Made by a program: the position numbers and the translations under genes. Source: Balanoglossus misakiensis (taxonomy: Eukaryota; Animalia; Hemichordata). Taken from it: a stretch of 64,000 bases of DNA. Below are positions 1 to 64,000 of this stretch, one piece after another. Position 1 is the stretch's first letter. Each line of letters begins with the position of its first letter. Location: assembly GCA_040954595.2 (NCBI GenBank), contig CM082585.2:3688902-3752901 (forward strand). The letters are read 5' to 3'. The notes beneath the pieces are model-generated. The model was given only the letters and a program-made list of their open reading frames with translations. It was not told the DNA's origin and did no database searches.

Positions 1-565
1 ATAACGCATAGGGATATGAGAACGGCGGGCGGAAAGCGGTCGCTGTCTGAGCTTCTCCGGCGAGACCTCGCACCAATCCCCGCCGAGTTAGAAAGGGAAC
101 TCGCGGTGTCGTCATTTAAGCAGGCGTGGTATATAACGCATAGGGATAGGAGAAGGACGGGTGGATTGTGGTCGTGTGTCTGAGCTTCTCCGGCGAGACC
201 TCGCACAAATCCCCGCCGAGTTAGAAAGGGAACTCGCTGTGTGGTTTGTTAAGCAGGCGTGGTATATAACGCATAAGGATAGGAGAAGGGCGGGCGGAAA
301 GCGGTCGCTTTTACGAGCTCCCCCGGCGAGACCTCGCTCAAATCCCCGACCAGTTAGAAAGGGAATTCGCTGTGTGGTTCTTTAAGCAGGCGTGGTATAT
401 AACGCATAGGGACAGGAGAGGACGGGTGGAAAGCGGTCGCTGTCTGAGCTAACCCGGCGAGACCTCGCACAAATCCCCGCCGAGTTAGAAAGGGAATTCG
501 CTGTGTGGTTCTTTAAGCAGGCGTGGTATATAACGCATGGGGAAAGGAGAAGGACGGGTGGATAG
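1..565. repeat. GC-rich tandem repeat, ~132-bp unit, >4 copies (runs off the window start)
   Basis: ATAACGCAT recurs at 1, 133, 266, 399 and 530 with a conserved body (GGCGAGACCTCGC...CCCCGCCGAGTTAGAAAGGGAA...AAGCAGGCGTGGTAT). Confidence 0.9.
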
Positions 566-1196
566 CAATTGTTCCGATGTATATTGGAATTGGAATTCGA
601 AAGTTGGTGAATTTCAACAACAGCAAAAAAATAATGCTTTTTGTGCACCATGGTTTCGTAAATAATGGGACAGTTCATCTGGTAAATGGAATTAGGCCTT
701 GTCACTTCATTGGCTCGGGTACTATTTTATGTTTCATTTCAATTTTAGCAACATTTCATGTTTCCCATTTCTTTAGAGAATTCCTTTTTTTCTATAAACA
801 AGTAATTTCTGCTTGCATAGTGCAAAAGGTGGTCGGTCATTTTCACCAAACCCAGTCATTTAGATGTGCGCAATCAAATTATCTGGGATAATATCAACAT
901 TTCAGATAATGGTAAGACTCTTTTTTCCCTAGTTGGATTCATTCAAATATTATGTTCAGGACATCGTTGATACCAACGGCGATTTTCTTCCACCTACTCT
1001 ATTGTTATATAAAACTCAAGAATAAGTCAAACTAGATTGTTGAATGGATAAAGTTGCGGAACCTTATTCCCATAGAATGGAAATCTGTGTTGAAAGGTAC
1101 TCAGTTGCATCAGATTCGTAGATTAAAGAATTTCATTCATGTCAATGGAAAACATTTGGTTTTACCTAAAGATCTGCCTCGCCTTACTTCATTTTT
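566..1196 (+). pseudogene. Degenerate non-LTR retrotransposon (L1/Tx1-like) ORF2 fragment, 5' part, split by the 14-kb insertion
   Basis: Broken frames give NQIIWDNINISDNGKTLF/PSWIHSNI and WIKLRNLIPIEWKSVLK, resembling the post-RT region of L1/Tx1 ORF2. The frame continues at 15250 once the insertion is removed. Confidence 0.7.
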
Positions 1197-1231
1197 AGTA
1201 GTATAGGTTGGAGCCGTAGCACTCTCATTTG

Positions 1232-1862
1232 GGGAGGAGGAGCTGAGGAGGAGCTGAGGAGGAGCTGAGGAGGAGGAGCTGAGGAGGAGGCGGAGGAGCT
1301 GAGGAGGAGCTGAGGAGGAGCTGAGGAGGAGGAGCTGAGGAGGAGGAGCTGAGGAGGAGGCGGAGGAGCTGAGGAGGAGCTGAGGAGGAGGAGCTGAGGA
1401 GGAGGCGGAGGAGCTGAGGAGGAGCTGAGGAGGAGCTGAGGAGGAGGAGCTGAGGAGGAGGCGGAGGAGGAGGAGCTGAGGAGGAGGCGGAGGAGGAGGA
1501 GGAGGAGCTGAGGAGGAGGAGCTGAGGAGGAGGAGGAGGAGGAGGAGCTGAGGAGGAGGAGGAGGAGCTGAGGAGGAGGAGGAGGAGGAGGAGGAGCTGA
1601 GGAGGAGGAGGAGGAGCTGAGGAGGAGGAGGAGGAGGAGGAGCTGAGGAGGAGGAGGAGGAGCTGAGGAGGAGGAGGAGGAGGAGGAGCTGAGGAGGAGG
1701 AGGAGGAGCTGAGGAGGAGGAGGAGGAGGAGGAGGAGCTGAGGAGGAGGAGGAGGAGCTGAGGAGGAGGAGGAGCTGAGGAGGAGCTGAGGAGGATGAGG
1801 AGGAAGAGGAGGATGAGGAGGAGGAGGAGGAGGAGGAGGCGGAGGAGGAGGAGGCGGAGGAG
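1232..1862. repeat. Subterminal (GAG)n tract with GCT/GCG interruptions, left arm
   Basis: Continuous GAGGAGGAGCTGAGG-type repeats starting ~35 bp inside the terminus. Confidence 0.95.
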
Positions 1863-2048
1863 GTGATGTTGGGAGGAGGTGATGAGAGGCGAAGGAGGCC
1901 TATCACCCATCACCAAGTTCGATTGTGACCCGAGTAGCGACCCGAGTAGCTGCCGCTGACGTCATCCCATTCTAGTTCGCATGCGCATAAGCGTAACCCG
2001 GGAGATTTCAAAAGAACGATACTAGCGTAGCAACCCATGTAAACAAAT

Positions 2049-3701
2049 ATGGCGACTGAGTTCGAAGATTTCTTGTTTTTGCGTACTTTTTTTGAGGATT
2101 TTGATGAATCTTTAGATTCTGCGGCAGTTTGGCAACTCCGAATAAATACTGCCATCATTGCCTCTCTGAGCTGTTTATTTTTGCGCCGAAAATACGTCCC
2201 GAAGATACAAAATTTTGCCGAAGATATCGTACCTCAGTATTCTTTGCAGGATTTTTGCATCCATTTCCGTATTTGCAAAGATATCTTCACGTTTGTTCTG
2301 GGTCGCATCGCCCACAAACTGGCAATAGAACAATGCGGTGGCCGCCCTCAAGTGCCTCCAGAAAAACAATTATTGGTATGGATTTGGTACATGGTAAACC
2401 AGGAATCCATCAGAGAAGTTGGTCACATTTTCAATCTCTCCAAATCCACAGTCCATTCAACAGTAAAGCGTGTCACAAAAGCTATCATTGCTGTGATGAA
2501 AGATGTAAGTACATTGTAAAGTACATTTTCTAGATTATCTTCATGGATTATTTTTGAATACAAATATATTTTAACATTTCAATAATATACAGTTGGTAAT
2601 GCATAATTTCAAGCTCTGTTTAATTATTGCTATCAAAGAACATATTAAAGGGGACAGTTAAAAATTATCCTTTAGCATTTTCTTTTAGTATTATGGTTCT
2701 CTGTGTCAACATTTTTTTTTTCTACTGCACTCTGTATAGCAAGCTGAAATGTCCAATATTATGTTTGTCATAATTGCAGGTATGTGTAAAAATTAATGTT
2801 GAAAAATGACATCAATATTTGTAGGTTATCAGGTGGCCAACACAAGAGCGACAGAGGGAGATTTCACAGAGTTTTCAGCTTGATTGTGGTTTACCAGGTA
2901 TAGTGGGCATTATTGATGGCACTCACATTAGACTGGCTGGTTGTATTGGTGGAGCTCAAGACTATATAAATAGGAAAGGTTATCCATCCATGCAACTTCA
3001 GGTAAGAAAATTCATTTTTAATTTTATAGAGAAAAATTTATATCTTCCATCATGACATGTGTCATTCTTGAATTTAAAAAATAAAACCTGTTGAAATGTT
3101 GGTTAGTCTCTGCCATTGAGAATTTTATCAAGTTACATAAATGTAGGAGATTCTTGACAAAAAGTGTCCTTTTTTTCAGGTCATTGTTGATGATAATCTA
3201 TTAATCACCAATGCATACACTGGATGGCCTGGTTGTACACACGATGCCCGTGTCCTTCGAAATTCTTCCCTGTACACAAGACTGGAGACTAATGAAGTAA
3301 CTATGGGTCCTGGGAGATACATCATTGGTGATTCTGCATACCCTTTGAGAGAATGGCTTATCACTCCCTTCAGAGACAATGGATTTTTAACCATTCAGCA
3401 GCGCAGGTTCAATCGCGTCTTTTCATCCTGCCGTCAAAATGTTGAACGATCAATTGGGCATTTAAAGGGTCGTGTTAGGAGGCTCAGAGAATTGCCTATG
3501 CATAGTCCTGAAGATGTGTGTGAGACTATAATTTCTGGCTGTATTCTTCACAATCTACGTATTATCCATCATGATGATGTGGAAAACTATATTGATTTAG
3601 ATCCACAGCATATTGATGATCCAAACCAATATCCAAATGTTCATGTGAATGCACCTGGGGGTATTGCCAGAAGACAGCAACTCATGAATCATTTACATTA
3701 A
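2049..3701 (+). CDS. PIF/Harbinger (HARBI1-like, DDE_Tnp_4) transposase, exons 2049-2504, 2825-3001, 3180-3701, 384 aa
   Basis: GT-AG introns join in frame. HTH region (QESIREVGHIFNLSKSTVH) and catalytic motifs IIDGTHI, YINRKG, GWPGCTHDARV, GDSAYPL, RQNVERSIGHLKGR and CILHN are present. Confidence 0.92.
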
Positions 3702-4663
3702 GAGTGTCAACATCATTAGGTATCTTAATGGATTGCCTTTCACACATGAAAATGAAACCTTTTTCTTGATTTAGTTATAAAAATAAGTTATGCACTGGGA
3801 TAAATGTTTTTTTATCATCTTGTTATGCATATTGTGTATTTGAAGTGTTAAGTGTGACTCTGGACATGAAATATTTATTGATTAAAATATATATGGTTAA
3901 GTCGACATTGAAGGATTCAAAGCCTGACTTTCTATTGCTGGTAACATTTTAAATGTACAATCTTACCTGGATAAAAAAAAAAAAAAACACACTTTATGTT
4001 TGTATATGATATAACAATTTATTGTAAAGGTTCAAATGTTTTTTAAAGATAAAGAATTCACTTTTATCCATCAATAATAATAATAGAATAAATATTATAG
4101 ACAATAAATACATTCATAAGTTATGCAATAATTACTTAATAAATAAAGAGTATCAATATATTAACTATAAACATTGAAAATGACTTTGCATTTTTACATT
4201 TGTTTTTCATAAGTTATGATGTAATAATTTCTAGTAATAAATAAAAAGTATCACATATTATTAACTATAAACATTGGTAATGACTTTTGAATTTTTACAT
4301 TTGTTTTTAAAGTTCAACGTCTTCATACATATAATACATACATACCATACATACATAAATGCCAACAGCAATGCTAATAAATTATTTGAGATTTTCAAAA
4401 TATTTTTTAAGGTTATCATGCGTACATGGAATAATTCTGATTAAAAATTGAGTTTGTCAAATAAAAAAAAAATAAAAAATCATCACGAACATGTAGTATG
4501 AACATATAACACTCCAATAAAATTTTAACAATTGTCCAGAAATTCAGATACTTCTACAACTATAACAGTATCAATGAAAACGTTTAGTAACAATAAACTT
4601 TATGAAATATTTCATTTAGATAAAACATTTTTGAATTTTGTCAAATTTATTATACGGTAATCT

Positions 4664-5532
4664 TTAGTTCTTATTGACAGACTGCTCGTATAAATCCAAC
4701 ATTCTATCCATTCTTCTCATTTTCTCTGTATGTTGTTTTTCCATCATCCCAAACAAATCATCATTTTTCTTTTCCATTTGTGTAATTGCAGCCATCAATT
4801 TATCTTGTGGGGATACTCTGTCGGATATTTTGTTTCTTTTTCTGTGTGTACGTGGTGTTGCATGTGTGTCAGATGTGCTTGGTGTTGCATGTGTGTCAGA
4901 TGTGCTTGGTGTTGCATGTGTGTCAGATGTGCTTGGTGTTATCTCTGTAGGTTCTGTAGTCGTCATTTCTGTTGTTGTTTCTGTCACTGTGTCTGTGTTA
5001 TTTTTACTTTTGTCGGTCGTCAAATCAAGCGAATCCATCGTACATGTGGGCTGTGTCGATTCCTTCATCCCATATAAATTATCAAACTCATTGAAATGTC
5101 GACACGTTTTCCTTTCTGCTCCAGTTTTCTTTCGGTTATCAATCACTTCCATATAATTTTTTTTTAAATTTTTCCATTTATCCCTTGCCTGTGTGACAGA
5201 CACAGAAACCCCCGCCTCTCCCATTTTAGACACAATGGACTGCCACAACTTCTCATGTCTAACACTAGTTTTAAATAAATCTTCCATGTCAGACCTCAAC
5301 ACTACAAGTAAATTTTCTTCTCTATCATTCCAAATGTGAATTCTAGCTACGTTTTCTGTGCTGTGTGATGTTGTTCCTGCTTTACTTGGTTCATGTGGTT
5401 GCTGAGTGTTTGTGTTCTTTTCACCTTGTCCTTGACTGCTTTGGTTCTGGTCGAGGTCTTGTACCTTTTCCTTTTGTTTTCCGTTGTGTGCTGCAATAGC
5501 TTGTGAAATGATAGCTTGTTTGATGTTAGAGT
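4664..5532 (-). CDS. Harbinger Myb/SANT (trihelix) DNA-binding partner protein, terminal exon only (first exon missing)
   Basis: Acceptor TTATATTTAACAG, then an open frame with HIWNDREENLLV...KLWQSIVSKM...QARDKWKNLKKNY...CRHFNEFD, a TPSTSDTHA x3 repeat and a C-terminal coiled coil. It converges on the transposase, as is typical of Harbingers. Confidence 0.85.
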
Positions 5533-5780
5533 CTGTTAAATATAAGAATGGGTATAGTCAAGACAAGTTTATTTCTATTTGCTCACCAAAACATGATTCT
5601 ATCAGATTAATTACTGTTGAACTTGAATCCTTAGTACATAAAACCAAAAATGAAATTATTTAATTATAGTTCAGCTTTGTAGAGATATTTAGACATTTTA
5701 CCACTTTTAGATGACCAACACAGAAAATATTTGTTTATAAACATAAGTGACGTGAGCGGACAATGCCTTAGACACACAGT

Positions 5781-5860
5781 CCCTAACCCTAACCCTAACC
5801 CCTAACCCTAACCCTAAGCCTAAAAGTGCATATAAATTGACGTAGGGGGGGGGGGGGGGT
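5781..5860. repeat. Interstitial telomeric (CCCTAA)n tract plus poly-G, left arm
   Basis: CCCTAACCCTAACCCTAACCCCTAACCCTAACCCTAAG, followed ~25 bp later by a G run; mirrored at ~10740-10816. Confidence 0.85.
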
Positions 5861-6299
5861 AAATTAGTCTTGTAAAATACTGTCTCTCTGAATGTATACC
5901 TAGAACAACAGGGAAGTATTTGGTATCAAAAGAAAGCTTAATAAACAAGCTTTCCATTAATTACAAAATTAAAGTGATATGACAAATCATGACATCATAG
6001 TGACGTCATAAGTTAAAATACCCTTACGAAAATGGTGTTCTGTTCACCTATAATTTGTATAAATGTGAGGTTTTGCAAAACACGTCTCTGAGCAATTGTA
6101 CTGATGAAAACTGTGATGTGTTTGGTATCAACAGAAAGCTGATTGAGTAAAGTATCTAATTATTGCAAAATATTGATATAATAATCAATTACGTCATCAT
6201 TACGTCATACTTCCAAGTACCCTTACCAATTAGTGACTATGATGACAAGTTATTACCCTAGGAGATAGGTGCCTTTAAATAAAAAAAAAAAATTGGTAA

Positions 6300-7941
6300 G
6301 GAAGGTTTGTGAAGTCCATTCTATGTAAAAAATGGTGCTGATTCCAAAAAAGTCAGTCTTATTGACCCCACCCAAGACAAAATTGCCATTTTGGCACTTT
6401 TTAACCCAAAAAAGGTCATTTTTAGAAAACACTAAAAGCACACTGTTTTCATCACATTCGAAGATCTGATGACATATGATGTGCCTATTCTATGTAAAAT
6501 TTGGTTGATATTACGAAAAAGGCAGTCTGACTGACCCCACCCAAGACAAAATTGCCGTTTTGGCACTTTTTAACCCAAAAAAGGTCATTTTTTACAAAAA
6601 AAAACTAAAAACAAACTGTTTTCTTCATATTCAGAGATCTGATGACATATGATATGCCTATTCTGTGTATAAAAAATCTGACTGACCCCAAACGAGACAA
6701 AATTGCCTTTTTGACCATTTTTTTGCCCAAAAACGTCATTTTTAGACAAAACTGAAAACACACTCTTCTCTTCATATTGATTGATTTGATGATATATGGA
6801 AAGTCAATTCTATGTGTAAAATGGTGACTATAAAACATAAAGCAATCTTTTTGACCCCAATCAATACAAAAATGCCATTTTTGGCCATATTTTTGAGGTC
6901 AAAAAAGGTCATTTTTACAAAAAAAAAAAAACTAAAAAACAAACTGTTTTCTTCATATTCAGAGATCATGTGATATATGAAAAGTTTATGCTATGTAAAA
7001 TAGTTCTGATTCCAGAAATAGCAGCCTTATTAACCCCCACTCAAGGCAAATGTGCCATTTTTGCCACTTTTTGTCCCAAAAATGTCATTTTTAGAAAACA
7101 CTCAAAACTTATATATTTTCTTCACTTTCGGAGATCTGATAATGTATTGTATACCCACCTTGTGTAAAATTTGGTAGGTATTCAAAAAAGTAGGTTTATT
7201 GGCGCCACTCAAGATTAAAGTGCGTTTTTTGGCAAGTTTTTGCCCAAAAAGGCCATTTTAAGAAATAAGCAAACGTTTTTCTTTGTATTTGGAAATTTGA
7301 TCATGTATGAAAAGTCCATTTATTGAAAAATTGCTGTTGACTCTAGAAAAAGCAATCTTATTGATCTCAATGAAGATGAAAATACTTTTTGCCCAAAAAG
7401 GGTCATTTTTAGAAAATACTAAAAACAAGCTATTTGTTTCCCTTTGGTGATCTAATAATAAATAAAAGTCCATTCTATCTTAAAATTAGCGATTTTTCCA
7501 AAAAAGCACTCTTACTGACTCCACAGAGGGAAAAAATGCCATTTTGGCCACTTTGCTCAAAAAAGGTAACTGTTTGAAAACTTCTTTCTTTATTTTCAGA
7601 TCTTATGATGTACGGAGAAGGTCCATATTTGTTGAATGGGAGCCGATTCCAAAAAAAAAAAAAAAAAAATCTTTTCAGCCCTACAAAATTGTCATTTTGG
7701 CCATTTTTGGTCAAAAAGGTCATTTCAAGAAAAAATGAAAAAACAAGCTGTTTTCTTCGTATTTAAATGTTTGATTATGAATGGAAAGTCCATTTTTTGC
7801 AAAAAATATGCTGATACCAACGCAACAGTCTTATTAAGACCCCACTCAATACAAAATTGCCACTAAGCCATCTTCTAGTCAACAATTGTCTTTTTTCAGA
7901 AAACAAAATAATTGGTGTTTTTTGCCTTTTGAGTTTTGATG
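6300..7941. repeat. Degenerate AT-rich tandem array (~170-180 bp units), inner part of left arm
   Basis: Recurring GACCCC...ACAAAATTGCCATTTT...AAAAAGGTCATTTTT...TTCTTCATATTC.GAGATCTGATG motifs. Confidence 0.7.
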
Positions 7942-8701
7942 TCGCCTGTATCATGTTTAATGCTTGGTCCTGGGCGACGTGTTTAGATTCATCGATGCGA
8001 CTTTGGTTCAATTTGTATACCTTCTTTTACTCTCGATGCTGTATCATCATCATTATGAGTTCAATTTGGGCTATCTCCAAATGCAAACATTTTTTTCTCT
8101 AGAAAATGTTTAAAATGATAAATTTGTCTTAAATAGTTCTTTTTAGGCAATAAATTGCCAAAAACGCAATTTTGACTAGAATGGGGTCAATCAGATTTTT
8201 TATACACAGAATGGACTTTTCATACAAAAAGACAGGCACTGCACATGGCAAAGTCACAAATATTCACTTAGAGCATCTCCAAATTGAAACGTCAAGGAAT
8301 TTAAGAGTTTTTAGTATATTTATTAGGTTTAAACCCACATTTTCCCGTTGTGTGCTAGTTCAGGGGCCAGTTTTAGCTCTATTGAGTATTTAGCATCGTG
8401 GGATTGCACCCCTGTCCAATCAAAATGACGGAGGTATCATGATATAATATAATTTCTGATTTTGTATTCAGAACGAAGAGGATAAATGTTAACAATCTAT
8501 CCGGAGCTGGTATAGATGTACTTAAAACAATTATACCATGTATAACCGACTTATAGTATACAGTGTGAATACATGGATCGTCTCGTTTTATTGTTGAGTT
8601 CCATTTTGGGCTAAATGTGCCAAATTGTGGCAACTCTGCCTTTCAATATCATCAATTCAACTGATATCATATGGTATGACATTTTAAACATGCAAATATA
8701 G
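7942..8701. other. Unique 760-bp spacer (loop) of the giant palindrome
   Basis: Arm identity stops at ...GAGTTTTGATG (7941) and resumes at CATCAAAACTC (8702); no credible ORF. Confidence 0.85.
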
Positions 8702-10300
8702 CATCAAAACTCAAAAGGCAAAAAACACCAATTATTTTGTTTTCTGAAAAAAGACAATTGTTGACTAGAAGATGGCTTAGTGGCAATTTTGTATTGAGTG
8801 GGGTCTTAATAAGACTGTTGCGTTGGTATCAGCATATTTTTTGCAAAAAATGGACTTTCCATTCATAATCAAACATTTAAATACGAAGAAAACAGCTTGT
8901 TTTTTCATTTTTTCTTGAAATGACCTTTTTGACCAAAAATGGCCAAAATGACAATTTTGTAGGGCTGAAAAGATTTTTTTTTTTTTTTTTGGAATCGGCT
9001 CCCATTCAACAAATATGGACCTTCTCCGTACATCATAAGATCTGAAAATAAAGAAAGAAGTTTTCAAACAGTTACCTTTTTTGAGCAAAGTGGCCAAAAT
9101 GGCATTTTTTCCCTCTGTGGAGTCAGTAAGAGTGCTTTTTTGGAAAAATCGCTAATTTTAAGATAGAATGGACTTTTATTTATTATTAGATCACCAAAGG
9201 GAAACAAATAGCTTGTTTTTAGTATTTTCTAAAAATGACCCTTTTTGGGCAAAAAGTATTTTCATCTTCATTGAGATCAATAAGATTGCTTTTTCTAGAG
9301 TCAACAGCAATTTTTCAATAAATGGACTTTTCATACATGATCAAATTTCCAAATACAAAGAAAAACGTTTGCTTATTTCTTAAAATGGCCTTTTTGGGCA
9401 AAAACTTGCCAAAAAACGCACTTTAATCTTGAGTGGCGCCAATAAACCTACTTTTTTGAATACCTACCAAATTTTACACAAGGTGGGTATACAATACATT
9501 ATCAGATCTCCGAAAGTGAAGAAAATATATAAGTTTTGAGTGTTTTCTAAAAATGACATTTTTGGGACAAAAAGTGGCAAAAATGGCACATTTGCCTTGA
9601 GTGGGGGTTAATAAGGCTGCTATTTCTGGAATCAGAACTATTTTACATAGCATAAACTTTTCATATATCACATGATCTCTGAATATGAAGAAAACAGTTT
9701 GTTTTTTAGTTTTTTTTTTGTTGTAAAAATGACCTTTTTTGACCTCAAAAATATGGCCAAAAATGGCATTTTTGTATTGATTGGGGTCAAAAAGATTGCT
9801 TTATGTTTTATAGTCACCATTTTACACATAGAATAGTGTGTTTTCAGTTTTGTCTAAAAATGACGTTTTTGGGCAAAAAAATGGTCAAAAAGGCAATTTT
9901 GTCTCGTTTGGGGTCAGTCAGATTTTTTATACACAGAATAGGCATATCATATGTCATCAGATCTCTGAATATGAAGAAAACAGTTTGTTTTTAGTTTTTT
10001 TTTGTAAAAAATGACCTTTTTTGGGTTAAAAAGTGCCAAAACGGCAATTTTGTCTTGGGTGGGGTCAGTCAGACTGCCTTTTTCGTAATATCAACCAAAT
10101 TTTACATAGAATAGGCACATCATATGTCATCAGATCTTCGAATGTGATGAAAACAGTGTGCTTTTAGTGTTTTCTAAAAATGACCTTTTTTGGGTTAAAA
10201 AGTGCCAAAATGGCAATTTTGTCTTGGGTGGGGTCAATAAGACTGACTTTTTTGGAATCAGCACCATTTTTTACATAGAATGGACTTCACAAACCTTCCT
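8702..10300. repeat. Mirror copy of the AT-rich tandem array, right arm (with a ~42-bp deletion near 9835)
   Basis: Reverse complement of 6300-7941. Confidence 0.7.
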
Positions 10301-10739
10301 TACCAATTTTTTTTTTTTATTTAAAGGCACCTATCTCCTAGGGTAATAACTTGTCATCATAGTCACTAATTGGTAAGGGTACTTGGAAGTATGACGTAAT
10401 GATGACGTATTTGAATATTATATCAATATTTTGCAATAATTAGATACTTTACTCAATCAGCTTTCTGTTGATACCAAACACATCACAGTTTTCATCAGTA
10501 CAATTGCTCAGAGACGTGTTTTGCAAAACCTCACATTTATACAAATTATAGGTGAACAGAACACCATTTTCGTAAGGGTATTTTAACTTATGACGTCACT
10601 ATGATGTCATGATTTGTCATATCACTTTAATTTTGTAATTAATGGAAAGCTTGTTTATTAAGCTTTCTTTTGATACCAAATACTTCCCTGTTGTTCTAGG
10701 TATACATTCAGAGAGACAGTATTTTACAAGACTAATTTA

Positions 10740-10816
10740 CCCCCCCCCCCCTACGTCAATTTATATGCACTTTTAGGCTTAGGGTTAGGGTTAGGGGTTA
10801 GGGTTAGGGTTAGGGA
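10740..10816. repeat. Poly-C plus (TTAGGG)n tract, right arm
   Basis: Mirror of 5781-5860. Confidence 0.85.
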
Positions 10817-11063
10817 CTGTGTGTCTAAGGCATTGTCCGCTCACGTCACTTATGTTTATAAACAAATATTTTCTGTGTTGGTCATCTAAAAGTGGTAAAA
10901 TGTCTAAATATCTCTACAAAGCTGAACTATAATTAAATAATTTCATTTTTGGTTTTATGTACTAAGGATTCAAGTTCAACAGTAATTAATCTGATAGAAT
11001 CATGTTTTGGTGAGCAAATAGAAATAAACTTGTCTTGACTATACCCATTCTTATATTTAACAG

Positions 11064-11932
11064 ACTCTAACATCAAACAAGCTATCATTTCACAAGCTAT
11101 TGCAGCACACAACGGAAAACAAAAGGAAAAGGTACAAGACCTCGACCAGAACCAAAGCAGTCAAGGACAAGGTGAAAAGAACACAAACACTCAGCAACCA
11201 CATGAACCAAGTAAAGCAGGAACAACATCACACAGCACAGAAAACGTAGCTAGAATTCACATTTGGAATGATAGAGAAGAAAATTTACTTGTAGTGTTGA
11301 GGTCTGACATGGAAGATTTATTTAAAACTAGTGTTAGACATGAGAAGTTGTGGCAGTCCATTGTGTCTAAAATGGGAGAGGCGGGGGTTTCTGTGTCTGT
11401 CACACAGGCAAGGGATAAATGGAAAAATTTAAAAAAAAATTATATGGAAGTGATTGATAACCGAAAGAAAACTGGAGCAGAAAGGAAAACGTGTCGACAT
11501 TTCAATGAGTTTGATAATTTATATGGGATGAAGGAATCGACACAGCCCACATGTACGATGGATTCGCTTGATTTGACGACCGACAAAAGTAAAAATAACA
11601 CAGACACAGTGACAGAAACAACAACAGAAATGACGACTACAGAACCTACAGAGATAACACCAAGCACATCTGACACACATGCAACACCAAGCACATCTGA
11701 CACACATGCAACACCAAGCACATCTGACACACATGCAACACCACGTACACACAGAAAAAGAAACAAAATATCCGACAGAGTATCCCCACAAGATAAATTG
11801 ATGGCTGCAATTACACAAATGGAAAAGAAAAATGATGATTTGTTTGGGATGATGGAAAAACAACATACAGAGAAAATGAGAAGAATGGATAGAATGTTGG
11901 ATTTATACGAGCAGTCTGTCAATAAGAACTAA
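11064..11932 (+). CDS. Harbinger Myb/SANT protein, terminal exon, second copy
   Basis: Same translation as 4664-5532. Confidence 0.85.
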
Positions 11933-12894
11933 AGATTACCGTATAATAAATTTGACAAAATTCAAAAATGTTTTATCTAAATGAAATATTTCATAAAGTT
12001 TATTGTTACTAAACGTTTTCATTGATACTGTTATAGTTGTAGAAGTATCTGAATTTCTGGACAATTGTTAAAATTTTATTGGAGTGTTATATGTTCATAC
12101 TACATGTTCGTGATGATTTTTTATTTTTTTTTTATTTGACAAACTCAATTTTTAATCAGAATTATTCCATGTACGCATGATAACCTTAAAAAATATTTTG
12201 AAAATCTCAAATAATTTATTAGCATTGCTGTTGGCATTTATGTATGTATGGTATGTATGTATTATATGTATGAAGACGTTGAACTTTAAAAACAAATGTA
12301 AAAATTCAAAAGTCATTACCAATGTTTATAGTTAATAATATGTGATACTTTTTATTTATTACTAGAAATTATTACATCATAACTTATGAAAAACAAATGT
12401 AAAAATGCAAAGTCATTTTCAATGTTTATAGTTAATATATTGATACTCTTTATTTATTAAGTAATTATTGCATAACTTATGAATGTATTTATTGTCTATA
12501 ATATTTATTCTATTATTATTATTGATGGATAAAAGTGAATTCTTTATCTTTAAAAAACATTTGAACCTTTACAATAAATTGTTATATCATATACAAACAT
12601 AAAGTGTGTTTTTTTTTTTTTTTATCCAGGTAAGATTGTACATTTAAAATGTTACCAGCAATAGAAAGTCAGGCTTTGAATCCTTCAATGTCGACTTAAC
12701 CATATATATTTTAATCAATAAATATTTCATGTCCAGAGTCACACTTAACACTTCAAATACACAATATGCATAACAAGATGATAAAAAAACATTTATCCCA
12801 GTGCATAACTTATTTTTATAACTAAATCAAGAAAAAGGTTTCATTTTCATGTGTGAAAGGCAATCCATTAAGATACCTAATGATGTTGACACTC

Positions 12895-14547
12895 TTAATG
12901 TAAATGATTCATGAGTTGCTGTCTTCTGGCAATACCCCCAGGTGCATTCACATGAACATTTGGATATTGGTTTGGATCATCAATATGCTGTGGATCTAAA
13001 TCAATATAGTTTTCCACATCATCATGATGGATAATACGTAGATTGTGAAGAATACAGCCAGAAATTATAGTCTCACACACATCTTCAGGACTATGCATAG
13101 GCAATTCTCTGAGCCTCCTAACACGACCCTTTAAATGCCCAATTGATCGTTCAACATTTTGACGGCAGGATGAAAAGACGCGATTGAACCTGCGCTGCTG
13201 AATGGTTAAAAATCCATTGTCTCTGAAGGGAGTGATAAGCCATTCTCTCAAAGGGTATGCAGAATCACCAATGATGTATCTCCCAGGACCCATAGTTACT
13301 TCATTAGTCTCCAGTCTTGTGTACAGGGAAGAATTTCGAAGGACACGGGCATCGTGTGTACAACCAGGCCATCCAGTGTATGCATTGGTGATTAATAGAT
13401 TATCATCAACAATGACCTGAAAAAAAGGACACTTTTTGTCAAGAATCTCCTACATTTATGTAACTTGATAAAATTCTCAATGGCAGAGACTAACCAACAT
13501 TTCAACAGGTTTTATTTTTTAAATTCAAGAATGACACATGTCATGATGGAAGATATAAATTTTTCTCTATAAAATTAAAAATGAATTTTCTTACCTGAAG
13601 TTGCATGGATGGATAACCTTTCCTATTTATATAGTCTTGAGCTCCACCAATACAACCAGCCAGTCTAATGTGAGTGCCATCAATAATGCCCACTATACCT
13701 GGTAAACCACAATCAAGCTGAAAACTCTGTGAAATCTCCCTCTGTCGCTCTTGTGTTGGCCACCTGATAACCTACAAATATTGATGTCATTTTTCAACAT
13801 TAATTTTTACACATACCTGCAATTATGACAAACATAATATTGGACATTTCAGCTTGCTATACAGAGTGCAGTAGAAAAAAAAAATGTTGACACAGAGAAC
13901 CATAATACTAAAAGAAAATGCTAAAGGATAATTTTTAACTGTCCCCTTTAATATGTTCTTTGATAGCAATAATTAAACAGAGCTTGAAATTATGCATTAC
14001 CAACTGTATATTATTGAAATGTTAAAATATATTTGTATTCAAAAATAATCCATGAAGATAATCTAGAAAATGTACTTTACAATGTACTTACATCTTTCAT
14101 CACAGCAATGATAGCTTTTGTGACACGCTTTACTGTTGAATGGACTGTGGATTTGGAGAGATTGAAAATGTGACCAACTTCTCTGATGGATTCCTGGTTT
14201 ACCATGTACCAAATCCATACCAATAATTGTTTTTCTGGAGGCACTTGAGGGCGGCCACCGCATTGTTCTATTGCCAGTTTGTGGGCGATGCGACCCAGAA
14301 CAAACGTGAAGATATCTTTGCAAATACGGAAATGGATGCAAAAATCCTGCAAAGAATACTGAGGTACGATATCTTCGGCAAAATTTTGTATCTTCGGGAC
14401 GTATTTTCGGCGCAAAAATAAACAGCTCAGAGAGGCAATGATGGCAGTATTTATTCGGAGTTGCCAAACTGCCGCAGAATCTAAAGATTCATCAAAATCC
14501 TCAAAAAAAGTACGCAAAAACAAGAAATCTTCGAACTCAGTCGCCAT
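12895..14547 (-). CDS. PIF/Harbinger transposase, second copy, exons 14547-14092, 13771-13595, 13416-12895
   Basis: The ORF-track translations are identical to the left-arm copy. Confidence 0.92.
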
Positions 14548-14732
14548 ATTTGTTTACATGGGTTGCTACGCTAGTATCGTTCTTTTGAAATCTCCCGGGT
14601 TACGCTTATGCGCATGCGAACTAGAATGGGATGACGTCAGCGGCAGCTACTCGGGTCGCTACTCGGGTCACAATCGAACTTGGTGATGGGTGATAGGCCT
14701 CCTTCGCCTCTCATCACCTCCTCCCAACATCA

Positions 14733-15208
14733 CCTCCTCCGCCTCCTCCTCCTCCGCCTCCTCCTCCTCCTCCTCCTCCTCCTCATCCTCCTCATCCTCC
14801 TCTTCCTCCGCATCCTCCTCAGCTCCTCCTCAGCTCCTCCTCCTCCTCAGCTCCTCCTCCTCCTCAGCTCCTCCTCCTCCTCCTCCTCCTCAGCTCCTCC
14901 TCCTCAGCTCCTCCTCCTCCTCCTCCTCCGCCTCCTCCTCAGCTCCTCCTCCTCCGCCTCCTCCTCAGCTCCTCCTCCTCAGCTCCTCCTCAGCTCCTCC
15001 TCAGCTCCTCCTCAGCTCCTCCGCCTCCTCCTCAGCTCCTCCTCCTCAGCTCCTCCTCAGCTCCTCCTCAGCTCCTCCGCCTCCTCCTCAGCTCCTCCTC
15101 CTCAGCTCCTCCTCCTCAGCTCCTCCTCAGCTCCTCCTCAGCTCCTCCGCCTCCTCCTCAGCTCCTCCTCCTCAGCTCCTCCTCAGCTCCTCCTCAGCTC
15201 CTCCTCCC
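14733..15208. repeat. Subterminal (CTC)n tract, right arm, ~156 bp shorter than the left copy
   Basis: Mirror of 1232-1862. Confidence 0.95.
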
Positions 15209-15249
15209 CAAATGAGAGTGCTACGGCTCCAACCTATACTACTATTTTT

Positions 15250-15800
15250 TTACAATATTTTTGTGCAAAATCGCTCTATTCGTCCACTTTGTGAAAGTAC
15301 ATGGAATCATCGCTTGACTATGAGTACTTCATTACAGTGGAGAACTATATGGGTTAACCAAACGACTGGATTGCGTTGTGATTGAAAACTTGCTGAATTT
15401 AACTTCAAGATTATGCATAACATTTTGCCATGCGGCATCAATCTTTTAAGACGGAATATTAGTAAAAATGATCAATGTTGTCTTTGTAATGTAACTGATT
15501 CTTATGAGCATCTATTTTTAAAAATTCAACGTTTGGGGGATTTTTGGCAGCGTATTTCTACTTTGCTCAGCAAACTTGGCATATGTCATTGGGTGAATTT
15601 AGAAACTGTTATTCTTGGTTACAAAACTATGTAAAGTCATCCTCTTTATAGTTTTGTAAACATTGTCATTACTATTGCAAAGAATTGTGAATCAGCTTCA
15701 TGGGTCCATTTACAACATAGGAAAACCAATTTCGATATATTTTACAGATATCTACAATTTATGTAACAACTACTCAATACTATTTTTTTATCAAAACACG
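15250..15800 (+). pseudogene. L1/Tx1-like ORF2 C-terminal fragment (zf-RVT-like region), continuing 566-1196
   Basis: YNIFVQNRSIRPLCESTW...QWRTIW...*KLAEFNFKIMHNILPCGINL...QCCLCNVTDSYEHLF...FWQRI, with stops and frameshifts. Confidence 0.8.
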
Positions 15801-15939
15801 ATATATCTATATGATACATGTAACATTAACTTATATTAAATGAATGCATAACATTTGTTAAAAAACAAAATCTTGCAAACTACAACAATATCTTTTAACG
15901 AAATGTTAATATGTTGAACATTTGGAATATATCGCACAT

Positions 15940-16485
15940 CGCAACAGAGTAAAAATATAGTACGGAACATATTACACCACTACTGAAGAGATTGCACTGG
16001 CTTCCTATACAGAAACGAATTTATTTTAAAATCATTTGTTTAACCTACAAAGTTTTAAATAATATGGCTCCGCAGTACCTGAAGGAGGTCATATTGTATT
16101 CGTTCTTCTGTCCGTAACCTTCGTTCTACCACTGATTGTTCTTTTATTCTGGATCATCCCAAAGTTAACACAGTCTTTTATGGTGACAGGTCATTCTCTA
16201 CAGGAGCACCACGGTTGTGGAATAAGCTACCGGTTCCACTCCGTAGCAGTGAGAATTTTAATGTTTTTAAATCCAACCTTAAACCGTTTTTATTCAGGGA
16301 ATGACTTTTTATCCCAATTTTAACTATTGTCTATTTTATTATACATTTTTAGCATTTTATTTGTCTTTGTATTTTTAAGCAGCTATGTACAGCGCGTTGG
16401 GATGTCATTTTACTTGGAAAGCGTTTTTTTAATAATTAAATACTATTATTGTTATTATTAAATACTATTATTATTATTATTTTAT
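15940..16485 (+). mobile_element. 3' end of an L2/CR1-group LINE with an (ATT)n tail
   Basis: EHITPLLKRLHWLPIQKRIYFKIICLTYKVLNNMAPQYL and YGDRSFSTGAPRLWNKLP, followed by an AAATACTATTATTATT tail. Confidence 0.8.
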
Positions 16486-17483
16486 TTTGCAAAACTGTCT
16501 ATGATCATACATGTATAGAGGTCAAGAACCTTTATGTAAGTCGGAAGTTTGGATGTTAACAGTTAAGAGTGATCTAGGTGATGAAACAAATGTTATTTTG
16601 AAAAGCTGATTACTTCACAAATAGCAGGACCTGGAAATGTCAATCAACTAATGAACTTTATAATTTTATGAAGTACACTTGTATTATTTTGAATTAAGTA
16701 CTAGGCGGTGGTGTTTATGTATGATGGTTGCCAGTCCTTGTATTTAATCACCATGGTTTAGTCGTGATCTCGATAGTGATAATTTTTCTAATTTTTTTCT
16801 TCTACGATTTACGCCAATGAATGACAGCCAATCCGAGGAATACGTGGTTGTGTTATAATTTGTAATTGAACAATCAAGAATGAGCTGATGTATTGTAAGT
16901 TTATAATTGAACAATACTGATCACGCTATGATGAATCTTTAATTTCTTTTTATTCTGAAAGGGTTATAAGCTCTGTAAATTCTTGTTCTAAGGAAGGCCA
17001 CGACAGTGCAGTGACAACTTCGTGTTGCAACGCCTCTCCAATAGCAATAAAAGTCTTTATAGGACTTCCACTACTCGGTGTCTCAGCGTGTCTCTACTTT
17101 GGTAGATCCCATCCCACCTCTTTGCACCAGCAAAGTCAGAATAAAGTCCCAGCCAAACCAGCAGTAGGCCTAACACGGTATACATAACGTAAAGCTGTAA
17201 CAATGATCAGATTGCGACTTAGCTCTGCGTACAGGTCTGTGTGTTCCCGTTGTTACACGGCCTCCACCACAAAGACCTGCACGCAGCTGAGATACAAATG
17301 TTATTGCGACTGTGCATTCTCCAAACATACTACTATACTAGCGTGGGCAATTTTAATATAGCTAGAGAGTCTGACCAGGGTCTGCTGCGGTCAGACTCCT
17401 TAGGTTACATGTGCGTGCGTCGGCCTTGTGCATGTAATGTTTTGATCCTGTGACCATGACGTCATACTTTAGCGCTTGACAAA

Positions 17484-20400
17484 ATGGCGGCGGAGATACG
17501 CGAGAAACCTGGGCCTCGAAGGCCCGTCCTGACAAACAAGCTGGAGGGCTGTAACGACACTGTTAATAAGGCTGTAATTTTACCTAAAGAAGACGGAATA
17601 ATCAGTGTTAGCGATGATAGGTAAGTATTTTGATGGGATAATTTAAAAATGCCACTGTGACTTTCTTTCTTTAGGTTACCTGAGCACGCGAAAGGGAAAT
17701 GCACAACCCTATGTAGTTATCAACAATGCTACAGTTCTTATATTACTGAATCATGTGTTCTCAGTTGTAGCCCAGAATTGATGAGTGTATATGTCGTAAG
17801 ATTATACCTATTATACCACAAACATTTGTATTGTCCTAAACAAAAGATCGCATAGTTGATAACACATATAACGTCTCTAGTCGAGTCGGGATTTCCTGTC
17901 TGACGTGGTAAAGCTAAAGGGGCGGGTACAACTGTCCAAATCAGCAATATGCGGTTGATGGAAATTCGTAGAATGTGGCGACGAGTTTACCCCAGTTACG
18001 TATTGGCACGTTTCCACGGTGATGTAAATATTGCTAGTACCACACCGCCACGTCCATGGTGGTACTGGTAGTGGTAGTACAACTCACAGGCGCAGCTGAC
18101 TACAGCTACTACAGTTGTGGTTGTCAAAGCCCCTCCAACGAGGGCGTCATCAGCATTGGCATTGTACTATCACTCCTGTGTCATGGGTGAACAACAGTCA
18201 CTCCTCTGTCAGTGTTGAAAACTGGAAAAAACATTTGCCAGACATCTCTCACTGCCCTTTTCCCATTATGTTTGATACAAGAGACGGTTTATGTTAATGT
18301 ACTTTCATGTGTATATGTAGTGAATGAACGTTCAACCACACACAACTTCCATCCGACATGAGAGTAAAAATCTCGCCAAAATGAATAAACGGTAAACACC
18401 GATTATTCATTTTGGCGAGTTTTTCGCTTTGGTGTCTACAAGTGGGATGTGGCTGTCAAGAAGTCAGTGGTCCTTGAGAGAGTGTAATCTTCTCGACCTC
18501 CTAACATATTACTGTTAGTGTTACTGATCAAGATACAAGCTTGACATATTTCCTAACAAATCCCCTGCCTTAACGCTAATTGTTTTATTATAATATTATT
18601 TCAGAACAATTCGAGTGTGGTTGAAGAGAGACAGTGGCCAGTATTGGCCGAGTATATGTCACAGCATGCCAGGTGAGTTTTAGTATGCTTAGTAGTGAAA
18701 TATTCTTCTCAGCAATTCAAGTCGGGATGTAGAAAATACTTAATGGAGAATACGGAAATAAATAAAATAGACTGAACGTTTGTTTCCCTTTAACACCACT
18801 GCAGTGTTCTCTCCAGGTTTTTTTTTTGACAAGAGGGTGTAGATAGTCGTATTACCGATTATCATTTTTCCCAGCGAGCTTTGCGCGTCAGGGATATAGT
18901 TTACTTCCGGTTTATATTCAGATTTTCGCGGGTCACTGAGAACAGCTGTCACAACAAACACAATGGGTCAATACGACTTCTGTTGCGTGCCCCAGTGCCC
19001 TCGAAAACGAAAAAGGGATGGCGGAGAGTATTATTCATTTCCCTGTACCCCATTATCGAGACGAAATGCGTGGATACGCGCTGTCAACAGAGAATTACCC
19101 GGGAGCAAAAAGCGTTGGCAGCCAAGCAAGTGGTCGAAAGTGTGTAATATTCACTTCGTTAATTACAAGAAATCTGACGACCCGGGGTCCGAATCGTACA
19201 TCCCAACGGTATTTCCATGGAAGGAAATGACGAAAAGTCGCCGCGTTCTGATTCGAAGGAACAACAAAAGCGTGGATAAGAAGTTAAAAAAACGTGAAAC
19301 CGTAAGTACCGCTTTTAAAATTGCTGGTGTCAACATTTTTTTATAGTCCCACACCGCCGCAGCGTACAGCTTTTGTATGGCTTCTATTTTGCAAAATAAC
19401 CGAAACCACAGTTCCTCTCTGCCAATACAAACGTAACATTGATTGGTGTTACTGTTTAAATAAGCATCTAAAAGATACTTTTCCGCGAATTTCATTTTTT
19501 TGAAATTATATTTTCCCGCCAATTTTTGTCTTCGGTGCTTAAATTTATCAATGTGGTAACAATTCATTTACTATTTAACTGTGAATGTTGAACCATGTTT
19601 ATTTTTTTACTACCTCTGAAACGTTAAAACATACTTTATAATTTACAGGGTGAGTCCAGTAGGGAAAGTACAGCAGTCAGTGATGATGAGCTGCAAAATT
19701 CTTCAATTGTAAATAAGGTAAATTTTTGCAATTTAATTTATAATTTAAATGGGGGGGGGGGGGTTTCGTTTGAAGCTTGATGTTCCCAAACTTAACCTAA
19801 AGTAAATAGATGTCAACAAATTATTGTTGTATGTTGGGTTGAAGCTTGGTGTTCCCAAACTTGACCTGCAGTACAGATGTCAACAAATTATTGTTGTATA
19901 ATTTTCAATGTTTGTACCCCCTGCAATTGTTTTACACAATCTAATACTGGTTTTGTTTTAAGTAACATTAATTTATTTTTTTAATAGTTGGACTAACTTA
20001 CCTTATTCAATGTACTACTATAATAAAATATGGGAATTCAACCATATCATGTTTTATTCTTTCTGTATTTCAGATGCCTATTGCGTTACGTGAGCACGAT
20101 TATGTGAAATCATCAATTGATATGAAATCCGTGGAATCTATGCAAACTATCAAAGATAAGCATCCTGATCTGTATGCAGAGTTTGAACGTTTGAAAGATG
20201 AAAATACCAGTCTATCTCAACAACTGGATGAAACTAAAGAGAAACTCTTGAGTATTGACACCATTGTTAATAATGACAAAGAGACTGTTTATTGGACTGG
20301 ATTTGCAAATTACGCTGTATTTAAATCGGTTTATGACTATTTAGAACCAAAGGCAGAGCGTTTACAATATTGGCGTGGTGAGAAAGACACACATTTTAGT

Positions 20401-23400
20401 CATTACCACAAATCCTCGAGTCACAAGAAACCAGGACCAAGTCGAAAGTTATATTTATTAGAGGAGTTCTTTTTAATTTTAGTTAAATTGAAAACTGGTC
20501 TTCAAATTCATGATTTAGCTAAGCGTTTTGGGGTAGGGGAGGGAACAATATCTCGAATTTGCAACACCTGGATTCCATTTTTAAGCCGAGAGTTTTCTAT
20601 AATTTTTACTATGCCCACTAATGAAGAGTTGATAGACAGCCGTTGTAGGGCATTCTCCAAGTATCCTCATACCAGAGTTGTGATTGATTGCACTGAAGTT
20701 TTTTCTGAAACTCCTTCTGCAATACATGCAAAACAACAGGTGTGGAGTGACTACAAACATCATGATACGTTTAAATTTCTTGTCGGTATAGGACCAAATG
20801 GGGCTATTAATTATGTTTCTGATATGTGGGGAGGGAGGGCTTCGGACAAATGCATTACTAAACGCAGTGATTTTTTGAATTATTTACAAGTAGGTGATGA
20901 TGTGATGGCAGATAGAGGTTTTGATTTAGAAGTAGAATTAGCCACTGTTGGCGCATCACTTAATATTCCTGTCTTTAAGGGTGACCGTGCACAAATGCAC
21001 CCAGAAGAACTTGAAAAATCAAGACGAATATCGGAAGCACGCATCCACATTGAACGGGCTATCAGCAGGATAAAGAATTTTCACATCTTTGACAGTGAAA
21101 TTAAACTCACCATGAAGGATACAGCTAAACATATATTTATTGTTTGTGCCTTTCTTGTTAATTTCCAATCTCCTTTTCTCAAAGATTAATTACATGAGTT
21201 TACAGTTTACATGTAGTATTTTCATTGTGTATCTTACCATGTCAAACATAGTCCTTATCCTATTCACATAATTTTAAAGTTATTTTCTTGAAATGAATAT
21301 GCATTTTCTCTGTTATATGAACAGACATGCAATTAATGAATTCTTATGTTCATAATAACATTTAAGGTGAATTCAGTTAAGATATGCAATTTTCATTGGT
21401 CACAAGTACATGCAACTGTTAATAGGAAAGTGACTGGATGTATGAGTGGAAAGCACATAACTCAAACTGTAAACTCTGAAATTGTAAACTATTATAAATT
21501 GAAGCTTCACAACACCAACAGTTATTTTTTATATTTTTTTATTATCCAGGTAGTAACTAACATGGATTTAAAATTAAAATGTATGTACAGAAATATTATT
21601 CTCATTTTATACCAACAAATTACACATCAACAATCTTGGTATGCTCCATGGAAACATTTTCACATATTGAAGTTGAGCTTATATGGTATTGTAAAATATA
21701 ATTGTATCAGAATACAGTATGGTCTCACCATGTCAAATAAATACAAGTTTTTATTGACAACTCGATTTGCTATTGTGTATTCATTTATGTTAAAAAATAT
21801 TGCATTTTTGTATTAGCTCTATTATCAGCGCATGCGTTTACAGCCAAAATAAACTTATTTTTTTGATCCAGAGTACAATAAGTTTTGTTGAAATGTGCTT
21901 CTAATAGATATGTGCTTCCAATAGAGCAAAACATTGTAATTACTGAGGCACGACTTTATTTTCTCTATTAGAAGGCATGTACCTAAATTTCTCTAGACTT
22001 TCTAGTGATCTAAATTTCATCATAAAGGCATTTAAATTGAAAATGCACATCACTGTTTTAGAGCAAATATGGTAAATGGTTATACGCAACAGTGTTTTAC
22101 AATAGTTTACGCTACTGCCCAGGGTGATGCATAAAAATACACCAAAATTTGGAGAAAGGGTATAGCTAATTATGGAGTGCCCTTGAAATTTTTGTTTGAA
22201 TTACATGAGAAAAGGTACATAAAAGGCCTACTTAAATTAAACAAAACGTGCTACGGTCCAATTAGCAGAGCTGTGCCACCCTAAGCTCCTATTTTTTTTG
22301 GGTGGAGTATACAATTTTTGTCATAGAATAACCATGCTCCATTTTCAAATTGTGCTATTAGATTCAGTTATGAAACATGAAAGATGTTTTTTCATAAGAT
22401 GTGTTCTAATTTCATCTAATTTTGTGCTTGTGAAGTCAAGGATGATTGTATTATGACAACTGTTGTACTCACTTAGACCCCCAGGATTTTATTCCATGGT
22501 TAAACCCCTGAATAACAGCTAAGCATTGATGCCCTAGTTTTTGCAACTTGAATGTAGGCAATGTCTTTTGTAGCAGCCTAATACAGTACTAGTAAACACT
22601 TGGGCGTGAATAAGCAGCAAGTTGAATTTTTGTGAACAAAATTAAGTGAGCAAAATTGTGCAAATTAAGCATTTTGCTAACCAAATCAGATAAGCAATCC
22701 AGGTTGTAAACAGTGAGCAAAATTTCTCTTGAAACAGATTAAAGGTTGACCAGTTCAAATTTGAGTTTTTTCACATAAAATACATGATCTTGAGTAGTTT
22801 ATTTTACATTTTCTTTTTCATTACAACGACACATGTATTTCCAGGTTACACAAAAACACCCAATATTAAGGCCCTCTTCTGTTTCATTAGTTAATTTTGC
22901 TCGCCATGTCTAATAAGCATTTCTTATCTGTTTTGGTTAGCAACATTTTACTTACTTGCACATTTCTGATCACCAAATTTAGCTCAACATAATTTAGCTA
23001 ACTGAATTTTGCTCAACATTTACCTACCCTCTAAACACTTAAATCACTGGTATTCTGCTCAATACTTATACTTGTAAATTGAATTAGGGTAAAGTTGCTT
23101 ACCCCTCTTCACTCTTTCAGTAAATAGTTCAGGAACAACACCGTTCACAAAGAAATCCTGAACTTTACTACACATAACTGAATAGAAAGCAGAATCAAAG
23201 TTAACTCGTTCAACATGTATTTGATAACCATCATCACCTAGATCATCATCTATTAATACTACCACACAAAAGTCACACCATGTACGCTTGGTTATACCCA
23301 TAGCAGCTTGAATTTGATAGTAATATTCATGCTTCTGATTCATACTAAGTAGCGATTTATCAATATCATGAACCAGGTAAAATGACTTCCCCCTATTCCT

Positions 23401-26400
23401 AGCTAAGTGTGAAAGAGATAGACTGTTATTAACTGGACATTTGATCTCTAGCAGCCCATCTATGTCAGTGACATGAGGGTCCAATACCAAGCCGTCAGGG
23501 CTGCATCCTTGATGTGGCAGACATTCATCAATTACAAATCCACACTCAGATACTTTGAGATCTGGTTTGCCGTTATTATGCATATACCGGAGGTAGAGGT
23601 TTCGTGCCTTGGCTTCCATCTGCAAACCGTGATTACATGCTGCGTTAGAGAACGTATGGTACTGCATCACATCACGAATGGTGTTGTCCGGGGGAGTATT
23701 TACTCGCATTTTACAAACCTTTCCAAATTTTGAAGATGTTATTCTACCAACTCTATAACCAAACCATTCCCTATTTTCACTCTGCCCTCTAGTGGCCATC
23801 TCTACAGATTCTACCTCACTCTTTGACATTGACATACTATTCTTAAATTCACTAAATTTCTTAATATATTTCTCTTGGGTTAAATCTTCACTATCAAGTA
23901 TACTCTCATCTCTTTTAGGAATTAACAGTTTTTTATTGCGTTCACTCGTACTGTTATTTGATTCAGTTAATATATTTCGTGCATTTGTTATCGTTGGTTT
24001 ACTTTCAGCTGTAGTACTCACTTCTACCTGCATGGCAAGGCTCAGATCTTCAGACAAATTTACACTAAATGAAAGGTCTACTGGATGACAGTTATTTGGT
24101 GTTGAAGGAACTTCTTCAATATTTTCAGGACGTAACCTACTTAAAGCAAATGAATTCCTGGCAGGTACTTTTACTGGGTTATTCAGTAACTGTTCACGTA
24201 GTATCAGTAGCCTGTTGTAATCTACATTTCGCTGCAATGGAGATCTAGCATCATGAATGCCAGCATGTACTGTCTTAGTTGTCTTCGGTTTTCCATGATC
24301 TGGTTTGTAGACTGCTACTTCATCCATTGGCTGTGAATGTACACGCGAGCCTGGAAATAGATTGTTTAATGTTAGTGAAAATCACCTTTATATTTAATAA
24401 AGATAAACACATTAAATATTTTACTTCTGAACTATTTTCTGTAATGATATATCATATGGACATTAGTATGTACTCATTGGCAGGATGTTATACACTTTGC
24501 TCATGGTATACACTTTGCCCAGGATAGATGGTATACACTTTGCCCAGGATAGATTGCCCAGGATAGATGGTATACACTTTGCCCAGAATAGATGGTATAC
24601 ACTTTGCTCAAGATAGATGTTATACACTTTGCCCAGGATAGATGGTATACACTTTGCCCATGATAGATTGCCCAGGATAGATGGTATACACTTTGCCCAG
24701 AATAGATGGTATACACTTTGCTCAAGATAGATGTTATATACTTTGCACAGGGATAGATGGTATACACTTCCCGCAATGTATACAGTAGATACTAGTATAT
24801 AGTTTACATTATAGCCAGCATAGATGGCATACACTTTGCTCAAGATAGATGTTATACACTTTGCACAGGGATAGATGGTATACACTTCCCGCAATGTATA
24901 CAGTAGATACTAGTATATAGTTTACATTATAGCCAGCATAGATGGCATACACTTTGCCCAGGAAGAATGTTTATAACTTCCATACATATTTATTACGAAA
25001 ATAGTTAATTTAATTTTAAGCCAAAAAAATAAGATACTTACTTTTATGCGATATCCACTTGCATAAAATTTCTGTGCATCTTGGACCATCTTTCAAATTT
25101 TTGTGTCCCATGGCAACAAAATCCTCAACAGCAAACAATAAAGCACCTACATGACTACATGCTTGTCCCAAACTATCAGAGAACAAAAAAAAAACATAAT
25201 TATGTGTCAATAATCTAATAGGTACAGTGATCTTAGTTCTTATATAAATACAGATCTAAATTAGGTTCTACCTTTTTTATGTGCATATAAAACCGGAGAA
25301 GCTGGTGGGAACAATATATAGATATTTATATATACTTGGACTTGGAAAATACGGATATTAGATACTAACCCCGCTACACACCGACATGATGCCCCATATG
25401 GCTGCCCACGACGATCCATACATACGGTGACGGTGTATATTTTCTTGGTATCCTGTGATGCATTGCATTTGGCACGTATAAAACAGAACGAGGAGGAAGG
25501 CCTGTATGCATTGTACTCGATACAGTGAACATTTCCAGCATCATACAGTCTAAATGATCGGAGAGCCTTGTACGCACGCAAAGAATCCCGGTCAAATGTG
25601 TTATCGTTACTCTCTATCAAATACCGTTTGATATGTTCGTGATCCACCGGAGGAATCGGTCGTATATCTGAGGACCATCCAGTTGATATTTTGTCAAAGT
25701 TTGGCAAGGAATCATACTCTGTTTTCAGCGCAGGGTTGTCAAACAGAGTGCGGCCAGCTGGCAGACGACGCTTCTTAAGATCACCGTGACGGTCACTTGC
25801 ACCGCAAGTTGAGACATCAAAATGGTCACACAAACGAAATATTAAATCAGCTTTACGCCCACTGGTATCTATGTGCTCCACTTGACATAACTGGCGAAGT
25901 TTTTGGTAACTCAAAGCTTTCAACTCTTTGTAAGTACCCGGAACACACCGAGTAACCAGGGAAGCCGCGTCCGTGGAGTCCGCCATGAAAACAACCGGAA
26001 GTAAAGTATATCCCTGAGGTTAAGATGATGTCATAATTACAATGCATTGTGGGATAACCGGGAAAAGGACTATATGATCAGCACACCACAATTCGACAGC
26101 GGACGTGATCACAAGAGGATGGGGGTCAGGAGGGGGATCCTCCAGCTGTCGGAACTTTTGAAAAATTTAGGTTAAAATGGTGTTATTTGGTGGCACGTGG
26201 AGAGTATTTTTTTCATATAAACTTTGTATAACGTGGTTTTATGATCTCGGATGACATCACAAACTTGCAAGATAGATGATAACTACGATGGCAGCCTGCA
26301 TGATCGACTCACAAATTTATGGAAAACTAGTTTTAGTACCGGTAACTATTTTGTCATTTTCACTAAGAACATTGTTACTGTGATACTGATAGGACCTTAT

Positions 26401-29400
26401 TCAAATAAGCTGTTTTGAGGATTGTGAAAAATCAGCTGAAAAATGCCTGGTTTCTCATCTCAGAATAAGCAAAATAAGAAAAATGATGTCAAAGATTCAT
26501 CTTTGTCTCTTCAATACAACACTATTATTAATGAAATTTATTTTTATTTGTTTACACAGCCAGTTGTTCTACTATGGACTTTAACTCTGAAACAGGGAGA
26601 TTATTTGTAGGACTGGAGAATGGAACAGTATCAGAATTTGTCTTATCAGATGATTTCAACAGAATGACACAAAAAAGAAATTATCTTGGTATGTACTCGG
26701 AATCATGTGCATTCCCATAGTGATAGCAAAATGCTACCATAATGTTGAGGCTGCAAATTGCATATTTTTACAGATCACATGAATTTAAAGGGACAAAGTC
26801 TCTCTATCGCTGCCCTTTTTCCATTCATTATGTTTGATACAAGACACCGTTTATGTTATTCTACACGTGGATATATATTGAATCAACGTTTAACCACACA
26901 CAACTTCCATCCCACTTGTAGACACGAGAGTAAAACGCCGAAATAAATAATCGGTGTTTACCATTTATTCATTTTGGCGAGATTTGTACTCTCATATCCT
27001 ACAAACAGGATGGAAGTTGTGTGTGGTCGAACGTTTATTCACTATATATCCACATGTAGAATAACATAAACGGTGTCTTGGATTAAACGTAATTAATGAA
27101 AAAAGGGCAGTGAGAGAGAGACTTTGTCCCTTTAATATGACAAAGACAAGGGTCTGTTTGCACGCAGTTCACCTTGATCTGGAAACTTGAAGAATCAGCG
27201 GGAGTTTCAAACTGAATATTCAGGCAAAATTATCCGTGAAAGCAATTCTTGAAAATTTATATGTTGTGTGATTGAGTTTGTCACGCCAACTTGGAAAGTG
27301 GGTTGGCCAGCTGATATCTCTGAATGCAAAGAGATTAAAAGAAAAACTTCACTGCTTGGATTAGACAATGTACAAGTATTCCCTGTTATTTTACAACCAA
27401 TACTCAGCATAGTACATTCTTCCACAATATGGGATTTTGGATCTTGTGTTCTCAATCCATGCCTTGTTTGTCATGCAAGAAAATTCGAAGCCATACAAGT
27501 CATGTTGTCAATACGAAATCATGGTTGGAATACTTCAACTTATTATTGGTGATAGAATGCCGCAAAAAATAAGTTTGTTTTATGGACCAAAGGGTTATTC
27601 AAACTTTGAAGACTCTGAACAAAAACAAAGAAAATTCTGCATTGTAACAACATTGTGGAGTATTCATGGTCGTATACAGGAATATCAATATGTCTTCCTT
27701 CTCTAAAAATGAATACTCAGGCTATAGTTGATGTTGTTGTCATTGAATGAAGTTGGTGAGGTATACTTTTATGTAGAAGGCCTCGTCAGTATACAGTTTG
27801 TATCTCTTTCATGGTCATTATTACAACCATAGTATTTACAAATAGGCATAGTACAGCACAGATCGCCTTCTGTTTCAGATGTCTAAAATATTTTTAACAG
27901 GACTCCCTCCCTAGTTATGGGATCCCCTAGGCACTGCATGAAACCCTGAAACTTTTACGTTTCATGTCCAGGCATTTTTCCCAGCATGCATGGCAAAAAA
28001 ACCCGGTCAAGATGGCCACACGGTAGTGAGTTCATTTTACCCATGCACCATTTTACTAAATGTGTGCATTGCACATCAAACTTTTGCCTCAGAAGTGATT
28101 AAGACATTAGTGCAATGTGGGTTCAAGCTGGTGTGAAATTTTCCTTCAATGCAATTTTCTGCACGTGGCTCACTGCTAAAAAATTGACAACTATTGTTTT
28201 ATTTTTGCTTTGCCGATTTGGCTAATTTGATCATTGATGGAAAATCTCACTAAATGCCACTTTTTCTCACATTTGCAGTTTCATAAGTGGTCAGCGAGAA
28301 CACTTACACAGCTTGCTTTTGTGATTTTCCCATATTTGTCTTAATACATGTAGAAATATCTCACCAATCTGTTCATCACATAACCACCATGTGTGGTGTC
28401 GTGTCACTTATTTTATTTATTGTTTTTTGCAGCACACCAGAGTCGAGTGACCGGTGTTTTATTTAGCCTTTTATCAGAGTGGGTTCTAAGTGTCGGGCGC
28501 GATAAATATTTCCAATGGCATTGCAGTGAAACTGGTAGAAGGTTAGGTGGATATCAATCGGCATCATGGTGTACATGTCTACAGTATCCTTTACAAAATA
28601 TGGTATAATAATATTAATAATATTAATGATAATGATTTCTTTTATAGCACATTACATAATACATCTCAATGCGCTTTACAATTTTTCCGCTGGTTGGACC
28701 TATATATTCCATTCATCTCCCTGGGAAGCAACCAACAGCTCACATGTGCAGCCATTAAATCAACGCAGCAGAGCTAAACATACACATTGCAATCTCTGTC
28801 CTACCAAGGTACCCATTACTCCTGGGTGGGGAGAAGCAATGAGGGGTAAAGTGCCTTGCCAAAGGACACAACACCACAGCCATGCGTAACCAATGCTCTA
28901 ACCACTGGGCTAAGATGTCTCCATTATATCTGCTATGCGTGACAGTATGTCAGCCAGGCAGATGTAAAAGAGGTCACATGCAGACAGATATTTATTGGCA
29001 TGACTGCTCAGAAAGTTCTCTGCCCTCTAAGCCCATATGACGCGCCACAAACTCACTGGTTACTCAAAAACAGTATCCACACTACTGGTACATGCAAAGG
29101 TATAGGGCTGACACAGTGAAGTTTTTACAAATCCTCAAATTCACTCAAATCTTTTAAAATTATATTTGTTAAAGGGCACTCTGGTTCTTTGATTTGATTT
29201 ACTGTTTGTAATTAAGAGAAGTGATCTGATTTGAGTTACACCTTGTAATGAGAATGTTTCAGTATTTACCTTAACATATTCTTCCATCTCAGATATGATG
29301 GAGAGTCCAAACATGCATTTGTTGGCGATTATTCTGGTAGTATTAGTGTGCTTAAAGTGGAGGATAATAACTGTAGTCTTATCACCACACTCAAGGGACA

Positions 29401-32400
29401 TTCGGGTAAATGGGATTTCTCAATCAAATGTAGATGATTTTATGATATTAAAGCCCCAATCAGCTGCCACTTTTACCATATTTTTAATTGAAAAATATTT
29501 TTCTCTTTGTCTGCAGTCGACAAATGACACAACTTTGAGGGGATTTCAATACTTGCAATGGGCAGTTGAATAAATGCGTGTAGTACCCATTTAATTATTT
29601 TTGTACATATTCACATGTATAGCCACAATCAGAAGTTCATAATATGTTTGCATATACCCACCAGTCAACTCACTTAAATTAAAATAGTTCATAACATGGC
29701 AGCTATTGGGGCTTTAATTGGCTCAGGTGACCACCCATCAAAAGGCAATATTTTATCCTGTACACTTACATAGTAAATGATCTACTCTTCAACTCTGGAA
29801 ATAACCAGTACTCTACCACATGCATTATTCTGAATTGAAAATCTACCAGTACATTATATACACGTTGTATAATGGTTTTATCATTGTAAAGTCCTGAAAC
29901 AATTCAATCAGACATTCAGTTCTACTGTAATTTGCCAGTTACCTCAGGAACGATAATATGTTTGTTCATATCATGTGAAATTTACCAGTAGATGAAATAG
30001 CACGGTTCACATCGAATGGTTTTGTCTGCTTGAAACAGGTAGTATTCGTAGCATGGCCTGGGATATTGAAAGGAGGTTACTATTTTCTGGTAGTTTTGAT
30101 CAGTCTATTATTATCTGGGACATTGGAGACCAACAAGGTACAGCTTATGAACTACAGGGACACACGTAAGTTTCACAATATGAGTGATTGTGAAGATCAA
30201 ATACATGTAGTTTGACGCATGAAACATGATATAGAAACATGCTAATTGTTGGTTTGTGCATGATGTGCCAACAGTTCTCCATCCAAGTTTGTCTGTGTGT
30301 GTGTGTGTGTGTGTGTGCGTGTGCGTAAAATCCTCTTCAAAACAATCACCAAAGGGACTGAAAAATGTATCAGTATAAGTGATGTAACAGATAATATGTG
30401 TTATATTTCAGAGAGAAAGTGCAAGCATTGGCATATTCTGCCCAGTCCAGACAGTTATTTTCTGGTGGTGCTGATAACAGGATAGTCATTTGGAATATGG
30501 ATATACAAAGACAAGAGGTACACAGATCATTCTTGCTTAACCCTTTCACCCCCAGTTGCCCCCTTATAGTGGTCCAACGTACCATAGAAACAATGGGTTT
30601 GGACACCTACCATAGTCTCGGTTACCCAGAGCCCTCTGCTTCTTCCGTTGGGCACTCCAGAAAGAGGGTCTGGGCAAACACCATGGACAAATCTCCGGGC
30701 AAAGATGGCCGACCTGAGACAAAAGCGATGCATGATGGTTGCAGCCTCAAACATTAAAAAACATGCTGAGAAGTGCTAGACCTGGTAAAACTGTCTACAA
30801 ATTGAAAAGAGAGAGAGAGAAATGTGGTAATGTTCTCTAATATCGTCATATCATAATATCAAATGTCACAAATGTCAACCATCATGCATCGCTTTTGTCT
30901 CAAGTCGGCCATCTTGGCCCAGAGATTTTTAGATCTTGTCCTGCTTTAAACAAAAAAAAACATTAAAAGAAATTAAACTGAGTTGCAATTTCGACTATGG
31001 ATTGACCCAGAAGTAGATAACGACCTGTCTTCAGTGTGTAAACACTTACGTAAAAACAGCACATGCTGTACTCAGCATTGAGATGGCAATGTGCATGTTT
31101 TCACCCAGTCACTTGCAATTGGTTTTCATTTCTGTCACAACTGCAGCACTATGAATGTTTGCTCCTCTTGGGTTTTAGATTGATGAAAAAGTTTAAATCT
31201 GTGTTTCAAATAATGCAAAAAAGATAATTTGGTTTATTTTTGTCAGGGGCCTGCAAAATAGGAATGTTTACGGTCAACAAGTCATCTTCATGTAGACATG
31301 GGGTCCTCTCCAGTGTTGACATTATATGTTTGTCAAACCACACTGAGGGAGGGGGGGAGGTCATGTTATTTCTTTGTAGGCATTTGAGACTGTCCATGTA
31401 ATGGTGTGAGAGTCTTATGTCAAAACTTAAAGTCAATTTTATAATCTTAAATTTTAGGTTTCTTTCTTTACCCTTGATTGATCTTACATCCTGGTGATCT
31501 GTTGGTACGACATCATACATCATTCAATTTTACATACAACATTTACACTTTTGTAACAGCCAATATTCAAAATCTTTGTTCTAAGATGAGTTAGAGCAAA
31601 CAGATTCAATAGTATGGTCAACAGATCAGAGTTTAAACTGAAAATGGTATGAGGTCATACGAACTCAATGCCAGGATGTAAAGGTCACATAAGGGTCGTG
31701 AAAGTGGCCTGTGACAAAATGGTAATACAGAAGTATATATTGCAATTATACTGTCTTGTCTCTAATACATGTAATCCTGTTAGCACAGAATAGTTGATAT
31801 GACACATGACCAGAATTAGGATGATATTTGTTTTGATTTGTTTTTATTTACAGACTCCAGAATGGGCTGATAGTGACATCTGTCAGAAATGTGATGCGCC
31901 ATTCTTCTGGAATTTTAAGAAAATGTGGTCAGAGAAGACATTGGGCATACGACAGGTATGTATGTTTATTCTTGTTGGATTTGGTGCAAAGGAGGAGGAG
32001 GTGCCACTTCTCGGCATATTTTCAGGATTAGGTTTTTTTGTTGTAACAGTAGAAAATATTTGAATTTCTCTTCACATTTGGCCACATGAAAAGATGACGA
32101 AATACGGTACATGTTTAATGCAAAAAATATATTCACACTGCAGACGGGATCTCCCGTTCAACTGAGCCAGCTCGACTCAGAGCACACACAGCAAGCGACC
32201 TAGCTGGCCTACAGAATGCATCAGTCCACAGAAAGATTGTATTCTCAGTGGGGATTATTTGCTAACTGCACCCCAAGGCTCCAGCTGAGCCCAGCATAGA
32301 CTCAAAACATGGGGCTAATGTCATTTATCCCTAATGGTTAACAGTTTGTCCTAGTCTAGTGCTGCTTACCCCATGTTCGGATAATGCATGGTGTTAAGCC

Positions 32401-34233
32401 TAAAGAAGCCACTGAATAAGCCCACTGGGAAAGCCATGTGTTAGAGATATCTTTTCTTATGTATGTAAAACAGATTTGGATAATTATCTCATGAACGAGC
32501 CTGTATCACCTCTAGTGTGACATATAACAGCACATATAAAAACCCGAATTACCTGTCCAAGTTTTACTGAGTGGAACCATGAAATGAACTGCAGATAATT
32601 GTTTAAATGATTATTAAAGGGACATTAGCTGCAACTTTTGGCTTTAGAATCAGTATTTTTGTACTGTGTGCCAAATGCAATTTCTTGTTGTACTCAAAAC
32701 AGCATGCTAAATATATCTAGTACTCCTCCTGTCAACACACCCTGTATGTGTGTAACAACCATTGTTATTGTTGACAAATTGTAGTCCGGACTTGAATTCA
32801 AATTTTGCGCAATAACAATGCTGATTATATATGTATAGTTTGTGTTTAATAAGCTGGATTCTGGGCATTTCATCATGCGTCAGGGGTTTGTACAATAAAC
32901 TGCAGTACATACACAAAACAAAAATACTGAAAGCATAGCAAAAAGTCACAGCTAATGGCGCTTTAAATAATTTGAGTATCACAAGTAAACTTTACGTTCC
33001 ATGTATTTGACAGCATCATTGCAGGAAATGTGGCAAAGCAGTGTGTAATCCATGCAGTGAAGTCAAGTCTACAATTCCCATCATGGGCTTTGAATTTGAA
33101 GTCAGAGTCTGTGCAGAATGCTTTGAAAAAATAACTGATGAAGAGTAAGTTGACTTGATTATCTCATATATGGGTGTAATGTGGCCATGTGATTGGGATC
33201 CATTAGTGAGCGTGGCAGTCTGTCTGTCTGTCTGTCCATTCAGAGGCATTCTGTGAAACTGCTTGTCCGATTATTTCGAAATTTGGTGTGTAGATCCTTG
33301 GGAGTGATGATCAGATGTTCAAATTATGACCGAATATGCTCTATTGTGTTTTTGGGGGGCAATGTCTGTTTTGTTCAAAACTCTTCTCAGATTCTGCTTG
33401 TCTGATTGCGTTGAAATTTGGTACAATGCAAAGGAGGAGCTTCCACTTTGCGGCATATATTCAGGATTAGGTTTGTTGCATTTGGCCACATGCCAAGATG
33501 AAGAGCAGAAACACGGTACATATTCAATGCAAAAATAGAAGCTTCAGTGTAGACACACAAAGAAAAATAATGAAAACATAACGAAAAGTTACAGCTTATG
33601 GAGCTTTATTGACAATGACTTATTGCTTTTTGTTTCAGTCGTGCGCCGATGGCAACATTTCATGACGGTAAACACGCCATCATAGACATGTTTTTAGATG
33701 AAGTGAAAGGCCAACTCTTAACGTGTGGAACAGACAAAGTGATTAAGGTGACTGAAACTTGCATCCTATGTTAATCCTGTTTTGAATTTATTCTGATATG
33801 GTTATTCTGAAGTTCATTTTATCTGTACCTCTGTGTTTGCAGTATTTATTTTTAAGTGTTGTTATAAACTATTAAAGACCTATTTATGGTAACAGTTACT
33901 GCGTTGCCAGAAGAGGCTGTGGTTTGTTTTGCATGTTTATTATTATTCATCAGCCAGTTCCAGTGCTGGCAAAACACAGCCAATCAGAAAATGTATCTCA
34001 TAAATGTATTCACATGTAAATTAAACATCACTTTTGCTTGGTCGAGTATTACTACAACATAGAATAGATCAACATGCAACACATATGGGCTGTGGCAGGC
34101 AGATTTATTACAAACTTGCATACAACACAATAACTGGTAACTAAAAGTTGATCACTTCAAAGGGTGGCAGAATTAACAATTTCTGTTGTTTTATATCTTC
34201 CAGTTATGGGATGTTCGGTCCATTATCATGTAG
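17484..34233 (+). CDS. WDFY2: WD repeat and FYVE domain protein (WDFY2/WDFY1 family), 400 aa; exons 17484-17620, 18605-18672, 26560-26688, 28433-28583, 29293-29405, 30039-30165, 30412-30517, 31854-31955, 33014-33144, 33639-33747, 34204-34233
   Basis: Spliced exons sum to 1203 nt in frame: [16 protein letters not shown]...[18 protein letters not shown] repeats, FYVE ([10 protein letters not shown]...[13 protein letters not shown]...VRVCAEC), ending LWDVRSIIM*. Confidence 0.95.
18963..21189 (+). CDS. ISL2EU transposase: THAP + HTH + DDE_Tnp_4, exons 18963-19301, 19649-19717, 20074-21189 (~507 aa)
   Basis: THAP (CCVPQC...W...VCNIHF...IPTVFP) and DDE motifs [35 protein letters not shown]; no stops. 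Confidence 0.9.
23059..25986 (-). CDS. ISL2EU second gene: SAP + SWIM zinc finger + YqaJ (lambda exonuclease-like), exons 25986-25370, 25172-25042, 24350-23059 (~679 aa)
   Basis: SAP-like [13 protein letters not shown]...[12 protein letters not shown]; SWIM CRCVAG|LGQACSH across an intron; YqaJ motifs TRGQS..WF..R.GRITSS, GCSPDG, LEIKCP, YYQIQ, WCDF. Splice phases are consistent. Confidence 0.9.
24480..24970. repeat. Minisatellite (GATAGATGGTATACACTTTGCCCAG-type ~25-bp units with higher-order duplication) in the YqaJ gene intron
   Basis: Directly visible repeats. Confidence 0.9.
26789..27131. mobile_element. Palindromic MITE with TTAA TSD (Kolobok-like ends AGGGACAAAGTCTCTC)
   Basis: TTAA|AGGGACAAAGTCTCTC...GAGAGACTTTGTCCCT|TTAA. 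Related copies at ~18240-18460, 59064-59359, 59409-59912 and 60325-60662. Confidence 0.8.
28584..29292 (+). other. U12-type (minor spliceosome) GT-AG intron in WDFY2
   Basis: Donor GTATCCTTT; branch site TACCTTAAC at ~29267-29275, 17 nt before the exon; splicing restores CLQ|YDGES. Confidence 0.9.
29448..29718. mobile_element. TTAA-flanked MITE (AGCCCCAAT.AGCTGCCA ends); related copy at ~39999-40331
   Basis: TTAAAGCCCCAATCAGCTGCCA...TGGCAGCTATTGGGGCTTTAA. Confidence 0.7.
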
Positions 34234-35436
34234 CAGTTACCGCAGAAACAAGGCGGGGATCTCTGTTACCATACCAATAGGCAACAATCACCCTGACCAT
34301 TTCAGAGCTCACATAAATCACCATGTTCAGAAGACTGTTTTTGTTTTCCAAGGTTATATCTGTCACTTTCAAATATCATACCAGTATGGTGTTAACTTCG
34401 TTTACAGTAGGAACGCTTGCATGAATTTGTTGATTGGAATTCTTGCTGCTTGATAAAAGAACTTGCCTTCTGTGGAAACTGTCAGAACCCGGCCGGTAGC
34501 AGTAGTGTGTGCATCCCAAGAAGCTACATACCCTTTCAATGCTAGCCTAGAAATATTTCCCTGTTAGAAAAATAGCTGTAGAAAGTCATATGACACCGCA
34601 ATCTGATTAAAATCAGATGTAGAGTTAGGCGCTGGTGATGGTTTTGGTTATTCTGTTCTCTTGGCTTTGGCTGTTATGTTCTCTGTCTTGGCTGTTCTCG
34701 TCCTTCCAAACAGAAACATCCAAGAATCAGCAAAATTAAAGATGGCATCTAACTCTACATCTGGTTTTAATCAGATTGATTGCATGGCCACATACAATAA
34801 GTGTGGACTGTTCTGTCACATATAGATAAAAATATATTACTACTATGAGGGCATGAAAGGTTACAGATGTAACTTATTGGGTCACCCATTCAGCTGTGGC
34901 GGGATATGGGAAGACCTGTAACAGAGATACACAAAACATTGTGGCTGCTACAGGCTGATTTCTCGCAACCTCTCACGGACGTCTGTGAACTTTTGAAGTG
35001 CGAATGTGAACATACAAGTTGGTGTCCAAGGGTCTGATGAAGAGGCCTGAGGAAAATACACACAAGCTTTACCCAACGGTAGTTTCTGTCATATACTGTA
35101 AAGCGGGAAATTTTTGTGACATGAAATTTTTGCGATATCTAAAGAGGCAACTGTTACACAATGATAAATTTTCGCGTTCTCATATTCCACTGCACCGTTA
35201 TCTCCAAAAAACATTTTTACTGGACCTTTTATCTTTGTGTTTTGTTGGCTCTCGTGTAGTTCGTGAAAATGTATCATACACGAAAATGTCCTGTTTTACA
35301 GAAGATGCAAATGAACTTTGATCAATACAGAAGTGTGGGCTACACATATGATACAGGACTTAATGTCTTTGCCTGCTGACACATCCTAGTACTGAGCTTG
35401 TGAGCAGCAAATTGCTGGGGTTTTGGGGGTCTGTGT

Positions 35437-35777
35437 TAGTCTAGAATCCAGACTTATGTGTTTTTTCGCTATGCTCCTCTCATAGTCTACACTCTTTCAC
35501 AGCCCACGGTTCGCTACAAGGCTCTTTACTGACGGCCCTCACCCACATAGGTGAAGCACCATATGGTGTTGTGTACCTGAACAGGTACACATGCAATCAG
35601 ACCATAAGCCTGCATGGATGGTGAGAGGGGCTGTGAGAGAGTCTACACACAGTCTAGCCTTGTCTTATAATTTTTAGAAATAGAGTCCTTTGGCATGCAA
35701 ATAGCAAAATTAGAGTACAAGGCTAGACTGTGTCAAGCATAGCAAAAAAAACCCACACAAGTCTGGATTCTAGACTA
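35437..35777. mobile_element. MITE with TAG...CTA termini and a 9-bp TSD (Academ-like)
   Basis: GGTCTGTGT|TAGTCTAGAATCCAGACTT...AAGTCTGGATTCTAGACTA|GGTCTGTGC. Confidence 0.7.
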
Positions 35778-37813
35778 GGTCTGTGCAGGTCAGTGAAAAT
35801 GACCATGTTTCATCCACCACTTAGTGTAGTGAAAATAATTATGGTTATGTAGTCTGTAGGTTAGTGAATAATAACCATTGTTGAGCTTCCATTTAGGTTA
35901 GTAACAAGAATCATGGTTGATTGATCCCTCACTTTAGACAAATGAAAATAGTCATGTTTGGTGTAAAAATCAGTGACAATAATCCTGTTTGGCTTATTTG
36001 GCATTCAGGGTGACAGAAAATAACTCATGTAAATAAGAATTAAAAATTAATAAACATGTCGCCATTTGCTTTTAGAGGTGCAAGTACACAATTGAAAAAC
36101 CAATGTTGCGTGTATAGTGTAATTTCTGTTTTTTTGTGGTTAGGAGCAAAGCTTCAATTTAGTCACGATGCATCACACTTTTTGGTGATTTGAATTCTCT
36201 TGTAGTTTGGTGGTGTATATTTTTCAGGCAGCAAGAAGTATTATCAAAATTATAAAGATTTGAAATAGAAAATGAAGATTGTCGTCTGACTGCAAAAAAA
36301 TACAAAAATCCAAAGGGGAATATATAGAAAGTCATCATATTTCTGTGTGTTTTGCAGCCACCTGTCTGATTCCATGTGAAACCCACACTGATAGAGAAGA
36401 AGTTGTTTTTATCATATATGTATTGACTATGTGCTGTAACTGTGGGGAAAGCTGTCAAATATTCCTACCAAATAATGATCCCATTGTGATAGTGGTTGTA
36501 ATTATATAAATGTTGACAAACTAAGAGACTTCAGATCATATTGGGCGTAGTTCTCTGTCAAACTATATACTGAACAGATAGACACTGTGCTCAACCAAGT
36601 GACTCAAAATTTATCAGTAAATATAATAATACAAAGGCAGAGTTTTATGCATTTTTAAGGTTTTCCAAGTGTGGATTATATCATGTTTTTGCCAAATATA
36701 TCATAATGTATCATACATGAGAATTTTGCAGACTCAGTTTCAGAAATAAGATGTAATGTTTGTGAATTAAAGTAAATTATTGTCCATGCCCATTTTGTCA
36801 TAAAAATATTGTTTATGTGAGGTTTTCGGTGCCACCTACTTTATAGGGAGAAAATATTTTTAAATGTCACAAATATTTGAGAGGAATGCTAATAGTGAAA
36901 TAAACAAATGGGAATGCTAGAATGGGCATACACAATCTGTGTTTTCATGGTTAGTCATTGTGGACAGTTTCAGGATTTATAGATTGAGTTCTATGTGTGT
37001 GTGTGTTTGTCTATCACTCTGTCTGCAGCTATTGCTTAGATATGTCTCAACTAATTTCATTTGAACTTTTTTTATTTGGGGAGGGGGTTAGTTATAAGAA
37101 ATGCATCATGGTGGAAAATCAAGAAGATTGCTGCTGCCTTAATTTTTGTGTGTGTGTTTGTACATGGCTTAGGTCATGTCTGCGTGCCAATTTCACCTGC
37201 ATGTGATTGTTATTACACTGTGCACCTATTTCTGTGCAATCCCTAAATGGGACCAAAGTGTTCTTGACGCTGTTTTTATTGTTTACTTGTCATCACCTGT
37301 TAAGCCCATGAAAAGGGAAATAATTTCAATGGAAAAAACGATTTCTCTGAATTTAAATGAAAACTCAACAAGCTACAGCTGTAAACTGACCATATGTGCA
37401 AAGGTTGACATGTTAAAACCGATATCTTGAAATGAAAGAGTTGCTTTCTGGAAAGATTTACACATGTTATTAATACAAAATGTAGCTTGTGTGCTCAGTA
37501 CATCCTCTACAGTTTGTGTTTCGGAGGTGATAGTTCGTTGCTGTCTGGGGAATTTGGTGTGGTCATAGACCCTAGACTCTAGGGTCTATGGTGTGGTGTT
37601 ACTCTTTTCTTACTGTCTTGACGTCTTTTCTACTCGCACCCCCCTTCTGATGCTTCCATCCTAGACCCAATTACTAGCATGTGTTTGGGTGCCATCTCAA
37701 TGTTTGCAGTTGTGTTGCTAAGGTGCCATGATAGAATCAAAGAATGTCTCTTCTGGGGGTTTAGATCGAGTCAAGTCAGTTGGCCTTAACTCGCCCTTCT
37801 GCCAAGGCAGATA

Positions 37814-37890
37814 TAGTCTAATATCTAGCAGTATTTTGTCTGCTTTGCTTTGGAAGCAAAGTGGAAAAAATGAGGCTAGATACTAGACTA
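37814..37890. mobile_element. Tiny MITE with TAG...CTA termini and a perfect 9-bp TSD
   Basis: AGGCAGATA|TAGTCTAATATCTAGC...GCTAGATACTAGACTA|AGGCAGATA. Confidence 0.7.
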
Positions 37891-40431
37891 AGGCAGATAC
37901 CTCTTTGGGCCAGAATAGCATAACCAAATTGGGGTAGCCATCTTGTTTTGCTGCGAGTGATACCTCATTACGAGGGTTTGTGCTTTAAACCAAATACCTA
38001 CTAGGACAGATAGTTTTCCTATTTCGATTCTCCAAAGTGGAATTTCATCTGATTTTCTGCCCTAGAGGGACAAGGAGACTCCTCATCCCAGCACTGTGAG
38101 CGCTCATGGAGTTGAGAGCATAGACTTAACCCTTGTCAGAGACCATACTCAAATTATATTATTGACAATTTGCACATTTATGGAGGTGATTTCTTGACAT
38201 TTGACCTGGTTGTCTTTTAGAGATACAGTACATGTACATGACAATGTGTGAAATATCAGAAAATTTAATAAATTCTCATATATCTTGTTCCAATTCTTTG
38301 CTTCAATCTTATTAGGTGTTGTTTGATTTTACCGTGAGTTTCATTGCAAGGTTTGGTTTATAAATACAGAAGTGTGTAATTGTGTTGTTTATTTGTGACA
38401 TGTAACAAGTTATATACTAGTATGTTAATATCTTGAAATTGCCACCTATTTCAGCTATTTCAGTGTTTGCTTTGAAAAATGTACATATACTATATAGATG
38501 TCTTTGGCCAAGATTAAAACAAAACCCCAATTTCATGATTGGAGATATTGTGTCAGTATGTTTGCCATTAAAATTATGTTTTAGATGATTTCATTGTAAT
38601 TTCAGTTGTGAAAGTCTGAGAAAATCACACTTTGAGAAATTTCATTTCTGTCAAATCTTCCTTCTAAAGTTTGAATGAATGTCTAATTAATGTATATAGA
38701 TGAAGATGAATATATTCACTGTGATTATGGTATCCATTTTTTTTGCTTCTGTAGATCATTCTCAATAAATCTGCAGAATAAAATGGTAACAATGTATCAT
38801 TTATTGTAAGTCATTTTTTTAAGCATGTAATTTGTCCATGCATGAAGAAGTCCCTAATTGATTGATAGATTCCTTGGAAGAACTGTTCCAAGAGAAACAT
38901 CATTTTCATTAGTGTAGCACCCTCACACAGTCATCATGAACTTGAACTCAAAGCACACGAATGTGAATGTTCAACTTTGGCCTTGCTTTGCCAAAATTCA
39001 TGATGGTTGTGTGAGGGCGCTATACTTATGAAAAGGGTGCCACTGGGCTCAGGCGTTCTTTTCGGGGAAACAAACAAACAAACAAATAAATAAATAAAAC
39101 TATGATGAGGGTGATGTGTTTGAGATTTTGACCTGCAAATTTACAAAAAAGATTTAAATCAAGCAATATTGTCCTTTTAATCATGCTAGTATTTATTTAT
39201 TTTGCATTGCATAAGTGTTCCAGCATATAACCATATATCAAAAGAACAGAAAAATCTTTGTTACAATGTAAATATTGTTGTAATGTGACAGACATGTTGG
39301 GAGAGAACACTGTGGATGAATTTGAGCCTTTGAAGAAAACATACCAACCAACTGTCATATACTCAGTCCCATGTTCAATTTAAAACAAAATGTTAAATGT
39401 AAAAAAACTACAATCATACAGTTAAACCTGTCTACAACAGCCAGTCAAGGAACTTCTGAAACTTGCCTTTATAGACAGGTCAAACAGGGTACACGTAAAT
39501 TGCACAGGGACTGCGACCACTATAGACTGGTTTCTACTATAAAGAGGTGGCCACTAACACAGGTTTGACTGCAGCTAGTAGTTACTATAGACTTATTAAT
39601 GCCCAACTATTTCAGGGCAAAAATGTTAAACTGAGTTCAACTTTAAATATTTTGATATCAACAATAAATACAATTCAAAAATTCAAAACCTACAGTACTA
39701 GTAATTGTGTAGTTCAGAAAGATGAGGAAGGTGTTGACATATGTTGCCATTGCTGTCTTTCGTCCTTGTTGGAGTGTACAACAAATGTAATTCAAGTGAG
39801 AAAATCATGAACAGTGCACTTGGTAAATACTTCTACTAATTATCTAATCCTAATTAAAATACAGTAATTATGAGACAACAAAAACACAACAGGAACCATG
39901 CAAGTCAAGTGTGCGGAAACAGCAAATATCTACCTAATTTTCAACCACAGAATGTGGACATGCCCATTTGTTAGAATACACAAAAAATAATGACACAATT
40001 AAAGCCCCAATAGCTGCCACATTTAATATGCTTTTAATTGGTCAAATATTTCAATCTTCTCCTTATCCTAAGTTGATAGACTATATTTTTAATTTGTGAA
40101 GTTTCCAATATGCATGTTTTTGTGTACTGTTGCAATGGGTGGTTGAATAAACAGGTGTGGTACCCATTTATTCTTTAAATTGTTCATATTATTACGTACT
40201 GGCCTAGCCTCAATCAGAGGTCGATAATATGTCAGTATTTACCCATCACCTAGCTCATTGAAATTGACCATTCAATGTTTCAAAATAAAATCATGAAAAT
40301 AATGCAAACAATGACAGCTATTGGAGCTTTAATATATACAATGTAAATTGTCTCTACTCCTTAAACCTAATATACCTGAATTATCTTTGTTAATTCCAAA
40401 CTATGAATTAAAATACCAACTGCCTCTGATG

Positions 40432-43141
<2,710 letters not shown>

Positions 43142-44574
43142 TCAAAGAAATACCACACAGAAGACGAACTCTGAAAAGAAATTGAATATAAACAAACTGT
43201 ATAGTAAACCTGACAGGAATGCAAATTATGAATAGAAATTATATGTTATTCATAAAATATTATAATGTTGGTGCGAAGCGGTACATATGTCTGAAATGTT
43301 TAAACTTAAAACTGTTTAGAATCCATATTACAATCATGTACAAATAGTTGATAAGTAACAAGTTATTTCATTACAGAAAAGTCAGGTTTGTGTAGCAAAG
43401 CTAATTGCAGTTTCTAAAGATTGGATGGCAAAGGTATACGGTCACCTCCAATTTACATACGCCCATATATGCCAGAAATGGTGTATTTCAGTGTTCTAAA
43501 GAACACATAGTGCAGTGGCGCTCTTTTTTTTGCATGTGCCACCCACTGAACATATGTGATTGGCTAGATCTCAATTTGCCATGGTAACTGTATTTGCATA
43601 GGTGACTGTATATATCTTTAAATGTTGGTAACGCAACAGCATCTCAGTGAAGCACACTAGTACATGGTCAATGTTTTGTAGAAAGCCAAATTTGACATGT
43701 TCAGTGTTCCATATAGGATGTCATCAACGTGGGGGGGGGGGGGTGTCCCCCTTTGCCAGAATATTTTTTTTTTTTTTTTTTTTGGGGGGGGGTCTTCTCT
43801 GGTAAGGGAGATGTAATACATGTATCCTGCATGTCTGTATGTGAGTGACATCATTTTAAGGGGCACTGCATAGTCCCAACCTAGCTTTGGAACGCAGCTG
43901 TACCCCCCCCCCCCCCCCCACAGCTAGGTCCCAACCCACCATCTTCACAAAATTGGTAGGGTCTGCCAGCATATCATCAGAAGGTAAATCCCCCTGGGCC
44001 CGTCTAGATAAATCAATACATGTTGGCACCCCATAGCAAATTGTCAAGTGGGGACCAGTGCCCCTTTAAAATGATGTCACTCAGACTCTCGAGATAACAT
44101 TCCCCTTGTCAGAGTGGAATCCCCCTAAAATAGCAATACAACTTCACGGGCATGTGAAATTCTAGTTCGGGTCAAAATAGAGTCGGGCCGGATAGTTGCA
44201 AAAATTGTAGTGCGGGGGCCTTGGCGCTTAGGGCTTCATTTGTATTCAAGCCGATCCTGACCCAGATCCTGACCCCACCATCGACGGCCCATGGTCCCCG
44301 GACTCAACGTCACATACAAAATACAAGGTTGAGGCTGGTTGACCCGGTTTATTTGAAAACACCACTAAAATCATGTGTGGAGTGACCGTGATCACACCAA
44401 ACCATGACCAAACGTAAACACCGGTAACGCGTAGAACTAGCAGACATTCATCACTGTCATTGTAAACAATAACAACAAATGACGAAATTGACAACAATGG
44501 AACTGCACATACAACCGTCGACATTGTCGATGTCCGGTATGCTTTACATGTCCCACATATGATAATGTTCAGTA

Positions 44575-44770
44575 TACCTGCCTTTTGTATAGGAGAAAAA
44601 ACACTTGATGGTTTCAAAACAATCGTGCAACCGCTCCGGTTGTTGACGGTCTATAGATTGTTGCGAAAAAATATAAAGTTGATCACTGCTGCGTTTCACT
44701 TCCGCATCACAACTGACTGGGTCACACAAGTCTCGTGATTAACGAGATAACGTGATTACCGAGAGTCAAA
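44575..44770. promoter_or_regulatory. Probable bidirectional promoter between MOSPD1 (5' UTR exon) and ZRSR2
   Basis: Head-to-head genes; CpG-richer stretch; AAAATGGCGGCG (YY1-like) at the ZRSR2 ATG; candidate minus-strand donor CAG|GTATAC near 44578 and acceptor near 43170. The transcription start sites are inferred. Confidence 0.5.
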
Positions 44771-47700
44771 ATGGCGGCGCCTACAAACTCAAGTAACGCA
44801 TGCAACCCGAAACTCAGGTGGGTTTTGACACAAACATCACATTTTCTTTATCGCGTTGATTTTTATTGAATATTTAAAGTAATGTCATAAAAAACACCCC
44901 AGGAGAAACAATTTAGTTACTTTGCTGAAGCTGTTCAGTACAGTTGCTGGACGTTTTGCCATCTATCTAACACACCACACTGGCACATAGCTCAGCTGCA
45001 GTTCAATTCAGTAGCTCTTGGTTTTTCCTGGTGGTTTTTGTGTTAGACGGAAAAACCGTCGCAACACACCAACAAAATCACGATCTTCTGAACTGCAGCT
45101 GTGGCACACATAGCTGCAATGATTGTGGCGGGTGCTGCTTGCTACATGTACTGTGGTATTACTATTAGGTGACATGGGTTGACTAGCCTGGCCCCAGACC
45201 AGTGCAGTGTGTTTTAGATATCTAAAACACTCTGCACTGAAATTCTACACAGTGTGTAGAATTTCTATATATCTAAAACACACTGCACTGGTCTGGGGCC
45301 AGGCTATAGGTTGACTGATGTTCGCAGCCCTACGACACTGCAGCTATACATGTACATGTAGATGAAAATACAAGTACAACAGCAAGGCCTCTCATTCCCT
45401 GCTTATGAAACCCAGGGCTACCAATCTGGGACATAATGAAAATTGCTCTGTGTTTATACTTGTATGGCAGTCATCACCTATCGGAATGAGAGGTTTTGGA
45501 GAAAAAAAATGAGGAGTTTTGATAAATGGTTTGAAAACCCTTCCAACACTTCTGCTACCCATTGATTGGAATCGCTGCATTAGGAGGAATCCTGGCAAAA
45601 TGACTGGGGAATTATGGTACCACTTCCATTAATTAATGCAATGGGACATTTGTACTGAAAAACAGATAACTGGAACATTTAAGTTTATTGGGAATGTTTA
45701 CAATAGGAACCACTGGCACAGTACAAATGTAGTAGAAGTGTACTCCTTAATTTCTGCTTCCCGATAATATGGGTCTTATCGCTCAGCTTCTGCAGACTTC
45801 TAGCGTGCACTTTTCTGCTGGAAGATTCAATTTGAATCCCTGATGACTTGGGCTGGTGCTCTCTGACATAACATTGATTGTACCCTCGCCTTTGGTTCAG
45901 GCATCATCAGTGTTGTGGTTAAAGATCACCATCCCTCGTGTAGGCTACAAATTGTGATATTGATATTGCCCTCGCTAACATAAACCACTTTGCGGATAGG
46001 GTATCTGCAATGCATGATGGCATACCGGTAATTTGCATTCAACATAGTGTCTAGTACATGAATAAAGTACGCGCCCAGAACGCAAACTGTCCCACAACAC
46101 CCTGCGTTATTCTATCCGCAAAGTCGTCCATGTGTTACTCACTCCTTTGATGTGTGTGTGACTGTGAGTGTGTGGATGCAGCAGCACTGTACATTATGTA
46201 AATAATATCTTTATAATTCATCCCACAGCCATAAGAAATACAGAGCTTTGTTGAAAAGGGAGAAAAGAAAACAGAAGAGGAAAGAGGAAGCAATCAAACG
46301 TTCATTTGAACTTGAAGAAAAAGGTGTGTAAAGTCTATTTGCTCTCCAACGACAAAGGCTGGGGAGATTTATAGATTAGGCTCCATCCATCCATTCATCC
46401 GTCCATCCCTGCATCCATCCATCCATCAATCCGTCCGTCCGTCCGTCCATCCATCTATCCATCCATCCATTCATCCATTCATCCAGAGCCAATACTGAAT
46501 GAATATATTTTAATGACTCATAAATATTAAATTAACCAGCTGTACAGTATGGTCAACAATCTGATTAAAATTTGATGTAGGGTACGGCGACATCTTTTAC
46601 TTACGCAGTACAGTACTCTCATGCTGTCGCCTCACACTACATCTGACCAACTCTAGTCTGAATACAAATCAAAACTGATGATATTCCTAGTATTCTAAGC
46701 AAACTCGGGTAGAATTCCTGCTAGGGTTGTCCATCAAAACTGAGCAGACAATGCCCAGCAGCCTTACAAAGTTGAAGTTGCATCATCACGAAGGTTCAAT
46801 CTTGCATGCATGGCATTCTACTGCGCATATTGTAACATCAAAACAAGATTTATCATTCTGACAGCAAACACTGCAGAACTCAACTGGAGTGTTGTAGTAT
46901 GCCATATGGAACAAACCATGAACTCAGCCATCTTGTTGTACGTGCACACAATTTCAGATATTTGTTACAAATAGGAAAATCAGTGCAATTTTTTTCAAAC
47001 GCACCTTGGCGCAACTTTTATTTAGGCATATGCTGCAGTGTATGGACATCATTGTAATAACAATGATAGTATTAATTTATAGTAATTTGTTTTACTTCTA
47101 CTGCTAATAATGATAATACATGTGCCCCATCTCCTTGGCTGTTCTACTTCATTGGTTTGGCTATTGCAATGTTGAGATTGGCTAGAACATTTTGTCCTCT
47201 TGACACTAACCATTGGAAAATCAGAAGAAATACATGTAACATTTTCTTTTTGTAATAGAACAAGAAGTTGAAGAAAGTGTTGGTGAAGATGAAGAGCATT
47301 TGGAAGAGGCATTATTCAGAGAACAGGAGAAGTAAGTTAACTTTTGAATTGTGAAATACTTTCATTTAAATGTAATTATTTGTGTATGGTATACAGACGA
47401 AGCCGTTTTATCGGGACATCATGGGAGCAGCTAATATATCCCCATTAACCGGCTGTCCCGATTCGGCGGCAGACAATAAATGTTGACCCCACCCACCCAC
47501 CTACACACTCATTCATTCATAACACCACTGTAGCAAACTAGTGTAACAAGAACATGAACACATTGATACATTTCTATTCCTTTTATTCTAATTCATCAAA
47601 AGAAAACATTGAAACATTGGTTACAAATACATGTATTAGTTCGGTGATAGAAAAGATAGAAAATAAATACAACAGATCACTTAAAAAACGAATTGATCAG

Positions 47701-50700
47701 CCGTTGAGTCTTGGCCTCAGCAACATCGGCATACACAGAGTTCTCTAACTGTCGCAGCATCGGCAGAACAGACATCATCCCCTGTGTGTATTGCCGAAGG
47801 TAGTCTATCATCTCCATCTGCTGTTTTGCGGTTAGCTGCGGTGGTTCATTCTCGGAGTCGGATCAAGGGTCATCGGTCTTCGAACGCTTGGCTTCTCTTG
47901 CCGACTCAAAGAAGCTCAACATTGGACAGCTCAACGACGACTTCTGTAGCGTTGTCCATGCTGACGTAATTGCAGAATTCTTCCGGTGACGTGTCGACTG
48001 GTATTGGGACATCGGCTTCAATATTGTCATTGGTGGCGGTGACAGCGGGGTCGGTGCCTGAAAAACCTGCCTTACGGAAACACCCAGCGACTGTTTGCGG
48101 TTTCACAGCATCCCAGGACTCTTTCGACAGATAGAACGCGTCTAAGACGGTGAAAGTCTTCGCAACATCGATTGGGAACAGCATCGAGGGCAGCAGTGGT
48201 GCGACAATTCAATCTACTTCTGTAGTGGCCTTTCCAATTCTTGAATGATTACACCCATGTATAGCGGCTGGATTAAACTTGTGGTGTTGGGCAGCAAAAA
48301 CTTTAATTCAATGTTGGTCAGAGTAACGTTCGAAGGATGAGTGGGAACAGTTATCGATCAGAAGGCAGATGTGGCGGCGTTTCGAACGAAGTTCATTGTC
48401 CCATTTCTGTAAACAAATCGCCGGTCATCCATGCATTTCTAGAATGACCATAGCTGACAGGAAGTCGCGACAAGTCTCTGGGAAAGCAGCAGGGCTGTCT
48501 ACTCTTTCCGATGACGAATAGTGGGCGTTTCTCTGACCCTGACATGTTCGCACACAAGAGGACGGTAATTCTGTCCATGGCCTTCTTCCCTACGGTCAGT
48601 TCTTCGCCTTTCACGCAATGACCCCTATCTGGAAGTCCGTGAAAATTCACTCCTGTTTCATCGGCGTTGAAGATGTCATCCTTGTGGAAAGACTGCAGAA
48701 TGTTCGCGATGTCATCATCCTTCCAGCATTCCGCGGCTGGGAAGTCCGCGTTCTGTTTTCCCCCCTGCTCTTTCTTGAAAGCGATGTTGTGACCAGACTT
48801 CCAACGGGTCAACTGACCATCAGACGCACAAATTCATTACCGTGGACAGCAGCGAGGTCTGTAGCCTTCTGTTTCAACATAGCTGCCAGATAGTCGTGCA
48901 CCCTGGCTAAGTTTCTGTTGAAACCATAGGAAAAGTGTTCTTTGCCTCTTACGACTGTGATTCCCCGACTGAAACTGATCTAAGATCTGTTGTTTGGCTT
49001 TCACTAGTCGCGAGACTCGTGAAGTCGAAACACCAAATTTCTTAGCAGCAGATACCTGGCTAACACCGGGGGGACTCTATGTACTTCAGCAGTTGAACCT
49101 TTTCAGCGAGTGGGAGATCGATGCGCTTCTTGGAGTTGGACATAGCCATGATGATGTTCACTTTCATAAAGAAAATTATGAACGGAAGTGAATCAGCATG
49201 TCTACAGTCTTATAAGGACTGGCAACTTACATACGCCCATATATGTCAAAAATGGCGTATTTGAGTGTTCTAAAGAACATATGGTGGCGCTCTTTTTTCG
49301 CGTGTGCCACCCACTGAAAATCTGTGATCTCAATTTGCCATGGTAACTGTAGCTATATTTGCATAGGTGACCGTATACCTTTAAGTGGCGGCATGTCCTG
49401 ATTAAGCATGTAAATTTCAATAGAAAAAAATCGGTTACATGGTCAAACATCCCATATAACCGGATATCCCGTTTATCAGGATCCCGATAAAAGGGCTTCG
49501 ACTGTCCTTGCGTACCAGTATGATTATGTCACTACCCATTCTTTATTATGCATAAACTTGTTTTTAATTAAAGTTCAAATCTACATGTTCAGTGGAACCT
49601 GTCGGAACCTCAGGATGTCCATTATTAACAGGTGTCCTTAATTGTAAAACTCATAAATATTCACGATCTGACATGCCTGAGTTATTTGTTTATGATCATG
49701 AGTTTGTGACACCTTAATATTATTACAAAACCCAGTTGCGCCAGAAAAGCCAAGCTATGATGGAAATGGACTGGGATCGCCGTTTGGAAAGCGCGCACAC
49801 ATATTATACACACAGGTACAGGTATTTTTGGATCGGTAGGGGTAACCAGTGTATCACCTAGATGAGTTATTTGTTTATGATCATGAGTTTGTGACACCTT
49901 AATATTATAACAAAACCCAGTTGCGCCAGAAAAGCCAAGCTATGATGGAAATGGACTGGGATCGCCGTTTGAAACACATATTATACACACAGGTACAGGT
50001 ATTTTTGGATCAGTAGGGGTAACCAGTGTTTCACCTAGATGACGTGGGGGGTGGGGGGGGGGATTCACCCCCTGTTGACATGTTGGCACCCCCTAGCAAT
50101 TTGTCGAAGGGGGACCAGTGCTCCTTAATATTATTATAAAACCCAAGTACGCCAGAACAGACCAGGCTTTGATGGAAATGGACAACTGGGATCACCGGTT
50201 GTAGACTCTTGGATTTATTTGTAGTGTTATTAGAGTAAGTATAAGTTTTGTGTCCAGCATAGAGTTCAACAGACTGTGTTGTTCCGGCTGGAGCTGTGGT
50301 TGGTTGACCACTCGTTGATTAGTTCAAGACGTGCTGCACAGGAGACGATCGGTGTTGGCCATGTTGCTGTAAACACTACTGACCAGTAGAAACGTGGCAC
50401 TTGTCAGTATCATCCACTCCCTTCTCCATCCAGAAACACAAGAACTTGACTAGGACTTGCCGAAATACTGCCGACTACGCCATTTGTCACGGTTGTCGCA
50501 GTTCACTCCAACACAAATACATCAAACATTTGAACGGTTTCATGTGACAGTTTTATTAATTGAAATTGAAAAAAGTAAGTTAACTTTTGTGAAAGACTCT
50601 CATTTAAATGTAATTATTTGTGTAAGGTATACATGTACTTGTGTATCAGTATGATTATGTCACTGCCCATACTTTGTAAATAAAACTAAAAAGGCTAAAA

Positions 50701-53700
50701 TCTATATTATGCGAAAACTAGCATATACAAAGGTTGTTTTTAAAGTTCCCATCCACATGTACAGTGAAACCTTTAAATTACGGTCACCCTCGGGATGTTC
50801 ATAATTAAAAAGGCCAGGCTAAGATGGAAATGGTACACACATACACACACAGGTACAGGTATGCCACGAAGGGGGGGGGGGGGGGGGCATGGGGGAATTC
50901 ACCCAGATTCACCCCCTGTTGACATGTTGTCACCCCCTAGCAATTTGTCAAGGGGGGGGGGGACCAGTGCCCCTTAAAATTATTACAAAACCCAGAAAAG
51001 GCCTGGCTATGATGGAAATGGTAGAGTCTGAGTGGGATCACTGGTTGAAGCACAAACACACAGGCAGTGTTTCATCTAGATTGGGGGGGGGGGGGGGGGG
51101 GGGCGGCTCGTTTGAGACAGAAAATCCCCAACTCATGTGAGAAATATGATCCCAGGTCCTTGGGAGTGGGCGATTCTATTATTCTCCTCATCCATAGCTG
51201 CTCTAAGACTCTGCATGTGTTGTCCATCAGAGTCCAGGAGAGACAAGTCTATGTGCTTCCTCTGAAATAAAGAATTATAATAAGTGTTAATGCTCTCTGA
51301 AATAAGAATGAAAAAAAGGTATAATTTTACCAAAAATTAACACAGGTTTTTAATTCCAGTTTTCTTCGAACTGTCTAGTAGCTAGTTCCCTCTGAAGTTT
51401 CCCTCAGGATAGCTGGTGCTCGATTGAGACGCGGTTTTATCAGGTAAAGCGAATGACTAGAGGTCTTGGGGACAAAACGTCCTCAATCTAATATCAAACT
51501 TTAAATTGGTAAGAAGTCTGACTCGCTTGAACTGGAGCCGGGCTGTCATGAACACAAGTGGTGAGCAAGACCGGCACTGCAGCATTTTCTTCTGTTCATG
51601 AGGACAGACCAGGAGTGTTGACAAGTTCAGTGAAACCTGCCATTACGGACAAATCTTTATTCAGGACACCTGTCCGGTAGTTTTCAAGACAGATTTTTCC
51701 AGACAAAAGTCATGGTTTGAATAGAATATTACCTGTCTATTAAGGACACCTCTCTATTAAGGACAGTTTTTCTGGTCCCAGAGGTGTCCTTATAAGGCAG
51801 GTTTAACTGTACATGTGATGTGTACAGTGATGCCAAGGAACTTGTAATTGGTGATGATTGACAGCGGACCAGCAGTGGTGGCATCATGGCCCTTGGAGGC
51901 TTCCCGTTCCAAGCTGACAACAAGAGAAGAACACGACCTCCTGACATCTTCAACCGCTCTGTGATGAGACGAACATTGGAAGGCTTTGGCTTCTTTCAAC
52001 CTCACTTCTGGATCACCTAAACTTTTCTGAGAGAAAGAGTAAAATGTTTATGTGTAACTGAAAATTAACCATCCATACCATAAGACTTGTGTACTGTAAC
52101 TGTTAAATTCAACTATCGCTTAGATAGATATTCGTGCATTTATTTAATAAATGTACCTACCTGGATTTCAGCAAGTCTTGCCATTCGAACTGATAAAACT
52201 TGTAAAGCTGTTGGAAAGTACAGCTGAATCTGCTTAAAGGGAAGGGGTTGTTGAGTGGGTGTCCCCCTTGATGAGAATATGTCCTCCCATACCAGCACAA
52301 ACCCCACTGCAGTCACCACAACCTACTAGGATCATCAGTTGCTGTTAGTCTCGGGATGTTGTTCATGGATTGTGGTGCAGCTACATGTAGTGTCAAGCGA
52401 TGGGCAATACAGTGGATATTGATGAAATGGCTGTTGTTCTGACGTAATCGTTGACCAACCTATAAAAATAAAATCAAACAAATATCTTATACTCCTATTC
52501 TATACATAAGATTTGTAAACATGATCTCATTGATATACATTTATCTTGAACTGAAATTCTTCTCCAGTCCCAATCACATTATAAATGAATGTGAACCCTT
52601 TGCTTAATACTGTATGTGTTTGAGAAACGTTTGACTGACAAACATGAATTGAAATATGATCAAAAACTTGCCCCTGATTTCGACCCACCATAACTACTAC
52701 CCCATGCATGCTGAACACTGTTGAAAGATCAAATCGAGGTCTTCAAACATCTTCTCTGTGCTTTTCACAATAGTTTCAGCTTTGCCATCTACCAGATCAT
52801 TAATATTAGCAAAAGATACCTTTACCTATAAAAGATTATATGAGAAAGAATATTGGTAATTTCTTCAAAAAGTTACATTAAACCACACAAAACTCAATCA
52901 GACTTTGGTGTCAGGGAGGCTTTATTACACTACAGCATCTTAACACTAACTATAAAACTACATCTACTGCCCCCATACTATAAAATGTACACAAAAAGCA
53001 AAAGACAATCAAAATACAAACATGTCATGAAAGATGACGTTGTATAAGGTAAGCAACTACAAGGCAGAGGGATGGGAGGGTGGGTGAAAAGCAAAACGCT
53101 ATGACAATGTGAAGCAGCGTGTACAAGCAGTGCCGCCTGTAAAAGTACTGAGCCAAGAGGCGGACAGTGGCCTTCCCTGATTGGCTGAAAGTTGGTCATG
53201 TGAGGGTCTCGGAGCTTGCGTGATTTAAACACCGCTCAAAGAGCTAGTACTTAAACCACACAAAACTCAATCAGACTTTGGTGTCAGGGAGGCTTTATTA
53301 CACTACAGCATCTTAACACTAACTATAAAACTACATCTACTGCCCCAAACTCCAAATAGATTACTAGAAAGTAGAACATCAAGTAGACGTACAAAAAAAT
53401 CTAAGTAAGACTTCCAGTGGGTACTGTATGTACGCTTTGTATTGGTGGCAAATACACTGGATCTGTATCTGGCAACTTCCAAGTCAAGCTGTGCTTCCAG
53501 CTGCTGGACTTCTGAATCTGTGGGATAAGTGCCAGCAAAGCCATTCTAGACGTATGAGCAGGTAATGAATTGTAGGTACAGATAGGGTGATAAACACCCC
53601 CTGGGTCAAACAGTGAATGCAAACGTAACAGCTGACCCGGCTCATGTAGTCTAGAAATCGCATCTGGAATATTGTTCAGTTAGCCAGGAACATACATTGC

Positions 53701-56700
53701 CTGCACAGAGAAATTGAAAACAGCAGATAACCAAAACAGTGAACGCAGGCTATCCATAATTACAGCATGTTTTGAAATTCCTTTGTTTATTATATGCATG
53801 GCTGTAATATTGTCTGTATGAAGTATCACCTTGTGATTAGCCCAGTATGGGGCCCACCTGAGAGCAGCTAACAAGAGAACCAAAGTCTCCTTGTAATTAA
53901 TATGCAAATTAGCAGCTTTAGGCCACTCACTCCATGGAAAGTAGAGCCAGTCATTTTTAAACCAAGCACCAGCAGCTTTACCAGATGCATCTGTGTGGAC
54001 ATCAGTAATAGGTGCACGATTTAAAAACCTGACACTACCATTAAACTGTGGTAAGAAAGCAATCCACCAGTCTAAATCTGCAAAAAAGTCATTACACAAT
54101 AATATTTTGTGTGTTGGTTTGTTAAGCTTGCCTATGCAATCTATTATTCTCCGGAGGAAAGTTCTACCTCCATAAATAACTTGACAGGCCCAATTTAGCT
54201 TCCCAGCAAGGGACTGCAGCTGGCGGCGTGATGCACGTTTCTTGTTGCGAAACGAGAGCAGCAGGCGGAAGAATTCATGCAATTTAGCAGGCGGCAAAGA
54301 CAGTGTAAGATTCACACTGTCAATAAGGACTCCCAGAAAAACCAAACGTTGGGTAGGGCCCTCCACTTTGTGCCATGCAATGGCAAAACCCAATTTGCGG
54401 AGAAGTTTGATGAGGATATTCAATGCTTTTTGACATTCCTCATATGTGTCAGCAGGGCTCGAAATTCGTTTTTTTTCTTGGTAGCCTCAGTGGGCTACCA
54501 TTTTCTAAAGTTGGTAGCCCAAGAGCAATAGCTGGTAGTCCACATAATACAATGATAAATCAATGTGCATTGTATACTGCTACATGTACGGTAGTAGGTC
54601 TATATCTGTTTGAGAACGTTGGTAAATTTTTAATATACATACTGCTATGGTGAACAATTATATTGTTGATTGACACGTGTCAAAATGCACACGAGTCCGC
54701 GGCCGGTTGAACCCAGTGTTTTCTCCAGGATGTTGAGAGAAGGGGGAATGTCCCCCCTTAGTCCAAAATTAAGGGGGATTTGGTCGAAGTAAATGTCACG
54801 AATGACAATTTTGAACGTTAACTTACTAACTGCCTTCATTCCATATTAAAAACAGTATTAGTAAATTACAACATTTTACATGTGAAGTTGACAACAAATT
54901 AACAGTTACAGTTTTTTCTTCTTTAAATTAGTAGGTTTTGCAGAGGAAGACACCAACTTGCATAACTTTCAGGGCATGTAATTTAAAAAAGCCTGGAGAG
55001 CTGAAAATAACTCTCCTGAAATTAATTACACAAGTGGTAGGAGAGTGACTAACTGCTCCCCTGGCAAGGAGAGTGAAATGAATAAAATAAATGCAACTGC
55101 AAAAACAATAGTGTCTTTCTTTAATACTATACCTGGTAAAAAAATTCTGGTTTGATTTTAAAAGTTTCAGTTTTTTTAGCTGCCAAAATAATAGATTTTG
55201 AAACCATTATTATAGTGAAATAAATTGAAGTAGTATATATTCCTTCAGATTTCTGCCAACACTTCCCATCTGTGGCTAAGCACACTACTCAAATGGACAG
55301 TCTCTGTACATATTGAATGACTTTCCTTCCAAACAAGGTCATGGAAAACTGAGATGAACGCAGTTCTTTTAATTTGCATAAAATTGTTACGTTCAGCCAT
55401 CACTTGAGTGCAGAGTGTGTGCTCTAAATTTAGACGGCGTCCAGATAGGCTGTTCCAACAATTGCACACTATAGCCCTGGAGCTAAATTACACGTGAATG
55501 AATGTGAAAGTCATCTACAACATAGTTTTGGGGGGTGGGAAGTTAAAATGTATAGGCCAGCACGCAGTAATATCGGCCGTTTTCCCAGTGTTTTGACTGA
55601 CGGTGCATGCTACGGAGGCTTGGACGCGCATGTACTGGCCGGGTGGGCTGCTCACGAAGGGGCGATGGTCGCCCCTTGAACTTGTTACAAGGGGCGATTC
55701 AAGTGTAAAAGAGGGGGGATCGCGCGTCCTGGAGAAAACACTGCTGGTTGTATCATTATAAACTGTAACAAGTCCAAGATACGTCGCACGCATGGTAGCC
55801 CAATTGGGCTACCACTGGTGTCAAATTGGTAGCCCGATCGCAAACATTGGAAGTCTGTGGACGCGGGGCTACCGCGAATTTCGAGCCCTGGTCAGCAACA
55901 ATTAAGAAATCATCTAAATATACTACAACACTATCTATACCTTGACGAGCAAGCATTCTGCGGACAGCTTGAGTTATGCGGTGGAAAATCATGGGAGCTC
56001 GTTTTGCTCCAAAAGGTAACCTTGTATCATACATATATGTCGGCTTCTTTGAGTCAGAAAAAAACCATTTAAGACCAGTAAACTTGTAATTTGACGGATG
56101 GATGCGCACCGACCTATATGCAGACTTGAGGTCCACCTTGGCCATGAAAGAGCCGGGTTTAATAAGATTGATGGCCTCTTGTAAGGTTTGATACGAGAAA
56201 GAGGGGGCATCAGCAAAATCATTGATAGCTGACCCTGGGGGACGACTACAATCGTGTATGAGGCGAACACCATTAGACTGTGGCTTAGGTATTGCTCCTA
56301 TAGCACTAACAATGTGAGGCTTAGTAGGGGTAACAACATAACGCCCTTCCCTAATTTCATCTATAATTTGGCATTCCACTGTACAACAATTCCCTTCATC
56401 AGTGGCAGAGCGATAATTATCCACCTCCACACGAGACCCAACCGAATTACAATCCAAAATATGAAAGCCATTGTTTATACCATCAAGGAGAAAATCCTTG
56501 TCGGGGTCATCAGGGGCAATCTCAGAGACCCAAGCACCGTAATTTAAACTATGGGGGTTGGGTGGAGGGGGAGGCAGGCAGTCTAGTTTTTTGATTCGCT
56601 TGCTACTTTTTCTTCATCATTTGGATGAGATGACTTTGGGTGCTGTTTGCGACACTCCAAACAGATGTGGGCATATGTACATCTATTACCAAACGTACAA

Positions 56701-59700
56701 TTACCTTTGTTGAAACCAATGCATATTGGCCTACCTGTTTTTGCATCTAATGGTGCAGGCAAAACACCCTTTCCCTCGTTAATATTCCCACTAGGGCCAG
56801 GGGCACCCTTACCAGCTACTTTGTTTGCTATGAATTTCTCCCTCAAGTGTACCGATGACAAATGTTGGGACTCCGTACCCCAAGGGAAATGATAGGCTGC
56901 CTGCAACATCCGATACTCCCTGTCATAAACTAGGACAGACGCCCACTCATATCTATCAGCCAACTGTGATACTTTCACAGTGTACGCTAGATAATGTTTG
57001 ATTTGAATAATATCAAACGAATGATTAAGAATCAGTTCATATAAGATGCGCGCGTTCGCCGCTGTCCATTGTTGTGGTGTGACAGAGTTCAGCTTAGGTT
57101 TGGCGGGACCGGATTCCAATATCAGCTTACTGCCGCTATCGCCGACCGACAGGACCTGTTGTTCCACTTTCGTTGTGAAGGAGCCGGGAACAAAGTCAAC
57201 AATATCCAAGTGTTTCTGACCTTTAGTCTTGGGTTTTAGGTAAACCAGAGGGTCTAAATCCATACGATCAGGTGTAGCGCATTTAGGCGGCACGTCCGCG
57301 TTGGAATTCGCAGCCGCTGGTTCTGGAGCCAACGCTTTCAGCAAGGTGTCCAGGTTGAAGCTTGCGGGAGGCGTTTCTTCGCTTTTCAATGTAGATACGG
57401 GAGGAGCACTGTGGTCAGAAGAGCTCACGTCTTTACGACAGTCCGCGCCACTGGAGAAACTTGACACATTCTCTGCAACAGTCGGGGCCGCCATCTTGGA
57501 AGTCATGTTTTTGGCGGGACTGGCTTGACCCTGGCCGGGTCCCATCAGCGCGATTATTGCCGCTTCTAACTGTCTGAGCTGGCCCAATGGACTGATTTTC
57601 ATACTAACCACGTCTTCAGGCTTGATCAGCTTGACCGCATCCAATGTAACGAAGCCGTGCATACCAAGAACCGACAGTGTGTCCAAAGAAATACCGTATT
57701 TTTCTGCCCACAGTTGCATCTCCAAACATGGTGTCATGGACGATAACAGGCTTGCTGTGTCGACGGTATGGTCTACATGACCAGTCGCAGCTGAGTCGAC
57801 GCTGGGCTTATCCATCACTACCACTACGTCTGTCGGTGACAGATGGTTCAACCGAAACGTAACTGTAAAAACAGACTCAACAGCGTACGCTAAATACTGC
57901 TTGAAAAGCAAAACGCTATGACAATGTGAAGCAGCGTGTACAAGCAGTGCCGCCTGTAAAAGTACTGAGCCAAGAGGCGGACAGTGGCCTTCCCTGATTG
58001 GCTGAAAGTTGGTCATGTGAGGGTCTCGGAGCTTGCGTGATTTAAACACCGCTCAAAGAGCTAGTACTTTAAACATTCAGTTGAACTTTATATCAATAAA
58101 GTATAAAATGTGGACTCCAAATTGTTGATTTTAAATCTGTGCATACATGTACCTCAGTCTGGTTGCCAAATATTTTGATGTACCTGGCATACGTACGTAA
58201 TTAGTTGCTTCATCACTTATTATTTTATATGTCAGTTGTTTCATCCATCACGCTGCTGAATGCAGGAGTCGAGGACTGCTCTTGATGTCTTCATATACTA
58301 TAGCTTCACTAGGTTGTTCCTTAGCAAAATACTGTGAAACTGGAAATTTTCACAAACACTAAATTTTCACAAACTTTGCAAGAGCCAAAAAAACGTGACA
58401 ATAAAAAGTTGCGTAAATTTTTTTTCAGAGATATCAATGCAGAGAAATGCCTCTTCTGATATCGCGAAAATTTCCTGTTTTGAAAATTTCCCGTTTTACA
58501 GTAACTGTATACAATCATATGCTGCGTAATATGTATATTATCCATATTTCAATTAGAATAATGTGTCTAAATATCAGAATGAAATGAACCACACTGAAAT
58601 TTCAACATTATTTCAAAGAACATTTTGGTGTCAAGTGGACAACGACTGACATGTTGATGGCTAAGATTGTCAATTTTTTTTTTCATTCTGACTAGGCAAA
58701 GATTACATGAAGAATGGTTGGACAGAGAAAGAAAAGCTCAACAAGAATTTATCCTCAAGAAGGAAAAGGAAGCTGCAATCAGAAGATACCAGGAGGAACA
58801 AGAGGTTGGTGGAATCTCAGAGTTGACTCTCAAAAAATACAAATGAAACAAGTGCTTAGACTTGACAGGACAGAGTTATTTGATGGTGCTGTGATTATAA
58901 CAGGGTTTCCCCACATTGGTCAGAACTGACCAGCACTCCGGTGAAAAAGCCAGCAAGCAATTATTTTGTACTCAATCCAGTCTATTGTCTCATTTTGATA
59001 CATTGATGGATGGGTTTGACTTGCAACTGACATGAATTTTATAAGCTTGTTTACAGAGTGTAATTAAAGGGACCAAGTCGCTGCCCTTTTTTCCATTAAT
59101 TATGTTCGATACAAGACACTGTTATTTTACATGTTGATATGTAGTGAATCCATGTTCGACCACTCTCAACTTCTGTCCAAAATGGCGGATCAAAATGGTG
59201 GCTGGCTCAAATTGCGCACACAGCCAGATGTGAATTCATTCTTAGCGTAAAGGGCAAAAAATATAGTTCACGGTACTTGGTCATCATATGAGTTAATTGT
59301 TGATTTGGAGTACGTATTTAATGGATTTTGATCTGAAAAAAGAGACTTTGTCCCTTTAAGTTAATATGTCCAACAACGTTGTTTGAAAAAGTGTGTTAAT
59401 TTAATACATTAAAGGGACAAAGTCTCTCTCTCGCTGCCCTTTTTTCTATTAATTATATTTGATACAAGACACCGTTTGTTATTCTGCATGTGGATATATA
59501 GTGAATGAACGTTCAACCACACACAACTTCCATCCTTCTTGTGTTAATTTAATACCTTAAAGGGACAAAGTCTCTCTCTCGCTGCCCTTTTTTCTATTAA
59601 TTATATTTGATACAAGACACCGTTTGTTATTCTGCATGTGGATATATAGTGAATGAACGTTCAACCACACACAACTTCCATCCTTCTTATAGACAGGAGA

Positions 59701-62700
59701 GTGAAAAAACTCGCCAAAATGAATAATCGTTCTTTACCATTTATTCATTTTGGGCGAGTTTTTACTCTCATATCATACAAGTGGGATGGAAGTTTTGTGT
59801 GGTTGATCATTGATTCACTATATATCCACATTTACATTAACATAAATGGTGTCTTGTATCAAACATAATTAATGCAAAAGGTGCAGCTGGAGAGAGACTT
59901 TGTCCCTTTAAGTCTTTGTCTTGAGGCCAGTTGCGCGATTGCTAGGATAAAAGACTTGTTTTATTAATACAAGATTCCAGGGTCACCTTCCCCTTGAATT
60001 TACCAGTGGTTGTCCTTGACGTTGACTTGTTTTTTTTCAGCGTCGTATCAGAGAAGAATGGGAAGAAAGAGAACGACAAGATAAAGAAGAACATGACAAG
60101 AAAGCGAAAAAGGACAAAACTTGTGAGGTGACAACACTCGTACTCTTGGCATTGGATCCTGCCGGATTTAGTAGATATGATATCCACACTCAATTTATAG
60201 TTATAGTCTTTTATTGCAGCGTCAAACTTTAACTTGGCAGCTGCACGAACTTTGTTTTCAGTAATGAGGTTGTACAACGATTTTTGCTTTACTCCCTGAT
60301 ACATTGAAGTACCTAGTGTTTTGCTTAAGGGACAAAGTGTCTCTCTCACTGCCCTTGTTCCATTAATTAAGTTTGATACAAGACACCTTTTATGATAATG
60401 TACATGTGTATACACTGTATGTAGTGAATGAACATTTAACCACACACAACTTCCACCCCGCTTGTATTATAGGAGAGTAAAAACTCCGCAAAATGAAAAT
60501 AATGGTAAAGACCGATTATTCATTTTGGCGATTTTTTTCACTCTCTTGTCCACAAGCGGGATGGTAGGTGTGTGTGGTTGAACGTTGATTCACTATATAT
60601 CCACATGTAGAATAACATAAACGATGTCTTGTATCAAACATAATTAATGGAAGAAGGGCAGCATAGTACACGTATTGATTTTGAAAACAAAGTCTTCTTA
60701 CATAATTATCATTTCTGATTTTCCTTAACCTGGAAAACCTGGTATATTCAGATATTGGTGTGTTTTACTCACTCAACAAGACATTGGTTAGATGTGAAAC
60801 TCAAAGACTAAGCTGTATCTTTTAAAAGTACATTTGAGTGTGGGAATATGTTTCTGTTACAGCAACTGAGAGAAAAATATGGAAGATGTGTTCAGAAAGC
60901 TCTTTTCTATGATCTATGAAAGCTTGTGGAATCTGGCTTTTTTGTTGTCATTTGTGTGTTGGTTTGGTTCTTAACTTCTCTTATTTCCAGACATCTTTTA
61001 CCCATAATGTGTTTGTGTCTTTAACAATATCAGGATGTCTTGAAGAGTTTGAATCCTGGCAGCGATGGAGATGAGGTAAAAAATTATTCTTCATCATTGG
61101 AAATGAATAAAAGGGTTCTTATGACATACCTAGATGTGTGTGCAAAATCAATGCATTGATTCAAAGAGGCAACATCCAGAAATGTAGCGGGCCGGCGAAC
61201 ATCATACTGACTGATTGCCAAGGCTACCCAGTCTGATGAAACCGGCCTTGTGAGGCATATTAAAAATATGATTGCCTGAATACATGGTTCATGGGCCCTT
61301 GTGATAGAAAACCATTTGCACCACCACTACCACCCCCCCCCCCCCCACCCCCTTCATCAGGCAAATGGCCACCTTTGCTGAGGCCCATAAACCCATGTAT
61401 TCAGGCAAGAGACAAACTGTAACACAGACACATACGTAGATTTGTAGTCCAGAGTAGATGAGTCCAGACTTTGTTCATTTGTGCTGTGTTCATCTCCAGA
61501 AATTTTGGTAGTAATGATGGCACCACATAACATTATATCACGCCAGTAACTGGTGATAATTTCACTCTGTTGCAGCAAAGCGTGTGCATTTATTGATTTT
61601 TCAATGTTTTAGCACAATGTAGAATAGTTAGAGTATCATTAATGAGTCACTGGCTTTGTCTTCTTAGCTGTAACTTTCCTCATGCAAATTCTTGAAACAT
61701 GATGAAATGCCCAGCGTTTAGCTTATCAACACAACCAAATGTGTATTGTGAGCACTGTTATGGTGCAAAATCTAAATTAAAGTCCGGACTAGAATTCATT
61801 CGTCAATAACAATAACAATGGCTGTGACACACATACAGGCTATGTTGACAAGCTGAGTGCTGAGTATATTAATTAGCATGTTGTTTGGAGTCCAACAAGA
61901 ACTTGCATTTGATACAAAGAACAAAAATAATGAAAATAAAGCTAAAAGTTAAATGTCCCTTTAATTTGCTGTCTTGAATGCTGCTAGAACCTGTGCATTA
62001 CTGTATCCATAGATCACAACAGCTTGTCACAACCCTGAAGCACCTGTCCAGATACAAGAGAAACAGAGAGAAAACTGCTCCTTTTTCTTGAAGACTGGTA
62101 CATGCAGATTTGGTGACAGGTAAGATTCTACATGCTGTCACAGTCACACATAAACGTACTAGTCTTTTGTGACAATCTGTCGATCCCCAATTTTGTGTCT
62201 ATTTTAGATGTTGCTATTTGGCTTACTGGTAGTTTTTAACTGCAATTTGACAATGTATGCCACTCAGGGCTCAAAATTAACAGTAGCCCAACTTCCCAGG
62301 CTTTCCAAATTACTGACTGAGGGCTTTATTTGGTAGCCTACACTGGCTACCAAAGCTTGTACCCAGTAATTGATGTTTGATGTCAGTCACTCAGAAAAAA
62401 TTGCATTTGGTACATGGCACAAATACACTTGACGTTGTCGAAAAGCCAAAAGTTGCAGCATTCACCCCCACTTCCCTCTTTAGAGGTTCAACCTTACCAT
62501 AGAAGACAACGGGTTTGGACTGAACCATTTGTAGTGAAAGGGTTGATAAGCACTGTTGATGATATCATGTCTTTCTTGTTGTTCATCCAGATGTTCGCGC
62601 TACCACCCTCCAACCACGATCAGCAATACTTTGATGATTCCAAACATGTTCAGTAACTTTTCCATGGAGCAGTCAATCCGAGATGAGTATGACACTGACA

Positions 62701-63456
62701 TCAGTTTAGAATTTGATGAGAGTGAGGCCTACAAGGATTTCATCGTATTCTATGAGGACGTCTTGGAGGAATTTCGAGAAGTTGGCAAAGTCATACAGTT
62801 TAAGGTAATAGGAATTACAGTACTCTGAAATTCATGTACTGTACATGTACTCATGCATATAGATAATCATTATGGTAAAGCCCCGCACAACCGGGCTAGT
62901 TTGACAGATGGTTGGGTGGTTGTTTATATGTGGAAATAAATTGCACTATAGTTTCTCTAATCTTGAATTTATACTCCACTTTTATGGAGATCTAATTACT
63001 GAAAGATATGACAAAACAATGAATTTGTGTTTGCAATGTGCAACAGCAGAGTGAGACACAGCAGCTAGTGCAGAGATAAGCCTTAGCTGAAAGAGTGAAA
63101 GGGTTAATTAAAGACTCCCTAGATTTTTGTTGGCAAATATATTCTATATGGTAAAGTACAGTTGTATTTCATACTTCAATTGTCATCAAATAAGAGCACA
63201 GTACCCTTGAGGCCCCGTTTAGTCAAATGGAGGTCAGGGGTATTCTGGTATTATTGCAATTAATTCTGTTCACCTGAAACATTTCTGCAGGTATGCTGTA
63301 ATTGGGAACAACACTTGAGAGGCAATGTGTACGTGCAGTATTCCACTGAAGAAGAGTGCAGTCAAGCTGTTGCAGTTTTCAATGGCCGATTTTATGCGGG
63401 TAAACAGTTGACCTGTATGTACTGTCCAGTATTGAAGTGGAAATCTGCTATCTGTG
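44771..63456 (+). CDS. ZRSR2: ZRSR2/U2AF35-related splicing factor, 5' partial; exons 44771-44817, 46229-46323, 47259-47331, 58696-58804, 60041-60127, 61034-61075, 62013-62119, 62591-62804, 63291-63456; continues beyond the window
   Basis: [37 protein letters not shown] finger [15 protein letters not shown]|[31 protein letters not shown]|[17 protein letters not shown]...[17 protein letters not shown]; phases are consistent. Confidence 0.93.
45184..45306. mobile_element. Palindromic MITE with TAG...CTA termini and a 9-bp TSD (8/9 match)
   Basis: TGGGTTGAC|TAGCCTGGCCCCAGACCAGTGCAGTGTG...CACACTGCACTGGTCTGGGGCCAGGCTA|TAGGTTGAC. Confidence 0.7.
46382..46485. repeat. (TCCA/TCCG)n microsatellite
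   Basis: Directly visible. Confidence 0.9.
47394..49504 (-). mobile_element. Degenerate Tigger/pogo (Tc1/mariner superfamily) transposon
   Basis: TIRs CAGACGAAGCCGTTTTATCGGGA / TCCCGATAAAAGGGCTTCGACTG with TA on the left. Frameshifted transposase with [28 protein letters not shown] and NAWMT. Confidence 0.88.
49677..50041. repeat. ~184-bp tandem duplication
   Basis: TGAGTTATTTGTTTATGATCATGAG...CACCTAGA occurs twice. Confidence 0.8.
51366..51582 (+). pseudogene. Decayed 28S (LSU) rRNA fragment
   Basis: Resembles the conserved eukaryotic LSU segment TCTAGTAGCTGGTTCCCTCCGAAGTTTCCCTCAGGATAGCTGG...GGTAAAGCGAATGATTAGAGGTCTTGGGG...TCAAACTTTAAATGGGTAAGAAG, with scattered substitutions. Confidence 0.85.
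51830..52830 (-). pseudogene. Fossil intron-containing hAT transposase (ZNF862-like), 3' remnant
   Basis: [43 protein letters not shown] (hAT CxxH motif) and EVRLKEAK...HHRAV on exon-like segments. Confidence 0.7.
53390..53515 (-). pseudogene. N-terminal remnant of the tyrosine recombinase ORF
   Basis: [37 protein letters not shown] overlaps the pol 3' end, then runs into repeat B with no catalytic domain. Confidence 0.6.
53401..56592 (-). pseudogene. Ngaro pol (RT + RNase H), interrupted by insertion 54453-55890 and a TAA at 53680-53682
   Basis: [30 protein letters not shown]|TYEEC (rejoined), [41 protein letters not shown]. Confidence 0.88.
54453..55890. mobile_element. Non-autonomous hAT-like element with a 5-bp TSD, containing a nested element at 54714-55743
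   Basis: GTCAG|CAGGGCTCGAAATTCG...CGAATTTCGAGCCCTG|GTCAG; inner TIRs CAGTGTTTTCTCCAGG / CCTGGAGAAAACACTG. Confidence 0.85.
56583..57815 (-). CDS. Ngaro ORF1 (gag-like) with a C-terminal CCCH zinc finger; start uncertain (frame open to 58049)
   Basis: Long ORF with [30 protein letters not shown] and [21 protein letters not shown], directly upstream of RT. Confidence 0.8.
   Translation of the reverse strand: MDKPSVDSAATGHVDHTVDTASLLSSMTPCLEMQLWAEKYGISLDTLSVLGMHGFVTLDAVKLIKPEDVVSMKISPLGQLRQLEAAIIALMGPGQGQASPAKNMTSKMAAPTVAENVSSFSSGADCRKDVSSSDHSAPPVSTLKSEETPPASFNLDTLLKALAPEPAAANSNADVPPKCATPDRMDLDPLVYLKPKTKGQKHLDIVDFVPGSFTTKVEQQVLSVGDSGSKLILESGPAKPKLNSVTPQQWTAANARILYELILNHSFDIIQIKHYLAYTVKVSQLADRYEWASVLVYDREYRMLQAAYHFPWGTESQHLSSVHLREKFIANKVAGKGAPGPSGNINEGKGVLPAPLDAKTGRPICIGFNKGNCTFGNRCTYAHICLECRKQHPKSSHPNDEEKVASESKN
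58150..58320 (-). pseudogene. Upstream exon of the fossil hAT transposase, on the far side of the Ngaro insertion
   Basis: EDIKSSP...[10 protein letters not shown]...KQLITY (first catalytic D region of hAT). Confidence 0.6.
59064..60662. mobile_element. Cluster of Kolobok-like TTAA MITEs in ZRSR2 introns 4-5
   Basis: Repeated TTAAAGGGACAAAGTCTCTC ends, including a tandemly duplicated left half at 59409 and 59557; the span also includes ZRSR2 exon 5. Confidence 0.75.
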
Positions 63457-64000
63457 GTGAGTACCACTTGAAGCCCGCAGTAACCGTCTCTAACATTTGG
63501 CTATGTTTCTGTATTTTTCTCCCATGTATTATCTCTGATTTCTTGTTCTTCTCTGGATAGCTTCATGAAATGTTCAATCTTTAGCTTCTCAACATAATCT
63601 CTGTGTATGAATTGCAAACAAATGAATCCAGGTCCAGACTTGAATTAAGTTTTCAACAATAACAATCCTGATTGCTACAAAATTATACCACTGTGACACA
63701 GCATGTGAAAAGGGATTTCCTTATGAAATTATCTGTTCAATACTTTGATTTTCATTGATGGTAGATACCTAAAAAGAACATGTCCTATTAATCAAATCAT
63801 GTTGTCATTATTGTAATTTTTAGTTTCTCGGGAATTATTTCAAGGTGCCAGATTTCATGCTTGTTTGATGTGCAGAAAACAAGACACTGATCCTTTCAAA
63901 TGCAAATTACTTGAAATGACATCTGTCTGTGCCAGGGGTGTTTCGGCTGTGACAGTTTTTTTTTTACTACATTATTGTTTTACTAGTCTTTCTCTGTCTT

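What the first reader, a model, noticed from the sequence alone, without database searches (positions are those of the whole stretch)
1191..15249. 14-kb palindromic element with Polinton/Maverick-type ends whose giant TIRs carry a Harbinger gene pair as cargo
Seen: about 95% of the element is inverted repeat (6745-bp and 6542-bp arms, 760-bp loop), with termini AGTAGT...ACTACT and a perfect 6-bp duplication ATTTTT. Established: AG...CT termini starting with short tandem repeats and 6-bp TSDs are Polinton/Maverick hallmarks, whereas PIF/Harbinger makes 3-bp TWA TSDs with short TIRs. No pPolB, integrase, ATPase or capsid gene is present; the only genes are a Harbinger transposase and a Myb gene, twice. 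Inference: a non-autonomous, copy-back-like Polinton derivative mobilised in trans, acting as a vehicle that duplicates and carries another superfamily's transposase. Caveat: the target is T-rich, so TA or TTTT duplications with shifted ends also fit; the 6-bp reading is the longest.
Basis: partly seen in the sequence, partly recalled or inferred. Interest (0 to 1): 0.9.

Follow-up and report, generated by a model that had tools for sequence, protein, structure and literature searches.

The report
Maverick-ended palindrome carrying truncated Harbinger
A 14-kb mobile element made almost wholly of two mirror-image arms sits inside a dead retrotransposon, has the end motif of virus-like Maverick transposons but none of their genes, likely depends on a Maverick helper, and carries in each arm a cut-off piece of an unrelated transposon that was probably copied from one arm to the other.

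Summary
Observation confirmed: arms 1197-7941 and 8702-15243, loop 760 bp, ends AGTAGT..ACTACT, flanked by ATTTTT. It is a true insertion. The two flanks are consecutive halves of one decayed LINE ORF2. (AGT)2//(ACT)2 with a 6-bp duplication is the commonest vertebrate Maverick end (PMC8097293). High-depth contigs of a public run begin exactly at base 1197, which favours the AG end over TAG or TA readings. No Maverick core gene is present.

The transposase is an open 384-aa gene, but the Myb gene lacks its first exon, and no Harbinger TIR/TSD pair exists. The Harbinger piece appears cut at a (CCCTAA)n run and joined to a high-copy arm with about 170-bp units. Outside the microsatellite the arms are 99.95% identical.

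Best reading (0.7): a helper-dependent palindromic Maverick derivative whose arms are copied onto each other, which duplicated a broken Harbinger insertion. No helper was found, since no genome is held. My searches found no paper on such elements; unchecked earlier scan notes describe similar ones elsewhere.

The parts
633..1191 (+). Left half of a decayed LINE ORF2 (target locus)
   Evidence: tblastn of homolog P0026: residues 120-253 at 633-1019 and 220-310 at 922-1191
1191..1196 (+). Left target-site duplication ATTTTT
1197..7941 (+). Left arm (giant terminal inverted repeat), 6,745 bp
1197..1232 (+). Unique terminus starting with (AGT)2, the Maverick end motif; a multi-copy sequence in the sample
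   Evidence: Motif: PMC8097293 passages. Two 42-bp contigs start at 1197 with depth 2025 and 1792 against 21.9 for the flank
1233..1863 (+). GAG/GAGCT-rich microsatellite; length and pattern differ between the arms
2049..3701 (+). Harbinger-type (PHIS) DDE transposase, three exons (2049-2504, 2825-3001, 3180-3701), 384 aa, open frame, GT-AG introns
   Evidence: DDE_Tnp_4 E 1e-25; 81% identical over 384 aa to Ptychodera flava P0001
4664..5532 (-). Myb/SANT-like gene, exon 2 only; exon 1 missing
   Evidence: Myb_DNA-bind_4 E 1e-16; homolog P0027 residues 40-309 match from a splice acceptor on, residues 1-39 do not
5781..5823 (+). (CCCTAA)n run, inferred junction between the Harbinger piece and the high-copy inner arm
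   Evidence: depth jumps here, and an X1 contig laid on 4911-5771 has 633 further letters with no listed piece
5824..7941 (+). Inner arm, high-copy, with diverged ~150-175-bp tandem units (about 6300-7910)
7942..8701 (.). Loop, 760 bp, no recognisable gene; 7943-8224 is inverted relative to high-depth contigs, between 3-bp microhomologies
8702..15243 (-). Right arm, 6,542 bp, mirror of the left arm; ends in (ACT)2
11064..11932 (+). Mirror copy of Myb exon 2
12895..14547 (-). Mirror copy of the transposase gene
15244..15249 (+). Right target-site duplication ATTTTT
15245..15772 (+). Right half of the same LINE ORF2 (zf-RVT region)
   Evidence: P0026 residues 312-493; zf-RVT E 8e-6, just under the Pfam cut-off

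Best explanation
This is a real 14-kb palindromic insertion with Maverick-type ends, a 6-bp duplication and no Maverick genes, likely a non-autonomous satellite that a helper Maverick replicates and integrates, with its arms probably kept alike by copying one onto the other. Shown: the structure, the insertion into a dead LINE, ends that belong to a multi-copy family, arms closer to each other than to other family contigs, and a Harbinger piece lacking Myb exon 1 and any TIR pair. Inferred: (1) the helper's protein-primed polymerase starts at the (AGT)2 ends; (2) the displaced strand snaps back into a ~6.5-kb stem with a 760-nt loop (the racket/panhandle intermediate), and repair or copy-back on it transfers changes from one arm to the other; (3) a Harbinger-type transposon entered one arm, lost its right end by recombination at the (CCCTAA)n run in Myb intron 1, and was copied to the second arm; (4) the helper's integrase made the 6-bp duplication. 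The Harbinger piece is most likely a passenger, not the mobiliser.
For: Ends and TSD match the commonest vertebrate Maverick motif, (AGT)2//(ACT)2 with a perfect 6-bp TSD (PMC8097293 passages). The flanks are consecutive parts of one LINE ORF2: homolog residues 220-310 end at 1191 and 312-493 start at 15245; removing the element plus one 6-bp copy gives one in-frame alignment of 274 columns. In run X2 both high-depth terminal contigs start at 1197, not 1196. A shared 31-mer covering 1196 at full depth would need 87,784 depth-letters in that bin, where 79,892 are left. Rough depth ratios to the flank contig are alike for ends and loop (ends ~144-174x, loop 67-229x) and lower for the Harbinger genes (11-31x). 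At 30 of 30 checked arm positions where laid contigs differ from the window, both arms carry the same 21-mer (30 of the 40 rows shown, 33 rows not shown). Contigs at depth 1497 and 5021 cross the loop/right-arm junction 8701/8702. Racket model for Polintons: PMC4196379 passages. Panhandle as a proposed homology-restoring mechanism: PMC11886824 passages.
Against: No helper was found: no genome is held and the terminal 17/18-mer gave only chance hits in viral and metagenome contigs. Only one TSD was seen, in a T-run, and the TAG + 4-bp reading gives the same empty site. The empty site is one codon short of the homolog under the 6-bp reading, and one codon long under TA. The runs are contigs of one sample, perhaps the source sample. 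No listed piece spans the element, joins the left flank to the end (bins 1127-1195 without cover) or shows the window's own 7941/7942 junction. The tool warns that contig depth is not a copy number, and the two runs differ up to sixfold in inner-arm bins. Single ~170-bp-unit contigs are deeper than the ends, so the inner arm may partly belong to a separate repeat family. Direct evidence for panhandles is lacking even in adenovirus and PRD1. Assembly polishing can make arms look more alike than they are (own knowledge).
Confidence: 0.7

Rival explanations
1. One-off chimera. A Maverick-ended piece, a Harbinger fragment and an unrelated high-copy foldback/satellite element were joined once and doubled by a single copy-back event, then inserted by a Maverick integrase. 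There would be no family of palindromic satellites here.
For: Three depth regimes along the arm, with a junction at the (CCCTAA)n run. The loop rearrangement also fits a two-switch copy-back with 2-3-bp microhomologies. All 3 substitutions and the 42-bp deletion lie in the inner third of the arm (nominal P 0.014-0.04, boundary chosen after the fact).
Against: Ends and loop have similar rough depth ratios. High-depth contigs cross the loop/arm junction. A single 283-bp inversion explains both loop junctions more simply.
Confidence: 0.12
2. Assembly artefact: a foldback read or a mis-resolved repeat created or lengthened the second arm.
For: No listed contig spans the element or the left flank junction, and the window's own 7941/7942 junction is not among the listed pieces. 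The arms are identical over 4,030 bp.
Against: The symmetry stops exactly at a Maverick motif with a direct 6-bp duplication, between two consecutive halves of one LINE. The arms differ by a 42-bp deletion, 3 substitutions and microsatellite structure.
Confidence: 0.08
3. A cut-and-paste foldback element of another superfamily with ends TAG..CTA and a 4-bp TTTT duplication (AcademX-like), or TA..TA ends (IS3EU/GingerRoot-like), mobilised by that superfamily's transposase.
For: The inverted repeat extends one base to T/A, and TTTT fits. AcademX makes 3-4-bp TSDs, and IS3EU ends in TA..TA (PMC10045372 passages). The TAG end of Academ is recalled, not from a call.
Against: Terminal contigs start at 1197 and the depth sum argues against an invariant T. 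IS3EU needs a 6-bp TSD, and CATTTT versus TTTTTT fails. The 3-bp reading shifts the LINE frame.
Confidence: 0.07
4. The element is a giant Harbinger-type unit moved by its own transposase.
For: The only open gene is the transposase, with an intact-looking DDE motif set.
Against: No PHIS-type TSD (TWA, AT, ANT, CWG, TNA; PMC4482050 passages) fits the ends. No TIR pair with TWA lies inside the arm. Myb exon 1 is missing.
Confidence: 0.03

Closest known systems
Maverick/Polinton elements (vertebrate survey, Barreat and Katzourakis 2021, PMC8097293; passages read)
   Same: (AGT)2//(ACT)2 ends, perfect 6-bp TSD, and a size (14.0 kb) within the 12.7-24.6 kb range of intact elements.
   Different: TIRs of 6.5-6.7 kb against 46-1,447 bp; none of the eight core genes; 95% palindrome.
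Cargo-bearing nematode Mavericks (bioRxiv 10.1101/2022.07.12.499685; passages read)
   Same: Intron-containing foreign genes inside Maverick ends; a cut-and-paste transposon (MULE) proposed to have entered a Maverick.
   Different: There the cargo lies once, between TIR and integrase of largely complete elements. Here the foreign piece lies inside the repeat itself, twice, in an element without core genes.
Foldback elements such as Tetris, Galileo and FB (PMC4079207; passages read)
   Same: Non-autonomous; very long TIRs with internal tandem units that are also abundant elsewhere in the genome.
   Different: Tetris has 8-10-bp TSDs and is assigned to Mutator; this element has Maverick ends and a 6-bp TSD.
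PIF/Harbinger transposons (PMC9179366, PMC4482050; passages read)
   Same: Convergent DDE transposase and Myb/SANT gene; closest named relatives from Ptychodera flava (81% and 63% identity).
   Different: No 25-50-bp TIR pair or 3-bp TSD, and Myb exon 1 is missing. It is a fragment inside another element. Its subgroup (Harbinger proper or Nuwa) was not determined.
Palindromic Maverick satellites in earlier notes of this scan (AI notes, unchecked)
   Same: Described as mostly 13-14.8-kb near-complete palindromes with Maverick ends and no core genes.
   Different: Noted in other genomes, gene-less or with one small gene. A word search for duplicated transposase cargo returned none, and no sequence look-alike was listed.

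Membership tests
Maverick/Polinton | End motif 5'-(AGT)2//(ACT)2-3' or (AG)3//(CT)3 | tested here: met
   terminal contigs start at 1197
Maverick/Polinton | 6-bp target-site duplication | tested here: met
   ATTTTT at this one copy; the TAG + 4-bp reading gives the same empty site and is disfavoured only indirectly
Maverick/Polinton | TIRs of about 50-1,450 bp | tested here: not met
   6,745 and 6,542 bp
Maverick/Polinton | pPolB, integrase, ATPase, protease and capsid genes (autonomous members) | tested here: not met
Non-autonomous Maverick derivative | Same TSD length and terminal bases 1-11 (one mismatch allowed) as a known family, the Repbase rule in PMC4455052 | tested here: inconclusive
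   Rule read; only the 6-base published motif could be compared
Non-autonomous Maverick derivative | Autonomous partner with the same ends in the same genome | not testable with these tools
   No genome held; collection scans gave chance hits only
PIF/Harbinger | DDE transposase gene | tested here: met
PIF/Harbinger | Complete Myb/SANT gene | tested here: not met
   Exon 1 scores 22 against 5536-8701 (200 shuffles: mean 28.9, 199 of 200 at or above it); 6 of 6 control pieces score 94-196
PIF/Harbinger | 25-50-bp TIRs and 3-bp TWA TSD | tested here: not met
   None at the element ends; no TWA-flanked pair in three scans between 1198-2048 and 5560-8701
Foldback elements (structural class) | Very long TIRs with internal tandem repeats and no own transposase for these ends | tested here: met
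AcademX | 3-4-bp TSD; TAG..CTA ends (ends recalled) | tested here: inconclusive
   The 4-bp reading fits this copy; contig starts and depth sum argue against an invariant T; the defining paper is not held
IS3EU/GingerRoot | TA..TA ends with 6-bp TSD | tested here: not met
   At 1196/15244 only 1-4-bp duplications fit; definition

The most novel reading that the evidence does not exclude
The element belongs to an undescribed class of snap-back Maverick satellites, held near helper genome size (about 14 kb) because they are packaged in the helper's capsid. They double anything that lands in an arm and can ferry another superfamily's transposase gene between loci and hosts. The Harbinger piece would then act as stuffer that keeps the size, and as a mobile source of transposase for free Harbinger copies that supply the Myb protein.
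Probability: 0.2. Interest if true: 0.85.

Novelty: new variant of a known kind. Interest (0 to 1): 0.58.

Why it matters
The racket/panhandle step of Maverick replication is a model with no direct evidence. An element that is almost all panhandle, with marker changes shared by both arms, makes it testable. Across copies, arms should be closer within an element than between elements, and new insertions should appear in both arms. The duplicated Harbinger fragment is such a marker. If these satellites are packaged, they would also be a route by which ordinary DNA transposons hitch-hike on virus-like elements. If not, it is still a clear case of a foldback element arising from a Maverick rather than from Mutator or P.

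Tried and rejected
No whole genome is held, so copies and TSDs could not be tabulated. The terminal 17-mer in viral contigs gave 5 stretches and the 18-mer in metagenome contigs gave 8; in all 13 the next 18 bases match at only 5-9 positions, so they are chance. The transposase has no relative in viral contigs (0 of 3 candidate stretches confirmed). Rfam: 0 matches in 1-16500. Loop and inner-arm ORFs: 0 Pfam hits in 7 pieces, plus 1 antisense ORF at the transposase start. No RNA holder was listed; this says nothing about expression. Run X3 laid nothing. A joint 2393 to 6636 in X2 (depth 694, shorter side 21 letters) could be a deletion derivative but is too weak to use. Two short inverted matches with non-TWA 3-mers (1965/8186, 2040/7635) were rejected as chance. 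The Harbinger's left end could not be placed: there are only three TWA sites between the element's left end and the transposase start, and none has a partner. The AcademH paper is not held. No earlier scan notes were listed for this genome or for these sequences.
Full report
OBSERVATION. The arms are 1197-7941 (6,745 bp) and 8702-15243 (6,542 bp) around a 760-bp loop; the element is 14,047 bp and 94.6% inverted repeat. The length difference comes from the GAG-rich microsatellite at 1233-1863, a 42-bp deletion in the right arm and two homopolymers. Outside the microsatellite there are 3 substitutions, all inward of 5845. With ends AGTAGT..ACTACT the only duplication is ATTTTT. Shifting the ends gives TAG..CTA with up to TTTT, or GTAG.. 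with TA.

IS IT A REAL INSERTION? Both flanks are a decayed LINE ORF2. The homolog P0026 aligns with residues 220-310 to 922-1191 and residues 312-493 to 15245-15772. Removing the element and one 6-bp copy gives a single in-frame alignment, one codon short of the homolog. The TAG + 4-bp reading gives the same empty site, the TA reading is one codon too long, and the 3-bp reading breaks the frame. The LINE copy has other frameshifts and stops, so the frame test is moderate evidence; the adjacency of the halves is strong. A foldback artefact would not be expected to stop at a known end motif with a direct repeat on both sides (inference).

THE ENDS. (AGT)2//(ACT)2 with a perfect 6-bp TSD is the commonest end of vertebrate Mavericks, whose TIRs run 46-1,447 bp (PMC8097293, passages). 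Three public runs hold the DNA, all assembled contigs of one sample that may be the source. In run X2 two 42-bp contigs, at depth 2025 and 1792 against 21.9 for the flank, start exactly at 1197. In a de Bruijn graph a contig starts where the preceding base varies, so T1196 is probably target, not element. One confound is a variant exactly at 1227. The depth sum argues against it: a shared 31-mer at full depth needs 87,784 depth-letters and 79,892 are left. This is indirect, 48 pieces were not shown, and the tool warns that depth is not a copy number.

WHAT FILLS THE ARMS. No Maverick core gene is in the element or among the window's 55 ORFs of 100 aa or more. The transposase has three exons and an open 384-aa frame, 81% identical to a Ptychodera flava protein of the same length; the host may be a related marine invertebrate (inference). 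One codon at 3558-3560, in a conserved motif, differs from 21 of 25 homologs and from the contig laid there, and is the same in both arms. The Myb gene matches its closest homolog (P0027, 63%) only from residue 40, which begins at a splice acceptor. Residues 1-39 score 22 against 5536-8701, below the shuffled mean of 28.9, and at most 35 in the whole window, whereas 6 of 6 control pieces score 94-196. So exon 1 is gone. No TWA-flanked TIR pair exists in the arm. Both genes are needed for Harbinger transposition in vitro (PMC9179366, passages).

WHERE THE PIECES MEET. Laying contigs on 1870-8760 shows single contigs on the Harbinger genes at about 11-31 times the flank depth, the intergenic part at 78 times in X2, and the loop at 67-229 times, against about 144-174 times for the ends (rough). 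Summed depth rises steeply at the (CCCTAA)n run. An X1 contig of 1,496 bp lies on 4911-5771, and its other 633 letters have no listed piece. The tool masks 5772-5830, but a 570-bp continuation would have been among the longest pieces shown. I read this as free or different Harbinger copies continuing through intron 1, while this arm switches to the inner repeat family at the telomere-like run (inference; a continuation under 90% identity is not excluded). Contigs cross the loop/right-arm junction at depth 1497 and 5021. Others join 7940-7943 to 8224-8227 on opposite strands (depth 1088 and 1458), so 7943-8224 is inverted here relative to those copies, between 3-bp microhomologies. The window's own left loop junction is not among the listed pieces; most pieces (1,991) were not shown.

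ARM-TO-ARM COPYING. At 30 of 30 checked arm positions where laid contigs differ from the window, the two arms agree (the other 10 rows shown lie in the loop, and 33 rows were not shown). The arms are therefore not two independent insertions. The few arm differences lie in the inner third (nominal P 0.014-0.04, boundary chosen after the fact), a weak hint that the outer, Harbinger-bearing part was copied more recently.

MECHANISM. Polintons are proposed to replicate through a single-stranded racket intermediate primed at short terminal tandem repeats (PMC4196379, passages). Panhandles are the standard model for restoring homology between terminal repeats in adenovirus and PRD1, without direct evidence (PMC11886824, passages). 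An element that is nearly all stem needs only the ends in cis. I infer replication and integration by a helper Maverick, arm copying on the snap-back strand, and a Harbinger insertion that was truncated and then doubled. Confidence 0.7. Rivals: one-off chimera 0.12, assembly artefact 0.08, another superfamily with TAG or TA ends 0.07, Harbinger-driven 0.03.

COMPARISON AND NOVELTY. It fails membership as an autonomous Maverick (TIR length, core genes) and as a Harbinger (TIRs, TSD, whole Myb gene). It works like a non-autonomous Maverick with foldback architecture. Five searches (listings and abstract openings seen) showed no paper on near-complete palindromic Maverick derivatives. Passages of a review of giant transposons (PMC6431247), the Anolis survey (PMC3014272), a C. 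elegans Polinton preprint (10.1101/2024.01.15.575659) and the adintovirus paper (PMC8502044) mention none. Repbase entries, subscription papers and supplements (for example the element lists of PMC8097293) were not seen and may hold such families. Ten earlier notes of this scan describe palindromic Maverick satellites of 5.6-14.8 kb in other genomes. They are unchecked AI notes and not independent evidence, but they suggest this is a further case of a recurring kind, so its own addition is the duplicated, truncated transposon fragment. Verdict: new variant of a known kind, interest 0.58.

Noticed in passing
window 18245-27135: ISL2EU-like element: THAP (18900-19346 +), DDE_Tnp_4 (19972-21189 +), YqaJ (23059-24381 -) and SAP-domain ORF (25261-26019 -), with ~200-bp inverted ends at 18245-18449 and 26908-27117 (80%) (gene set as in PMC4482050 passages).
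   Followed up: partly
window 59063-60686: Several direct and inverted copies of the same end sequence as the element at 18245-27135, including a 148-bp tandem pair; probably non-autonomous derivatives.
   Followed up: no
window 53680-58052 (-): Retroelement with a zf-CCCH gag-like ORF (489 aa), reverse transcriptase and RNase H-like ORFs; DIRS/Ngaro-like order (label recalled).
   Followed up: no
window 1-566: GC-rich tandem array, 133-bp unit, 4.3 copies, cut by the window start; no Rfam match.
   Followed up: partly
window 727-923: Part of the LINE flank matches contigs at 100-140 times the flank depth (about 92% identical), with a loose end at 727; a high-copy repeat shares this piece.
   Followed up: no
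window 3618-4441: The AT-rich stretch between the two Harbinger genes is deeper in run X2 (78 times flank) than either gene, unusual for deletion derivatives; may be library bias.
   Followed up: no
window 1233-1863: The microsatellite is full of CTGAG, which matches the NuwaII target C|TNA|G and contains the NuwaI target CWG (PMC4482050 passages). It could attract PHIS insertions, but no insertion boundary was found.
   Followed up: partly
window 5576-5769: Shared at about 90% with another repeat family (contigs of 429 and 886 bp that differ on either side).
   Followed up: no
window 48393-48833 (-): Fragment of a DDE_1 (pogo/Tigger-type) transposase.
   Followed up: no
window 30395-30757 (+): Exon-like piece of a WD40-repeat host gene (weak Pfam hits).
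   Followed up: no
window 24463-24957: Complex 25/39/118-bp tandem array inside the ISL2EU-like element.
   Followed up: no
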